Source of the DNA: a virus
DNA: 64,000 bases
Direction: 5' to 3' (one strand)
Virus record (IMG/VR): IMGVR_UViG_3300025626_000006
Coordinates: 1-64,000 of that record
The notes under the pieces: model-generated
Databases searched by the model: none
What the model was told of the DNA's origin: nothing
The model's input: only the letters and a program-made list of their open reading frames with translations
Shown here: in pieces, positions 1 to 64,000 of the stretch
How the letters are laid out: each line of letters starts with the position of its first letter
How positions within the stretch are numbered: position 1 is the first letter of the stretch
Program-made: the position numbers and the translations under genes

Positions 1-1020
1 TCACCTTTTGTTCCTGTAGCACCTTTAGCACCTTGAGGACTTGAACCTTGAGCACCTTGGTCACCTTTAGTACCAGTAGCACCTTTAGCACCTTGAGGAC
101 TTGAACCTTGAGCACCTTGGTCACCTTTAGTACCAGTAGCACCTTTAGCACCTTGAGGACTTGAACCTTGAGCACCTTGGTCACCTTTAGTACCTGTTGA
201 ACCTTGAGCACCTTGAGGACTTGAACCTTGAGCACCTTGGTCACCTTTAGCACCTGTAGCACCTTTTGAACCTTGAGGACTTGAACCTTGAGCACCTTGG
301 TCACCTTTTGTTCCTGTAGCACCTTTAGCACCTTGAGGACTTGCCCCTTGAGCACCTGTTGAACCTTGAGCACCTGTATCACCTTTAGCACCTTGAGGAC
401 TTGCCCCTTGTGCTCCTTGGTCACCTTTAGCTCCAGCAGCTCCAGTAGCTCCTTGAGGACTTGAACCTTGAGCACCTTGAGGACCTGTTGCCCCAGTAGC
501 TCCCTTAGCACCTTGAGGTGAAGAACCTTGAGCACCTTGAGGACCTGTTGCCCCAGTAGCTCCCTTAGCACCTTGAGGTGAAGAACCTTGAGCACCTTGT
601 GGGCCTGTAGCCCCAGTAGCACCTTTAGGGCCGGTTGGACTTGCCCCTTGTGCACCTTGTGGGCCTGTAGCCCCAGTAGCACCTTTAGGGCCGGTTGGAC
701 TTGCCCCTTGAGCACCTTGTGGGCCTGTAGCCCCAGTAGCACCTTTAGGGCCGGTTGGACTTGCCCCTTGAGCACCTTGGTCACCTTTAGCACCTGTAGC
801 ACCTTTAGGGCCGGTTGGACTTGAACCTTGAGCACCTTGGTCACCTTTAGCACCTGTAGCACCTTTAGGGCCGGTTGGACTTGCTCCTTGAGCACCTTGG
901 TCACCTTTAGCACCTGTAGCACCTTTAGCACCTTGAGGACTTGCCCCTTGAGCACCTTGGTCACCTTTAGCACCTGTAGCACCTTTTGAACCTTGAGGTG
1001 AAGAACCTTGAGCACCTTGT
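1..1020. repeat. 60-bp tandem repeat (about 17 imperfect copies) encoding a 20-aa interrupted collagen unit
   Basis: Consecutive 60-nt lines are near-identical. The minus-strand unit is [20 protein letters not shown]. Confidence 0.95.
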
Positions 1021-1676
1021 GGGCCTTGAGCTCCAGTAGCACCTTGAGCACCTGTTGGACTTGAACCAGCTGAACCTTGAGCACCTTGTGGGCCTTGATT
1101 ACTTGCTCCTTGAGCACCTGTTGAACCAGCACCACCGCCTGCTCCTTGAGCACCTTGTGGGCCTGCTCCACCTTGTTGACCTGTCGGCCCTTGAGAGCCT
1201 AATTGGCCTTTTTGACCTTTTTGACCTTTAGCACCTTGTGGGCCTGTGTTATGTACTAATAAATTTCCTACGAAATAATTGTGGTCTGGTTCTACTGTAA
1301 TACTTACAACTTCAATGTCTTCTTCTACTAACTCTATTGATGTTATAGATAAATCATTGTAAAATAGGTTATTACCACATTTACAATCAGAACATCCACA
1401 TGATTCGTTATTAATTGGTGAAACCCATTCACCATTTTTGTATATTTTTATATCAACGGAAGTTTTTAAGGTACTTCCATCTGATAATTTAAATTTGAGA
1501 TATTGGTGTAACGTACCAGTAGCTATTTGGGTAACTCTGTTATCTCTATTAACACCATTAGCTAAGTCACGACCTTGTACTAAGTCTCCAATTTGGATAG
1601 TTTCTAACTTTACGGAACTTCCATTGATATTAACTAAGGTATCTTTATGTAAACTGTGTATTAAATTGTAATTCAT
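1..1676 (-). CDS. Hint (intein-like) domain fused to a long collagen-like repeat; 3' end runs off the window; not in the ORF track
   Basis: ATG at 1676 with GAGGT SD and open frame to position 1. Translation [62 protein letters not shown].. then Gly-X-Y repeats. Confidence 0.92.
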
Positions 1677-1688
1677 GTTTTACCTCAA

Positions 1689-2246
1689 TTATGTTGTTAT
1701 CATATAAGTAATTGTTAGACCAAAACCTCTTGACCTAAGAGCGGCTTCTCTATCTATAAAAATGTTTATGTAATCTCCAGCTGCAAAAGAATGATTCGTA
1801 CCGAAGTTGAAATCTGTTACAGTTCCGGCAGTTGCACTTACTGTTGCAGATACGTCTGATGATAATTGTGACCCATTTTTTCGTATTCCCAACGTAACTG
1901 ACCCTGCAGTTGCTCCTTGGTGTGGATGTAAACGTATATCTTTTACATATCCAGCAAATGGTACTACAAATCTCCAATAACCTGTGGTTACTTTCCTATC
2001 AATGATGTTAACATTAGAAAATGGAACAAATCCTTCTATTTCATCATTTTTTAGTACTTCAGCATTTGTATTTTGAATAAATGGTACTTTTCCTCGAATT
2101 GTATTACTTCCAGCGGAAATACTACCCACATTCGAAAGATTGTTATCATCAAAGTCTACTCCACCAGTAAACAATGCAGCAGACGCTGTAATTTGATTTA
2201 AACTAGCATTAGAGCCGCTAGTGACTATTTTTTTCCAATTTGGCAT
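1689..2246 (-). CDS. virion fibre/appendage protein with WKKxxxSGS N-terminus and small beta-sandwich C-terminal domain
   Basis: N-terminus is paralogous to 2781..4280 (MPNWKKIVTSGSNASL vs MATWKKVIVSGSVASL). AAGGA SD. Confidence 0.6.
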   Translation of the reverse strand: MPNWKKIVTSGSNASLNQITASAALFTGGVDFDDNNLSNVGSISAGSNTIRGKVPFIQNTNAEVLKNDEIEGFVPFSNVNIIDRKVTTGYWRFVVPFAGYVKDIRLHPHQGATAGSVTLGIRKNGSQLSSDVSATVSATAGTVTDFNFGTNHSFAAGDYINIFIDREAALRSRGFGLTITYMITT

Positions 2247-2362
2247 ATCCTTAATCCTTTTTGCGGTTGGTAACTCTTCTTGAGCCCACTTCCCTTAACG
2301 GGCCAACAACCAGATTTAACTTTGTTTGTATATAAGTATTGGAATAAATAAAGAAAATGTAA

Positions 2363-2551
2363 CTATTCTTTTAGAATTATATCACCTTTAGATGGTTTAT
2401 CTTTTGGATTAAGTGCGAAATCCATTTCCATCTCTATCTTTTTTTGTAATTTTACCATTAATGGAGCCTCTTGTCCTGTAATTGGTAACTTTTGAAGTGC
2501 TATTTGGATTATTTTAAAATCTGCAGCAGTTAATCCTTCGTATTGTTCCAT
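2363..2551 (-). CDS. small hypothetical protein, possible fibre assembly chaperone
   Basis: 62-aa ORF packed between fibre genes, weakly similar to its neighbour 2554..2763. Confidence 0.5.
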   Translation of the reverse strand: MEQYEGLTAADFKIIQIALQKLPITGQEAPLMVKLQKKIEMEMDFALNPKDKPSKGDIILKE

Positions 2552-2553
2552 AA

Positions 2554-2763
2554 CTAATTACTTTTGTTTAATTTATTATTATCTTCTTGTTGTTTTGATA
2601 ATTGCGAATGTAACTTATGTGCTAATTTATACATTACTTCTAAATCTTTGCCTGAAAATGTTCCGTTTGATATTAAAAACAATAATACCTCAAGCTCTTG
2701 ATTAGAGAACTTGAGGTTATTGCTACTATTGGGTTTAATTCCAGCTTTTTTATGTAAACTCAT
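2554..2763 (-). CDS. small hypothetical protein, possible fibre assembly chaperone
   Basis: 69-aa ORF with a helix-G-helix pattern similar to 2363..2551. Confidence 0.5.
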   Translation of the reverse strand: MSLHKKAGIKPNSSNNLKFSNQELEVLLFLISNGTFSGKDLEVMYKLAHKLHSQLSKQQEDNNKLNKSN

Positions 2764-2780
2764 AACTTTTTAATTAATTT

Positions 2781-4280
2781 TTAAACGTAAATATATATTT
2801 CGTTTGATTCTATTCTGATGTTACCAGGATGGTCAGCTAAAGCAGTTGCAGCGTTTGCAGCACTTCCTTCAAATACACCACTTAAGTAGTATCCACTTGT
2901 TCCAGCAGCGAAATCAGCAGTTGAATTAGCAGCTGTATCTGTTACTTTCACAGCAAGACGACCATCATTACTATTATATGTGTTATCTAATATAAGAGCG
3001 TGACCTGCTTGAGCAGTTCCATTAGAACCACCAAAGATAATACCACTATCACCTGACGTTGAACCTGAATTCAATAAAATGAATGCATCTTCTACGTTTA
3101 AGTTAGCAGTTTGTACTTCAGTTTTTGTTCCTTGAACAGTTAAATCACCACTTAACACTAAACTAGCACCATTAGCAACTCCAGTAAATGTAGGAGCAGT
3201 AAACATTGTTGCTTTACTCTCGTTTGTTACATTTCCTAAAGATACGTCTGAAGCAGCAAGTCCTAAGAATGTTTTAACATTAGCAGCTGAACCTGAGACA
3301 ACATTAGCATCATCCATCACAGTAACTACTGCTGCGTCAGTATAACCAACTTTATTTGTGTTAGTAGTAATTGCTGAAGCCTGCCCACCACTTATAGTTG
3401 TAGTATCACCCGCAAGTGCAGTAGTACTACTCGTACCTAATTGTAAAGTTGTTACTGAACCACCTAATGAGATAGCTGAACCATCTATTGATATAGAAGA
3501 GTTTGCTAATTTTCCATTTGCAATTGAACCAGCCAACATACCATTTGTAATACCACTAGCTTTTACTTTTAATTGACCAGAACCAGATATTTCAATAGAT
3601 GAATCATCTACATTCGCGTCTAAGTTCTCACCATTTGCTACAATACCATTTCCAGCTACATCTGAAGCGTCAAAATCAAATGTTATTGTTGAATCACTTG
3701 CATTGTTCAATGTAAATGAACCACCAGTTTTTAAACCATCACCAGCAGCTAATGTTATTGTTGAATTTTCAACACCAGCTAAAGAAGATACTTGAGCAGA
3801 TGATGAAATGATACCAGCACCCAATGCAGCGATACCTGCGGCATCTGTTACATCAGCACTTGCTTCAATATTATCTAATTTAGTTTTTAAAGTATTTGTA
3901 AAATTGTTTTGTGTTAAACCACCATCACCTACACCAATTTGTGCTGAAGATGAAATGATACCATTTAAGATATCTGCTGAACCATTGAATGCTACTCCAC
4001 CAATTGTTCTTGAAGTTTCAAGTAGTGTTGCTGTTGCAGCATTACCACTTGTGTCTTGATTACCAGATGCATTTACGCCTGGTAAATTGATAGCGGAACT
4101 ACCATCAAATGATACTCCACCAATGTTTACTGCACTTGCCAAGGCTGTCGCTGTACTTGCATTACCAGTTACATTACCAGTTACTCCACCAATTAAGTTT
4201 CCTTTAAAACCTACTGATGCTGATACTTCTGCTAAACTTGCTACCGACCCCGAGACAATGACTTTTTTCCATGTTGCCAT
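2781..4280 (-). CDS. tail fibre / virion structural protein
   Basis: G/S/A/T-rich, with IGGVxFxGSxxI repeats and LTVQGTKTEVQTANLNVED typical of phage fibres. AAGGGA SD. Confidence 0.7.
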   Translation of the reverse strand: MATWKKVIVSGSVASLAEVSASVGFKGNLIGGVTGNVTGNASTATALASAVNIGGVSFDGSSAINLPGVNASGNQDTSGNAATATLLETSRTIGGVAFNGSADILNGIISSSAQIGVGDGGLTQNNFTNTLKTKLDNIEASADVTDAAGIAALGAGIISSSAQVSSLAGVENSTITLAAGDGLKTGGSFTLNNASDSTITFDFDASDVAGNGIVANGENLDANVDDSSIEISGSGQLKVKASGITNGMLAGSIANGKLANSSISIDGSAISLGGSVTTLQLGTSSTTALAGDTTTISGGQASAITTNTNKVGYTDAAVVTVMDDANVVSGSAANVKTFLGLAASDVSLGNVTNESKATMFTAPTFTGVANGASLVLSGDLTVQGTKTEVQTANLNVEDAFILLNSGSTSGDSGIIFGGSNGTAQAGHALILDNTYNSNDGRLAVKVTDTAANSTADFAAGTSGYYLSGVFEGSAANAATALADHPGNIRIESNEIYIYV

Positions 4281-4407
4281 TTTGTTTTCCCTTTTTGTTT
4301 GTTATTTAAACGTTTACATTAAAAATTGATACCAGAATCACTTTCCGTATCAGTTGTAACTACTTGTAATATCTTTATATAAGTATGTATTTAATTTTAA
4401 TTACCTA

Positions 4408-5067
4408 TTAATCTGTTCCTAAATAATAGCAAGATGCTGAATATATTATTCCACCTTCTATTGGAGTAGGTGTACTATCAAATTTCTTAATACTAAATAC
4501 CCCATTTACGTTTAATGACCCAGTAATTTCTAAATTATTTGTTGTACTTTTTACCGACCCAGTTGTAGCGAATATACCACTTCCACCACCACCACTTAGT
4601 GCTGATAAGTCTACTACGTTACCATTTGATAATGTTAGATTACTATTACCTGAATTGAATGATAAAGTTTGTAAGAAAGAAGCCGTTTGACTATTTGATA
4701 TAGCAGACCCAGTAAATGTATTCAATGCAGTTAAGCTTGTTTGAGCTGAACCTGTAAATGTATTTAGAGGTGTGGCATTAAATGAACCACCACCACCACT
4801 AATACCTAAATTAGTTGTGTGAAATGATGAAGAGTCATCCGTACCATCATACCCTACCGTTTCGAAAGCAACAAACTTGCGAGTTAAATAGAGTTGGTCT
4901 GAGTTTTCAACATATATGATTTGACCATCAATTAATCTTGAGTTATCAAGACTTGTCATGTTAGAAGAAGAGGCTACAGTAATCCACCCACCTTGTACAT
5001 ATTGTACGGATGTAAATGCCCCTGAAGTGCCACTTCTTACATAAATATCGCCTGCCGTAGTTGCCAT
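4408..5067 (-). CDS. short fibre-like structural protein
   Basis: Shares LNTFTGSAQTS..SQTAS and GNVVDLS..GGGG..TGS segments with 5085..9593. Confidence 0.6.
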   Translation of the reverse strand: MATTAGDIYVRSGTSGAFTSVQYVQGGWITVASSSNMTSLDNSRLIDGQIIYVENSDQLYLTRKFVAFETVGYDGTDDSSSFHTTNLGISGGGGSFNATPLNTFTGSAQTSLTALNTFTGSAISNSQTASFLQTLSFNSGNSNLTLSNGNVVDLSALSGGGGSGIFATTGSVKSTTNNLEITGSLNVNGVFSIKKFDSTPTPIEGGIIYSASCYYLGTD

Positions 5068-5084
5068 TTATTTTTCCCTTTTGT

Positions 5085-8000
5085 TTATGGTGCCGATGCT
5101 GAATCAGGCATTATATAATATCTTGAATTATTTGTATTTTCACCCTCTGCAAATATCATACCCCATCTATTGTATCCTTGATGTGCGTTTTCTAAATCAA
5201 AGTAGTAAACACCAGTTCCAATTGTACCAGGTATTGATGCGTCTTTTGCATATACATAGTATTCTTTTGGAGTACCTGTTGAATCAGGTGGAACACCATC
5301 ATACATACTTACAGGTTTACCAAGTTGATTAGACGCTGAAGCGAATAAAATTATTAATCTCTGAGACCCACCACTTGAAAAATTAAAATGACCAAATGTT
5401 GATGTTCCGGTACCAGCTGAATCTGATAATGTGTTTAGTGACCCTGACTTATGTAATGTCATTGTACCACCAACATATGTTGGATTAAATGTTGTACCAA
5501 GTGAACCACTTTGTAAATGTGAAATCACAGAACCACTTGTTATACCAATACCGTCAGCTCCACTATCACCCATAGCAGCGATTGCTGCAGCTTGACTAGC
5601 AGCAGAACCACCATTCCAACCATAACCATACACAAGTGCTTTTTGGTCAATAATAGTTATACTTTTATTATAGCTTGTTGATTTACCAAAGTTATCATGT
5701 ACTGATGCACTATAATTGTAAGTAACACCACTACTGATTATTCCTGTGTTTTGTAGTTGATATGATGATGAGTTTGCATTTTGTGGTACAAGTTTTAAAT
5801 TACCTGCGTGTGTTCCACCTAATGAAGCCGAGAATGGTGTGTCCGATTCTGTATCTGTTATAGTAATTGTTGTAAGGTTTGTTGATGCCGCAACTGATGC
5901 GGTCATGTTTGCACCCACTTCACTAAATGTTGCAGTTGGTGCTTGGTTTGCGAATACATTAAGTGTTAAAGTACCTGTTCCAACATTATCATATTGGTCT
6001 CTGTATGTTATTGTTGATGTAATTACATCACCACTACCAGTAGATGAGCCATTAAGTGCTACACCCATAGTCAAATTACCACTATTGTCAATACTGACTG
6101 ATGCGTTTGATGAAGTAAATGATTGAACAGCCGCTGAGTTATATGTTGGAGAATAACTAACCGTTACTTGTGAAGGGTTACCTGCACCAAATCCACTTGC
6201 ATCTCTAATTGCTTCGTTATTTAATCCCGATTCAATTATGTATGACGTAGTGTCTCCACCTAATGTTCCGTTTCCGGCTTGAGCTATTGTATTTGTATGC
6301 TTACCTACCCCAGTACTAAAACCATGACTATCTTTTATAGATGCTGTATATTGGTAGGTTGATGCACTTAAGTTATTTATTGCTTGTACAAAATAAGTAT
6401 TACCATCTTTAACAGTATTCAATTGACCACTTGGGTCTGTGAATACAAATGAAGGATGATTTAAATTATTACTTTCAGCATCAGTAAATGATATTACACT
6501 AAGTGTACTACCAGACCTAGCACCATTTGTATTTAAGTTTTCAGATTGATTATTAAATGAAACAGATGGTGGGTTGTTTTTAACAACATTAATATCTACA
6601 TCGATAAATTGTTTTGTTGTTTCAAACCCATGTTCTGATGCGGTTACAGCTACACTAATAGTACTACCACTTGCGTATGCAGAGCCACTTAAATTTCCTA
6701 TTTGTAAAGTAGTACTTGAACCTGTAGCAGTTGATAATGAAACTAAATTACCAGTTACAGTACCTAATGACCATCTTTGACTTACAGCAGATGTCCAAGT
6801 TGCAGTATTACCTGTTAGACCATCTGCGTTTACTTTAATATTGTCACCACTCGTAGCCGATTCTATAATATATAAGTTAGTCCAATTATCTGATACAGCA
6901 CTTGTTGCATCTGCTGTAATTGGAATTGTGATTTCACCTGTATCTTCTGTTGTGTTAAAAGCATCTTTAACAGTAACTTGATAAACGTATCTATCAGCTA
7001 TATCAGAGTTTAAGTATATTCCATTTTTTCTTGTTACTACGCCAGCAGAACTACATTGGAATGGATTACTATGTGGGTTGTATAATGATACACCACCTAA
7101 AGATGACGTGATATTTGTGTTAACACCATTTTTGAATGCTTTAAGTAATGTAAAGTTTGAAAATACAATCGTATCACCTTCAGAGTCATTAGCGGTAATT
7201 GTACCTAAAGATGCACCATCTGCTGAATTTTCATTAATTGAACTTAATGTTTGGTTGTTTACAGTTGGTATTACATTATCAACTACGGACACTCTGAATG
7301 GTAGGTAAGCAACTCCTTCACTATCATCACCACTCACATGATGTTCATCACTAGCAGTTAATACGATTTCATATTTAGGAGTTACTTCAAAATCCAATGA
7401 AGCCGTTGTTTGGTTTAATTGTACATATGTTCCGTATTTTGTAAATGTAAATCCATTCATGTTTACAGAACCACTTTTAATTGTTATTTCATCACTCTCG
7501 TCATCAGTAAAATAAACTCTTACTTTATTATTTCCAGCAGTTGAGTTTTCATTTAGAGAATGAGTAAAGTTAGTGATAATACTTCCACCAACTGAGGTTT
7601 GTCTCCACTTAGGAGCTGTATTGGGTGTTACCCTAATGTATATTGTTTTAGAACCAACTCCACCAAATGTGTCTACTGCCTCAACTTGAATTGGATGAGA
7701 CCCACTGCCTGGTGTAGAATCGGTATTCAATGATGCCGTTGATTTTGTATTTAAAGTAACTGCTCCTGCGGTTGATATTTTAAATTTGTCAGCTGAGTAA
7801 GAACTTGCAGTTCTAAATGTAAAAGATTGACCTTCAGCATCCGTTCCAGTAATAGTTCCTATTGTTGAACCACTTACAACAAATTCACCAATTGTAAATC
7901 CATTAGTATTAATTGTAGGTACTGTATTAGGGAAAAACACTTTAGAGACAAAATCGGATAATGATGTTGTTGTTCCAAAGTTAGTATTATATATACCACT

Positions 8001-9593
8001 TGGTAAATCAGTATTCGATACAACTCGGTTACCATCAAATCCTATAAAGGAAGATGTAGCGACTGACATTGAAGCCGTTTGACTATTTGATATAGCAGAC
8101 CCAGTGAATGTATTTAAAGCCGTTAAACTTGTTTGAGCTGACCCAGTAAATGTATTTAAAGGTACAATGTTAGTAGAACCACCACCAAACCCTAAAGCGG
8201 TTATTTGATTTGATGAGGATACGACACCTGATGGTAAATTAGCTTTTACATTAATAGCATCTGTAACATCAGCACTTGCTTCAATTAAATCTAATTTATT
8301 ATGGTCTGCTGTTGTAAAATCATTAGTGGTTAATCCACCATCACCTACAACTGGTTTATTTGCAATATTGTTAAAGTTTACTTGAGCTGATGAACTAATT
8401 GTTCCACCAGGTAAAGTAGATGACCCAAATCCAGCTTGTGATATTGAACGTGATACTTCAGTATCAAAATCTGTTATACTCGAAGTTGTAATTGAACCTA
8501 CTGATGTTAGGTATGAACTTGAAGCTGCATTTAGAGCATTTATACTTGTTTGAGCTGAACCTGTAAAGTTATTTAAAGGTGTAGCGTTGAATGACCCACC
8601 ACCACCAAAACCTAAAGCGGTTATTTGTGCTGATGAAGATACTGTACCACTTGGGACTGATGTTAGGTATGAACTTGAAGCTACGTTTAAGGCAGTTATA
8701 CTTGTTTGAGCTGAACCTGTAAAAGTATTTAGTGCACTAATGTCCGTAGAACCACCACCTTGTCCAAATCCACTACTTGCGGCTGATGCCGAAATGTATG
8801 AATCAGTTACTACTGATGTTATCTGAGATGAACCTGAAATCGTTCCACTTGGAACTGATGTTAGATATGAACTTGAAGCTGCATTTAGAGCATTTATACT
8901 CGTTTGAGCTGAACCTGTAAAAGTATTTAGTGATGATATGTCTGTATGTGATGAACTTACAAGACCACTTGGTACATTATCTAAATTAGACCAATCAATT
9001 GACCCAGTAATTCCACCATTAACTTCAAAAGACCCAGTTACTTGTAAATCTGCACTTACTTTATAGTAACCAGACCCAGTCGTCCATATAGATGAACCAC
9101 CGGCTCCACCACCACCACCTAATGATGATAAATCAACAACATTTCCTTCTGATATACTTAATTCTTTAGATACTTGGTTGAATGTAAGTGTCTGATTGTC
9201 ACCACTAGCCTCTACTTGAGTTAAACGAGTGGATATTGAACCACTATCTGTTTCTAAAGAAGAAACTCTAGCTTTTATTGAACCACTTTCAGTATTTAAT
9301 GCAACAATACTACTTGTTATAGCTTCTATACTATCTACTCTACTATCTAATATAGCTTTTTCACTTTCGACTGTTGTAAGTCGAGTGGATACTGACGCAG
9401 ATGTAGCTAAGTTTGTAACTTGTCTAAAGTTATTGTTAGCTACAATTGAATTTTTTTGAAATGCAGAAATAGTTACAGGTCTATTAGAAATAGAATTGTA
9501 ATTAATCTGGTTTGATGACGACACAACTCCGTTAGAAGCCGTTATATCGCCATAAAATGACCCACTAAAGGAACCTGAATAGTCAAATGACAT
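5085..9593 (-). CDS. large fibre protein with N-terminal coiled-coil/repeats and C-terminal cadherin/Ig-like domains
   Basis: LNTFTGSAQTS repeats. Cadherin-like motifs (ENS..G..LGTITAND.EGD.I.F, N.PP/N.AP domain linkers). GGAG SD. Confidence 0.7.
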   Translation of the reverse strand: MSFDYSGSFSGSFYGDITASNGVVSSSNQINYNSISNRPVTISAFQKNSIVANNNFRQVTNLATSASVSTRLTTVESEKAILDSRVDSIEAITSSIVALNTESGSIKARVSSLETDSGSISTRLTQVEASGDNQTLTFNQVSKELSISEGNVVDLSSLGGGGGAGGSSIWTTGSGYYKVSADLQVTGSFEVNGGITGSIDWSNLDNVPSGLVSSSHTDISSLNTFTGSAQTSINALNAASSSYLTSVPSGTISGSSQITSVVTDSYISASAASSGFGQGGGSTDISALNTFTGSAQTSITALNVASSSYLTSVPSGTVSSSAQITALGFGGGGSFNATPLNNFTGSAQTSINALNAASSSYLTSVGSITTSSITDFDTEVSRSISQAGFGSSTLPGGTISSSAQVNFNNIANKPVVGDGGLTTNDFTTADHNKLDLIEASADVTDAINVKANLPSGVVSSSNQITALGFGGGSTNIVPLNTFTGSAQTSLTALNTFTGSAISNSQTASMSVATSSFIGFDGNRVVSNTDLPSGIYNTNFGTTTSLSDFVSKVFFPNTVPTINTNGFTIGEFVVSGSTIGTITGTDAEGQSFTFRTASSYSADKFKISTAGAVTLNTKSTASLNTDSTPGSGSHPIQVEAVDTFGGVGSKTIYIRVTPNTAPKWRQTSVGGSIITNFTHSLNENSTAGNNKVRVYFTDDESDEITIKSGSVNMNGFTFTKYGTYVQLNQTTASLDFEVTPKYEIVLTASDEHHVSGDDSEGVAYLPFRVSVVDNVIPTVNNQTLSSINENSADGASLGTITANDSEGDTIVFSNFTLLKAFKNGVNTNITSSLGGVSLYNPHSNPFQCSSAGVVTRKNGIYLNSDIADRYVYQVTVKDAFNTTEDTGEITIPITADATSAVSDNWTNLYIIESATSGDNIKVNADGLTGNTATWTSAVSQRWSLGTVTGNLVSLSTATGSSTTLQIGNLSGSAYASGSTISVAVTASEHGFETTKQFIDVDINVVKNNPPSVSFNNQSENLNTNGARSGSTLSVISFTDAESNNLNHPSFVFTDPSGQLNTVKDGNTYFVQAINNLSASTYQYTASIKDSHGFSTGVGKHTNTIAQAGNGTLGGDTTSYIIESGLNNEAIRDASGFGAGNPSQVTVSYSPTYNSAAVQSFTSSNASVSIDNSGNLTMGVALNGSSTGSGDVITSTITYRDQYDNVGTGTLTLNVFANQAPTATFSEVGANMTASVAASTNLTTITITDTESDTPFSASLGGTHAGNLKLVPQNANSSSYQLQNTGIISSGVTYNYSASVHDNFGKSTSYNKSITIIDQKALVYGYGWNGGSAASQAAAIAAMGDSGADGIGITSGSVISHLQSGSLGTTFNPTYVGGTMTLHKSGSLNTLSDSAGTGTSTFGHFNFSSGGSQRLIILFASASNQLGKPVSMYDGVPPDSTGTPKEYYVYAKDASIPGTIGTGVYYFDLENAHQGYNRWGMIFAEGENTNNSRYYIMPDSASAP

Positions 9594-9658
9594 CTATAAT
9601 CTCCAAATATTTAACACTTTTATACATATAAATATGTTTCTTTTTTCCTAATAGTTAC

Positions 9659-17703: not shown

Positions 17704-19581
17704 CTAAACCGTGTCATCTCTTAATTGAGATTCATCTAATAAACCACCTTTATCGGTGTTTTTAGTGTCTTCTTTCAAAGATTCAAGTATTACACTTCTT
17801 GATTTTCCTTTAACTTTCTTTAAAGATGTTGTTAAAGCTTCTTTTTGTTCATATGCCAGTGGTGAGTTCTTGTACTTGTGATAAGTAGTAGCTCGTTTTC
17901 TATCTGTATCTTGACCAAGTGGGTCTCTACCAAATGGATTATCATCTGTTTTGTAGTTACCTGATTCTGGAGGTCTTCCAGCACCATCATGACCACCTTG
18001 AGGTGAACCACCCTCTTGTGCAGGTTGGTCACTATCATCACCACTTTGTTGAGATAATGATGCTAAATCATGTGCAGTACCAAATGATTCACCAGTTTTA
18101 ACTGGGTCATTACCTTCATCTTCTATTTGACTATGTCTGAATCCTAATTTAATATCACTAATGACTTTTCCTTGTTCAAGCTTCCACTCGTCATCACTCA
18201 TATTAAATATATTCTTATACATCCACTCTTGAGATAACATATTTAAGTCTTTCATATCTGAAACTAATGATACTTTTTCAGACCAAAGATTTGCTTTCTC
18301 TTGTTCGTATATGATAGATGGGTTAGTAAGTTCTAATTCAAAGTTTACTAAATCTGCGTTTTCATATCCTTGTGAATACAAGTGTACAACAGCTATTTTA
18401 GTTAATTCAGAAAGAACAATTTTTTGAATTCGTTCAACTGTTCTAGCGAAACGAATATCTTGTTGTGCAAGTGTAGCCTTACCTTCAACACCTTCTTCAT
18501 ACCCAATAAAAGCTTTCGGAACTTTCAGAGCAGCCATCATTCTATTTTTTAAATACTCAATATCATCAATACCACCGAATTCCATTCCTTGTAATGAATC
18601 AATTTCAGTACCACTTTGACCACCTCTTACAGGTAGATAGTAATCTTCTAACATATTCATTAAGTTAAACTTTAGATTGTAATCGCCAGTATTTTGGTCT
18701 AAGTAAGGAACTTTTTTCATTTGGTCAATAATACTTCTCATGTGATTATCAACTTCACCAGGAGGAATATTACCAACATCAATTTTAAAGACTCTCTTTT
18801 CAGGCGCTCTCATAATTCTATGAATCATCATAGCATCTTCCATAAGAGTTAATTGCTTCCAAGTCTTTCTAGCACCTTCTAATAGTGAACGACCATAAGG
18901 AAGGAAGTTTGTATCTGACATTAATCTAAAGTGTGCCATTTCATAAAACTCAAAGTACTCAGCATTTTTGTTTACACTTGCACCATGTGCAGCCCCCATT
19001 GACCCCATTTTGAATCTTACTTCATATGGGTTCTCTGGATTAAAACCTTCTTCACGTTCTACTTCATATGCAGACATTGGTGATGCGTTAACAATACCTA
19101 CTTGTTCTTCTATATCAAGATGTAAGTAATAATCACCATACTTGTTCATACCCCTAATCCATGACCATAGATTAAACTCAATGTTTAGTACGTCATAGAA
19201 TAAGTTATGTAATATCTTTTTAATATTCTCGTCATTTGACTTAATACGGATTACATCACCCATATCATTTTTTAGAGTAGTCTCGTCTGAATATATATCT
19301 AATACAGATGCGATGATAGAATCCTTATCCATCGCTTCGTAATCTGTATATAATTCTAATTTATTAGAATGATAGTTGAATTGATTGTTATAGGTTTCCC
19401 AATGTCTTCGAGTGGTATGTAGTCTACCAAATCTGTCGTAGTAAGATGAGCCTCTTAAGTTACCTTGAGACTGGAGTCGTTGCGTATCAATAGCTTGGGT
19501 ATTACCCTTACCTACCCTACGAACTACCACTTGCGTGTTAAATAGTTTCTTTAACCTACCAAATAATGATTTATCTGCCAT
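17704..19581 (-). CDS. gp20: portal protein, T4 gp20-like
   Basis: LMEDAMMIHRIMRAPEKRVFKIDVGN, MLEDYYLPVRG..GTEIDSLQG, DDIEYL...ALKVP. Confidence 0.95.
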   Translation of the reverse strand: MADKSLFGRLKKLFNTQVVVRRVGKGNTQAIDTQRLQSQGNLRGSSYYDRFGRLHTTRRHWETYNNQFNYHSNKLELYTDYEAMDKDSIIASVLDIYSDETTLKNDMGDVIRIKSNDENIKKILHNLFYDVLNIEFNLWSWIRGMNKYGDYYLHLDIEEQVGIVNASPMSAYEVEREEGFNPENPYEVRFKMGSMGAAHGASVNKNAEYFEFYEMAHFRLMSDTNFLPYGRSLLEGARKTWKQLTLMEDAMMIHRIMRAPEKRVFKIDVGNIPPGEVDNHMRSIIDQMKKVPYLDQNTGDYNLKFNLMNMLEDYYLPVRGGQSGTEIDSLQGMEFGGIDDIEYLKNRMMAALKVPKAFIGYEEGVEGKATLAQQDIRFARTVERIQKIVLSELTKIAVVHLYSQGYENADLVNFELELTNPSIIYEQEKANLWSEKVSLVSDMKDLNMLSQEWMYKNIFNMSDDEWKLEQGKVISDIKLGFRHSQIEDEGNDPVKTGESFGTAHDLASLSQQSGDDSDQPAQEGGSPQGGHDGAGRPPESGNYKTDDNPFGRDPLGQDTDRKRATTYHKYKNSPLAYEQKEALTTSLKKVKGKSRSVILESLKEDTKNTDKGGLLDESQLRDDTV

Positions 19582-19619
19582 AATTTTATTTTCTAATAAT
19601 GTGATATAACTCTACAATG

Positions 19620-19653
19620 TATAAATATACAAAAAAAATAGTTTATATCCAAA
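19620..19653 (-). promoter_or_regulatory. composite host-type plus late promoter upstream of the portal
   Basis: TTTG-N20-TATATTTA overlapping TATTTATA. Confidence 0.6.
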
Positions 19654-19654
19654 T

Positions 19655-21229
19655 TTATAGTAACCAAGTTAAATCGTTATCGTTTCCACGTTGGTCTTTT
19701 TGTTTCCATGGGTCACTTCTAAGGTTATGAGACGCATAAGCACCAGGTGAGTTTTTTCTCATATGGGTTAATGTAGTTCTTGTTAAATCCATACCCTGTT
19801 GTCTTAATTTTAATGCCGTATCTCTTACCCAAAGTCCTGTTGAGAATGATATCACCAAATCATCATTGTAACCACGTTGGGCTTCAGCTCTACTACCATT
19901 CCATATAAAAACAAAGAGTTCATCTATTAAACGTTTTGAACGTACAATAGGTGTTCTCTCTCTCATATAAGTATCTAATTTTGAGATAACCAATGGTCGT
20001 GTTCTACTTGTCATTGAGAATCCAGGTACCATATCATCTTTACGTTTTAAATCAAATCCTTTTCGTAAATGAATATCTTCATCAATATAACCAATATCTC
20101 TATATGAATAATATAAGTTTTGATAGTTTCGGTCTATAACTTCTTGAATAACTGCCCAACCTATATTAGCGTTTTCTATAACTAATAAGGCGTTGTTCCA
20201 TTCGGTAGCAACTGAAGTTAAGAATGCCCCATATTGTTTAGTTTCTATTTTACCTTTATATTCGGCAACTTGCTCAACAGTCTCTACATCAAATACATGA
20301 AATGCTGAGTAATCCGTAGAATCACCACGAGCAACATCAGCCACTACTACATAACTTTTTGAATAATTAGGGAAGTCCCATAACCAATAATTTCCATCAA
20401 ATCCTCGTTTTTCAATTGGGTCTTTAACGTGTGTTTCTTCATACCATTGTAGAGTAGAACCCTCAACAACTGTATAACCAGATGAAATGAAGTCACAATC
20501 ACATTCTTGTGCTGCTCCCTTTTCTCCAAGAAGTTTAGTTTGTTCTTCTCTCCATTGTTGATTTCTATCAGGATGTACTGACCAATGTAGTTCTATTGGA
20601 TTCCATTGTTCACCAGCTTGTCCTTGTAACCATACTTTATGAAACCAATTACCAACACCATTAGGGGTAGATAGTACAATTGCACCACCACCAGTAGATA
20701 ATGTAGATTGTGCTGATGTCCAAATTTCTTCTACATTGTCGATAAAGGCAGCCTCATCAATTACTAATAATGATAATGCTTCAGAACGACCAGCATCACC
20801 TGCTGCTGATGTAGCTTTTATTTGAGACCCATTTTTAAGTCTAAGAGAAAGTTTATTATCTTCTTCAGTCTGGCCTTTTAGCCACGATGGTAGATTTTGA
20901 TGCATAAACCTAACTTTGGTAACTAAGTTTTTAGCTACCTCTTGTTTGGTTGCAATTACCAATACGTTCTTGTCTTCGTGAAATAACATTAACCAGAGTG
21001 AATATCCGGCTGATAGTGTTGATATACCTAACTGTCGTGATTTAAGTATTACATTGAATCTTTTTTCAGATACAGCCCCCATTAAGTCTTCTTGGAAATC
21101 ATAAAGATTAAAAAGAATCTTACCACGAGATGGGTGTTGTATATAACAATACTTTCTAAAAAAGTATACGGGGTCTTTAGCACATTTAACGTACTCTTCT
21201 CTTACTATTTCTTTAATAGACTTTGACAT
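19655..21229 (-). CDS. gp17: terminase large subunit, T4 gp17-like
   Basis: KSRQLGIST Walker A, LVIDEAAF Walker B, STPNG motif III, ADVARG and DDLV nuclease motifs. Confidence 0.95.
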   Translation of the reverse strand: MSKSIKEIVREEYVKCAKDPVYFFRKYCYIQHPSRGKILFNLYDFQEDLMGAVSEKRFNVILKSRQLGISTLSAGYSLWLMLFHEDKNVLVIATKQEVAKNLVTKVRFMHQNLPSWLKGQTEEDNKLSLRLKNGSQIKATSAAGDAGRSEALSLLVIDEAAFIDNVEEIWTSAQSTLSTGGGAIVLSTPNGVGNWFHKVWLQGQAGEQWNPIELHWSVHPDRNQQWREEQTKLLGEKGAAQECDCDFISSGYTVVEGSTLQWYEETHVKDPIEKRGFDGNYWLWDFPNYSKSYVVVADVARGDSTDYSAFHVFDVETVEQVAEYKGKIETKQYGAFLTSVATEWNNALLVIENANIGWAVIQEVIDRNYQNLYYSYRDIGYIDEDIHLRKGFDLKRKDDMVPGFSMTSRTRPLVISKLDTYMRERTPIVRSKRLIDELFVFIWNGSRAEAQRGYNDDLVISFSTGLWVRDTALKLRQQGMDLTRTTLTHMRKNSPGAYASHNLRSDPWKQKDQRGNDNDLTWLL

Positions 21230-21232
21230 AGG

Positions 21233-21835
21233 TTATTTTTTACCGAATTGAAGTCGCCAATAAAGTCTACCTGTAATGATTGGTTCTAAATTCTGATTTA
21301 CACCAATTCCTAACCCATATACATTATCTTTTTTAGACTTGTAAAGTAAGTCTCCAGATAAAAAGTTTATTTGTGATTTATTTCCACCTATACTAACACC
21401 ACCAAAGAATTTACTTTGATTTAAATAAATATCATTGGTTATTGTAGTAGTTGGTATTAATATTTGACTATCAAATCGTCTACTAAAGATTTTGTTCTGA
21501 GTAATTGTGTCCATAATAACAACATACCCTAAGCTATCTAGCTTAAGGGTATCTTGATAAACATACTTAGAATAATAATCTTTTAATATTGCTAAAGTAT
21601 CTATTTTGTATTTTTTAAAAACAGTATCAGTAATAGTGTTCGTTCGAATAACAGTCTTAACCTTTGGTACAAAAACCCGCTTTTCAACTTCTAAAGTATC
21701 GTATCTTACTTCTACTTTAGTTATTACTTTTTCAATTGGGTCAGATGAGCCAAGCCCACCACAGGTTTTTAATAAGACTAAAATTACTAAAACAAGGATT
21801 ACTAATGTTTGTATATTGCCTACAAACTTTTTCAT
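21233..21835 (-). CDS. putative lipoprotein / exported protein (possible lysis or spanin-like component)
   Basis: Basic N-terminus, hydrophobic stretch, LLKTC lipobox-like Cys, amphipathic beta-strand C-terminus. Confidence 0.55.
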   Translation of the reverse strand: MKKFVGNIQTLVILVLVILVLLKTCGGLGSSDPIEKVITKVEVRYDTLEVEKRVFVPKVKTVIRTNTITDTVFKKYKIDTLAILKDYYSKYVYQDTLKLDSLGYVVIMDTITQNKIFSRRFDSQILIPTTTITNDIYLNQSKFFGGVSIGGNKSQINFLSGDLLYKSKKDNVYGLGIGVNQNLEPIITGRLYWRLQFGKK

Positions 21836-21847
21836 AGTAATTCCTTA

Positions 21848-22291
21848 TTAGTTTTTAGATTTACCGTTACCTCTACCAGAACCTGATGATTTTCTTCCAC
21901 GTCCTTTACCTGAACCTGATGAAGCTTTTCTTCCACGTCCTTTGCCAGAACCTGATGAAGCTTTTCTTCCACGTCCTTTGCCAGAACCTGATGATGGTTT
22001 TCTACCTTTTCTTGATTTACCTTTTACAGCATCAACTACGTCATCTACTTGGTTTACTAATTCTTTAGCTTCTTTTTTAACGTCAGCCAATTCTTCTTTT
22101 ACTCTTTTAGCTCTACGCTTAACTTCGTTTTTAGTTTTGTTGACTTTTTTCTTAACGTCAGCAATTTTGTCTTCAACTACGTCTGCTACTAAGTCATTGT
22201 CTTCGTCTTTAATCTTACCAGTTTTGATAAGGAAGAAGTATACTCCTGCAGCTACTGCTAGTACACCTAAAATAATTAAAATTGTGGTCAT
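21848..22291 (-). CDS. membrane-anchored coiled-coil protein with basic repetitive tail
   Basis: N-terminal TM helix, heptad K/E region, C-terminal SSGSGKGRGRK repeats. Confidence 0.7.
   Translation of the reverse strand: MTTILIILGVLAVAAGVYFFLIKTGKIKDEDNDLVADVVEDKIADVKKKVNKTKNEVKRRAKRVKEELADVKKEAKELVNQVDDVVDAVKGKSRKGRKPSSGSGKGRGRKASSGSGKGRGRKASSGSGKGRGRKSSGSGRGNGKSKN
21876..21994. repeat. 36-bp tandem repeat (3 copies plus a partial) encoding (A)SSGSGKGRGRK
   Basis: Unit ttttcttccacgtcctttgccagaacctgatgaagc. Confidence 0.9.
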
Positions 22292-22368
22292 AATTTACCT
22301 TTTTATTGTTTAACTTTGTTTATGTTCCCATTAGAGGAACTATTTAATAAATATGTGAATAAAATTAA

Positions 22369-23373
22369 TTAATCACTTTTAGTAGTTTGTGTCTGAGTTT
22401 CTTCGTTTGATTCGATGATAGAATCATCAGGCACTTTTCTTACACTATCAGTTATAGATTCTAATATATCATACAATGTATCATCATTTAAGCTTGGAAT
22501 TAGATTTGAAATCGATGAGGTTAGACTTTTAACTAACGCAGTAAATACACTATAATTACCCATTTCAAATACCGACTTACTATTCCATAAATGGAACATA
22601 CTATTATTAACACCTTCCATTAATTGTGGTAATGGCATATTGTAGTCTTGTGGTTTGAATCCAGCAATATGAGATAATATTGGTAAAAGTGATTTAGAGC
22701 TGAAGTTTTCATTTGTTTGCTGTTCTAATAAAATCATAGCTGATAGTAGCCATTGTTCTGATGTTAACTGAGCTCCATTTTTATGTGTATATCTGACCTC
22801 ATCTTCTGTCAACGTCATTCTACCCTCATTATTTGTTACGAATTCAAAATATCGGTCAAGGTATTTCTGTAAGAATGAAATATCTGTCCATATTGATAAT
22901 GCTGTATTTACTGGTAGTGAATTTAGAAATCCACTCAACTCAATTTCACTCCATTTAAAATCATCAGAATGTTCTAATTTAGTTGGAAATGGATATGTGG
23001 TTGGATTTTCTTGATGTAAAAACACAACAGAGTCGTCTATCATTTGTAATTTTTTATGAAATACAAAATCAGTATCTAAATTAACAAATGGTGTTGTTTG
23101 ATTTTTCATTACCCATAACTTAGGGGTTGCCCAAAATACTTTATTATTAATATTAGATGGGTATCTGTCTAATACATCAGTATCTATTTTATCGTATAAC
23201 TTATCTATACCATAACTTTTGTATTCACTAAGTGTTTTAGTGTTTGTGTACAACCACAATGTATCTGAGGGGTTGTGGTGTTTCCAACTGAGTGCGCTTA
23301 ATACTTGAGTAAGTAAAGATACCTCAGTAATCTTAGTGTCATCATGTGAGATGAACGTATGTATAACTTTCAT
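22369..23373 (-). CDS. GT-A-like nucleotide-sugar transferase (DUF6734-like)
   Basis: LSALSW..LYT, FWATPKLW..PFVNLDTDF (DxD), EQWLL, FHLW. Confidence 0.6.
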   Translation of the reverse strand: MKVIHTFISHDDTKITEVSLLTQVLSALSWKHHNPSDTLWLYTNTKTLSEYKSYGIDKLYDKIDTDVLDRYPSNINNKVFWATPKLWVMKNQTTPFVNLDTDFVFHKKLQMIDDSVVFLHQENPTTYPFPTKLEHSDDFKWSEIELSGFLNSLPVNTALSIWTDISFLQKYLDRYFEFVTNNEGRMTLTEDEVRYTHKNGAQLTSEQWLLSAMILLEQQTNENFSSKSLLPILSHIAGFKPQDYNMPLPQLMEGVNNSMFHLWNSKSVFEMGNYSVFTALVKSLTSSISNLIPSLNDDTLYDILESITDSVRKVPDDSIIESNEETQTQTTKSD

Positions 23374-23422
23374 AACTGTTTTGTTTGTATATAAATATTA
23401 AAAATAATTTAATGAATGTAGA

Positions 23423-25774
23423 TTACCATTTTCTACAAGACCAATATCTAGCCTTATGTCTTGGTCCAGGATTATCACAATTGTGTCTAGCTCTAAATGC
23501 TTTTCTAGCATCAGGATTATTTTTTCTGATTGACATTGTTTTACCTTTAGCTGAAGACCCACCGTGTCCAAAGTTTACTTTTACAACATTACCCTTTGGA
23601 TTCTTAACGTATACTTTAAACTTTTTAACATCACCCTGCATTGGCTTACCTAACTTAACATCTCTACCTTGGTATTCTGCTTCGTTAATATCACTTTTGT
23701 ATTCTTTCATAAAGTTTACAAAGTCTTTAGCTTCTTCAATTGTATCAACATCATATTCTTGTACATACTCGGTAAATAGTATTCTTCCTGAACTATCTTC
23801 GAGTGCTACTAAATCATTTGGATGTTTTTTCTTCAATACTCTAAACATAGCTGGTGCTTCATTTGGGTTTTGAATGTGTACTTGGTCAATAACTTTTCCG
23901 TTTCTTGATATTACAAGTGAATATGGATTGGGTCTGTTTCTTACAGCTTTCTTTATGTCACCAAGCTTTGCTTCATTTACATCATTATATAAATCAGTTG
24001 CCCAATTAATAGTGTCAGAGTTTTTCTTGATTTGCTTTCCATACTCTTTAAAGAATTTCTTTAAAAAGTCATCTAAAGTCTTAGCTTGCTTTGACATCAT
24101 ATTGATATCACTCATCACACCTTCTTTGAGTCCTTCAGGTAATGAGTTGGAGTATTTTTTAGCTCCACTTAGTGATGGGTGTGAACCAATGTGTTTAACT
24201 ACCTTACCTTTTTTATCTACAATCTGCATAAGAAACTTATCTTCTTTTTCAGGCCTTCTCATACCTTTCATATCTCTATCGATTACTTGAAAGATATTAC
24301 CACTTTTTAATTTCTTTTCAAAGTGTACTTTAGCTTCGTTAATAGATTCACCAAGTTGGTTATGATATTTCTTATCTATATTTTTTTTGAGAGTTTTCTC
24401 ATCTTTAAAATATGCAGTTATTAATCCTTTAAATCCTTTTTGTGGTGAAATGTAAAATCCATCTTTTTTATACTCAGATTTTCCTTTAGAATCTTTTGGT
24501 TCTTCGCCAACTATAAGTAAAAAGTGTCTACCTTTATCATCTGTGATTGAATACGAATCATTTTCGTTTACTGATTCAGATAATGGATTCATATTTTTAT
24601 CAGTAATGATATATGCTGTCATCTGTCCACCCATAGAACCACCCCTTTGGAGTTTCTCTACTTCTTTTTGAGCGTCTTTGTATGATTTAAACTCTTTTGG
24701 TTTATCGCTAGTTTTTTGCTTTTTTATATCGTAATGTCTAATTAATGCTTTACCCTGCCCTCTACCTAAGTTACGAGTAATGTAATATTTAGCTTCGTTT
24801 AATATAGAAGTAAGTTTCATTGAGTTAGATTCTGTGGTTAATCTTTTTTTGTATTTTTTTGCCAGCTTCATCGCTGCTTTTACTATACCTTTAAAATCTT
24901 TAGCATCATCATCTGAAACTTTACCAGCATCAAATCCCTCAATACTAACGTAGTATGGTTTATCTTCATCTTCATATTTACCAACATACAGCATCAAATC
25001 TTCACCACCATCAAATGCGAAGTTACTATTACCACCATGATATCTAGTATCATCAGGTTCAGAATCAACACCTACACCCACTGCTCTTTCTAAAGCTTTT
25101 CTAACAATTTCTTGCTCTTTATCTGTTAGCATTGGTTCTGCTCTTTCATTCAATACAGATTCTTTAATTGATTCCATTAAACCAATTGCAATATCACCAA
25201 CTTCTCTATCTGCTTTATCAACATACTTTTTATTTACAATAGCGATAGGTAGTTTATCAAGTTTGTACATTGGAATCATTGATGTAGAAAAAGAATACTT
25301 AACTTTATGTTTCTTTAATTGATTACCAACATCCATAAATGAACTAGCTTTAGAAACTAAATCTTCGATAACATCTAACATACCATCGTATTTACCTTCG
25401 TTTACTGATTCCTTCTTCATAAGTTTGTAAGCCATATGTCCCATCATTACGATACCACTCTTAACAAACTTATCTTTATTAGATTGTTGTTTAAGTGCAT
25501 CATATACTTGAACCATTAGGTTTGCTGAATTCATATCAACTCTTACCTTCTTACCACTCTTAGTATCTTTAATCATATCGTTTTGTTTATTCTTTACGAT
25601 TTTTCTTAATTGAGTAATTACTTCAGGTTCTTTAGCTTCGTTTACAAATGATGTTGCGTAAGGATTAGAAATAACTTTTCCTAATTCAGGAGTAAATCCA
25701 TACTTTTCTTCCATAAATGATTTAACATTATGGTATTCTTCTTTTACAAGCTTTTTTAAATCAGATTTTTTCAT
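23423..25774 (-). CDS. multi-module putative internal head polyprotein
   Basis: Ten K-rich modules separated by [VIL]-[NK]-E linkers. The C-terminal FRARHNC..KARYWSC module is of a type I recognise from T4-like aquatic phages. Confidence 0.7.
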   Translation of the reverse strand: MKKSDLKKLVKEEYHNVKSFMEEKYGFTPELGKVISNPYATSFVNEAKEPEVITQLRKIVKNKQNDMIKDTKSGKKVRVDMNSANLMVQVYDALKQQSNKDKFVKSGIVMMGHMAYKLMKKESVNEGKYDGMLDVIEDLVSKASSFMDVGNQLKKHKVKYSFSTSMIPMYKLDKLPIAIVNKKYVDKADREVGDIAIGLMESIKESVLNERAEPMLTDKEQEIVRKALERAVGVGVDSEPDDTRYHGGNSNFAFDGGEDLMLYVGKYEDEDKPYYVSIEGFDAGKVSDDDAKDFKGIVKAAMKLAKKYKKRLTTESNSMKLTSILNEAKYYITRNLGRGQGKALIRHYDIKKQKTSDKPKEFKSYKDAQKEVEKLQRGGSMGGQMTAYIITDKNMNPLSESVNENDSYSITDDKGRHFLLIVGEEPKDSKGKSEYKKDGFYISPQKGFKGLITAYFKDEKTLKKNIDKKYHNQLGESINEAKVHFEKKLKSGNIFQVIDRDMKGMRRPEKEDKFLMQIVDKKGKVVKHIGSHPSLSGAKKYSNSLPEGLKEGVMSDINMMSKQAKTLDDFLKKFFKEYGKQIKKNSDTINWATDLYNDVNEAKLGDIKKAVRNRPNPYSLVISRNGKVIDQVHIQNPNEAPAMFRVLKKKHPNDLVALEDSSGRILFTEYVQEYDVDTIEEAKDFVNFMKEYKSDINEAEYQGRDVKLGKPMQGDVKKFKVYVKNPKGNVVKVNFGHGGSSAKGKTMSIRKNNPDARKAFRARHNCDNPGPRHKARYWSCRKW

Positions 25775-25783
25775 AGGATTCCT

Positions 25784-26359
25784 TTAGCAAGATTTCCAAC
25801 CACCACCGTTGGCTTTATATTTTTTAGCAGCCCACCCATTAGCATATGCTGATGGGTATACATCAAACTTAGCTTTAGCTTGTGATTTAGCTGAACTCCA
25901 CTTAGCTGAATCAGTTGGACAATTTTTTTCTTGAAGTTTTTCAACCTCTTCGCCTAATTGTTTGAGTTCTCTAACTGCTCTAAGGTCATTATATCTTTCA
26001 ACGAGGTTTTCATTTTTTAAATCAGATATTGATTTTCCTTTTTGCCCACCTATCCACATTGATACAAAGAATCCAATTGCATCAAGAATGTCGTGACCAT
26101 CCCACTTAGCAGCAGCAGCGATATCCATTCCATGGTTTTCTAAATTATCTTCCCATGAGCGATTACCATAATATTTAGCTTTTTTAGCTTTTGGAAAAAG
26201 TTTATCTACTTTCTTAGCCGTACTATGAAAGTTTGCATCAGTTAATGCACCTTTTAGTATAAAGGATATTGCGTGATGTCCTTCTGGTGAAGATGCTGAC
26301 GTTCCTTTGAAATACGCGTCTAAATCTTTTTTAACTTTTTTATTTAATCTTGGATTCAT
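25784..26359 (-). CDS. putative internal head protein with C-terminal YPSAYA..YK..GGGW module
   Basis: Two modules separated by LKNENLVE / LQE. Confidence 0.55.
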   Translation of the reverse strand: MNPRLNKKVKKDLDAYFKGTSASSPEGHHAISFILKGALTDANFHSTAKKVDKLFPKAKKAKYYGNRSWEDNLENHGMDIAAAAKWDGHDILDAIGFFVSMWIGGQKGKSISDLKNENLVERYNDLRAVRELKQLGEEVEKLQEKNCPTDSAKWSSAKSQAKAKFDVYPSAYANGWAAKKYKANGGGWKSC

Positions 26360-26361
26360 TG

Positions 26362-26772
26362 TTATGCTCCTGTTTTACTATTTGTAGGTTTTTTACCTTT
26401 AGTTTTGTTACCACCTTTTTTGGCGTCACCACTTTTCTTTTGTGCTCTTCGCTTTCTACCAACAAAGGTTTTACGACCATCTGGTCCAAGTTTAGCGGCT
26501 TTTTCTTTTGATAAACAGGCCGCATATGCACCACCTTCTTTACCATCACCACACTTACCTAGCTTCTGACCATCACTTCCGTATCTATCCCATCCACCAC
26601 CTGAGGTTGTTCCTGTTTTACCTTTACCAAACCACTTACGAAGGTCTTCGTTCATAAGGTTTTCTTTAACTAATATTTCATATACATCGGAAATGGTGTA
26701 CTCCACAGCTAATTCATGTGGGACACCATCATTATGATATACTTCATATATGTCGTTAACAAGTTTACTCAT
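26362..26772 (-). CDS. putative internal head protein (acidic leader plus basic LRKWF..GGW..CG module)
   Basis: LVKENLMNE linker followed by a very basic domain. Confidence 0.55.
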   Translation of the reverse strand: MSKLVNDIYEVYHNDGVPHELAVEYTISDVYEILVKENLMNEDLRKWFGKGKTGTTSGGGWDRYGSDGQKLGKCGDGKEGGAYAACLSKEKAAKLGPDGRKTFVGRKRRAQKKSGDAKKGGNKTKGKKPTNSKTGA

Positions 26773-27352
26773 CTTCAGTTTCCAGCTTAGCTATAAAGTT
26801 ATTTTGAAATAACTCAAATTCGCTATCTATTTTTTCTTCCAACTCCGGCCAAGACATCCCATCCCATTCTTCAAACGAACCATCTTCGTTTATGAACTTA
26901 GCTTTCATTGCTGATTTTAAAGCTTCTTTTTCAAGTTTAGCTTGTGTTAACCAAGCCTTACCATTCTGTAACATTTTTGTACTTTCATAAGCCCCATATC
27001 CACCATTTAATTTAAGCTCATGTTCCATATTGATTACACAATCGAAACATTTACCATGAATGACCTTCATTTTCTGGTCATTTCTTTTTGGATTAGTACA
27101 AGTACAAACTTCTTTATCACAATTTGGGAATGAGTTTAAGTCGTTTCTTAACTCTGAAAGTTTACCAAGTTTAACTTTGTAACCTTTCTTTTGTTCCCAA
27201 CTATTTCCATCTTCATCTACCCAAGTTTCTCCAACTTCACGTTTGATAAAAGACTTCACCTCACTAAAACCTATTGTTTTTTTAGTTTGGCTTTTATGTG
27301 TACCAGCAATCATTTCTGATACTGCTTTTACATTTTTTAATTTTTTTGACAT
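26765..27352 (-). CDS. hypothetical protein with Cys cluster (possible Zn binding)
   Basis: GETW.D..G..WEQK motif; CxxxxCxC and CFDC. Confidence 0.6.
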   Translation of the reverse strand: MSKKLKNVKAVSEMIAGTHKSQTKKTIGFSEVKSFIKREVGETWVDEDGNSWEQKKGYKVKLGKLSELRNDLNSFPNCDKEVCTCTNPKRNDQKMKVIHGKCFDCVINMEHELKLNGGYGAYESTKMLQNGKAWLTQAKLEKEALKSAMKAKFINEDGSFEEWDGMSWPELEEKIDSEFELFQNNFIAKLETEDE

Positions 27353-27388
27353 AACTTGATTTTAGTTCTTTATATAAATATACGAAAA

Positions 27389-29680
27389 TTAATAGAAAAG
27401 TCCTAATATTTGATTCAATGGGGCAAAGGTACCTGTTAACTTGTATGTATTACCCTTGTAAACAAATACGATTCCCTCATTTGGTACTATTTTATTTCTA
27501 CCACCAATTGAATTCAATCTTTCCAATTCCATTTTTAATTTTGCTATCTTTTTTTGGTCACCACTTTTTCTGACATCTTTAACAATTTGGTCTAACTTCT
27601 TTTGAATATCTCTAAGAGATTTTTCAGGATTTACAGTTAATGCTGATGACATAAATGATAATACTTCGGCACCTACACCTAAGAATATATCTTCAAATGG
27701 TCTAATATTTTGTTTTGATATTTTAGCTTGGTCTTGCTTATCGGTTTTTTTAGCCCAGTCTAATACTTTAGAATCAGAAATGTTTTTTTTATCTAATCTA
27801 AATCCTTTGTCATAAAATGCCCACCTTTTAACTAATCCCATTTTGGTTTTGTTATCTAATGTAGATGGTGAATTTTTATCAACGTATTGTTCCCACCACG
27901 CTTGATGGTAATCTGCAACACCATTAGAATCTTTTAGTTTAAATTCTTTTTGTAATTTTTTAACATCAGATTCAAACTTAGATTTCATTTTACTTAATTC
28001 AGTATTCTGAGGTAGTTTTACTACTGGAGGCCCTTGGATTGTATATTTAGATTGAACGTCAGCATTTACTTGCTTAATCATACCAGCGAGTATTTTAGCG
28101 TCTGATGTATCTGCTCCGATTGCCACACCCTTTTCATCATATTCCATTGTACCATGAAAAACTAATAGTGGTTGACCATATGGTATTACGTTTACTGACT
28201 CCGGCCAGATGACTTCAAGGTTCATAAATTTAGCGCCATCCTTGAATACCTTATTTACTTGTGCATCGGAAAGTTTAGATATGGCTGATTCTAAATCTCT
28301 CATTGCGAAATTATACGCATCGGTCAACCCGCCTCTATTAGCAAACTTATCTGCGACACCTTTAATGTCTAATGCGTTAAGTCCTCTATCTTTGAGGTGT
28401 CCTTTATTTCTAGCTGCAATTATACCTCTATCCTTACGATATGATATAGCCAAAGCTTGTCCATCTGTTTTTTCTCTTGTAAATTCTAGCTTACCATTTA
28501 AAGCATTTGATATGATTGTTTTTAAATCACCAAATGTTAAATTCATTTCTGTATCGAATGGATGATTCATATGCCCATATGCACCACCTTCGGTTAATAT
28601 ATTTTCTTTAAGATTGTTCTTTTTTGTCTTTTGCTTTTCAGTATCAATTGTATTAGTAAGATTTTCGATATCTTTTGGTTCAGCGAATTTAACAAATTCC
28701 ATACCCAAACGAAGGGCAACTTTCTTAATATGCTTTGCCCATTTTCTATAAGCAGGTCTACCAGTTATATCCTTACCATATCTTTTTTTCTGTCCATCCA
28801 TAGTGTCACCACTTGGAAAGAATGATACTTGATATCTACCAGGTCCTTTGGGATATGCTGTATCAAATGACTCCATAGCCTCATCACCCATTAGATAACT
28901 TACGATGTCCCACCCAAGGTCTCCAATTACATCTTCCATTTCTTTTTGATAAGTTAACATATTACCATAAAAAGCACCAGGCCCATCATCTACTACACCT
29001 TTACCACTTGTTGGTGTATGTGAAGTTTCATTGATTACGTTACTTATATTAATTGATTGTAAAAAAGATTCCATTACGGATTCTACTTTTGATAATCTAC
29101 CTGAAATTAGTTTGAATACTTTAGGGTCAAATTTACCATATACTTTTTTAAAGAATGCTTTTCTTTTTGATTCATCCCCCTTTGACATTCCGTTACGAAC
29201 ATCAGTACCACTTATATTACCAAAAGATGGGGATACATAAACATAACCATTATCGTCATAACCATTATCAACACTTCCCTTTTTGTAAGGTAAGAAATAT
29301 TTTGATTGACTTTTTAATCTACTTGCATCTTTTTTACCTACAACAGTAATGTATGCAGTTGTTTTTGATGGAAATTTTTCAATTACTTCTTTTGGAGAAT
29401 ATGGGTTTTTAACCTGTACAATCATATTGGATGGTACTTTAAACATCTTTGTCATAATTTCCTTTTTCTCTTTGAAATTAAAAGGATGTCTCGGCCCACC
29501 TTGTTTATTGGATGTACCTATGTAAACGTTGGATTTACCAAATTTACTAACAAGGTGGTCGTATACTTTCGCATGACCAATATGAAAAGGTTGAAATCTA
29601 CCTGAGTAGACTATTACCTCTTTTTTTATATCTTCACTTAATATTGAGTCTATTACCCAATTTGTTAAATCATTTCCCAT
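27389..29680 (-). CDS. HIGH-family nucleotidyltransferase fused to a KxDG ligase-like nucleotidyltransferase domain
   Basis: YSGRFQPFHIGH and ISGTDVR in the N-terminal domain; EKTDG, EGIVF and YKLTG in the C-terminal domain. Confidence 0.75.
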   Translation of the reverse strand: MGNDLTNWVIDSILSEDIKKEVIVYSGRFQPFHIGHAKVYDHLVSKFGKSNVYIGTSNKQGGPRHPFNFKEKKEIMTKMFKVPSNMIVQVKNPYSPKEVIEKFPSKTTAYITVVGKKDASRLKSQSKYFLPYKKGSVDNGYDDNGYVYVSPSFGNISGTDVRNGMSKGDESKRKAFFKKVYGKFDPKVFKLISGRLSKVESVMESFLQSINISNVINETSHTPTSGKGVVDDGPGAFYGNMLTYQKEMEDVIGDLGWDIVSYLMGDEAMESFDTAYPKGPGRYQVSFFPSGDTMDGQKKRYGKDITGRPAYRKWAKHIKKVALRLGMEFVKFAEPKDIENLTNTIDTEKQKTKKNNLKENILTEGGAYGHMNHPFDTEMNLTFGDLKTIISNALNGKLEFTREKTDGQALAISYRKDRGIIAARNKGHLKDRGLNALDIKGVADKFANRGGLTDAYNFAMRDLESAISKLSDAQVNKVFKDGAKFMNLEVIWPESVNVIPYGQPLLVFHGTMEYDEKGVAIGADTSDAKILAGMIKQVNADVQSKYTIQGPPVVKLPQNTELSKMKSKFESDVKKLQKEFKLKDSNGVADYHQAWWEQYVDKNSPSTLDNKTKMGLVKRWAFYDKGFRLDKKNISDSKVLDWAKKTDKQDQAKISKQNIRPFEDIFLGVGAEVLSFMSSALTVNPEKSLRDIQKKLDQIVKDVRKSGDQKKIAKLKMELERLNSIGGRNKIVPNEGIVFVYKGNTYKLTGTFAPLNQILGLFY

Positions 29681-29702
29681 ATCTATAAGTATCTATTTTT
29701 AA

Positions 29703-32700
29703 TTAATCACCACTTCCACTAATCAATAATTTCAATCTACTTACCTCTTCAGATAATTCTTGTATTGATTTAATCATTGGTGAAATAAGTTCGTTGTATC
29801 TAATACCCCATGGTGCATAGTTTTCTACAATAGTTCCATCTGGCTCCACCTGAGTGGTTGCAGGGTTTATAGTAATTCCTGCAAATTGTTGAGTATTTAC
29901 TCCAGCACTAGCAAGTGATGAACTTAAATCTTGAGCTATTAAACCATAATGTGTTCTACTACCACTTGTGAGATTTTGAATTTCCCATGAGTTTCTATTT
30001 CGAGTTTCTTTCCATTTGAATGAAACTGGATTTAGCGAGTTTACAAAATCTAATCCTAAGTTTGAACCTGTAATTTCTAACTTGTTACGTCTATCAGATG
30101 TTTGGATAACACCATTAGTTGCGTGGATATCATCCCATCGCTTTCTCACATTAGAGCCGTTTTCACCTAAATCATATGTATTGTCGAGGGCAGGTGATAC
30201 ATGACCTGTAACACGAAGAGCTCTTTGAAGAGTTGTAGCGTAGGTTTCTGCTAAAAGTGTAACCTGATTTCCTAAAGTCACAGCTCCAGCATTTATTGAA
30301 GAAGCTTTCATTCCCTTCACCATACGCATTTCAGAAACTCTTATTTGTGGTGCAACTTCACCCGTACTACCTCCTGAAGAATTAACCTTCCACCAACTTA
30401 ATTGTATTTTGAAGTGTTTTATTTGAGTTAGCTGTCTATATTCGGGATTAGCGTTTGACCCGCCTGGAGGAACACCAAGGTTAAGTTTTTCAAGAGCGTG
30501 TGAAAGTGGTATATCCCATCTGTGTGGAGAACCTGAATATATAGCAGCACGTTGGTCTCGCCAAAGTACAACTCCTTGATTAGAAATATTATTTGCATCT
30601 ACATCGTCTGGGTCATCGTGTATTATTTCTACCATGGTAGCCATTAACGCACCACCCCAGTTTCCTGTCCATGTGGTGTCAAATTGTAATAATATACAAT
30701 CATCTTTAAAACGTGTTGTTTCTCCAATGGATAGTGTGTCTGACTTAATTCCTAAGTAATTTCTACCCAAACCATCAGTTCCACCATATCGCGGGAATAT
30801 AGCATTTGTAATTTGATTAGCAAAGCCGGCACCTTTCATTCGGACTTTCGCTGTGTTATTAACATCGTCATATATATTAAAACTACCAGTGTAGAAACCA
30901 CCAGAGTGCCAGTAACCTGCTTGATAATCTTCATAATCACCACCTTCAGTCATCATTGTTCTAAACTCTTTTTGAGCAGTCATGTATGACAAATCATCAC
31001 CAGCGAATCCAGTTATACCACCAATCGGCTTACCACCAGTAGTTATAGAGCTTCCACCCCACTTTGTGAGTCCACCTTTAAATAAAGCTGTGTTTCCTAA
31101 TGACGCTGAATATTGATTTAAGTATTTGCCAGCAGCTGCTACCTGTGTACCTCTAATTGTGTGCCATTTATTTACAGCAGTAGCAATTATACCTGCCCCA
31201 CCTCCTGAACTCCCCGTAGCTGCTATTCCGAATTTTTTTATTGAACCAGCACCAGCACCACTACCCATAACGCCATCAAGGTCTGACCCAGTAACCCATG
31301 TTTCTACCCAAATTGGCCCATCAGAAGATATCCTATATGGTTGACCTGGATATGATGGTGAGTTACTTGAAAGTTCTCCCGTGTCTCCAGATGGATAATC
31401 TAGTAGGAAATTGTAAGAACCACTTTGACCAGCTTGTATAGGTTTACCTAATGCGCGGACATTTCTAAATGTACCAGTTCTAGCTACAATGTCACCATCG
31501 ATACTCGTATCACCTGAGGAAGACATAAAGAAGTTTGACGAACTTATTTCTATAAGTCCACCTGAACCACTTAGGTATTGTACACCATCTTTTCCAAAGA
31601 AAAACTTATCTACTTCTAAAACAGCTTTAGAACCTGTTATTAATAATTCTTTAGCAGTATTATTCCAATATAGATACCCGTCAACTGAACCACTCCCTAA
31701 AAAGAAATTACCACTACTATCTAAATATGATGTAAAGTCATCTAATGTAGCGTTAGCGGATGTTAATTGATTGTGAAACCCAAATACATTAGCTGTCATT
31801 AGTAATCCAGCTGGAGCGGGCCCCACGCCTGTTAAGTTTTCGTTTGCAAATGTAAAGTCTTGATTATCAACTCCCGGCGAACCTGGTGAACCTGGTGAAC
31901 CTGGTGAACCTGGCCCACCTGGTGTACCTGGTGTACCTGGTGTACCATCAGTACCATCAGTACCCGGAGTACCATCTGTACCATCTGTTCCATCTGTTCC
32001 ATCTGAGCCATCATCACCTTGTAAAGCTACTGCGATTGACATAGTTTTAGCAAGTTGTGTACTTGAACTTACAGCCGTTACTACAATTGAGCCGCTGAAT
32101 GGGGTTGTAGCTCCTGTGATTGTTACTGGGTTAGTACCACTTGTTGTATGATGTGTTGAAGAAGTAACACTAAACGTATAATCACTTGTTACATTATTGA
32201 TACCTTGATATACAAACATATCAGTACCAGCACCTGCGAATGAGATAATAGCACCTGAGCTACTTAATGGTAATGTGTGTGAATCATTAGTTAAGAAGGC
32301 AGATATAGCATCTGAACCATCTGAACCTGGAGTTCCATCACCACCTGGTGTTCCATCGGAACCTGGAGTTCCATCACCACCTGGTGTTCCATCGCCACCT
32401 GGTGTTCCATCGCCACCATCTGCTCCACCTTCAACTTTAAATATTTTTACTGCATCGGTTAATCCATCTTTAGTAGCTGAAATAGTGAATGGGAATGCTC
32501 CTTTAGTTTGAGCCATACCACCAGTTTGATTATTTCCTGTCCATGTAATACTACCACTTACAATACCCGTACCATTAGATATGTTATTATTATTAAAAGC
32601 AAATCCTGTTATTGAAGTACCTTGCGTTGTTGTTATTGATATATCACTACTACCAATAGCACCACTTAAGTTTTGTTGTTGAAAACTAAATATAATATTA

Positions 32701-35700
32701 AGTGGAGTTGCTGAAGTGTCTGAAGAATCATCAAATGACATTACTTGTGAATCTAAACTACCAATTAATAATTTTGCCGAAGTTCCATCTGAACCATCGT
32801 TACCTTGTTGTGATACAGCGAGTGACATTGTTTTTGATATGGAAACGGAAGCACTAGCAGCTGTTAAAACAAGTGAGCCACTAAACGGAGCGTTAGTACT
32901 TGTTACTGTTACTGGATTTGTACCACTTGTTGTTATGTAAGATGCTGATGTGTGTGTTATTGTATAATTTGAAGTTCTATCATTTATACCTTCAAATACA
33001 AACATTTCAGTTTGTGCGCCACTTAGTGATATCACATTGCCAGTATTATCAACTGGGATTGTATGTGAATCGTTAGATAAGAATCCACTAATTGCGTCAG
33101 TACCATTTGTTCCATCAGACCCATCAGACCCATCAGACCCATCGGAACCTGGCGTCCCGTCACCACCACCTTCGACTTTAAATACTTTTATTGAATCGGT
33201 TAATCCATCTTTAGTAACAGATATTGTTACAGGTAAAAATCCCTTGGTTTGTTGCATTCCACCTGCGGCTTGCCCACCAACCCACTTCAAACTACCACTA
33301 ACTATACCAGTCCCACTTGATACATCAGCGTTATCAAAATCAAATCCTGTTACTACTGAACCACCATTTCGTGTAATGGTTACGTCACTACTAGCGATAG
33401 TACCACTTAAGTTTTGTTGGTTAATACTGAATATAATATTAGATGGAGTTGCTGAAGTGTCTGAAGAATCATCAAATGCGAATACTTGCGAATCAACACC
33501 AATACTTAATAATTTAGCGGATGTACCATCTCCACCATCATCACCTTGACGTGCTACTGATAATGACATAGTTTTAGCAAGTTGTGTACTTGAACTTACA
33601 GCCGTTAGTATAACCGAACCACTAAATGGAGTTGTAGCTCCTGTGATTGTTACTGGGTTAGTACCACTTGTTGTTATATGAGCTGATGACGTAACGCTTA
33701 ATGTATAATTACTTGTTCTATTAGTTACACCCTCGAATACAAGCATTTCACTACTTGCACCTGCAAATGATATAATTTGATTTGAAGAACTTAATGGAAG
33801 TGTATGTGAGTCATTAGTTAATAATGCTGTTACTGCGTCTACACCATCTGAACCATCTGAACCATCTGAACCTGGAGTTCCATCTGAACCTGGTGTCCCA
33901 TCACCACCTGGTGTTCCATCTGAACCAGCAGTACCACCTTCAACTTTAAATATCGTTAATGAGTCACTTAGTGAATCTTTAGCTGCAGTAATTGTTATTG
34001 GTAAATTTGATTTTTGTCCTGCGGCTCCACCACTGGTTGTACTATTAGCAAATATAATTGAACCACTTACAATACCCGTACCATTAGATACATTAGCATT
34101 ATTAAAACTAAAACCAGCGATTGAACCACCACCAGCCCTTGTTACAGTTATATCACTACTACCAATAGTACCACTTAAGTTTTGTTGTTGAAAGCTAAAC
34201 TCTATTGTGGTTGGTGTTGCTGATGTATCAGCAGTATTATCAAAAGCAAATACTTGTGAATTTAAACTACCAATTAATAATTTAGCAGCAGTACCATCTG
34301 AACCATCGTTACCTTGTTTTGCTTTAGCAAGTGACATTGTCTTAACTAACTGAGTACTTGAACTTACAGCAGTTATAGTTAATGAACCGCTATCATGTCC
34401 CATGCCTGTAATTGTGAACGTTTTTGTTGATTGTGAAAATGTTACATTAGCACTTCCTGTTCCACTAAATGTATATTCAGATGTTTTATTATTAACACCT
34501 TCAAATACTTCCATATCAGTACTACCACCAGTAAAAACTGCAATCGTACCACTTGCATCAGCAGCGAATGTGTGATTTTCGTTTGTTAAGAATGTGGTTA
34601 CAGCATCAACACCATTTGAACCATCAGAGCCATCAGAGCCATCAGAACCTGGAGTTCCATCTCCACCATCTGAACCACCTTCAACTTTGAATACTTTAAC
34701 ATCATCAGAAAGAGAATCTTTAACTACCTCAATTGTTAGTGGTAAATCTGCTTTATTTGTTAGGTCTGTAAATGAAACACTACCACTCAGTTGACCACTA
34801 CCACCTGATACAACCCCACCTAATGATGGCGTAGTAATTGTACCACCACCAGCTTTAGTAATTGTAATATTACCAGTACCAACTGCACCACTTAGGTTTT
34901 GTTGGGATATAGTAAATACAATAGAGCTTGGAGTAGATGTATTATCTGAAGAGTCGTCAAAAGCAAATACTTGTGAATCTGTTGCTATTGTAAGTATTTT
35001 TGCGTTAGAACCATTTAGACCAGCCGTACCTTGTTTAGATTTGGCAAGTGACATGGTTTTAGTAAGTTGAACACTTGAGCTAACAGCCGTTATTGTTAGT
35101 GAGCCACTATCATGACCCATTCCAGTAAGGGTAAATGTTTTTCCACTTTGAGTAAATGTTACATTAGCACTTCCTGTTCCACTATATGTGTAAACTGAAG
35201 ACTTACTTGTTATACCTTCAAATACCTCAATGTCAGTTGAGCCGCCAGCGAAACTAGCAATTGTGCCAGTTGCATCAGCAGCAAAGGTATGAGATTCGTT
35301 TGTTAAAAAAGCAGTTACTGCATCTGACCCATCGGAACCTGGCGTTCCATCGCTACCATCGCTACCATCACTACCATCTGAGCCGCCTGTTCCACCCTCT
35401 ATTTTAAATATTTTTATTGAGTCACTTAAACCATCTTTAGTTACTACGACATCTAATGGTAATTTTGTTTTTGTAGCACTAACAGTTCCACTAAATGTAA
35501 TACTACCACTAACTTGACCACTTCCATCTGTAACATCTTGTTGTAATGTTGGGTCACTCAGTACATTATTCTGTGCATCGGTAATTGTTAAATCACCCGT
35601 ACCAATTGTACCACTTAGGTTTTGTTGATTAATGATTAATAAAATATCATTATCAATTGCTGTGTTACTTGAAGCACTTGCAAATGCAAATACTTGAGAG

Positions 35701-38700
35701 TCTGACGTTAAGGTTAGTACTTGAGCATCAGACCCAGCGAGTCCATCTGTTCCTTGTTTAGATTTAGCAAGTGACATTGTTTTAGCAAGCTGTGTACTTG
35801 AACTCACTGCTGTAATTGTTAACGAACCACTATCGTGACTCATTGAACTTATAGTAAACGTATTGGTAGATTGGCTAAAACCAACACCACTACTAGCGGT
35901 AGCACTAAAGGAGTATTCTGATGTTGAGTTTGTAACTCCTTCAAATACTTCCATGTCAGTTGAACCACCAGCGAATGATACTATGTTTCCATTACTTAGT
36001 GATGCAAATATATGACTTTCATTTGTTAAGAAAGTAGTTACAGCATCCGTACCATCAGAACCCGGCGTTCCATCAGAACCATCAGAACCATCAGAGCCAC
36101 CTGTTCCACCTTCTACTTTAAAAAGTGTTATGGTATCAGTCAAAGAATCTTTTGTTGCTGATATAGTTACTGGTAAATTACTTTTTGTAGAATTTAAACC
36201 ACCACTATTTAATGCGCCTGAAAATGTTATACTACCACTTACGATACCACTACCAGCCGATACATTAGTGTTATTAAGACTAAACCCAGTTACGTTTCCA
36301 CCAGCAGAAGAAATTGTAATATCACTACTATCAATAGTACCACTTAAGTTTTGTTGATTAAATGAGAATATTATATTAGATGGGGTTGATGTATTACTCG
36401 AAGCACTAGCAAAGGCAAATACTTGTGAGTTAGCACTTGCTATTAATGATTTAGCGCTACTACCATCTAACCCTGCATTTCCATCAGTACCCGGAGTACC
36501 ATCTGTACCATCTGTACCATCTGTTCCATCTATACCTTCTTTTGATTTAGCAAGTGACATTGTTTTAACTAATTGAACGCTTGAACTTACAGCCGTTATA
36601 GTTAATGAGCCACTATCGTGGGCGAATGATGTTATGCTAAAAGTTTTGGTACTTTGATTAAAACCTACACCAGCTGAACCTGTACCACTAAATGTATATT
36701 GTGAAGATTTATTTGTTATACCTTCAAATACCTCAATGTCGGTAGCTCCACCTACAAAACTTGATACTACACCAGTAGCACTTGCGGCAAATGTATGACT
36801 CTCGTTTGTTAAGAAAGCAGTTACTGCGTCAGTACCATCGGAACCTGGTGTTCCATCTGACCCGTCTGAACCATCTCCACCTGGTGACCCACCCGTACCA
36901 CCTTCTACTTTAAATATTGTTGTAGAATCGGTTAATGAATTTTTAGAAACTGAAATTGTTAGTGGTAAATCTGCCTTATTTGTTAAAGATGAGAATGCCA
37001 CACTACCACTTAATTGGCCGCTACCATTTGAAATAACACCATTGATTGCTGGGGTTGTAAATATACCACCACCAGCTTTAGTAATTGTAATATCAGATTG
37101 TGCGACTGCGCCACTTAGGTTTTGTTGAGATACAGTAAATACAATAGAGCTTGGGGTAGATGTATTGTCTGAAGCGCTATCAAATGCGAATACTTGTGAA
37201 TCTGTTGTAATAGATAATGCTCTAGCCGTATTTGAACCAGTAGCTTCTGCTAATACTGATGCAGTAGCTTCGTTAATAGCATCCTCAACGGATTGTCCAC
37301 CCGGTGTTCCATTTTCTATTCTAATCTGACCTCTTACAGTTAAAGATGACCCATCCCAAGTTAATTTTTCTCCTAAAGAAAAGTTACTTGCTGAGTCTAA
37401 ATAGAATCCTGTATTAGTGTTACTATGTACACCCTGTCCGATAAATAATTTACCAGCGTCCATTTTTATTCCACCAATCGAACCTGTGTTTGCTATGATA
37501 CCACCTTGGAGAAACACATTATCGGTCATTAATCCAAAACCTGGATTTGAGTTACCGAATACATAAGATGAATCTGCTAACCCACTTAAATCACCCAATC
37601 TTACTTTTAGAGCTACGTCATATAAACCACTACCTGTTCTTTCAACAATATCGATATATGGAGTTGCCGTATCATTTGGATTGGCGTTCATTTTAATGTA
37701 ACCAGTATTTAATTTACCAGTAGAAACAATGACTTGGCCATCTTCGTATGCTTGAGCCGCTGAAGATAGGTCACCCACAAAGTCTCCTGAAGAACCACTT
37801 CCATAAGCTCTCTGAACGTATATTCTACCATGAGTTTCGTCCTCATTAGAATTATCACCATCTACTGATGCTGATTGTAATAAGATGTATTCTGTTTGGA
37901 ATCCAGTGTTATCTACTTTTTTAGCTAAAAGTATTTCACCTTGTGAGAATCCACTAGCATTCTTTACAGACATTGTAGTTTCAGTTGATGTGACCGAACC
38001 TGTTATTGTTGTTGAGTTAGCTACCCATAATTGTCCACCAACGGCGTTTACCGATTCTTTTTCAAATGTAGTTGTTCTTAATGTACCTCTAATTCGTACA
38101 TTTTCAAATTCAGCAGTTCCATTTCCTTCAGATGAAATCTTCCATCCTTTTAATCCACTTGCAAAATCTCTGGTTTGTAAAATACCTTGAGGTTTCATTA
38201 TTAGGTTACCACCTTCAATAGAACCTGTTGTTATATCCCACCCACCTATTGATGCTGATACAAATTTAGCAAAACCACCCGCGTCAATAGAAGATGAAGC
38301 ATTTGCTTGTGTAGATGGGCTTCCATTAATTACGGCAGGAGTTCGGATATTATCTGTTGTTAAACTACCTAAAATAGTAGCATCAGCGCCAATAGTTAAA
38401 CTACCAGCTCCACTATTTGCTTTAGGGTCTAAGTGAAATAAAGATGAGCTGATTTCAATGTTACCACCAGAGCCACTCATAAACTGACTGCCAGGTGTAC
38501 CTATAAAAAACTTCTCAGCCTTTATATCTAATGTACCACTTCCTGATGTTGTGAAGATAAGGTGACTATTATCGTTATCACCAATGAATTGCATACCAAC
38601 TCCATCAAGTTGGTCAACCCCTACTGCTAAATTTCCACTACCAGAATATATTATGAATCCACCAGGACCTTTTCCCAATGAAGCTGATGTTAGTCCTTCA

Positions 38701-40178
38701 AATCCTACTGACCGTACGAAACCACTACTCGCACCACCAAGTTCAATACCACTACCTAATGCGTTTGATATAAAAATAGAACCTGTTATCAATGAACCTT
38801 TACCACCAATAAATGTATTTGCGGCGGGGAATACTACATCATCTATTAATATAAATGTTTTAGAAATTACCGATTCAGAATTTAAGAATTCTATTTTAAT
38901 TGTTTTTGGGTCACCAATATGATTTGTTGGGATTAAAACATCATATGTTATATTTTCAGTTCCATTTACAGTTGTTGATGATAATATTTCAAAATCACTT
39001 GGAACACCTTTAGATTTTATAGAAGTTTGTATAGTAACAACTTCACCAATAGAAGGTTTCAATGATGGTATTGTAAAACTACCAATTGAATTTAAATTTT
39101 CAGTTGTTGAATTTGATGCTGATGAAAAGTATTCAATTTCTGCTGGTATGTCAGCATAATCTGAGTATTTGTAAACGTGGTCTTTACTACCCGTTATTTT
39201 ATCTTTTATTTTTACAATACTACCATTCGTCAGACCTGTTATACTTGAAGTAAATGATGTTGGTTGTGCGAATGTTGGGCTGTCTTGTAATGGATACAAT
39301 GTAATGTTAGATAAGTCTAATCTAACTTCTGCCTTACCATTAAGCATTTCACCATTAAATTGACCACTTGATTGAAGTGATACGTCATTTCCAAAGTTAG
39401 ATGCATTATACTTAACATTAAAACTATCAGTTCTTAATGCCAGTTTAGTATCTATTCCTAATAATAATGGGTCATTACCCGTTACCATTTGGAAGTTAGT
39501 AAATGGTCGTAAACTAGCTGAAACAGTAGCTGTTGGTATTTGTGGTGCTTCGAACTCAAGAATAGCTGCCGAAGCGTCTTCAATAACAACTGGTATTTTT
39601 GTTGACCATTTTACAATTTTACCTGGTAGGGGTTTATTTTTTAATCGTCTACCAACACCACGTCCTGAACCTGAACCCCTACGTCTTAATAAAGGGGATT
39701 CATCATCTAAACTAATATCTCGTGATATATTAGATGGTAAAGCCTTTGACTCATTGTACCCACGACCTCGACCACTTCCACTACTACCACGCGCTGGAAC
39801 ATTACTTTGTACATTATTTTTAGCAGTACCTATAATTGTAATAGTCGCAGTACCTGGTGCTGTATTTTCTTTTGGATTTTCTCTATCGTTATATACCCAT
39901 ATTGTAATTACACGAGACCCATCGGAATATGTCTTATTTGGGATTTCGTAATATATAGGATTTCCAGCCGAATCTAATACTTCAACTTGAATTTGACTAT
40001 TGGGTTGTAATAAGTTTTTATTAGACCCAACTATTCTCATGGAATTTTTACCATACCCAAGATATGGTGGTAAATCCACAATATTAAAAAAATCAGATGA
40101 AGTTGCCGAATCATCAATGATGTCGGGCTTTATCTTATCAAGCTTTTGCTTAAATCGTTTTCTGTACTCTAATGCCAT
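29703..40178 (-). CDS. giant tail fibre (3491 aa) with seven two-domain repeats, collagen-like linkers and a C-terminal peptidase S74 intramolecular chaperone
   Basis: TSDRRNK..LNPVSFKW..HYGLIAQD..IRYNELI..IKSIQEL at the C-terminus. Repeated SQVFAF..QQNLSG and FLTNESH..KTMSLA domains. Confidence 0.88.
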   Translation of the reverse strand: MALEYRKRFKQKLDKIKPDIIDDSATSSDFFNIVDLPPYLGYGKNSMRIVGSNKNLLQPNSQIQVEVLDSAGNPIYYEIPNKTYSDGSRVITIWVYNDRENPKENTAPGTATITIIGTAKNNVQSNVPARGSSGSGRGRGYNESKALPSNISRDISLDDESPLLRRRGSGSGRGVGRRLKNKPLPGKIVKWSTKIPVVIEDASAAILEFEAPQIPTATVSASLRPFTNFQMVTGNDPLLLGIDTKLALRTDSFNVKYNASNFGNDVSLQSSGQFNGEMLNGKAEVRLDLSNITLYPLQDSPTFAQPTSFTSSITGLTNGSIVKIKDKITGSKDHVYKYSDYADIPAEIEYFSSASNSTTENLNSIGSFTIPSLKPSIGEVVTIQTSIKSKGVPSDFEILSSTTVNGTENITYDVLIPTNHIGDPKTIKIEFLNSESVISKTFILIDDVVFPAANTFIGGKGSLITGSIFISNALGSGIELGGASSGFVRSVGFEGLTSASLGKGPGGFIIYSGSGNLAVGVDQLDGVGMQFIGDNDNSHLIFTTSGSGTLDIKAEKFFIGTPGSQFMSGSGGNIEISSSLFHLDPKANSGAGSLTIGADATILGSLTTDNIRTPAVINGSPSTQANASSSIDAGGFAKFVSASIGGWDITTGSIEGGNLIMKPQGILQTRDFASGLKGWKISSEGNGTAEFENVRIRGTLRTTTFEKESVNAVGGQLWVANSTTITGSVTSTETTMSVKNASGFSQGEILLAKKVDNTGFQTEYILLQSASVDGDNSNEDETHGRIYVQRAYGSGSSGDFVGDLSSAAQAYEDGQVIVSTGKLNTGYIKMNANPNDTATPYIDIVERTGSGLYDVALKVRLGDLSGLADSSYVFGNSNPGFGLMTDNVFLQGGIIANTGSIGGIKMDAGKLFIGQGVHSNTNTGFYLDSASNFSLGEKLTWDGSSLTVRGQIRIENGTPGGQSVEDAINEATASVLAEATGSNTARALSITTDSQVFAFDSASDNTSTPSSIVFTVSQQNLSGAVAQSDITITKAGGGIFTTPAINGVISNGSGQLSGSVAFSSLTNKADLPLTISVSKNSLTDSTTIFKVEGGTGGSPGGDGSDGSDGTPGSDGTDAVTAFLTNESHTFAASATGVVSSFVGGATDIEVFEGITNKSSQYTFSGTGSAGVGFNQSTKTFSITSFAHDSGSLTITAVSSSVQLVKTMSLAKSKEGIDGTDGTDGTDGTPGTDGNAGLDGSSAKSLIASANSQVFAFASASSNTSTPSNIIFSFNQQNLSGTIDSSDITISSAGGNVTGFSLNNTNVSAGSGIVSGSITFSGALNSGGLNSTKSNLPVTISATKDSLTDTITLFKVEGGTGGSDGSDGSDGTPGSDGTDAVTTFLTNESHIFASLSNGNIVSFAGGSTDMEVFEGVTNSTSEYSFSATASSGVGFSQSTNTFTISSMSHDSGSLTITAVSSSTQLAKTMSLAKSKQGTDGLAGSDAQVLTLTSDSQVFAFASASSNTAIDNDILLIINQQNLSGTIGTGDLTITDAQNNVLSDPTLQQDVTDGSGQVSGSITFSGTVSATKTKLPLDVVVTKDGLSDSIKIFKIEGGTGGSDGSDGSDGSDGTPGSDGSDAVTAFLTNESHTFAADATGTIASFAGGSTDIEVFEGITSKSSVYTYSGTGSANVTFTQSGKTFTLTGMGHDSGSLTITAVSSSVQLTKTMSLAKSKQGTAGLNGSNAKILTIATDSQVFAFDDSSDNTSTPSSIVFTISQQNLSGAVGTGNITITKAGGGTITTPSLGGVVSGGSGQLSGSVSFTDLTNKADLPLTIEVVKDSLSDDVKVFKVEGGSDGGDGTPGSDGSDGSDGSNGVDAVTTFLTNENHTFAADASGTIAVFTGGSTDMEVFEGVNNKTSEYTFSGTGSANVTFSQSTKTFTITGMGHDSGSLTITAVSSSTQLVKTMSLAKAKQGNDGSDGTAAKLLIGSLNSQVFAFDNTADTSATPTTIEFSFQQQNLSGTIGSSDITVTRAGGGSIAGFSFNNANVSNGTGIVSGSIIFANSTTSGGAAGQKSNLPITITAAKDSLSDSLTIFKVEGGTAGSDGTPGGDGTPGSDGTPGSDGSDGSDGVDAVTALLTNDSHTLPLSSSNQIISFAGASSEMLVFEGVTNRTSNYTLSVTSSAHITTSGTNPVTITGATTPFSGSVILTAVSSSTQLAKTMSLSVARQGDDGGDGTSAKLLSIGVDSQVFAFDDSSDTSATPSNIIFSINQQNLSGTIASSDVTITRNGGSVVTGFDFDNADVSSGTGIVSGSLKWVGGQAAGGMQQTKGFLPVTISVTKDGLTDSIKVFKVEGGGDGTPGSDGSDGSDGSDGTNGTDAISGFLSNDSHTIPVDNTGNVISLSGAQTEMFVFEGINDRTSNYTITHTSASYITTSGTNPVTVTSTNAPFSGSLVLTAASASVSISKTMSLAVSQQGNDGSDGTSAKLLIGSLDSQVMSFDDSSDTSATPLNIIFSFQQQNLSGAIGSSDISITTTQGTSITGFAFNNNNISNGTGIVSGSITWTGNNQTGGMAQTKGAFPFTISATKDGLTDAVKIFKVEGGADGGDGTPGGDGTPGGDGTPGSDGTPGGDGTPGSDGSDAISAFLTNDSHTLPLSSSGAIISFAGAGTDMFVYQGINNVTSDYTFSVTSSTHHTTSGTNPVTITGATTPFSGSIVVTAVSSSTQLAKTMSIAVALQGDDGSDGTDGTDGTDGTPGTDGTDGTPGTPGTPGGPGSPGSPGSPGSPGVDNQDFTFANENLTGVGPAPAGLLMTANVFGFHNQLTSANATLDDFTSYLDSSGNFFLGSGSVDGYLYWNNTAKELLITGSKAVLEVDKFFFGKDGVQYLSGSGGLIEISSSNFFMSSSGDTSIDGDIVARTGTFRNVRALGKPIQAGQSGSYNFLLDYPSGDTGELSSNSPSYPGQPYRISSDGPIWVETWVTGSDLDGVMGSGAGAGSIKKFGIAATGSSGGGAGIIATAVNKWHTIRGTQVAAAGKYLNQYSASLGNTALFKGGLTKWGGSSITTGGKPIGGITGFAGDDLSYMTAQKEFRTMMTEGGDYEDYQAGYWHSGGFYTGSFNIYDDVNNTAKVRMKGAGFANQITNAIFPRYGGTDGLGRNYLGIKSDTLSIGETTRFKDDCILLQFDTTWTGNWGGALMATMVEIIHDDPDDVDANNISNQGVVLWRDQRAAIYSGSPHRWDIPLSHALEKLNLGVPPGGSNANPEYRQLTQIKHFKIQLSWWKVNSSGGSTGEVAPQIRVSEMRMVKGMKASSINAGAVTLGNQVTLLAETYATTLQRALRVTGHVSPALDNTYDLGENGSNVRKRWDDIHATNGVIQTSDRRNKLEITGSNLGLDFVNSLNPVSFKWKETRNRNSWEIQNLTSGSRTHYGLIAQDLSSSLASAGVNTQQFAGITINPATTQVEPDGTIVENYAPWGIRYNELISPMIKSIQELSEEVSRLKLLISGSGD
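32020..37225 (-). repeat. seven tandem A+B domain units of about 250 aa, joined by Gly-X-Asp/Pro linkers
   Basis: Counted 7 SQV[FM].F domains alternating with 7 DA[VI]...[LF]L[TS]N[ED][SN]H domains. Confidence 0.88.
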
Positions 40179-40200
40179 TCATAGACTCCGTAATATGTAA

Positions 40201-43200
40201 CTATAAATATGAAACTTTTGAGAACCCCTTCACTTTACTGATATCTATTATCTGGTCGACCATATCTCGGGTCTTATCGATGTGTGAAATCGTGATAATA
40301 AAATCAAATTGTGTCTTAAGGTAATCAAATAATAAATATAGTGAATTAAAGTTATCCGTATCTAATGAACCAAATCCCTCGTCAATGGCGATAAAATTAG
40401 GTCTTGGTAGGTTAGATACATTAATTAATGCCGTTCTAATTGCAATTGATGAAATGAACTTCTCCATACCACTTGTTAATTCAAGAGGCCAAAACTCATC
40501 AGTTCCATATGCTATATATGAATTAATGTTTTTTCCATCAGTATTTAATAATACTTGAAAATCAACTATTGGTGATAGGATGTTGTTTATTTCTATTTCT
40601 AATTTTGGTAGTACTTCAGATATTAATTGGTATGGTATCCCATCTCTTCGTACACATTTTATGTAATATTCATATCCATTATATTTGAGTTCCATACCCT
40701 TTAGCTTTTCAATTGACTCGTTTACTTGTTTAATTGAATTTTCAGCTAATTTAATTTCAGAGTTCACGTCTACAATCTCATTGTTCAATGTGGATAGTTT
40801 CTCACGAATCATCTCTCGTGTGTCTTTAAAAGATTTTATCTTTTCGTTTAACAACTTATTATGCTCAACTGCTTGTTCTTGCTTTTTAGCTTGTTCAAGT
40901 TTTTGTTTTAAATCTTTTATATCTGAATCGTATTCTCTCACTTGAGACATACATTTATCATATACAAACGTAGCACTTACCCAATCCTTCTCTAATAACG
41001 TTAGCTCAGAAGATAGTTCTTCATATTCTAATAATTCCTTTTTAACATTAAATGTACGTCTTTCATCTAATAAGGATGTTTTGTCATTTAGCAATTTAGA
41101 GTATTGTTTTTGAGATGCTTCAATGTCTCTTTGTAACTCTATTCCTTTTTTAGCAAAAGGAGTGTTTTGATTCTTTACACAATGTTCACATTCATCATCG
41201 AATGATAATTGACCAATTCCTTCTAAATGAGATTTGTTGTGAGATATATCCAATTCAAGTGTTTGAAGCTTGGATTGAACTTCGTTAAACTTAGTATCTA
41301 ATTGTAAAAACTTTTTATTTGTTTCTTTTAAAGCTTTTATATCTAACTCTTTAAGTTTTGTTTCTACATCTGATTTAGATATCTCTATACTTTTTAATTG
41401 AGATAAATTAAAGGTACACTCTTTGTCTTGTGTTGTACGAAGGATATTTATATCTTTTAATGAAGATTCCAATTCATCAATATCACCAACATCTTCAGTT
41501 GCTTTTAAGTCCCTCATTTGAAATTCAATCTTAGTATTAGTGTTTTCTAATTTAAGATTTAAATCGTCTTTTTTAATATTTAAAGAATCAAGTGAACCTG
41601 TTATACTTGTTAGTGTTTGCTCTGCGTCTATTAACTTTGTAGGAAAATCTTGTTTCTTGTAATCCTTTAGTAACGTATTTAGTTCTCTAAATTCTTCACT
41701 AGCTATTTGATATAAGTCTTCAAACACATCCATATCTAAAAACTGAGCTAATAATTCTTTTCGTTCCTTTTGGGTTTTTTCTATAAATCCGCTACTATTA
41801 GATTGAGTTGACATTGCTGTTAAAACAAAATCTTCATATGTTCCAATATATTCACGAATGTTAGAATTAGTCTCTCTTCTTTGCTCTCCATTAAGAGACT
41901 CCTTTTGCCCATCTACCATACGATAGAATTCTACATCAACTTTTACAGTTCCCCTCTTAGGACTCTTCTTAGCGTGTCTCTCGATAAAGTATTGAATATT
42001 ATTTAATTCAAATTGGAATTTACAATCAAAACCCATCTTAGAATAATTTAAAACATCTTCAGCTCTGATTGTTCTTGAACATTTATCAAACATACAAAAT
42101 GATAGAGCATCCCAAAGTGTAGACTTACCACTAGCGTTTGGCGCAAATATTCCATAAGCCCCTTTCATATTAGTGAAGTCAATTACATTATTGTTTCCAT
42201 ATGAAAACATATTTGAAAATTCAAAACGTCTTGGAATCCAAGTTGAATTACTAATAACGTTATGTTTACCAAGTTTGTCGTTTAGGTTATTATTAATCTG
42301 AGTTACAACACTTAATTGTTCTTGGGTTAAATGGTCGGTCTCTTCTAAGTATTCACTAATAAGTTTATTTTGAAAACCAGTATCTCTTACGTTTTGTAAA
42401 ATAATTGATTGATGTTCAATATCACGTTTACGAGTAAGTACTTTTTGAACTGTAAGCTCTTGTACTTTACGACCTTTTTTAATATCTACTATTAGCTTAT
42501 TAAGCTGAGAAGCTTTTGTGTCTTTTACTCGTACTCGTATTCTTGGTTTATTAGGTATGGGGTTATCTGATACTATTTTACCATTCTCGATATCAATAGT
42601 AACGTAACCATAATCGTTGTGTATTTGAACAAACTCACTTGTTAAGGTTTCCATATCCCATACTAATATACCATGATTTGGATATTTAGCTTCACCATGA
42701 TTTTGAACAACGAGAGACCCAGGATACTTTATATGCTCGTTACCCATGACTGGGTTGTTTGGTTTATGAATATCACCTAACAATACTAAATCAAAGTTTG
42801 TAAAGTCACCTACTTTAACATTTTGGTTTTGAATAACAAACCCATGCTCTGTTTCTATATTATCGACAGGCCCATGAAACATTCCAATACGACCCTTGTT
42901 CTTTTTATATCCAGTAGCTTTAGGGAATCCAACTGTGGTGTCCCATATTGACTTATGTATAAAAGTATAACCACCAATACCAAAACCACCCGTATCTTTT
43001 ATATAGTGTAGGTTTTTATGTGATAATGCGTTGATGATTGGGCTAAGTGCGTCTAATCTTGATGTATTATTTAAGTTAGCGTCATGGTTACCAGGAATTA
43101 CAATTGTTGGTAATAAGTCAGCTAATCGAGTAAAGAACTCTTGTGTTAAATCAACTACTTCTGGAGACATATCCGTTTTTGCGTGAACAATATCACCTGC

Positions 43201-43371
43201 AATGTAAATGATGTCATTTTCCCTCATTGTGGTCAGAATATAACCATAAAGTTGGGAAAAGACCTCACGATACTCAGAGTGTCTTTTTAAATTTCTAATA
43301 TGTACATCGGCTATATGGTAAATCTTACCAATATTTTCAACACCGACATCAATGTACTTTATTTTTTTCAT
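40201..43371 (-). CDS. fused Mre11/SbcD nuclease - Rad50/SbcC ATPase (gp47-gp46-like)
   Basis: ADVH, GD, GNHD, FHG, GDIH phosphoesterase motifs. NASGKST Walker A, CEHC hook, TSGME signature, IDEGFGSLD Walker B. Confidence 0.92.
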   Translation of the reverse strand: MKKIKYIDVGVENIGKIYHIADVHIRNLKRHSEYREVFSQLYGYILTTMRENDIIYIAGDIVHAKTDMSPEVVDLTQEFFTRLADLLPTIVIPGNHDANLNNTSRLDALSPIINALSHKNLHYIKDTGGFGIGGYTFIHKSIWDTTVGFPKATGYKKNKGRIGMFHGPVDNIETEHGFVIQNQNVKVGDFTNFDLVLLGDIHKPNNPVMGNEHIKYPGSLVVQNHGEAKYPNHGILVWDMETLTSEFVQIHNDYGYVTIDIENGKIVSDNPIPNKPRIRVRVKDTKASQLNKLIVDIKKGRKVQELTVQKVLTRKRDIEHQSIILQNVRDTGFQNKLISEYLEETDHLTQEQLSVVTQINNNLNDKLGKHNVISNSTWIPRRFEFSNMFSYGNNNVIDFTNMKGAYGIFAPNASGKSTLWDALSFCMFDKCSRTIRAEDVLNYSKMGFDCKFQFELNNIQYFIERHAKKSPKRGTVKVDVEFYRMVDGQKESLNGEQRRETNSNIREYIGTYEDFVLTAMSTQSNSSGFIEKTQKERKELLAQFLDMDVFEDLYQIASEEFRELNTLLKDYKKQDFPTKLIDAEQTLTSITGSLDSLNIKKDDLNLKLENTNTKIEFQMRDLKATEDVGDIDELESSLKDINILRTTQDKECTFNLSQLKSIEISKSDVETKLKELDIKALKETNKKFLQLDTKFNEVQSKLQTLELDISHNKSHLEGIGQLSFDDECEHCVKNQNTPFAKKGIELQRDIEASQKQYSKLLNDKTSLLDERRTFNVKKELLEYEELSSELTLLEKDWVSATFVYDKCMSQVREYDSDIKDLKQKLEQAKKQEQAVEHNKLLNEKIKSFKDTREMIREKLSTLNNEIVDVNSEIKLAENSIKQVNESIEKLKGMELKYNGYEYYIKCVRRDGIPYQLISEVLPKLEIEINNILSPIVDFQVLLNTDGKNINSYIAYGTDEFWPLELTSGMEKFISSIAIRTALINVSNLPRPNFIAIDEGFGSLDTDNFNSLYLLFDYLKTQFDFIITISHIDKTRDMVDQIIDISKVKGFSKVSYL

Positions 43372-44303
43372 ACGTTAAATAACTGATACTCCATGAGCTT
43401 TCTTAAATCAAGCGCTGGTGTATCATAGATTTTATTGTTAATACGTTCATATCCCATTTCGGATGGGTCTTCATCACCTAGGTCAACTAAATGCGTATCT
43501 ATACCATACGACATAAACTTCTTAGCGAGGCTTAGAGCGTTAGATATAGCATCCGAATCTAATACAATATACAACTTTTTTACGGTATTTCCTATTATTT
43601 TCTTTTCTAATTCAGATTGTATAGATTTTCCAAATAAAGGTATGGCATTTCTACGAATAGCAATTGCATCAAATGCCCCTTCACATAATATTAATGGGGT
43701 ATCCCAATTTACAAGTAAATCGAATCCCACTATATCTTTAGATACCTTTGGATTTTTATGCTTATATTCTGTTTGGTAAAATGACCTTCCTACAAAGAAG
43801 TTTAATTTACCCTTATCATTATATGATGGTATAATAATTTTGTCTCTATATTCACCATCCTCACAATATCCAATATTATATTTTACAATATCACTTGGAC
43901 GAACACCTCGTTTTAGTAAATAATTCATAGCGTGTTTATACTTGAATGATGAGGTTGGTTTGTAAAGTGGTTTAAATTCTTTTGGAAGCTCAACTTGGTC
44001 GTTAACTTGGTCGTTACCTTGGTCGTAGCTGTATCTATTGATTCTACTAAATATTGCATTATACTCATCCCAAATTTGTTTGGATACGCGTATCTTTTTA
44101 AGTAACCCCTTGATGGTTCTACCCTTTTCATCAGAAATCCAACAATGCCATGGGTTTTGCCCATTAGCTGTAATCCTAATGTTAATCTCTAACTTAGGTT
44201 TGTAGTGGTCTACGAATGGTGAATAAAATGCGTAATTATCACCAGACGTTTTCTTGGATATACCAAGAACAGACTCTAACAATTCGAGTAGTCTATCTTC
44301 CAT
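43368..44303 (-). CDS. DNA primase (DnaG/TOPRIM type)
   Basis: YLLKRG, IIIP..FVGRS, CEGAFDA, LDSDA, DPSE. Confidence 0.88.
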   Translation of the reverse strand: MEDRLLELLESVLGISKKTSGDNYAFYSPFVDHYKPKLEINIRITANGQNPWHCWISDEKGRTIKGLLKKIRVSKQIWDEYNAIFSRINRYSYDQGNDQVNDQVELPKEFKPLYKPTSSFKYKHAMNYLLKRGVRPSDIVKYNIGYCEDGEYRDKIIIPSYNDKGKLNFFVGRSFYQTEYKHKNPKVSKDIVGFDLLVNWDTPLILCEGAFDAIAIRRNAIPLFGKSIQSELEKKIIGNTVKKLYIVLDSDAISNALSLAKKFMSYGIDTHLVDLGDEDPSEMGYERINNKIYDTPALDLRKLMEYQLFNV

Positions 44304-44310
44304 ATTGTTC

Positions 44311-44342
44311 TAAATATACAAAAAATATTTCAATTAACCAAA
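44311..44342 (-). promoter_or_regulatory. Bacteroidota-type sigmaA promoter upstream of primase
   Basis: Minus strand TTTG-N20-TATATTTA. Confidence 0.65.
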
Positions 44343-44759
44343 GAATTTCTTAATTGGTTTTTCATCTATCCATTCTTGAGGTATTTCTTTCTTAGCCCAT
44401 TTAAACCCATTCTTTTCACACCATTGTGCATAAGTGGTTTTAGAACCTTTGTATATTTTACCATTTGGGGATTGTAATACAAACCTTAAATCCATGTCAG
44501 GATTTTGTTCTTTAATTAATAAATGCTTCTTTCTGTCTTCTGGTAAGAACCATCCCTTTGATTCTATAAAGATATCATTGGGTAATCTAAAATCAGGTTT
44601 GTAAGTATGGTAAGTTGCTGGGATTGTATATGATACTTCGTGTTGTTCATACTCCCCATCAATTCCTTGAGTTTTTAATTGTTCATCAATTCGTGTCTCA
44701 AGGCCGGACTTATGTCCTTTTTGTTTTTGGATGTGACTCCAATTGCCTTTTTTATTCAT
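44334..44759 (-). CDS. T7 endonuclease I-like Holliday junction resolvase
   Basis: SGLE, Y.PDF.LPN.IFIESKG, DRKKHLLIK.Q.P..DLRFV, KTTYA.WCEK.GF. Confidence 0.9.
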   Translation of the reverse strand: MNKKGNWSHIQKQKGHKSGLETRIDEQLKTQGIDGEYEQHEVSYTIPATYHTYKPDFRLPNDIFIESKGWFLPEDRKKHLLIKEQNPDMDLRFVLQSPNGKIYKGSKTTYAQWCEKNGFKWAKKEIPQEWIDEKPIKKFFG

Positions 44760-44761
44760 AA

Positions 44762-46483
44762 CTATTCAAAATCTAATCGAACATCTACTGTGACATCAAC
44801 ATCACGTCTTTTCTTTAAGGGCGAACCCAGTTTACCTATAGCGACTAATTCACCACCATCATTGTATAGTCCTACGGATGTAATATATGGTCTAAAATCA
44901 GAACCTGTTACAAAGTTCTTCAAAGTATAATCATCTTCAACACCACTTAGTCTTAAGGTGTTATTTTGTGATACATTAAACTCATTTTTTCCAATTTCAC
45001 ATAGTATCGATTGTTGTTCAATTTTTTTTGTAGATTTGTATTTAAATTCAAATGTTCTATCGTGGTCAGCGTAATTCCAATTACCATCACCTAAAAAACA
45101 ATTTTGATATTTAGGCCTTGGGTCTGTTATTACTATTAACCCCTTTTTATGAAACACATAACCTACATTATTTGTTTGATATGCCGAACCACTTGTTATG
45201 TGGTTATTATATAATGACATTCTGTTACCACTCGTTAGTTCTTGGGTGACAATTCTAACTTCATCTAAAGAACCACTTGTTCCATTTTGCGTTTTGGATT
45301 GGTCAGTACACATTATATTTAAGTCATACTCATTATCTATTATATCGGTAAGTCTAGTTTCACTACTACCCATTATTTCATTATTTAGATAAAAATTAAG
45401 TTGACCACTTGTCTTTTCAGTTGCGGCTGTATGGCTTACCATTACATTATGCCATGATTCATTATTAACTTTAGCCGATGAAGTTGCTATAATACTTGGT
45501 AATGCTTTACCACTACTTCTACTGTATGTAAACGCTAGCTTTCCGTTATCAGAACCCGCGGCTTGATTATATACTTCTATTGAGAATGGAAACGCATCAG
45601 GTCTTCTTTTGAAATCCAATTGGTCAGCTCTGAATGGTCTATGAGCAGCGTAGTTGTTTACTCGTTGATTCTTTTTATTAATAATAGTATTAGTTATTTT
45701 TTCTGTAAATGATTGACTTTGTGGTAGTTTAATCCACATAGAAACTCCCCACGACCTGGATGTTGTAAATGGAGAAAGGTGAGCTGCTGGTATTGTTAAT
45801 TCAGAATTAGCAGTCATTGTTACACCATAACCACTTGCCGATGTCGGTGTTGGTGATTGTCCTTGTGTATCAATTCCCTTACAAATTTTTAAATTAGAAA
45901 CTTCTATTGGAGTATTGGAAATGGATTCATCTTTGCTTGCTTTATATAATTTACCAAATACACCACCATTAAATCCTAAGTAAACTCTATTGTTACTTTC
46001 ATTGATAAAATGTGTAGTATCAATTTCGGTATCATAAATGTAACCAAAGTCATCGTCTTGATATGATGAGCTTAAAAATAAATTACCACCATCAAAAGAA
46101 TAATCTGTAATTTGTACAGATTTGGGTTTAATACCAAGTCCTATTTTTTGTTGAGGTATCGATATGATTGATGCCGTAGGATATAACGTCTTACCATCTT
46201 TCTTAAAACACGTTGAATTTATTGAAGACCATACTACTTGTTGCGGAATTTTATTTAACTCTTCACTTATAGCACCTGAGCCAGTTGCTAGTGTTGAATC
46301 GAATGTTACACCTTGGTGTTTAGAAGTAGATACTTCCGTATGTGTTCCATTGGGTGACGTTCCTCGTAGTATAGATATTTCAAATGATGACGAATAATTA
46401 GCAGTCGTCACTTCATATGTTTTATGAGCGATAAAGGGATACGTTTGTATACCTTGATTGAATATCCTTTTTAATATAGCCAT
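44762..46483 (-). CDS. LamG/ConA-like domain virion protein with collar-type C-terminal domain
   Basis: VSMWIK..WHNV..FYLN..GSLDEVRI LamG pattern; PYITSVGLYND.GELVAIGKL C-terminus. Confidence 0.7.
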   Translation of the reverse strand: MAILKRIFNQGIQTYPFIAHKTYEVTTANYSSSFEISILRGTSPNGTHTEVSTSKHQGVTFDSTLATGSGAISEELNKIPQQVVWSSINSTCFKKDGKTLYPTASIISIPQQKIGLGIKPKSVQITDYSFDGGNLFLSSSYQDDDFGYIYDTEIDTTHFINESNNRVYLGFNGGVFGKLYKASKDESISNTPIEVSNLKICKGIDTQGQSPTPTSASGYGVTMTANSELTIPAAHLSPFTTSRSWGVSMWIKLPQSQSFTEKITNTIINKKNQRVNNYAAHRPFRADQLDFKRRPDAFPFSIEVYNQAAGSDNGKLAFTYSRSSGKALPSIIATSSAKVNNESWHNVMVSHTAATEKTSGQLNFYLNNEIMGSSETRLTDIIDNEYDLNIMCTDQSKTQNGTSGSLDEVRIVTQELTSGNRMSLYNNHITSGSAYQTNNVGYVFHKKGLIVITDPRPKYQNCFLGDGNWNYADHDRTFEFKYKSTKKIEQQSILCEIGKNEFNVSQNNTLRLSGVEDDYTLKNFVTGSDFRPYITSVGLYNDGGELVAIGKLGSPLKKRRDVDVTVDVRLDFE

Positions 46484-46496
46484 ACTGGTTCATTTT

Positions 46497-47846
46497 TTAA
46501 AAGTCTAATTTAACCTTTACTAATATCTCATTAGAGAATGATTTTAGTATTGGTTTTGATAACTTAGCTATTGCTAACAATTCATTATCATTATTGTAAA
46601 GACCTACCGAAGTAATATATGTCTTAGGGTCACCTACAAATGTATTTTGTGCTAATCTACCTTCAGAACCCGAAACATATGTTGGGTTATTACTAAAGTT
46701 ATACTCAGCGTTCTTAGCTCTAATAAAATAGAATGTTGACTTTATCTCTTCTTCACTTCTAGCTTGGAATCCATTTAGTACACTATCTTCAGCTGAACCA
46801 CTAATTGCATTAAACAATTTGTTATGGTTTTGTGCGTCTGATACAGTTCGTACTGTTCCTAATGAAGCCGAAGCATCCATAGCAGCTGCACCTAATATGA
46901 TGATACCATGTTGTGGGTATACTTCACCATATATTTGAGCCGAACTTTGAACACCATTAAGTAGAGAACCACTTACAATGTTGTACTTGGTTTGTCTAGC
47001 ATTACCTGCTTGGTCTGTGTCTCCACTATCATCAATAAGTCTTAGCATTGGTTTTCCAGCTGAACCTGAGATACATAACTCCCAATTTCCTGGGTCTAAT
47101 CTATCTTTGATTCGTGCTCTGTTTATAGCTATAGCGTATATGTCATCTTGTGACTCATCAGAAAACTTAAATTTCTTTTGATTTGAAGATAATAAGATTT
47201 GTTGCATTTGAGAATATATAGCAGATGAAGGAGAATCTTCGTTTGTTCCTAAAGAACCACTACCAGCGTAGTGACCATATGCAACTGAGAACTGAGGTTC
47301 ATTTGTTGATACAGTTGGGTCTCCGTTATATATCTCATAGTAATATTGTTTTTGAGTATTTGATTGGTATGATGAAGTATGGAATACAGTTAACTCACCA
47401 CTATTACCACTCCACAATCCTCTTGTTACTCTTTTAGTTCCACCTTCTACAATGTCTTCAGTTGTAAATGCCGAATAGACTTTACCACTTCCATAATCAT
47501 ATGCTCCAGCTGGAATGATTGGTGTGTCATCTTGTATGACATCATCAACTGCGATATTATCTATTGTAGCGATATCAGCCTTTCGTGGGCCACCACCTGC
47601 GGCTACAGTATTACCACCACCTGTAGCTACGACATTACCACCGCCTTGAGTTAATATATTTCGTGGGTCACCTAAGTATGTTGCACCACCACCGCCGCCG
47701 TTAAAGTTTACACCTTCACCACCGCCAAACAGATTGCTACCATTTGTATTAAAGTAAGGGTTACCACCGCCATAGTATCCACCACCGCCTCCAGAGCCCA
47801 TTCCGAATCCGTTTCCAAATCCACCGAAAAAATCATTTATTGCCAT
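46497..47846 (-). CDS. baseplate/collar structural protein with Gly/aromatic-rich N-terminus
   Basis: C-terminal TYITSVGLYN..NELLAIAKLSKP is paralogous to 44762..46483. Confidence 0.65.
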   Translation of the reverse strand: MAINDFFGGFGNGFGMGSGGGGGYYGGGNPYFNTNGSNLFGGGEGVNFNGGGGGATYLGDPRNILTQGGGNVVATGGGNTVAAGGGPRKADIATIDNIAVDDVIQDDTPIIPAGAYDYGSGKVYSAFTTEDIVEGGTKRVTRGLWSGNSGELTVFHTSSYQSNTQKQYYYEIYNGDPTVSTNEPQFSVAYGHYAGSGSLGTNEDSPSSAIYSQMQQILLSSNQKKFKFSDESQDDIYAIAINRARIKDRLDPGNWELCISGSAGKPMLRLIDDSGDTDQAGNARQTKYNIVSGSLLNGVQSSAQIYGEVYPQHGIIILGAAAMDASASLGTVRTVSDAQNHNKLFNAISGSAEDSVLNGFQARSEEEIKSTFYFIRAKNAEYNFSNNPTYVSGSEGRLAQNTFVGDPKTYITSVGLYNNDNELLAIAKLSKPILKSFSNEILVKVKLDF

Positions 47847-47858
47847 GTCTTATTCCTC

Positions 47859-48500
47859 TTATTGATTTAACTTAGGTGAAACAGTTACATCTACTTCTAC
47901 ACGTCCACCAGTTTCATTACCAATAATTACAATTCTTGTTGTTGTCACTTTGTCAACAGGTAGAGTTGAAGTTGGTATGAATGAAAATGAGTTTAACCCA
48001 TTAACAGCGATTGCTTTACTTGTAGCGTATGAATTAACATTTATTACAGGACTTACTTTTCCTGGAACACCAGCATTACCTGTTATTGTTCCAACGTCAC
48101 TATTAAGTAATATAGCAGTGTATCCTAATTGTTCGTTACCACCATTTTTGGTTGTAACATTAATCGGCACCATTATTTCTTCTTCTCTTACTGAGATAGA
48201 AGTTTGTGATACAGTTAGGTATGGTAACTTAACTGTTGTTTTTGGTAACGATAGAAGTTTATACTTCATTAAGTAGTTCTCATCGGTAATAGCCTCTAAT
48301 ACTGGCATATTCTCGATTACAATACCATAGTAGTCACTACCTAATGAATGCGCGGGATTCCAAAGGTCATAATCTACCTCATCATCAGCTAATGCGAATT
48401 GAGTGATTTGAAATTTGTCCCTACCTTCGGCAAGTAACTCTCTTCCACGCTTAGTAAGTATAGCGTCTACTGTTACAGATGAATTATCTAAAAATCCCAT
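47859..48500 (-). CDS. baseplate/collar structural protein
   Basis: DAILTKRGRELLA..ITQFALADDEVDY, a tail-collar-like N-terminus. Confidence 0.65.
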   Translation of the reverse strand: MGFLDNSSVTVDAILTKRGRELLAEGRDKFQITQFALADDEVDYDLWNPAHSLGSDYYGIVIENMPVLEAITDENYLMKYKLLSLPKTTVKLPYLTVSQTSISVREEEIMVPINVTTKNGGNEQLGYTAILLNSDVGTITGNAGVPGKVSPVINVNSYATSKAIAVNGLNSFSFIPTSTLPVDKVTTTRIVIIGNETGGRVEVDVTVSPKLNQ

Positions 48501-48584
48501 AATTGTTTTCCTCTTTTATACATATAAATATAGTTTTTTTTATTATTTAACCTATTTCTTGTTTTATAGTTTATTTAAGGTAAA

Positions 48585-51500
48585 TTAAAACCCTAAATTA
48601 CGTGCGTTTCTATTTCGTCTACCCCTTAATCCTCGTTGAACTATATCAGTTGATATACGAGTTTGATTTGGTATTATTTTTGGGTTACTAGCTGCTTTAC
48701 CACCTCGTATTCCTTTAACCCTTGGGATTGGAAGTGGTTTAGATACTTGGAATGAACTCTCAACGTCTTGTGCTGAATCAACAGCGTCTTCTTTATCTAC
48801 TTCTTTGATATATGCTACTAAATCTTCAACAGGAACGAGTTTAACAGGTTTGATAGGTTTTGTACCACTACCAGCACCTGAACCTACACTACCATTATCA
48901 GATGGAGTATTGTACACTAATACAGTTGGTTCAACTTTAGTTATTTCAATCACAGGCCCACCATCGGGTGTATCTAATGAATCTGTTGTTAATGAATCAC
49001 TTGATATTTTACAACCATTGTAAAGTAAATTTTCTATATTACCAGCAAGACGTGTGTCTTGTACTCTTGCGAAATGAAACGATGCTGAATTAGCGAATTC
49101 GATTCCTAAAGAAGCACTTACTGAATTACTATAAAAGTATTTTGGTTCTAAGTAGTGAGATGACATTCTCGCATTTGTTATATGTGAACCTGTTGGTGAA
49201 TATTCCCAATACGGGTTTGTATCATCAAAGTATTGACCAGTTGTTATATTTAGTCTTTGTATTTTTTCAAACTTGTAAACAGCTGATGTAAAATTATCTA
49301 TGTCAATACTTGAGGACAAATGAAGGAATGACCCACTAATACTTTGTACCACAGTAATAGGATTAGCTTTGTACTGATGGTCAGTATGTGATATAGTGTC
49401 AGGTCTTTTGTAATTATTTCTTTCAAATACATGAGGTTCAATCAATATACCTTTGTGCCAATCAGCTCTCGCAGGTACAATTTGTTTCATAGAATCAAAT
49501 ATAGACATATCATATCTTGATAACATATCTATGATTAATTGAATACCAGTACGACCAGTATACTTTTGAAAATAGTTTCTAGCTCTAAAGTCTAATATAT
49601 CATAACCATCGTTATTTCTGACATCAGTATCCCCTACTAAATCATCTATTTCAAAATACCCCTCTGATGCGTATATATCAAAGTTGACAGTATCTGTTGT
49701 TGAAAAGTATGTTCCTAATAGGTTTGAATCATTTGGAGCAAAATCATATTGACTCACTTCATTTGATTTATCAAATAGTAATGGGCCTTTTAACGAACCT
49801 GATTCAATTCTTACTTTATTGTTAGTAAGGTTTAATGCACCTACTGATGGAATTGTTACATACATCGTATCAACTTCACCCACCAATTGACTCGGACTTC
49901 CGTTTGCATATGATGCTGATAAGAAATGACCATAGTCCGAAGTTGATATTTTTTGATTTGGATGTCTTGATATTATAGAACCACTAATTGTGTTAAAAGT
50001 ACTATCAGGAAATATTCTGTATAATACTTTTTCAAATGAAGTATCTAAATCTAAGTCAGTTGTATTGTCGTCACTAAAATAAGCTTCTCTATTTTTAGCG
50101 TGTTCTTGAATTATCTCATTTGATAATGGTTCTGAATAATATCTGACTTCTTGAATACTTGAAGTTGTATTAATTCCATTATTAAATGGAGATTCTAATC
50201 TGTTTAAACTACTTGATTGTTGTGTTGAGTTCCAAATAATATTAATATCATGTGATGTTGTTGATGCAGTCGGATTAGCTAGTATATCACCCCAATCGTC
50301 TACCCACGCAGAATATAAACTATATCCACCAGAACCAGAGTTTACTGTCACAGCGATATCACGTTGTTTCTTATATGGAACAGTTGGTGTGGTCATAAAC
50401 GCTGAACTTCCGTTTGTGACTGAGAAATGTCCAGTAGCTAATTGAGAGTTGTAATGCCATCTCAAATCAGAAGTAGCCCCATCCCATTGGTGTAATCTAA
50501 ATACAGTATGGTTACCTTGTGGCATTTTTCCTATAATTTCAATAGCACCTGGTCGTTTAGATTGTATAGTATCCCATGGGTGTATGGCTGGTTGACCGCC
50601 TGATAATTTTAGTTTATATACAAATCTATCGTGTTCGTATACATTTTTAGTATCTGCGATTTTTGGCCCACCATACTCTCTAATTTTAAGAAATGAACTT
50701 GGAATACCATATGATGATATCAATGATTTAAATGACCTAGCAGTACCTTTAGATTTATATATACCAGGTAAGTTGTTTAGTAAACGTCTCCACGTTTCTT
50801 GTACTATTTCTTTTGTAGGTTTCGTCTCAAGTGAGCCGGAATTAATCCCATCATTAGTACCTGTTTTATTAACACCTAATTCATAATTCCATAAAGCTGC
50901 GTCTGAGTATCCGTTGAACAACTTCCAACCAAACCCTTCAGCTACTACATCGACTAATTGATTTGGAAGTCCATCTTTTGGATGTTCTTCTCGTAGGTTT
51001 ACAGTTGTTAGAGCTTCTATGTAAGTCCATACTATATCAAAATGTTGCCCAAGCATATTAATAAATGTTATATACTCAGAGTTCTTTTCGTCATCTTGTA
51101 TATTTACAGGAATTAAATTTCGTAATCTTCCAGCGTTTACGGCATCATAGTCTTCAGCTATTTTGTAAGTTTTATTATACCACAACTTACCTTGTGAAGT
51201 TGTTGACCCATAGAGCTCATTTGGATTTGTAGAAGCTTTTGGGTATGGTTCTACAATAAACTCAGATGATGAGTGATGTGTATATAGTGAAGCTTGATTA
51301 CTATAATATAACCAATATTCAAAATCGTCAAATCCACCAATTAATGCGTCTCGTCTATTTTGTGATTGAGATATGTTAGTTAATGCTTCAGAACCACTTA
51401 CATTATTTAATGTGGAAATTCTTGAATCAAATCTTTCAATTTGTTGTAGTTTATATCTAAAGTTCTTGACTCTCTCAGCTGCTGACGAGAAGTTTACAAA

Positions 51501-52799
51501 GTTTGAAAAATCTGAATGGTCGGTGTTTAGTTTAATGTTACCTAAAGACCCACTAAAAAACTTGTCTATTACTTGTTGGCTAGTTGGGTATCCTGCGTCT
51601 AACAAACTATTCCAACTTTCAAATTCTCCACTACCATTATTGGATGATGCTAATTCGTAGTTAAAGTTTGGTTCAGAAAAATCATTAGCACTACCGATTG
51701 TTTCCAATGCATTGAAGACTATTAATTTCTCAACATAAGGTTTTATTAATTCTAATTGAACATCTACTACGTCATTAATTTTAACTGATGAGTCAACTTC
51801 CGTATATAACTTTAATATTGCCTCATCTACTGATTGTAATCCATCAGCTTGTGTATTATATGTTAAGCTAAGATTGTCAGTATTAATAACAACAGTACCA
51901 CCCGTTTCTACTAACCTTGCCGTATCTTGTGGTACATCTGGTGGTAATGATCCAGATGTTAAGAACGGCTCATCATCTTTCTTAATCCAAGACAATGTAG
52001 TATTAGAGTTTCTTGTTAGTTTATATCTATCAAAGTTTTGGGTTACAGGATACGCTGTTGCACTTCCCGGATAAACTGTATTGAATGGTCGAGTCGTGTC
52101 TACTTCCATAAACGTTGCCCATTTACCAACACCACCATTACCATCTAAGGTTGTAGAAGTTGGTATCCAAACCAAACCTGCTCCATCGTTTGGATAGGGC
52201 AGAGTGGCAACAGTAACAGGATTTAACGTTCCAAAGAATGCCATATCTAAGACATTATTTATTTTGTTATTACCTAAGTTTAAAATAAATGGCGTATGAT
52301 TATCTCTGCCCTCAAAAGAATTACTTGGACTTCCAATATTTTTTCCATTGTATACGTTTCGTAATCCCAAAAATGCATTAGGGGTTACTGAAGCAATTCT
52401 AATTTCTTTTTTGTCTGCGGATATCTCTGTTATTCTACCCCTAGCTACTTGATGAACATGATTATATACAATTGAATATGTACCCGATTGAAATCCAGCA
52501 TATCTAATATCCTTTTCAGGTTGTACTAAAATAGCAGGAGATGTTCCATTTGCTGGAACATTGGTTTTTATTTGATTACCAATACTTGAGTATTGTCTTT
52601 GGTCACCAGAATAAACGTGGTACTCCATTGTTGGAATCGTAAGACCCCGTACACCAGTACCAGTTAAATCTTGTGGTTGTAGCTCTAACTCAACTATCCC
52701 ATTTGATATAGCGGCTAAATCGTCTGCAGACCACGTCTGCCCAAAAGTAGGAGACTTGGAATTAACTTGGTCGGTATTTGTATATCTATCTAAAGGCAT
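48585..52799 (-). CDS. large baseplate wedge protein (gp7/P2 gpI-like domain)
   Basis: GQHFD, LP..L...AEGFGW, YKSKGTARS..LISSYGIP..L.IREYG. Confidence 0.65.
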   Translation of the reverse strand: MPLDRYTNTDQVNSKSPTFGQTWSADDLAAISNGIVELELQPQDLTGTGVRGLTIPTMEYHVYSGDQRQYSSIGNQIKTNVPANGTSPAILVQPEKDIRYAGFQSGTYSIVYNHVHQVARGRITEISADKKEIRIASVTPNAFLGLRNVYNGKNIGSPSNSFEGRDNHTPFILNLGNNKINNVLDMAFFGTLNPVTVATLPYPNDGAGLVWIPTSTTLDGNGGVGKWATFMEVDTTRPFNTVYPGSATAYPVTQNFDRYKLTRNSNTTLSWIKKDDEPFLTSGSLPPDVPQDTARLVETGGTVVINTDNLSLTYNTQADGLQSVDEAILKLYTEVDSSVKINDVVDVQLELIKPYVEKLIVFNALETIGSANDFSEPNFNYELASSNNGSGEFESWNSLLDAGYPTSQQVIDKFFSGSLGNIKLNTDHSDFSNFVNFSSAAERVKNFRYKLQQIERFDSRISTLNNVSGSEALTNISQSQNRRDALIGGFDDFEYWLYYSNQASLYTHHSSSEFIVEPYPKASTNPNELYGSTTSQGKLWYNKTYKIAEDYDAVNAGRLRNLIPVNIQDDEKNSEYITFINMLGQHFDIVWTYIEALTTVNLREEHPKDGLPNQLVDVVAEGFGWKLFNGYSDAALWNYELGVNKTGTNDGINSGSLETKPTKEIVQETWRRLLNNLPGIYKSKGTARSFKSLISSYGIPSSFLKIREYGGPKIADTKNVYEHDRFVYKLKLSGGQPAIHPWDTIQSKRPGAIEIIGKMPQGNHTVFRLHQWDGATSDLRWHYNSQLATGHFSVTNGSSAFMTTPTVPYKKQRDIAVTVNSGSGGYSLYSAWVDDWGDILANPTASTTSHDINIIWNSTQQSSSLNRLESPFNNGINTTSSIQEVRYYSEPLSNEIIQEHAKNREAYFSDDNTTDLDLDTSFEKVLYRIFPDSTFNTISGSIISRHPNQKISTSDYGHFLSASYANGSPSQLVGEVDTMYVTIPSVGALNLTNNKVRIESGSLKGPLLFDKSNEVSQYDFAPNDSNLLGTYFSTTDTVNFDIYASEGYFEIDDLVGDTDVRNNDGYDILDFRARNYFQKYTGRTGIQLIIDMLSRYDMSIFDSMKQIVPARADWHKGILIEPHVFERNNYKRPDTISHTDHQYKANPITVVQSISGSFLHLSSSIDIDNFTSAVYKFEKIQRLNITTGQYFDDTNPYWEYSPTGSHITNARMSSHYLEPKYFYSNSVSASLGIEFANSASFHFARVQDTRLAGNIENLLYNGCKISSDSLTTDSLDTPDGGPVIEITKVEPTVLVYNTPSDNGSVGSGAGSGTKPIKPVKLVPVEDLVAYIKEVDKEDAVDSAQDVESSFQVSKPLPIPRVKGIRGGKAASNPKIIPNQTRISTDIVQRGLRGRRNRNARNLGF

Positions 52800-53367
52800 T
52801 TTTTATATCCAAATGTACTCCAGAATAAATATCCTCTTGTACTCTTTTTTTAGCTTTAGCTATTGTACGATAATCATAACCATCCATTTGATACAATCCA
52901 CATGGTAATGGTGTAACTCTATATTTGGTTTCATATCTTGTTATAGTCCTTGGCGTATTAATATCTCTTGCTTCGTATTCAGTAAAATTTTTAATTCGTG
53001 TAAACTTTTCAGTTTTCTGTATTCGTTGACACTTTTTTCTTATAGCTAAATGCTCTTGATAAAGATTTTGATTTTGCCATTTTATATCTATAAGTAGTTT
53101 ATTTTGAAATCCTAAAATCATTGCTTTATCTAAAACATCTTTTAAATTAGGATAACTTTTAATCTCACCTCTTAGTATTATATCAATATCATTTGTTTTA
53201 ATATTAGCACCATACACTTTTTCTGCAAATGAACCTACTAAATAAACTTTATAGTCGTCTAAGTTAGTAGCTTTTTTAAGCTGACCCCACCATGATTTGA
53301 ATGCCATCATTGTTGGTTCATTCCATGGGGTTCGAGTTTCTATGTTACCTGCTCTAAAATAAAACAT
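52786..53367 (-). CDS. Pol-beta-superfamily minimal nucleotidyltransferase
   Basis: VYLVGSFA..NDIDIIL..IDI: GS plus DxD plus a third Asp. Confidence 0.7.
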   Translation of the reverse strand: MFYFRAGNIETRTPWNEPTMMAFKSWWGQLKKATNLDDYKVYLVGSFAEKVYGANIKTNDIDIILRGEIKSYPNLKDVLDKAMILGFQNKLLIDIKWQNQNLYQEHLAIRKKCQRIQKTEKFTRIKNFTEYEARDINTPRTITRYETKYRVTPLPCGLYQMDGYDYRTIAKAKKRVQEDIYSGVHLDIKNAFR

Positions 53368-53375
53368 ATATTCCT

Positions 53376-53966
53376 TTAATCTGAGTAATAGTCATCTGAG
53401 TAATAGTTTCCACCACCACCACCACCAATGGAGTTTGAACCACCAGTAACACCCGATAGGTTACCTACTCCACCACCACTTGTGTTTCCAGCTGGTTGAT
53501 TAGCTTGTGCATTATTAAGGTTAGCCATATTATTATCAATGTAACCTGGTGGCACCATTGATGTGGTTTCTGTTTGACCTTCTACATAACCCCATCCAGC
53601 TGTTGTAGCTAAGTCTCTTGGGATTTGTGAATAAGTTCCTGTATTAATTCCGGCTGGAACACTTGGGTATACAAATGACAATTTCTTGATAACTGTATCT
53701 ATATTATTTCTAAACGTTTGGTCATCATATCGTGTAGCTTTTGTTGATGGAGTACCTTCTATTGGTAGTACAGGCAACTGTCCATATGTTGGTGTTGCAA
53801 GGTCTGAACTATTTGGAACTATCTCATATGATATTATCTGACCTCTAACGTTTCGCTCAATAGGACGTGACACCTGTGGGTTTTCTCCACTTGGTGCTTG
53901 TAATGGAGTTCCTGAATCTACGTTAACTGGTGTAGATGTTTGATTTGTTGTAGGTGCCATTGCCAT
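53376..53966 (-). CDS. hypothetical protein, low-complexity C-terminus
   Basis: 196-aa ORF abutting its neighbours. Confidence 0.55.
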   Translation of the reverse strand: MAMAPTTNQTSTPVNVDSGTPLQAPSGENPQVSRPIERNVRGQIISYEIVPNSSDLATPTYGQLPVLPIEGTPSTKATRYDDQTFRNNIDTVIKKLSFVYPSVPAGINTGTYSQIPRDLATTAGWGYVEGQTETTSMVPPGYIDNNMANLNNAQANQPAGNTSGGGVGNLSGVTGGSNSIGGGGGGNYYSDDYYSD

Positions 53967-53967
53967 A

Positions 53968-56043
53968 TTATCTTACCACTTTAAAATAAAAATTATCATC
54001 ATAGTATCGTGTTGTACCACCTTGGTCTACTCTAAAACAAAACTTATAGAATCTTTCAGGTTGTAATCCATTAAACCAAAAGTTAAAGTAATTACCACTT
54101 GAATCACAACTTAACTTTGTATAGCTTGTATCAAATGGAATAATAACTTGGTCTGTATCGGCGTCAACTATCGAGTAATATGATGTGGTTGGTAAATACT
54201 TTATAGACTTTAATGGGTTTGACGCAAAACTTCTACTTGGATATCGTTCTCTACCAAATACTCGTATCTTACCTTTTGATTTTTCTTTATATTCGGTTTG
54301 TAGGTTTTTAACATAAACTACTATATCGTCTGAAACTAATGATGATAGTGACCCCGTAACAAAAGAAGAATCATCCCATCGTGTTTCTAAAACAGGTGGA
54401 TATATTGTATGCGTGTCTGATGAAAAGAATTTGATTGTACCAAACTTTGTTGGAGAACTCTCATCTACATTTTTCTTTTTGATTATGAACCCATTGTTAT
54501 TACGAGTTCCATCAATCCACTCTGTAACATATTGTGTTACATTGGTGTCAAAACTTTCTGTGTATTTATCAAATGATTGGGTGTAGTGTAATCCGCTAAA
54601 TGATGACGTGAACCATGTACCCCCACCTTCGGTTACAGACCAACGTGCGTCATAAAATACATCGGCGTATAACGATGAGGTTGTATCGACATTAAATGAG
54701 ATTAAATTAAAGTTGTCCAATGACCCACTAGCCGAATAACTACCACTAGCGAAGAATGTCCATCTAAACAAATAATCTCCATTTTGACGTGCATTAAATG
54801 AAATTGATGGAGATAGGCTTGATGTTATATTTTTAACATATCCAGTTAAGTCATTTGTGTCAACCACACGACCATCAGGATCAATAATATCAAATTCAAT
54901 TCCTTGTGCAGTTCCATCAGCGTATGTTGTTTTATAGTTACCAGAATCTAAATCGAAACTAGCAGTATACCCAGCGTCAGCTTGTAAATAGTATTTTCTA
55001 TTAAGAGTTGCTCCGCCAAATCCGTTTGCGTTTAATTGCATTTTACTATTACTAATGACAGCAGACCCAGTAGTTTGTGGATTTCCAGCATCACCCGTAA
55101 TTGGTTGGTTTAAGGTGTAAGTAGTAGGTAGTGTATCTGACTCAACATTAAATTGGTCTAAGATTAATGTACCAGGAGGTGTTGTTGCAAATAATAAGAA
55201 GTTGTCAATATTACCCGATGAACCATCAGCTCCGTTAGTATCAAAGAATGTATATTGTATTTTATACTGACCGGCCATACTTGATGTAAATCCAAGTTTG
55301 TAAGTTCCAGTAGCTGATATTGATTCCTTGTATCCTACAATTTCATCATTTAATCGTGAACCGCTTGGGTCGATTACATTAAAATCTACACCTGATAATG
55401 TGTCTCTATTAAAATCAAAATGAATATTATATATTTTAGCATCGTCCAATGATGCTGACAAGTTTGCCGTTCCACCACTAAAATTAGATGATGATAATAC
55501 TAACTTACCATCTATTGCTTGTACAGATGGTACTTCACCTAATGTACCATTGATAGCTTCAACTAATGTAAATCCACCAGTATTACCAACGAAATCATAA
55601 TATGCTTCTAATGCGCCAACTGTTGCAGCGTCAAGTGGTTTGTCCACTGTTGAATTTGCTGTATCCCAACTTGAACCACTTAGTCGTTGTGTCCAAGTAA
55701 CACTTTGGTCTTTTAATGGATAGTCTATTTTTCCAATACCCTCTTCCCAAGATTCTTTTAATGGAAACGTATATAGAGTGTAGTCCGATTGTATTTCTCT
55801 ACTCTCAATGTTTTCTAATCTAAGTCTATATTGTGGTGATGTTATTGTACCAGCATCCACAAGACTCTTTAACTCGTTTAAATTAAATTGAATTAAAGCT
55901 CGTGAGTTACCTAATAGGGTAGTGTTATCTGTGTCGTAAAACTTTCCGACTTCAAGAATTTCATCTTTACCTGTGTTTTGAGACTTACGAACATTGTCTT
56001 CGTATATTGTAGCGTCTTTTTGTGGATATATTCTATAAATCAT
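53968..56043 (-). CDS. virion structural protein (DNRLRE-like domain with duplicated carbohydrate-binding-like insert)
   Basis: KDATIYE..SRALIQF..ESWEEG..W. Two internal repeats FxGGT/A..IDP.G..GY..G.Y..TFF..DNF.L. Confidence 0.6.
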   Translation of the reverse strand: MIYRIYPQKDATIYEDNVRKSQNTGKDEILEVGKFYDTDNTTLLGNSRALIQFNLNELKSLVDAGTITSPQYRLRLENIESREIQSDYTLYTFPLKESWEEGIGKIDYPLKDQSVTWTQRLSGSSWDTANSTVDKPLDAATVGALEAYYDFVGNTGGFTLVEAINGTLGEVPSVQAIDGKLVLSSSNFSGGTANLSASLDDAKIYNIHFDFNRDTLSGVDFNVIDPSGSRLNDEIVGYKESISATGTYKLGFTSSMAGQYKIQYTFFDTNGADGSSGNIDNFLLFATTPPGTLILDQFNVESDTLPTTYTLNQPITGDAGNPQTTGSAVISNSKMQLNANGFGGATLNRKYYLQADAGYTASFDLDSGNYKTTYADGTAQGIEFDIIDPDGRVVDTNDLTGYVKNITSSLSPSISFNARQNGDYLFRWTFFASGSYSASGSLDNFNLISFNVDTTSSLYADVFYDARWSVTEGGGTWFTSSFSGLHYTQSFDKYTESFDTNVTQYVTEWIDGTRNNNGFIIKKKNVDESSPTKFGTIKFFSSDTHTIYPPVLETRWDDSSFVTGSLSSLVSDDIVVYVKNLQTEYKEKSKGKIRVFGRERYPSRSFASNPLKSIKYLPTTSYYSIVDADTDQVIIPFDTSYTKLSCDSSGNYFNFWFNGLQPERFYKFCFRVDQGGTTRYYDDNFYFKVVR

Positions 56044-56052
56044 GTTTTACCT

Positions 56053-57975
56053 CTAAAATAACGGAACTACTCTACCACGAATATCAATATCAGGAAATTT
56101 AATTTCAAATACCGATGGGTCTTTAGGTGGGTATACAATACCCTTCTTTGTAGCGTTCTTAATGTTATACTTTCGTGGTGAATATTGACCACCATCTTTA
56201 TTTATTATTTGTAAACCACCCTCACCTAAAGCGTTCGGTCTAACCACACTCTGAACACCGTCAACTTCATCTAACATTACATAAAGGTCAGATAACAGAA
56301 TGGGTTGGTTGATTCCAATTTTGTCTACTGCAAAATAATTTTTTAATTTAGCTATACAATTTAAAAGAACTTCGTTAGCGTTAAAGTTTGGTTTAACTAC
56401 AAGTTCGAAATCAATAGCAATATTTACTATATATGCATTCTTTATATTGATAGCATCTGTTAGGATTCTATAAAAAGACATATAGTTTAATAAGTTTGTT
56501 TTAGTTGCGTTGTTTATTAAAGCAAGTTTCTTGTTAGAATCGTATCCTAATACATAAAAGTTTATAGCTAATGGATTTGAAACAGATGTATCTGTAAATA
56601 CCCCATCATCTAATAATGTTTGGATTTGAAAATCTGGCGCCACAAATGCTTTTGATATAGAACCAAATTGAGGTGGCATAGCGTAAGCTCTTACTACATA
56701 ATCTTCTCGTGTTACTGCTCTTGCCTGAGCTCCAAAATATGCTTTAGCATTTTCTCTTACCTCATCCATGGTCTCTTCAAACTTACCACCCATTGCTGGT
56801 ACTTCATTTGATACTGCTATTGACTTTTTAGCTTCTTTAAATAAGTCACCATCTAATCCTATATCTGTTGTTTCGATAACTACATTAGCTAACTTATTCA
56901 AATCTTGTGCAACAACATTATCAATAACACCCTTACTAATTCTATACGTTACACTTAATGTAGTGTTTGCTGGAGCGACTCCATAGGTTTTTGAATACAA
57001 AAAGTTTGATGGGTCAAGTCCTTGATTTAAGTTACCAGTTGCATTGTACAATGATGACCCAACGTTATCTGGATTTGGAAGTAACTCTTCATCAGCATTT
57101 GATGATACACCTGCTCCAAATTGAATTTCAATCTCCCCCTCGTCTGTTACACGAGTTATATATCGTTTAGGAACTTTTTTTAATTTTAATAAAGCTGGAG
57201 TTTCACTTGCAAATGCTGAATGCTTTAATGAGTACTCTGATGTGTTAGGTGATTCTTCAAATACAGTATCTTGCCCAAGGTAATCTACCTTAGTCCACTC
57301 ATCACCCTCAGAATCCATTATTTTAATTACGTCAATTAAACCATCTTCATCTTTTAATCGTATCTTATCATATATCTTAGGAGAACCGAATGTATATGTT
57401 TTAACCTTCTCTTTACCACTTGTAGCTTGTACATATTTTTTCAAAAGAAATTTTACTGGTAGATTTGTATTGTCATCTATTTGATAAACGGATACTTCCG
57501 TTGGGTCGAATGATGATGAATAATTAAATCTAACTTTTTGATTTGTAGTAAATGCAATATCACCATCAGATTCTGCGGTGACTTTAGCTCCTTCTTGAAG
57601 AGTAAGTGCGTATCTAAAATCAGGCGATACATTAACACCAGTACCAATAGCTGGAACTAATTGGTACATACTTAACTTAGAAGTTGCTGGCACATTAAGT
57701 TTAGGTTTATATCCTAAAGATTGTGCGATTGCAAATACGTTCTTTTTTTCTTGTGCTTGTTCTAATAGAGACTCTCTTAACTGAACATCCGTATAGTACG
57801 AAAGTACATCACCTACATATGATGCGATTTCCATCATCATCATACCAGGAGAAGCCTCGTTGAAGTCATTGTAAGTTTGAGGGAAATAGTTTTTTGTGAA
57901 GTCTATAAGATTAGTTCTTATACTTCCAAAATCTCTACCTATTAAACTAACATCTTTTTTAATTTTATCTGCCAT
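56053..57975 (-). CDS. gp6: baseplate wedge subunit, T4 gp6 / baseplate J-like
   Basis: RDF..IR..YFP..YNDF.E.SPGMM..YVGDVLSYY; FG.G; RAVTREDY. Confidence 0.88.
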   Translation of the reverse strand: MADKIKKDVSLIGRDFGSIRTNLIDFTKNYFPQTYNDFNEASPGMMMMEIASYVGDVLSYYTDVQLRESLLEQAQEKKNVFAIAQSLGYKPKLNVPATSKLSMYQLVPAIGTGVNVSPDFRYALTLQEGAKVTAESDGDIAFTTNQKVRFNYSSSFDPTEVSVYQIDDNTNLPVKFLLKKYVQATSGKEKVKTYTFGSPKIYDKIRLKDEDGLIDVIKIMDSEGDEWTKVDYLGQDTVFEESPNTSEYSLKHSAFASETPALLKLKKVPKRYITRVTDEGEIEIQFGAGVSSNADEELLPNPDNVGSSLYNATGNLNQGLDPSNFLYSKTYGVAPANTTLSVTYRISKGVIDNVVAQDLNKLANVVIETTDIGLDGDLFKEAKKSIAVSNEVPAMGGKFEETMDEVRENAKAYFGAQARAVTREDYVVRAYAMPPQFGSISKAFVAPDFQIQTLLDDGVFTDTSVSNPLAINFYVLGYDSNKKLALINNATKTNLLNYMSFYRILTDAINIKNAYIVNIAIDFELVVKPNFNANEVLLNCIAKLKNYFAVDKIGINQPILLSDLYVMLDEVDGVQSVVRPNALGEGGLQIINKDGGQYSPRKYNIKNATKKGIVYPPKDPSVFEIKFPDIDIRGRVVPLF

Positions 57976-57986
57976 ATCCTATTACC

Positions 57987-58424
57987 CTATGCTATTGATA
58001 GACCACCTTGTTCATCTACATTTAATATAATTATGTTATTTGCTCCACTTTCTCCAACAGAAAATGTAAAAGAAATATTAACTCTATTACTATCCGCTAA
58101 GTTTTCTACTACTATTTCAGTCATATTAATATATGGTAGCCAGAATTTAATATCTTCCGATACAGTATCTTTTAGATTATCTAATAGCTCTTGAGTTATA
58201 TTTTCAAATAAGAATGATGGAATATCTGTTCCAAATAATGGTTGTAGTGGTCGTTCTCCTTTACGCGTTAATAGTAAATTTTTTAAATTAGATAAAGCTT
58301 GGTCTTGTGTTGTGTAAGTGCTAGCGAATATTGGAGTACCCCCTAATGGGAATGGTATTCCAACTGCCACATTCTTTTGTAAATCTAAAGGATTTATCTT
58401 TTGTGATACTCTAGCTTTTGCCAT
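57987..58424 (-). CDS. gp25: baseplate wedge subunit, gp25-like
   Basis: NLKNLLLTRKGERP.QP.FGT..LFE..WLPYI. Confidence 0.9.
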   Translation of the reverse strand: MAKARVSQKINPLDLQKNVAVGIPFPLGGTPIFASTYTTQDQALSNLKNLLLTRKGERPLQPLFGTDIPSFLFENITQELLDNLKDTVSEDIKFWLPYINMTEIVVENLADSNRVNISFTFSVGESGANNIIILNVDEQGGLSIA

Positions 58425-58870
58425 TACAATAACCCTGATTTCTTTTTATTAATAGCTTTCATTAGCCCTGAGTAATCTCGTGTTAATGCATCTGCTACAC
58501 CAGAGTCAACGACTTTCTGCATATCAGTTGTTCGTCCATCTGAATCTGTTTGTGGTATCATGGATGTATTTACTTGACCATTACCACCAAATGCTTGAGC
58601 CATATCAGCCCCAAACATACCATTTGGTGTACCACTCATATTTCTCCATTGACCATCATTAGCGGTTTCATTTAATAAATCAGAAAACTTGTTCTCTTTG
58701 AACATTGCTGTGTTTGGTTTACTTTTAGTTTTTCGACTAATCGCTTGCTTTGGAGTATTAGCTTCTTTTAAAAGAGATTCCTTAATAGCCATTGTCTGTT
58801 TAGCTACTTGCTTTTTTACCTCTTCTTTAATTAACAATTTGATTGCTTTTACAAATTTGTTTGTGTCCAT
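58424..58870 (-). CDS. hypothetical protein with LIKEE/LLKE/LLNE sites
   Basis: 148-aa ORF; C-terminal ALTRDYS.LMKA. Confidence 0.55.
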   Translation of the reverse strand: MDTNKFVKAIKLLIKEEVKKQVAKQTMAIKESLLKEANTPKQAISRKTKSKPNTAMFKENKFSDLLNETANDGQWRNMSGTPNGMFGADMAQAFGGNGQVNTSMIPQTDSDGRTTDMQKVVDSGVADALTRDYSGLMKAINKKKSGLL

Positions 58871-58894
58871 AGTAATAAATAGTTTAAATTATTT

Positions 58895-59950
58895 TTATTG
58901 TTTCATTAAGCCCAATTCAGTCGTTATTTTTGCAATACGAGCTGTTATTGCGGCTGTTTGTCCTTTGAGTGTAGCACCTGCGCCAGCAAGTGGGGCATTT
59001 ACCCCTACAATAGTGTTTGGAGTTGTAGAAATGTTTCCAATTGCTCCAGCTTGCGCAAAACTACTCACAGCACTTGTTAACTCATTTAACTCATTTTTGA
59101 TTTCTTCGATTTGAGTAAACATATTATCCATAGCAGCTTTCCATGTTGGAGTTGATATATTTACATCACCACTACCAATGATAGCTACACTATCTGTTTT
59201 AGCATTAAGTACAATCCTATCACTATTAGCTACAATCTGATTACCAGTGTAGACTGCTGTTGGTATAATCCCCCTAGCTCCAGCTACATCATGTGCTGAG
59301 TCAAGGGATATTTTATGTCCCGATGTAAGGTATATTGACGTGTCGTCATCATTTACATCTTCGATTGTGAATGTGTTCCAACCATCTGCTTTTTGAGTAT
59401 TTCTTAAAATTGTGATTGGGTTTGCTGGTGGGCCTGACCAAGTAGGTTCTTTAGATGTTTGTGCTCCTGATGGTGTATATCCTAATCTTATCGATTGACC
59501 GAATCTACCTTCAAGTAAAACATCACCACTAAATGGTTGAAGTTGTGATAGGTCAGCTACTTCTTCAAATCCAAAATCAAAAGCAAAATCAGAAGAACCA
59601 CCACCCGATGGATTCCCTGCTGCAGCTGCTTCGTAACTACCACCGTCTGTACCAGATGATAACCCAAGTGAAGATTTAGGAAGTACGTTGTGATTTATGT
59701 TTCGTTGTAAAGATACCGAAGTTGTATAGTAGTATCTTGAAGTTCTTGATAATGAACTAGCGTCTGGTCCGGGATGTTTTAGAATATGAATCATTTCACC
59801 TATAACAGGAACACGTTGAATATTCGTGTCCATTGGCCATGCTACAACTTCACTAAAAGCGTTTCCACCATTATTGATTTCTACTATTATGGAGTGTAGA
59901 AAATCAGATTCGGAGTCATTAAGTTTAACTTGTTTAACAGTACCTACCAT
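58895..59950 (-). CDS. baseplate hub / central spike-like protein
   Basis: N-terminal OB-like P.IGE.I, GDVLLEGRFGQSIR, NSDRIVLNAK; upstream of gp25. Confidence 0.55.
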   Translation of the reverse strand: MVGTVKQVKLNDSESDFLHSIIVEINNGGNAFSEVVAWPMDTNIQRVPVIGEMIHILKHPGPDASSLSRTSRYYYTTSVSLQRNINHNVLPKSSLGLSSGTDGGSYEAAAAGNPSGGGSSDFAFDFGFEEVADLSQLQPFSGDVLLEGRFGQSIRLGYTPSGAQTSKEPTWSGPPANPITILRNTQKADGWNTFTIEDVNDDDTSIYLTSGHKISLDSAHDVAGARGIIPTAVYTGNQIVANSDRIVLNAKTDSVAIIGSGDVNISTPTWKAAMDNMFTQIEEIKNELNELTSAVSSFAQAGAIGNISTTPNTIVGVNAPLAGAGATLKGQTAAITARIAKITTELGLMKQ

Positions 59951-60324
59951 TACTCGTCTCCACTTTCTTCTTTAGGTAAATCTTTTTCTACTTCATCGAT
60001 AGCGTCCATTAGTTGGCGCTTTTCGTCTTCTGATAACATAAACCCACCATCGTCTGATGAGTTATTGTCTTTCATCATTCTTTGAACAATAGCCGCTAGT
60101 TTTACTAATGCGTCATCATTCCTAACTGATATGTCAAGATATTCCTTTATTAATGGAACAACTACTGATGCATCATTTAGATTCTTGACCATTGGTTCAA
60201 GTTGTGCAATCAGTAGTTTAATTTGTCTATCTTTCTTTTTTTGATTGGAGTATATATCCCCCATCAAGTCAGCAAAAGACTTTCCTTTAAATATTTCATC
60301 GTCTTTGGTCATTGAATTCCTCAA
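59950..60324 (-). CDS. hypothetical helical protein
   Basis: Overlaps the sigma gene end; an internal start at MTKDDEIF is possible. Confidence 0.55.
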   Translation of the reverse strand: MRNSMTKDDEIFKGKSFADLMGDIYSNQKKKDRQIKLLIAQLEPMVKNLNDASVVVPLIKEYLDISVRNDDALVKLAAIVQRMMKDNNSSDDGGFMLSEDEKRQLMDAIDEVEKDLPKEESGDE

Positions 60325-61027
60325 TTCTATGGTTTAGATTTTGTAAACCACCATTTAAATAATCGATATATAATTCTTTATATAAGTATTTTAATTTTCC
60401 AATTACTTTTGTTATATATTGTGTTTGTACGCCGGTTCTTTCTCTAATAAGTATGTAGAGTGCCTTTTTGTTGTACGAATAAAGGTCGTGTCGTGTTCTA
60501 AATAACTCATTAATAGAGTCAGCAATTTTTTGGTCTCGTTCTTTTGTAAACAATTTAAATAGATTAGCATCTATATATCTTACATAGAAATCAAAAAAGT
60601 CAGATACCGATTCTCTCATTTCTTTATCAAATACTTCATTCGTTATATTTCTTGAAGTATCAATCGCTTCTACCTTATCTTTTTGCTTCATACGTTGGTA
60701 GTTCTGATTGTTTTCATTGAAGAGGTAGTTTCTAGCTACAACTGTAAAGTAGGAAAATGCTCTACCATTTTCTCCATTGAATTTAGTTATCTTTTGATTT
60801 AGAAAAGCTACTACGTTTGCCTTTACGTCATCGTAAGGAACATCGAAGTAATACGTTTTGTAAGTATGTATTACATTTTCAGACAACTTATCGAATGGGT
60901 AGTGAATAAATCTATTGTAGATTTTATTCTTTAACTTCATATCATCAGAACCATTATATGCGTTTATAGCTATTTCTGTGATTTTTGTAAAATACCTCTT
61001 ACTTCGTTTCCTTCGCTTCTTGGCCAT
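60296..61027 (-). CDS. RNA polymerase sigma factor for late transcription (gp55-like)
   Basis: KF..ENGRAFSYFTVVARNYL resembles sigma region 2 of gp55-like factors. Confidence 0.72.
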   Translation of the reverse strand: MAKKRRKRSKRYFTKITEIAINAYNGSDDMKLKNKIYNRFIHYPFDKLSENVIHTYKTYYFDVPYDDVKANVVAFLNQKITKFNGENGRAFSYFTVVARNYLFNENNQNYQRMKQKDKVEAIDTSRNITNEVFDKEMRESVSDFFDFYVRYIDANLFKLFTKERDQKIADSINELFRTRHDLYSYNKKALYILIRERTGVQTQYITKVIGKLKYLYKELYIDYLNGGLQNLNHRIEEFNDQRR

Positions 61028-61289
61028 AATATTTTTCTAAGTCTTCTATTATTTCATACATCTGCTTAAATATAGTCCCAGTCTCATCGTCAGCTTCAAA
61101 TGCTCCTTTGGTATCTAAGTCTTTTAACTTTTCCATCGACTTATCAATCTTTTGAGCGATTGTCGATATTGTGTTTTCCTGCTCTTCAACAACATCCTCA
61201 GTAGCTTCGTTCTTACGGAGTAAATTCCATGTTGTAAAAATGAATACTAATGATACAATTGTATTGAGTATAATAATTGTTGTTATCAT
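60999..61289 (-). CDS. small membrane-anchored protein
   Basis: N-terminal TM helix, coiled coil, GAFEADDETG. Confidence 0.6.
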   Translation of the reverse strand: MITTIIILNTIVSLVFIFTTWNLLRKNEATEDVVEEQENTISTIAQKIDKSMEKLKDLDTKGAFEADDETGTIFKQMYEIIEDLEKYYGQEAKETK

Positions 61290-61290
61290 A

Positions 61291-62073
61291 TTAATCTTCT
61301 ACTATGTCTTTAAATGCATCAAATACATTTACAGACGTTTTTGTTTGTTTAGAAAACGTATCGCTTAACTTACCTTTAGCTGACGGTCTACCATTGGGGT
61401 TTCGAGTTGATTTAACTTTACTACCTTGTGTTTCCCATCTTTTGTTTTCATAAATAGCAGCCATCTGGTCTGCAGTGTGCATGATGAATGGTAATGAGGT
61501 TTTTAATCTGTCATCGTTATTGTACTTAATGTAATATTGTTTATTACCTTCGTCATATAACCCATCAGTTAATCTCATACCTATCATTTCCACTTCGGTA
61601 TACTTTACACCAAAATGATTTAGGTTGAACATAGTTCGGTCATTGGTATTCATCCAATGAATATCAGGACTTGTTTTATATATCTTTCCTTGATTCTTAA
61701 CATGCCACTCAGAATCATTCTTTATATAATAGTCTTTGTCAGCAGTACCTAACTTACCTAAGTCATGGTGAAGTGCTGTAAACAACAAGGTCTCTCTGTC
61801 AATGTCTTCCATTATCATTCCAAGGTCTTTCCATAGGTCGTATACCTTTAGTGAGTTTCTACACACTCTAAGTACATGGTCTACATATCCACCTGGAAAT
61901 GCATTATGATAATGTTCAACTGATGATGCTGGTGTGTAAATCATTCTCTCTTCATAATGGTCATACATTTTGTTAAGAGATTCCAACCTTTCACCAGTAA
62001 AGGTTTGGTTGATTAACTTTCTGAACTTTTGGTAGTTTTCTACAAGTTCTTCTGCTGTAAAGAAATTTGTCAT
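61291..62073 (-). CDS. HD-domain phosphohydrolase (YhaM-like)
   Basis: PAS..YHNAFPGGYVDH..ALHHDLGK..MHTAD. Confidence 0.85.
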   Translation of the reverse strand: MTNFFTAEELVENYQKFRKLINQTFTGERLESLNKMYDHYEERMIYTPASSVEHYHNAFPGGYVDHVLRVCRNSLKVYDLWKDLGMIMEDIDRETLLFTALHHDLGKLGTADKDYYIKNDSEWHVKNQGKIYKTSPDIHWMNTNDRTMFNLNHFGVKYTEVEMIGMRLTDGLYDEGNKQYYIKYNNDDRLKTSLPFIMHTADQMAAIYENKRWETQGSKVKSTRNPNGRPSAKGKLSDTFSKQTKTSVNVFDAFKDIVED

Positions 62074-62083
62074 TTTATATTAT

Positions 62084-62725
62084 TTAAATTATTACGTCTA
62101 CTATTCCTAACTCCTTAGCTCGTTCAGATGACATAAAGAAATCTGATGATGATATGTTTTCCCAATATGCTTTATCTTCGTTAGAATATTTAGCCATTAA
62201 TTCATTACAATCGCTTTCTAATTCTTCGCTAAATTTAGCATTAGATTTTACATCATTTAATTTACCAACAACAACTGTTGATAATTGGTGAACCATAATC
62301 TTAGAATGTTTTGATATCATTCGATTACCAGTTCCACAAGTAAGTAGTAATGCAGCTGCAGACATGGCTGCTCCCCTAACTATAATATTAAAAGTTATAC
62401 CTTGTGCTTTCATTGTATCCATAAAGTCAATTAAAGCCAAAGTTTCTATTACATCTCCTCCTGGAGAATTTAATAGAATATTGAACACCTTAACATCTTC
62501 GTTAAGTTTCATTAACAATCGTGTTTTAGCAACGACATCGAATGTCATTCCTGATTGTATTTCACCTTCAATAATAATTACATTATCTTTAGTATCAATA
62601 CCATAGTCGAATTCTCTGAAATACTTTCTGTTTGGGTCTGTCATTCCTTGCTCTTCTTTATTATAGGAAACCGATATACTATCATCTAAATAGGTGTTCG
62701 ATTCATTTCCGTATAGTTCGTCCAT
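62084..62725 (-). CDS. clpP: ClpP-like serine protease
   Basis: NSPGGD, AAMSAA (Ser), IMVHQ (His), SDFFM..AKELGIVD (Asp). Confidence 0.9.
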   Translation of the reverse strand: MDELYGNESNTYLDDSISVSYNKEEQGMTDPNRKYFREFDYGIDTKDNVIIIEGEIQSGMTFDVVAKTRLLMKLNEDVKVFNILLNSPGGDVIETLALIDFMDTMKAQGITFNIIVRGAAMSAAALLLTCGTGNRMISKHSKIMVHQLSTVVVGKLNDVKSNAKFSEELESDCNELMAKYSNEDKAYWENISSSDFFMSSERAKELGIVDVII

Positions 62726-62737
62726 AATTCTATTATT

Positions 62738-62779
62738 AAAGTTATACTAATATACAACATTTGTATGAGAATACCAAAT
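62738..62779 (-). promoter_or_regulatory. Bacteroidota-type sigmaA promoter (-33 TTTG / -7 TAnnTTAG) for the clpP-HD-sigma operon
   Basis: Minus strand TTTG-N20-TATATTAG. Confidence 0.65.
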
Positions 62780-62787
62780 GTTTTTGT

Positions 62788-63876
62788 TTATTTTTTAGAA
62801 GTGTCAGCGTAGTTGTGTTTTGAGTTACGTTTTATGGATTCACCATAAAGTTCTTTAGTGTCTAAGGTTTCAACTTTTTCATTAGGAACAAACCTTACTT
62901 CTTCTTTTTGAGGTTGTTCTTTTTCCACCTCTTTTTCACTATCTCCGCCCGTTTTTTCATCAGCATTAAACTGCTCGTTAAAATCTTGCATCTCTTCTTC
63001 AGTCCACATACCATCATCTATAATATCTAAAACCTTCTCACTATCATCAATATCTTCAGCTTCTTTATTTTTTTTATCGTTTCCTAATAACTTATTTAAT
63101 GCTATTACCATAGCTATCGCTAATGGGTCAAACACAAAGACAATTAGTAATGTAAACCAATTTACAATTACATTCATAGCTTTACCAGTTATTTCAGACA
63201 TATATCTAAGAGGCCCAATTTCAGCGGCTATCTCATTATTAGATTCTAAATCTAATATTTGTAAGTCAAGCCTTGTAATTGAATCTGTAACTGATTCTAT
63301 CTTTATACTAATATCATTTCGTGATTGTACAGCCAAGTCTAACTCTTTTGTTAATAACCTTCGAGTTGAGGATGATTGTGTCGTAATTATATTACCAAGC
63401 GTGTCTTTATATTGTATCTTATTATTAGTTATACCATTCCTTAAATCACCAATCGATGTACTTAGGCTGGATTTCTCATTCATAAAATAATTTAATTGTT
63501 CATTAAACCTATTCTTTTTTAGTTCAATTACATTTATCTGTTTATCCATAACACCAAGTTGGTCAGCTGTTTTTTGATAAGCAGCAGTTAGGAATCCATA
63601 GATACCAGCTGATGTGATTATCATTAATACACCTACTGCTAAGGTAAGATACCACTTCATCCACCCAGCTTTATTCCAATGGTTATGTAGGTATGATGCT
63701 ATTATTAATTTAGAGAACTCTAAAGCAGCCGCCATAATTATTACTTCTGTTTTTGCTCCAGCAAATAAAGAGCTAAGCCCAAAGACCGAATAGTATGCTG
63801 CTGAACCAGCCAACGCAAGTGTACTGAGTATCATCAGTAATATGAATATATTTGACCTGTTAAATATTTTTTTCAT
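62788..63876 (-). CDS. multi-pass membrane protein with coiled coil
   Basis: Three N-terminal TM helices (AAYYSVFGL, LEFSKL, TSAGIYGFL), heptads, EIGPLRY..VFDPLA. Confidence 0.7.
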   Translation of the reverse strand: MKKIFNRSNIFILLMILSTLALAGSAAYYSVFGLSSLFAGAKTEVIIMAAALEFSKLIIASYLHNHWNKAGWMKWYLTLAVGVLMIITSAGIYGFLTAAYQKTADQLGVMDKQINVIELKKNRFNEQLNYFMNEKSSLSTSIGDLRNGITNNKIQYKDTLGNIITTQSSSTRRLLTKELDLAVQSRNDISIKIESVTDSITRLDLQILDLESNNEIAAEIGPLRYMSEITGKAMNVIVNWFTLLIVFVFDPLAIAMVIALNKLLGNDKKNKEAEDIDDSEKVLDIIDDGMWTEEEMQDFNEQFNADEKTGGDSEKEVEKEQPQKEEVRFVPNEKVETLDTKELYGESIKRNSKHNYADTSKK

Positions 63877-64000
63877 GTTTTTGTACCAAAATTGATTTTA
63901 TTAACTTTTAGTTTTGTACTTATATCTACACAACCTAAGTTGCTAAGCTTAATAACTTAGTAATTATCTAAGATAATCACAAGTATAAATATAGATTATT

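Follow-up and report, generated by a model that had tools for sequence, protein, structure and literature searches.

We found that the collagen-like fiber gene at one end of the analyzed viral DNA encodes, ahead of its collagen repeats, a domain with the predicted fold of inteins and related Hint proteins. Judging from its conserved residues and from a structural model, this Hint domain is probably a domesticated pro-domain that cleaves only its own C-terminus by cyclization of Asn143. The fiber ORF (558 aa; 3..1676, minus strand) has an open 3′ end in the window, by which we mean the whole stretch of DNA analyzed, 64,000 nucleotides that correspond to bases 1-64000 of a linear, 111,909-bp IMG/VR viral contig. 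The fiber gene runs off the contig itself. The source is an uncultured T4-type (T4-superfamily) aquatic phage, in which the collagen gene is located inside a conserved fiber module.

Architecture of the fiber gene and its expression signals

Translation of the ORF gave, in order, a leader (M1-H7), a Hint domain of 136 aa (S8-N143), T144, and collagen beginning with GPQGAKG. A previous sequence-only reading had placed the Hint domain at 1655..1248, and translation of S8 to N143 reproduced these positions exactly. The features are listed in Table 1.

Table 1. Features of the fiber ORF and its translation signal, in window coordinates
Feature	Position	Strand	Basis or remark
Shine-Dalgarno sequence GAGG, 6 nt ahead of the ATG	1683..1686	(-)	Read from the sequence
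Start codon and 7-aa leader MNYNLIH	1656..1676	(-)	Translation; I6/H7 are -2/-1 relative to the Hint domain
Hint domain S8-N143, BIL / PT-HINT type	1248..1655	(-)	AF2, structural alignment, family profile
Block A, SLHKDTLV	1632..1655	(-)	Position 1 is Ser8, codon AGT
Degenerate block B	1440..1469	(-)	S73 at Thr position B:7, I76 at His position B:10
Cys cluster C93-G-C95-S-D-C98-K-C100	1377..1400	(-)	Loop where large inteins hold the endonuclease
Blocks F/G, V123-N143	1248..1310	(-)	S125 (F:4), H132 (F:13), H142 (G:6), N143 (G:7)
Predicted scissile bond N143/T144	1245..1250	(-)	Suggested by the invariant HN/T
Collagen-like region from G145 onward, 414 aa, leaving the contig	3..1244	(-)	Pfam Collagen, TRF

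Pfam Collagen (PF01391) matched the fiber above threshold (E 6.6e-32, 109.5 bits). The tandem unit of the collagen region is 60 nt (20 aa) long, consisting of six G-X-Y triplets and a two-residue insertion (PQ or PT), and TRF reported a period of 60 with 17.8 copies and 87% matches. Triplet runs were mostly six long, with 19 interruptions and 103 G-x-x-G spacings. The repeats begin directly after HN/T with no linker. In relatives, the collagen carries a conserved C-terminal domain of ~45 aa; this domain was not found on the 111,909-bp contig of the window. One relative, 97% identical, was assembled at only 325 aa, in which the repeats have probably collapsed. Next to the two collagen genes, related phage loci also encode 2OG-Fe(II) oxygenases and glycosyltransferases. 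The N-domain of the second, neighboring collagen (alignment A4, from related loci) was modeled by AF2 with a pLDDT of 48.5, too low for the model to be used, and when A3 and A4 were compared by hhalign, the alignment was confined to blocks F/G (probability 64%, E 6e-5). Furthermore, the 3491-aa fiber, previously read as carrying an S74 chaperone, does contain Peptidase_S74 (E 7.6e-11).

The collagen gene was observed to have its own Shine-Dalgarno sequence, as had been proposed: GAGG is present at 1686..1683, and an AGG/GGGG-type sequence was found at an equal distance in 16/16 relatives examined. A late promoter had also been claimed, which did not hold up to the same extent. The octamer TACTTATA at 1710..1703 matches TATTTATA, a motif located upstream of 10 coding-strand genes in the window, at only 7 of 8 positions; copies with one mismatch are found roughly every 600 nt, as often as expected by chance, and the relatives compared do not conserve the site at 1703-1710. 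The site is thus a weak candidate for a late promoter of the gene's own. The collagen gene starts 12 nt downstream of the upstream ORF, and the two are probably co-transcribed. Fusion with this 185-aa ORF was also considered and rejected; the two share a frame in the window, but two TAA stops lie between them, and their frames differ in L009.

Predicted fold of the N-terminal domain

For the single protein, sequence matches were weak. Pfam PT-HINT gave an E-value of 8.8e-5 and 23.2 bits (residues 1-153; cutoff 27.7), Pfam Intein_splicing 17.6 bits (cutoff 35.8), and NCBIfam intein_Cterm 14.1 bits (cutoff 15.6), all below the cutoff, and the NCBIfam N-terminal intein model gave no match. In contrast, the Hint fold proposed in the sequence-only reading was clearly recovered by a family profile and by AF2. 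Searched against the PDB, the family profile matched BIL2 (6y75, E 1.7e-9), the Clostridium thermocellum BIL (2lwy, 4e-7), and the gp41-1 mini-intein (1e-6). The AF2 model of the domain had a pLDDT of 81 and a pTM of 0.76, and its best Foldseek matches were BIL2, the C. thermocellum BIL, and mini-inteins. VIA-align superposed the model on BIL2 (6y75) with Z 17.7 and an rmsd of 1.9 Å over 131 residues, and Z was 15-17.7 across BIL2, the C. thermocellum BIL, and the mini-inteins. In these alignments, residues 8..143 of the model corresponded to residue 1 through the end of many inteins. At least 84 chains showed Z ≥ 8, all of which were inteins, BILs, or Hedgehog domains. Prediction of a complex of three Hint copies gave an ipSAE of 0.01-0.02, which speaks neither for nor against a trimer.

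No homing endonuclease was found, in agreement with the previous claim; the loop between blocks B and F holds the C93-C100 Cys cluster instead. The model was disordered in this loop (residues 90-103, pLDDT <50). A Pfam Metallothio_Euk match on the cluster was dismissed as below threshold and compositional. A cluster with 3-4 Cys was present in 20/68 family members, and 47/68 domains contained no Cys at all. The cluster is limited to one clade and therefore cannot be central to the mechanism.

Conservation of the catalytic positions and distribution of the family

We then compared 71 distinct sequences of the Hint family, derived from 106 loci; position 1 and the I-H pair before it were counted in 69 sequences, and the above Cys counts were made in 68. 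An extended homologue search added just three fragments. Position 1 was Gly in 41, Ala in 18, and Ser in 10 sequences, and Cys in none, so that Gly or Ala accounted for 59/69; the codons were AGT, GGA, GGT, and GCA. The window copy had been read as lacking the block B His (KTSVDIKIY, His to Ile), and this loss turned out to extend to the entire family: B:10, which is I76 here, was Ala, Ile, Ser, Leu, or Val in 71/71 and never His, as aligned to the TVNH of BIL2 and to PT-HINT outgroups with TxxH. Four sequences, all with Gly at position 1, had a His two positions before B:10 (TTHD). Likewise, F:4, which is Asp or Asn elsewhere, was Ser in 71/71 (S125 in the window copy), as expected from the proposed replacement of the block F Asp.

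The residues for C-terminal cleavage had been described as intact. H132, H142, and N143 were present in 71/71 sequences, although the HN invariance in the metagenome survey partly reflects ascertainment, since the C-terminal blocks were part of the search patterns as well as of the extraction regex. Fifteen ORFs found via the C-terminal domain are free of this bias with regard to Hint and HN. The +1 residue was Thr in 70 sequences and Ser in one. The leader was 3-7 aa long (MIH, MELIH, MSLIH, and others), with I-H at -2/-1 in 69/69; thus Thr+1, Ile-2, and His-1, together with His10, were nearly invariant. Synonymous codons were used at HN/T (CAT/CAC, AAC/AAT, and ACA/ACG/ACC/ACT), and synonymous codon use at H7, H142, N143, and T144 indicated that selection acts on the amino acid. 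Blocks F/G formed the most conserved stretch of the domain, with a mean column identity of 0.92 compared to 0.56-0.78 elsewhere, and the remainder of the domain was 39-60% identical among relatives. The conserved residues fit cleavage on the C-terminal side only, which is supported by the sequence comparison.

The distribution of the family was consistent with a domesticated element rather than a selfish mobile intein, as had been suggested. All 15 complete orthologues found via the C-terminal domain alone begin with leader, Hint, and HN/T; no Hint-less allele was found among them. The N-extein is only 3-7 aa, and the Hint domain is not inserted in a conserved host protein. The family was found on phage contigs only, at more than 100 loci in marine, estuarine, and freshwater viromes, and was absent from the 185,579 species genomes searched. 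No relative turned up among cultured phages when the Hint domain, the C-terminal domain, or a 1502-aa neighbor served as the query. Among cultured phages, Microcystis phage Mel-JY01 matched best in the major capsid protein; its gene organization downstream of the capsid gene is different. A literature search on Hint or intein-like domains, collagen, and phages found no description of the Hint-collagen architecture. The outgroups nearest by sequence (phmmer) were PT-HINT / BIL-A domains, some of them directly before Colicin_D or Tox-PL-2 toxin domains. A TxxH-type His in block B was retained by all outgroups inspected, and Cys1 by those whose N-terminus is intact, indicating that the losses are specific to the collagen-linked Hint family.

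Models of cleavage and comparison with known systems

Mini-intein mutants with Ala at position 1 are used as self-removing N-terminal tags. It has been established that H(F:13) and H(G:6) of inteins assist Asn cyclization, that C1/S1, T(B:7), and H(B:10) act in the N-terminal reaction, and that Asn cyclization is under conformational control (PMC4031507). In type-A BILs, an Asn mediates cleavage at the C-terminus (PMC7765530). Removal of the block F Asp (D422G) favors C-terminal cleavage without ligation, and in engineered inteins without Asp(F:4), C-terminal cleavage depends strongly on pH (PMC9033041). In addition, the lack of a block B His can be offset by a bulky -1 residue, as shown with an engineered intein (PMC6333167).

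In the one-way pro-domain that we favor, residues 1-143 would fold into the Hint horseshoe, as predicted by the model. Because there is no conserved nucleophile at position 1 (G/A/S), no block B His, and Ser in place of Thr at B:7, no ester would be formed at the N-terminal junction, and the leader of 3-7 aa would stay on the Hint domain. H132 and H142 would help N143 to cyclize to a succinimide, thereby breaking the N143-T144 bond, as expected from the invariant residues and the established chemistry of inteins and BILs. The change of Asp to Ser at F:4 would uncouple C-terminal cleavage from the N-terminal step, comparable to the engineered D422G. The products would then be a 143-aa Hint fragment and a fiber whose triple helix starts at a new Thr-Gly-Pro N-terminus. 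The collagen is periodic by 20 aa and thus ambiguous in register. With low confidence, we suggest that the pro-domain keeps the N-termini of the long collagen soluble or masked until the chains join at the ~45-aa C-terminal domain, and leaves afterward. A wider proposal, which we regard as rather doubtful, is that phages have a procollagen pathway in which the Hint domain is an obligatory N-propeptide that removes itself autocatalytically, working alongside the flanking hydroxylase and glycosyltransferase genes of related phages. The domain would prevent mis-registering or early docking of the three chains and, as a sensor of folding completion, would cut when the helix nucleated at the C-terminal domain reaches the scissile bond.

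Several points speak against one-way cleavage. Asn cyclization is coupled to the N-terminal steps in some inteins, so that without the canonical B:10 and F:4 residues it could proceed more slowly instead of being set free. A role in cleavage only does not explain the near-invariance of Thr+1, Ile-2, His-1, and His10. Furthermore, the cleaved fiber would be without a globular N-terminal domain for docking on the virion. In the window copy, Ser at position 1 and the bulky His at -1 may allow some residual N-terminal chemistry, given the compensation by a bulky -1 residue described above (PMC6333167).

The docking problem would be avoided if the Hint domain did not cleave and were a permanent N-terminal head, attaching the fiber to the capsid, neck, or baseplate, for example, with its C-terminal residues kept for structural reasons. 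Phage fibers normally attach via an N-terminal domain, of which cleavage would leave none; the N-terminal catalytic residues have decayed, so that the domain is already partly non-enzymatic; and the invariant I6-H7 and H10, unnecessary for C-terminal cleavage, could form a binding surface. However, a structural domain is not expected to keep the exact Asn-cyclization set (H132/H142/N143) in 71/71 sequences while identity over its remainder is 39-60%. No other stretch comes near blocks F/G in conservation, and the collagen starts immediately after HN/T without a linker, such that we consider a permanent head unlikely. We find it quite improbable that cleavage is instead conditional, with the Hint domain anchoring or parking the fiber until pH, assembly, or helix completion triggers Asn cyclization, which would make it a switch for timed release or deployment rather than a folding aid. 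The strong pH dependence of engineered Asp(F:4)-less inteins (PMC9033041), the conformational control of Asn cyclization (PMC4031507), and the start of the triple helix right at the scissile bond are consistent with such a switch, but sequence data cannot tell it from the one-way pro-domain.

A true splicing element, which would ligate the leader M..IH to TGP, is very improbable in our estimate. It might be class 2-like, with direct attack by Thr+1, or class 3-like, with Ser125 as the branch nucleophile. In favor of splicing, Thr+1 hardly varies across the family, and only splicing requires a nucleophile there; F:4 holds an invariant hydroxyl residue at the class 3 Cys position; the I-H pair at -2/-1 never changes, as would be expected of residues retained in a mature product; and in an engineered intein, a bulky residue at -1 can take over from the block B His (PMC6333167). 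Nevertheless, the block B His is missing in 71/71, and the class 3 WCT signature is absent, since B:12 is not Trp, F:4 is Ser and not Cys, and G:5 is Val, Ile, Leu, or Met and not Thr (V141 in the window). Neither an intein-less allele nor an endonuclease was found, joining a peptide of 3-7 aa has no evident use, and hydroxyl attack on an unactivated amide is without precedent in the reviews consulted.

If the cleavage by the one-way pro-domain is confirmed, this would be a natural and conserved Hint domain reduced to C-terminal cleavage, as engineers build in self-removing N-terminal tags, and phage fiber maturation would gain a new step, in which a collagen of ~1000 aa loses its pro-piece autocatalytically. 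The Hint domain is 129-143 aa and Cys-free in most members, and it could serve as a traceless cleavage module. Moreover, the natural G/A/S series at position 1 provides material for studying Asn cyclization uncoupled from the N-terminal steps.

Among known systems, type-A BIL / PT-HINT domains (PF07591; 2lwy, and Tetrahymena BUBL BIL2, 6y75/6tmm) were the closest by both sequence and structure (Z 17.7 for BIL2 and 16.6 for the C. thermocellum BIL). Similarly to the phage domain, they are mini-Hint domains without an endonuclease, end in His-Asn, and are domesticated rather than mobile. BIL-A domains release their C-terminal part by Asn cyclization (PMC7765530, PMC3482391), and the same is proposed here for the phage Hint. 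However, BIL-A / PT-HINT domains keep Cys1, the block B TxxH, and Asp/Asn at F:4, all three of which are missing from the phage family. They also occur within variable bacterial surface, secreted, and toxin proteins or close to the C-terminus of these, in contrast to the extreme N-terminal position of the phage Hint before collagen. Class 1 mini-inteins (gp41-1, Ssp DnaB, Npu DnaE) share the fold (Z 15-17), recognizable blocks A, F, and G, and the C-terminal HN with a +1 hydroxyl residue; the window copy shares Ser at position 1 as well. They differ from the phage Hint, which has no block B His, no conserved position-1 nucleophile, no insertion into a host protein, and an N-extein of 3-7 aa.

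Engineered tags follow the same logic. In the Mtu RecA delta-I-CM D422G, an N-terminal Hint domain that lacks the block F Asp and can no longer carry out the N-terminal reaction cuts itself off the following protein (PMC9033041); mini-inteins with the nucleophile changed to Ala are used likewise. These are laboratory constructs, whereas the phage Hint would have evolved to the same end in nature and been conserved. The Peptidase_S74 chaperone of tailspikes and fibers offers a possible analogy, as a terminal domain of a trimeric phage fiber that removes itself after assembly; nevertheless, its fold is unrelated, it uses a Ser-Lys dyad instead of Asn cyclization, and it is located at the opposite end of the protein. 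The N-propeptide of animal procollagen, also a globular N-terminal piece taken off a long collagen, is alike in concept only and not homologous. Animal propeptides are removed by separate proteinases, whereas the removal of the phage Hint would be autocatalytic.

Gene boundaries and fold of the Hint domain

The Hint-collagen gene was found on a minus-strand ORF (3..1676, 558 aa) that was stop-free up to the window end. The source contig is linear and viral (111,909 bp, ~63% complete), and the window represents its first 64 kb. Because the window starts at the contig's own end and the ORF contains no stop codon, the gene is cut short there. The predicted ATG start codon is well supported; GAGG was located 6 nt 5′ of it, and an equivalent SD and ATG were found 3–7 codons ahead of block A in every relative.

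Features of the Hint-collagen ORF and copies of the repeated element in the window
Feature	Residues or positions	Strand	Basis
Leader	M1-H7	-	ORF translation
Block A	S8-L-H-K-D-T-L-V	-	ORF translation
Degenerate block B	L70-K-T-S-V-D-I-K-I-Y	-	ORF translation
C-x-C-x-x-C-x-C cluster	93-100	-	ORF translation
Blocks F/G	V123 to 143	-	ORF translation
T144, then G-X-Y repeats	directly after 143	-	ORF translation
TATAAATA, copies 1-5	9627-9634, 10363-10370, 13646-13653, 17684-17691, 19620-19627	+	window
TATAAATA, copies 6-10	23390-23397, 27373-27380, 40202-40209, 48523-48530, 63984-63991	+	window

When the single sequence was searched, PT-HINT (23.2 bits, cutoff 27.7), Intein_splicing (17.6 bits, cutoff 35.8) and NCBIfam intein_Cterm (14.1 bits, cutoff 15.6) scored below their cutoffs, and the NCBIfam N-terminal intein model gave no match. 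An 18-member family profile matched Tetrahymena BIL2 (bacterial intein-like domain; E 1.7e-9), the C. thermocellum BIL (4e-7) and the gp41-1 mini-intein (1e-6). The AF2 model built from the family alignment showed a pLDDT of 81 and a pTM of 0.76, with disorder only in the Cys-cluster loop (residues 90–103), and its best Foldseek matches were BIL2, the Cth BIL and mini-inteins. VIA-align superimposed the model on BIL2 over 131 residues (Z 17.7, rmsd 1.9 Å) and on many inteins with Z of 15–17. Residues 8..143 corresponded to residue 1 through the end of the Mtu RecA, MchDnaB-1, Msm DnaB and PI-PfuI inteins, indicating that S8 is position 1 and N143 the terminal Asn. Thus, the Hint fold claimed in the sequence-only reading was confirmed, and its coordinates and residues for this ORF were all correct by translation.

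Active-site residues across the family and the proposed cleavage

A scan of viral contigs identified 22 loci (39–97% identity), all with a short leader, the Hint domain, HN followed by T, collagen of 900–1200 aa and a C-terminal domain of ~45 aa. Metagenomes from marine, estuarine and freshwater samples gave 80 further loci. The family was absent from the 185,579 bacterial and archaeal species genomes scanned, and none was found in the cultured phages searched.

Residues were counted in 71 distinct sequences. Position 1 was Gly (41), Ala (18) or Ser (10) and never Cys; B:7 was Ser in 67 and Thr in four; and B:10, the block B His position, was A/I/S/L/V and never His, so that the loss noted in the window copy is conserved among homologues. 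F:4 was Ser in 71/71, H132, H142 and N143 were kept in 71/71, and the +1 residue was Thr in 70 and Ser in one. Gly occupied position 1 in each of the four related loci (L100, L102, L105 and L108) that carried K-T-T-H-D-A in block B, where a His stands two positions ahead of the canonical B:10 column. The domain was Cys-free in 47 of 68 cases. Mean column identity was highest in blocks F/G (0.92, compared with 0.56–0.78 in the rest of the domain).

The invariance of HN is partly an ascertainment effect, since the metagenome search patterns and the extraction regex took in the C-terminal blocks. The viral-contig patterns spanned the whole domain and are free of this bias, as is a search with the collagen C-terminal domain alone, which reached 15 loci whose ORF 5′ end lay inside the contig; all 15 begin with leader, Hint and HN followed by T. 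An ordinary mobile intein, the alternative set out beforehand, would be indicated by collagen genes in which the leader joins directly to TGPQG; no Hint-less allele was seen among the surveyed loci, including these 15 complete ORFs. Furthermore, synonymous codons were used across members at H7, H142, N143 and T144, which points to selection at the protein level.

In inteins, the N-terminal acyl shift is served by Cys/Ser1, Thr B:7 and His B:10, and cyclisation of Asn G:7, which cuts the C-terminal junction, is aided by His F:13 and His G:6 (PMC4031507). Type-A BILs likewise use Asn-based cleavage of the C-terminus (PMC7765530). The family has lost the N-terminal set, replaced the coupling Asp and kept the C-terminal set invariant, a pattern suited to C-terminal cleavage only, as had been proposed. 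From its match to this chemistry, we infer that N143 would cyclise and release the fibre with an N-terminal Thr-Gly-Pro, the leader remaining attached to the 143-aa Hint fragment. Cleavage alone leaves four features unexplained: the near-invariant Thr+1, Ile-2, His-1 and His10. In an engineered intein, a bulky −1 residue can stand in for the missing block B His (PMC6333167); the window copy, which has both Ser1 and His-1, may thus retain some N-terminal chemistry. Such chemistry cannot be the common function of the family because position 1 is Gly or Ala in 59 of 69 members, and one-way release by N143 is the reading that we retain.

An exhaustive phmmer search gave 157 matches, those beyond the family being PT-HINT/BIL-type domains within large bacterial proteins, some immediately preceding toxin domains (Colicin_D, Tox-PL-2). 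Every outgroup sequence inspected retained the TxxH-type block B His and Asp/Asn at F:4, and those with an intact N-terminus retained Cys1, indicating that all three losses are derived states, particular to the phage collagen family. In the unrooted domain tree, Ser-1 sequences all fell to one side of a well-supported branch, and position-1 codons permit a one-step path, TGT (Cys) > AGT (Ser) > GGT/GGA (Gly) > GCA (Ala); hence the Ser of the window copy may be the older state.

The collagen fibre and its neighbourhood

The collagen array (1-1067, minus strand) is built of 60-nt tandem units (17.8 copies, 87% matches), and this repetition is probably the reason that almost every contig breaks within the gene. 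Each 20-aa unit comprises six G-X-Y triplets and a two-residue insertion, PQ or PT (G-S-S-P-Q-G or G-A-S-P-T-G), so that the helix would be interrupted regularly every 20 residues, and with this periodicity three chains could pair in many wrong registers. The conserved C-terminal domain (~45 aa, 16 invariant columns), found in L055, a 97%-identical relative, and in L038 and L039, which have window-like repeats, is a plausible helix nucleation site. As assembled, the complete ORF of L055 (L055:236-1210) is only 325 aa, with a 97%-identical Hint and the same C-terminal domain; its short length is due either to repeat collapse in assembly or to real length variation. Speculatively, the role of the Hint domain could be to keep the fibre N-terminus masked or soluble before assembly, or to serve as a timed switch.

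Among the genes of the window are those for a T4-type major head protein, the portal, the large terminase and a baseplate wedge, and the nearest cultured matches of the capsid protein were Microcystis phage Mel-JY01 (59%) and Flavobacterium 'immuto' phages (54%). Relatives keep the gene order of 1502-aa protein, 219-aa protein, 499-aa fibre-like protein, 185-aa protein and Hint-collagen. The 185-aa (1689-2246, minus strand) and 499-aa (2781-4280, minus strand) ORFs, which precede Hint-collagen in conserved order in all relatives examined, share the N-terminal motif M-x-x-W-K-K-[IV]-x-x-S-G-S-x-A-S-L; the latter matches tail-fibre PHROGs, and the former has no Pfam family. A 3491-aa fibre (29703-40178, minus strand), which also has short collagen-like stretches, has, close to its C-terminus, a Peptidase_S74 intramolecular-chaperone domain (E 7.6e-11); one self-removing fibre domain is thus already in use in this phage.

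A second collagen gene lies ~20 nt after Hint-collagen in relatives (L054:6122-9226, L051:6160-11997, L009:9720-12437 and other loci). Its C-terminal domain is similar to that of the first collagen, and its divergent N-terminal domain (155–210 aa) ends in [FY][IV]VHN, followed by a Cys-containing linker; only blocks F/G of this domain align with the Hint family (hhalign probability 64%), and its AF2 model was of too low quality for the fold to be assigned. After both collagens, L054 encodes a 2OG-Fe(II) oxygenase (9275-9874, E 2e-13) and a glycosyltransferase group 1 domain fused to an OGFOD2-like/2OG oxygenase (L054:9889-11562), which are candidate collagen-modifying enzymes. The second collagen and this enzyme region lie beyond the end of the window's contig and are hence absent there. 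Outside the window, a 236-aa ORF of the same contig showed a weak 2OG-FeII_Oxy_3 match (G000:C1:93884-94141, minus strand; 25.3 bits, cutoff 27).

The element TATAAATA, which reads TATTTATA on the coding (minus) strand, occurs 10 times in the window and once in the opposite orientation. Nine copies were compared with the downstream gene start, leaving out 13646-13653; eight lay ~17–49 nt upstream and the copy at 63984-63991 ~108 nt upstream. Even though it is no more frequent overall than chance would give, TATTTATA is likely a late-promoter-like element.

Comparison with known C-terminal-cleaving domains

No publication describing a fusion of a Hint domain with phage collagen turned up in the literature searches. 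In an engineered Mtu RecA mini-intein, D422G, which removes the block F Asp, gave pH-dependent C-terminal cleavage without ligation (PMC9033041); the family resembles it in that its coupling Asp is replaced, its N-terminal set is gone and its C-terminal set is invariant. Hint domains that cleave at the C-terminus are already known as BIL-A and PT-HINT. The phage family differs from these in its extreme N-terminal position, its phage collagen cargo and a distinctive, apparently one-way active site, and these are what would be new here.

Follow-up and report, generated by a model that had tools for sequence, protein, structure and literature searches.

Organization of the locus

The 783-aa polyprotein described here stems from an uncultured marine T4-like phage. 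Within the window, i.e., the whole stretch of 64,000 nucleotides that was analyzed, its gene and the features that bear on its interpretation are arranged as follows.

10445..13197, minus strand: Gp23-type major capsid protein and acidic scaffold, certain substrates of the protease, with a leader and sites of the same type
13880..15494, minus strand: three small head-cluster ORFs (13880-14584, 14590-14925 and 14922-15494) with leaders of 9-10 aa
15509..16153, minus strand: prohead protease, Peptidase_S77 (T4 gp21 family, PF03420), the presumed processing enzyme
23423..25774 (stop codon included), minus strand: 783-aa polyprotein ORF (P0001) with an ATG start
25784..27352, minus strand: three ORFs upstream of the polyprotein (191, 136 and 195 aa) that form one closely spaced gene series with it
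27373..27380, plus strand: intergenic 8-mer

The head genes in the window make up a T4-type set (S77 protease, Gp23, Portal_T4). An earlier note on this DNA had placed a gp21 homologue at 15509..16141; the ORF was indeed identified as Peptidase_S77 (PF03420, 111.5 bits where the cut-off is 27), its end being corrected to 16153. The capsid protein exhibited a conserved L-V-K-E/A-S site at residue 60, just ahead of the start of the Gp23 profile, and the leader of its relatives comprises 9 aa ending in L-N-E. The scaffold ORF (12106-13197) is acidic (pI 4.1) and fits a gp22-type acidic, helical, low-complexity core protein, an identity that the polyprotein, with a pI of 9.5 and mixed alpha/beta modules, did not display.

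The proposed 783-aa ORF proved to be real and located on the minus strand. An assembly chimera was rejected because the identical full protein was found on 11 contigs. Among the 11 copies of the upstream 8-mer, ten occur on one strand, all of these in intergenic gaps, and same-orientation copies precede the portal, tail-fibre and other structural genes. The copy at 27373..27380 likely starts a transcription unit whose last gene encodes the polyprotein. The upstream 191-aa ORF is mosaic in relatives as well.

Modular anatomy of the polyprotein

Nine junctions, with the P1 Glu at residues 46, 126, 210, 327, 404, 480, 551, 601 and 698, divide the chain into ten modules of 46, 80, 84, 117, 77, 76, 71, 50, 97 and 85 aa, in exact agreement with the sites and sizes proposed before. 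Eight of the junctions are of the type [LIVM]-N-E and one is L-K-E.

25637..25774, minus strand: module 1 (residues 1-46), N-terminal leader module, with the junction V-N-E at 46
25397..25636, minus strand: module 2 (residues 47-126), basic, pI 9.8
25145..25396, minus strand: module 3 (residues 127-210)
24794..25144, minus strand: module 4 (residues 211-327), acidic, with a fossil leader at its end (Met319...Leu-Asn-Glu327)
24563..24793, minus strand: module 5 (residues 328-404), basic
24335..24562, minus strand: module 6 (residues 405-480)
24122..24334, minus strand: module 7 (residues 481-551), basic, with L-K-E at its end
23972..24121, minus strand: module 8 (residues 552-601), helical
23681..23971, minus strand: module 9 (residues 602-698)
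23426..23680, minus strand: module 10 (residues 699-783), pI 10.6, phrog_7595

The junction motif is strongly enriched. We counted eight [LIVM]NE triplets in the ORF, while 100,000 residue shuffles averaged 0.69 and never exceeded 6; the punctuation noted before is confirmed. Per 1000 aa, the motif occurs 10.2 times in the polyprotein and 9.6 times in the small head-cluster ORFs, as opposed to 0.96 times in the remaining 17,698 aa of the window, where it is about ten times sparser. Hydrophobic-x-Glu triplets in general total 21 in the polyprotein, and 12 of them lie away from the nine joints, some within confidently predicted cores, implying that the protease must need more context or that folds shield them. 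A preference for Asn at P2 is not a known rule of gp21, and we therefore infer the specificity of the protease for these joints.

An additional candidate site, V-K-E at residue 12, ends an N-terminal leader of 12 aa, and such leader sites lie at most 14 residues from the N-terminus in 72% of the family proteins. One leader type of the family closely resembles the capsid targeting sequence (CTS) of T4. The internal leader-like MKLTSILNE was found, as claimed, at residues 319-327. No significant similarity was detected between any two modules (top pair, 24 bits), in line with the view that they are mutually unrelated. Their description as mostly K-rich holds in part: Lys makes up 15% of the polyprotein and five or six modules have a pI of 8.8-10.6, but four are neutral or acidic (pI 5.0-6.8).

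Structure prediction and searches for function

The AF2 model of the polyprotein (pTM 0.32) contained confident cores, among them module 2 (pLDDT 91-96), module 3 (90-97), module 5 (81-92) and module 8 (83-93). In module 1, a helix at residues 3-25 reached a pLDDT of about 77 and residues 34-46 remained below 50. The expectation of independent domains connected by disordered linkers was largely borne out at the joints, seven of which had a pLDDT below 50 and an eighth a dip to 32; residue 601, however, lies within a predicted helix. Helix was also predicted across the site at residue 12. As module order is shuffled in the family, the whole-family MAFFT alignment misplaced modules 4-9, which were thus folded nearly without alignment and whose low pLDDT is uninformative.

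Searches with the polyprotein returned nothing below E 0.05 in Pfam, nothing below E 0.01 in Pfam/NCBIfam and no match in a PDB sequence search. The sole PHROGs match, phrog_7595 (module 10), is a family of unknown function. ESM Atlas yielded unnamed viral clusters only, with DUF5754 as a minority label, BFVD yielded uncharacterised phage relatives only, and Foldseek gave no match in the PDB at E <= 0.001. VIA-align of the whole model reached a best Z of 6.1, below the noise level stated for the tool. Its similarities of module 4 to the ribosome hibernation factor HPF, of module 5 to chain 8g9s_A (Z 5.5) and of module 9 to T4 Dmd (Z 4.9) and AcrIIC1 (Z 4.8) are all below noise and therefore leads only; module 10 likewise stayed at Z <= 2.4. 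In both sequence and fold searches, no module matched any known family or fold above noise, those of known inhibitors included. An embedded peptidase was found neither by sequence (Pfam/NCBIfam) nor by fold searches, several modules being poorly modelled.

Exchange of modules at the joints

The polyprotein family comprises 4341 representative clusters. Thousands of metagenomic relatives contain the same modules, either differing in their order and number or encoded individually with short leaders. A homology check of the shuffled module order foreseen in the earlier note revealed more than 60 architectures among 366 family proteins and about 286 module families, counts that are biased because retrieval required modules in common with the query. 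Module families were clustered at 80% mutual coverage, as single linkage had chained everything together. Conserved first and last modules frame a variable middle, and flanking genes are collinear with 60-100% identity, whereas the content of the polyprotein ORF is replaced.

Modules are exchanged precisely at the joints. When HSPs of at least 85% identity were considered, 63% of their ends fell within three residues of a hydrophobic-x-Glu site, compared to 17% at random; the version at >=50% identity was noisy. The phage L007, whose TerL is 100% identical, lacks exactly module 6. Module 7 is directly followed by module 2 in P0005 and L008, and the boundary after it, L-K-E here, is an [LIVM]NE site in relatives. 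Module 2 retains 80-98% identity across many contexts, with 16 neighbour families upstream and 25 downstream; the corresponding numbers are 24 and 21 for module 3 and 10 and 11 for module 6. Module 5 was found in other contexts, too. Module 1, in turn, occupies the first place in 90 of the 91 family proteins that have it.

The joint is also conserved at the DNA level, where one 15-mer encodes 28 of 35 Glu-Ser-Val-Asn-Glu joints (5.8% expected from codon usage), and short direct repeats are located at joints. Stand-alone modules in relatives carry leaders of 7-23 aa ending in a hydrophobic-x-Glu site, and terminal modules have no such site. Module 2, for instance, stands alone with leaders of 7 aa (P0322) and 19 aa (P0314), and module 4 is found alone with a leader in P0288, P0306 and P0342. 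Flavobacterium phage immuto likewise has an unfused form, that of module 10. Met-containing fossil leaders are retained at internal joints of the relatives' polyproteins.

Module 10 was C-terminal in 211 of 211 proteins. Of 228 proteins, 225 had a hydrophobic-x-Glu site immediately before it, in 130 different upstream contexts, the hydrophobic P3 and the P1 Glu being kept while P2 accommodated 17 different residues. The final 30 residues of module 9 travel together with it as a pro-region. Four viruses without an S77 hit possess a leaderless module 10 that starts directly with Met-Ala, and all of the five genomes with the pro-form have S77, a co-occurrence that covers these four and five genomes only. 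Since module 10 works in viruses that could not deliver it by way of a T4-type head, delivery by the capsid is no inherent property of the modules.

Ties to the head cluster and the prohead protease

The modules are linked to the head genes by position. Across relatives they are found either upstream of TerL or between the protease and scaffold genes, the latter locus harbouring modules 2, 3, 4 and 8. Module 2 sits between these two genes in L028 and L037, module 3 adjoins the protease gene in L028, L029 and L037, and module 8 adjoins it in L031 and L038. In L037, module 4 is flanked by homologues of the window ORFs 14922-15494 and 14590-14925. Conversely, ORFs 13880-14584, 14590-14925 and 14922-15494 appear as modules inside 25, 16 and 20 family polyproteins, respectively; these three small head-cluster ORFs draw on the same module pool as the polyprotein. 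Shuffled module order, leader-bearing stand-alone forms, the position between the protease and scaffold genes, the leaderless module 10 where the protease is lacking and the low-confidence linkers of the AF2 model together support two parts of the earlier reading, namely a modular polyprotein and joints that are putative substrates of a gp21-type protease associated with the prohead core.

Interpretation and alternatives

We propose, with a probability of roughly 70%, that the product of the gene is a precursor from which internal head proteins are released, corresponding to the T4 Ip system in fused form. Against this reading count the Asn preference at P2, the 12 triplets away from the joints, the helices predicted across residues 12 and 601, the occurrence of module 10 in viruses lacking a T4-type head and the four neutral or acidic modules. 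In T4, the only part that the Ips have in common is a 10-aa capsid-targeting leader that is cut by gp21, and foreign proteins fused to this leader are packaged and delivered (PMC9026906, PMC3012670, PMC12373910). Ip1-3 each inhibit a GmrSD variant (PMC12373910). The polyprotein would be made together with the structural proteins, and its N-terminal leader module would bring the entire 88-kDa chain into the prohead core. Peptidase_S77 would cut after Glu at every hydrophobic-Asn/Lys-Glu joint, so that ten products of 6-13 kDa would arise in equimolar amounts. The basic ones, about half of them, would lie on the packaged DNA, and the pieces would probably leave with the DNA at ejection. Retention in the virion, ejection and an anti-defence or takeover activity are proposed by analogy with T4 Ip1-3.

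As part of the same proposal, each joint is kept as one fixed 15-nt DNA sequence, and recombination between related phages could exchange, remove or insert modules while sparing both the reading frame and the cut site. In a bolder scheme, the 15-nt joint would serve as protease site and recombination joint at once; abundant as they are, these marine phages would at the population level maintain an integron-like, combinatorial system of cassettes, a single targeting leader bringing an exchangeable and equimolar set of small effectors into each capsid for delivery against host defences before genes are expressed. This bolder scheme is tentative, and we would not bet on it at even odds.

Three other readings were weighed. 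The pieces might stay in the head simply to neutralise charge or organise the genome, with no specific host target. The basic modules and the overall Lys content would suit such a role, as would the finding that lysines of T4 internal proteins contact DNA phosphates (PMC3012670). Four neutral or acidic modules do not, bulk charge needs neither some 286 module families nor precise cassette exchange, and the three T4 Ips, likewise basic, proved to be specific inhibitors (PMC12373910), which makes this reading rather improbable. Alternatively, the polyprotein could be a disposable filler of the prohead core, loaded and cut, with pieces that serve only as scaffold or core mass and, like most fragments of T4 gp22, gp67 and gp68, exit before or during DNA packaging, nothing being delivered. 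The fragments to which the core proteins of T4 are cleaved mostly leave the head (PMC9026906); a parallel is suggested by the locus and site motif that the modules have in common with the scaffold and core ORFs. The modules are, however, conserved folded units (80-98% identity for module 2, pLDDT above 90) unlike the low-complexity acidic coiled coil of the scaffold, their fast gain, loss and shuffling between near-identical phages better suits accessory cargo than an assembly part, and module 10 is also present in viruses with other capsid types. We thus regard a mere filler as quite improbable. Finally, that the chain is an uncut cytoplasmic multidomain protein, its joints being DNA-level recombination linkers or flexible spacers that resemble gp21 sites by coincidence, would account for the direct repeats and for codons conserved well beyond coding need, but is very improbable given that variable linkers keep just P3 and P1, that leaders of stand-alone modules end in the same site which terminal modules lack, that the motif is enriched in scaffold and core ORFs and present in the relatives' capsid-protein leader, and that leaderless forms were found only where S77 is absent.

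Comparison with known systems

The proposed internal head proteins share with T4 Ip1/Ip2/Ip3 (and Alt) and the T-even ip loci a gp21-family protease, short N-terminal leaders ending in hydrophobic-x-Glu, a hypervariable locus, and small, often basic, mutually unrelated proteins that have leader and site alone in common; the predicted products of 6-13 kDa resemble Ip1* and Ip2*. In contrast to the one protein per gene of T4, up to a dozen units are joined in-frame here with a site at each joint, and conserved first and last modules surround a variable middle. Further differences are the strong preference for Asn at P2, the constancy of the joint in the DNA sequence, the movement of modules between two loci and the lack of sequence similarity to any T4 Ip.

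Polyvalent proteins (Iyer et al. 2017, PMC5512222) also combine many unrelated domains in one polypeptide encoded near virion genes, with variable architectures, and it has been proposed that they accompany the DNA and are freed by proteolysis; the ten-module ORF falls within their range of 2 to 15 domains beside virion genes. They are built, however, from recognisable large enzymatic or binding domains and usually include a peptidase domain of their own, whereas the polyprotein has no Pfam domain, its modules measure 46-117 aa and the capsid protease would separate them in trans. None of the characteristic polyvalent domains (MPTase, ART, ParB-like, methylase, helicase, ArdC etc.) was detected with Pfam/NCBIfam at E 0.01. 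Inner-body and ejection proteins of the giant phages phiKZ and SPN3US are head-internal, undergo cleavage behind Glu, in some cases at more than one position, by a diverged homologue of gp21, and are then ejected (PMC5694885, PMC10052503, PMC9026906); cutting of this kind is predicted here. Those proteins of jumbo phages differ in being separate and larger, with propeptides and another site motif, rather than chains of shuffled mini-modules. RNA-virus polyproteins resemble the predicted processing in that several functional proteins are released from a single translation product by cleavage at short recurring motifs and in fixed stoichiometry, but they supply the replication and structural core and include the protease in the chain itself, while the present case would involve accessory cargo and a separate capsid-assembly protease.

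Implications

The contrast between leaderless and pro-forms, together with the precise single-module indels, makes the idea directly testable. If true, the roughly 286 module families of our biased sample would be candidate counter-defence or takeover proteins, and the polyprotein would provide a natural design for loading phage heads with multiple cargoes by means of one tag. Should the chain be packed and cut as proposed, marine T4-type capsids would be loaded with a large and rapidly changing set of proteins made in advance, and the story of three Ip proteins in T4 would extend to a widespread combinatorial delivery system.

Anatomy and predicted structure of the polyprotein

The sole ORF at 23423..25774 (minus strand) encodes a polyprotein of 783 aa that is basic overall (pI 9.5, 15% Lys). 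The earlier note had divided it at nine junctions, and all nine were located exactly where claimed (P1 Glu at residues 46, 126, 210, 327, 404, 480, 551, 601 and 698), giving modules 1–10 of 46, 80, 84, 117, 77, 76, 71, 50, 97 and 85 aa. Eight junctions are of the type [LIVM]-Asn-Glu and one is Leu-Lys-Glu; shuffling the residues of the polyprotein (100,000 trials) yielded a mean of 0.69 and a maximum of six [LIVM]NE triplets. The modules had been called mutually unrelated, in agreement with our finding that similarity between them was not detectable. They had also been called mostly K-rich, which held for about half of them, these being strongly basic, while four are neutral or acidic. No match to the polyprotein was found in Pfam, NCBIfam or PDB sequences. 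Its single family match was phrog_7595, comprising stand-alone phage proteins of unknown function, which the last 88 residues match end to end.

The AF2 model of the whole chain (pTM 0.32) exhibited confident cores in modules 2, 3, 5 and 8 (pLDDT 81–97). Stretches with pLDDT <50 span joints 46, 126, 210, 327, 404, 480 and 698, and pLDDT falls to 32 within ten residues ahead of joint 551; joint 601 and a possible site at residue 12 lie inside predicted helices. Model quality was low for modules 4, 6, 7 and 10, in part because modules that change their order defeated the alignment; with a 62-row alignment, module 10 plus its pro-tail reached a pLDDT of 69.5. Fold searches with the polyprotein and module models gave nothing above noise.

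Module shuffling among relatives

A word-indexed search with the polyprotein retrieved 3935 proteins of 430-1371 aa, and an exhaustive HMMER search retrieved 4341 representative clusters, of which 569 fell below 1e-30. The best local alignments (70-99% identity) span just one or two modules, which shows a mosaic family. When the ten modules were mapped onto 366 retrieved proteins, >60 architectures emerged, among them reversed orders (4-3, 6-7-2-10) and chains with module 1 copies at internal positions, and segment clustering of this query-biased sample gave about 286 module families. Position in the chain is non-random: module 10 was C-terminal-most in 211/211 proteins, with upstream neighbours of 64 kinds, and module 1 led the chain in 90 of 91, and module 2 had neighbours from 16 families upstream and 25 downstream. 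Of the alignment ends (>=85% identity), 63% fell <=3 residues from a hydrophobic-x-Glu site, compared with 17% at random. The joint consensus was Glu-Ser-Val-Asn-Glu | Ala/Gly/Ser-Lys (639 distinct contexts).

At the DNA level, the joints are marked by short direct repeats. One 15-mer encodes 28 of the 35 distinct Glu-Ser-Val-Asn-Glu joints in the fetched loci (codon-usage expectation 5.8%), which fits recombination at the joint as an exchange route; common ancestry of the joints may be another account of the repeated 15-mer.

Modules also occur singly behind short leaders with the same cleavage-type site at their end, as in an 82-aa protein (7-aa leader and module 2) and in 126-128-aa proteins (leader and module 4); the joint after a module is absent when that module is terminal. 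In the relative L037, genes for polyproteins of 676 and 409 aa come directly after the protease gene and precede those for scaffold and capsid. The 676-aa protein starts with a 12-aa leader, and three of its internal joints still carry fossil leaders that contain Met; two of these leaders are identical to residues 319-327 of our polyprotein, the peptide previously described as leader-like. The stand-alone leader-bearing forms and the fossil leaders of L037 thus give the chains the appearance of cargo genes, each with a leader, that were fused in frame.

Links to the head genes and the protease

The window belongs to a 112-kb IMG/VR virus record with a completeness rating of 63%, and its minus strand carries all genes. 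The head module is of a distant T4 type:

19655-21229, minus strand, TerL
17704-19581, minus strand, Portal_T4
15509-16153, minus strand, Peptidase_S77, the T4 gp21 family (111.5 bits)
12106-13197, minus strand, acidic scaffold
10445-12079, minus strand, Gp23 capsid protein

Among cultured phages, those nearest in capsid protein are Microcystis phage Mel-JY01 (59%) and Flavobacterium phage immuto (54%). A PhoH-like ATPase (9659-10321, minus strand) directly follows the capsid gene, and a bS21 ribosomal protein homologue (phrog_21469; 13350-13598, minus strand) lies within the cluster, with core ORFs on one side and the scaffold on the other.

T4 gp21 cleaves after Glu in Leu/Ile-x-Glu. Per 1000 aa, [LIVM]NE occurs 10.2 times in the polyprotein, 9.6 times in the six small ORFs around the protease gene and 0.96 times, the compositional expectation, in the window's other 17,698 aa. 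A 9-12-aa leader ending in hydrophobic-x-Glu is common to the capsid protein, the scaffold, two small core ORFs and the polyprotein; the capsid-protein leader ends in Leu-Asn-Glu in relatives, and a conserved Leu-Val-Lys-Glu|Ala-Ser site at capsid residue 60 directly precedes the start of the Gp23 profile. For a 234-aa ORF (13880-14632, minus strand), a possible TTG start at 14632 would add an 11-aa leader ending in Leu-Lys-Glu, as in its neighbours, with a 43-nt overlap with the upstream ORF. The T4 capsid targeting sequence comprises 10 residues, with positions 8 and 10 as processing determinants, and foreign proteins fused to it are delivered (PMC9026906).

Module 10 is directly preceded by hydrophobic-x-Glu in 225 of 228 proteins, across 130 different upstream contexts; P2 varies among 17 residues and the P1 Glu is invariant (alignment A2). 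Four viruses have a homologue that starts with Met-Ala at the predicted P1' (pelagiphages Kolga and HTVC106P, roseophage CRP-902 and a Nitrosopumilaceae spindle-shaped virus), and none of their genomes gave a Peptidase_S77 match. In contrast, a pro-region ending in the site precedes module 10 in immuto, HTVC008M, C48C1 and two IMG/VR relatives, and the protease is present in each of the five. The contrast is clean, though the sample is small (4 versus 5 genomes).

Three window ORFs between protease and scaffold (13880-14584, 14590-14925 and 14922-15494) each occur as a module inside family polyproteins, and modules 2, 3, 4 and 8 are found in this interval in relatives. Modules therefore pass between a variable locus upstream of TerL and a second one within the head-core cluster. 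Sixteen loci are collinear for the gene string o763-o195-o136-o191-polyprotein-(o334)-o147-o200-TerL-portal (ORFs named by aa length), with the polyprotein content replaced. One relative (TerL 93% identical) has only modules 1-2, the tail of 9 and module 10 in common; another (TerL 100% identical) lacks exactly module 6.

The C-terminus of the 191-aa ORF just upstream (25784-26359, minus strand) partially matches DUF5872; relatives have extra modules inserted at the Leu-Val-Glu site of this ORF, and many family polyproteins (62 proteins) begin with its N-terminal 120 aa. A DUF6734 protein (22369-23373, minus strand) directly follows the polyprotein, and several relatives that are collinear in other respects lack it. 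A more distant relative has a short gene between TerL and portal (L019:1607-1966) that ends in module 10, a third position for this cargo. The near-identical relative L006 has its TerL match (3692-5264) in two frames, split at residue 208, a frameshift or sequencing error in that contig. The 763-aa protein (27389-29680, minus strand) has a cytidylyltransferase-like (NMNAT-type) domain at its N-terminus, Ile-Asn-Glu as a site at residues 216-218 and a ligase-type Lys-x-Asp-Gly motif in its C-terminal part; similar cytidylyltransferase proteins of HTVC008M and C48C1 continue into site-punctuated modules. The 763-aa protein may be an enzyme cargo of the same system.

The polyprotein ORF is the last of four closely packed genes, and the only intergenic gap upstream in this string contains the 8-mer TATAAATA (coding strand TATTTATA). 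The same 8-mer recurs in the same orientation in nine further intergenic gaps, ahead of portal, tail-fibre and other structural genes; these 10 copies share one strand, are all intergenic and stand 17-108 nt ahead of a minus-strand start codon:

9627, 10363, 13646, 17684, 19620, 23390, 27373, 40202, 48523 and 63984, plus strand, copies of the 8-mer

It looks like a promoter element common to structural genes, and its distribution suggests that the polyprotein is co-expressed with virion genes.

Interpretation

The earlier note had proposed a capsid-delivered effector array cut by the gp21 homologue. Its observation was confirmed and its interpretation is supported in part, by the modular anatomy, the motif statistics, the exchange at joints and the twofold tie to head genes and to the protease. 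Cleavage, packaging, retention and ejection of the modules are inferred. Rival accounts hold that the modules are disposable core filler, that they are bulk DNA-charge proteins, or that the protein stays uncut and the joints are recombination linkers. Polyvalent proteins (PMC5512222) have a characteristic domain repertoire, which the polyprotein lacks, and an embedded peptidase, of which sequence and fold searches with the polyprotein gave no sign. Our literature search turned up no description of such chains.

The most parsimonious account is that of a T4 internal-protein system in fused form, in which a single leader would bring the whole chain to the prohead core, the gp21-type protease would free the modules, and these would ride along with the DNA. 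By likeness to the T4 internal proteins Ip1-3, each of which blocks a GmrSD variant (PMC12373910), the modules may have an anti-defence role.
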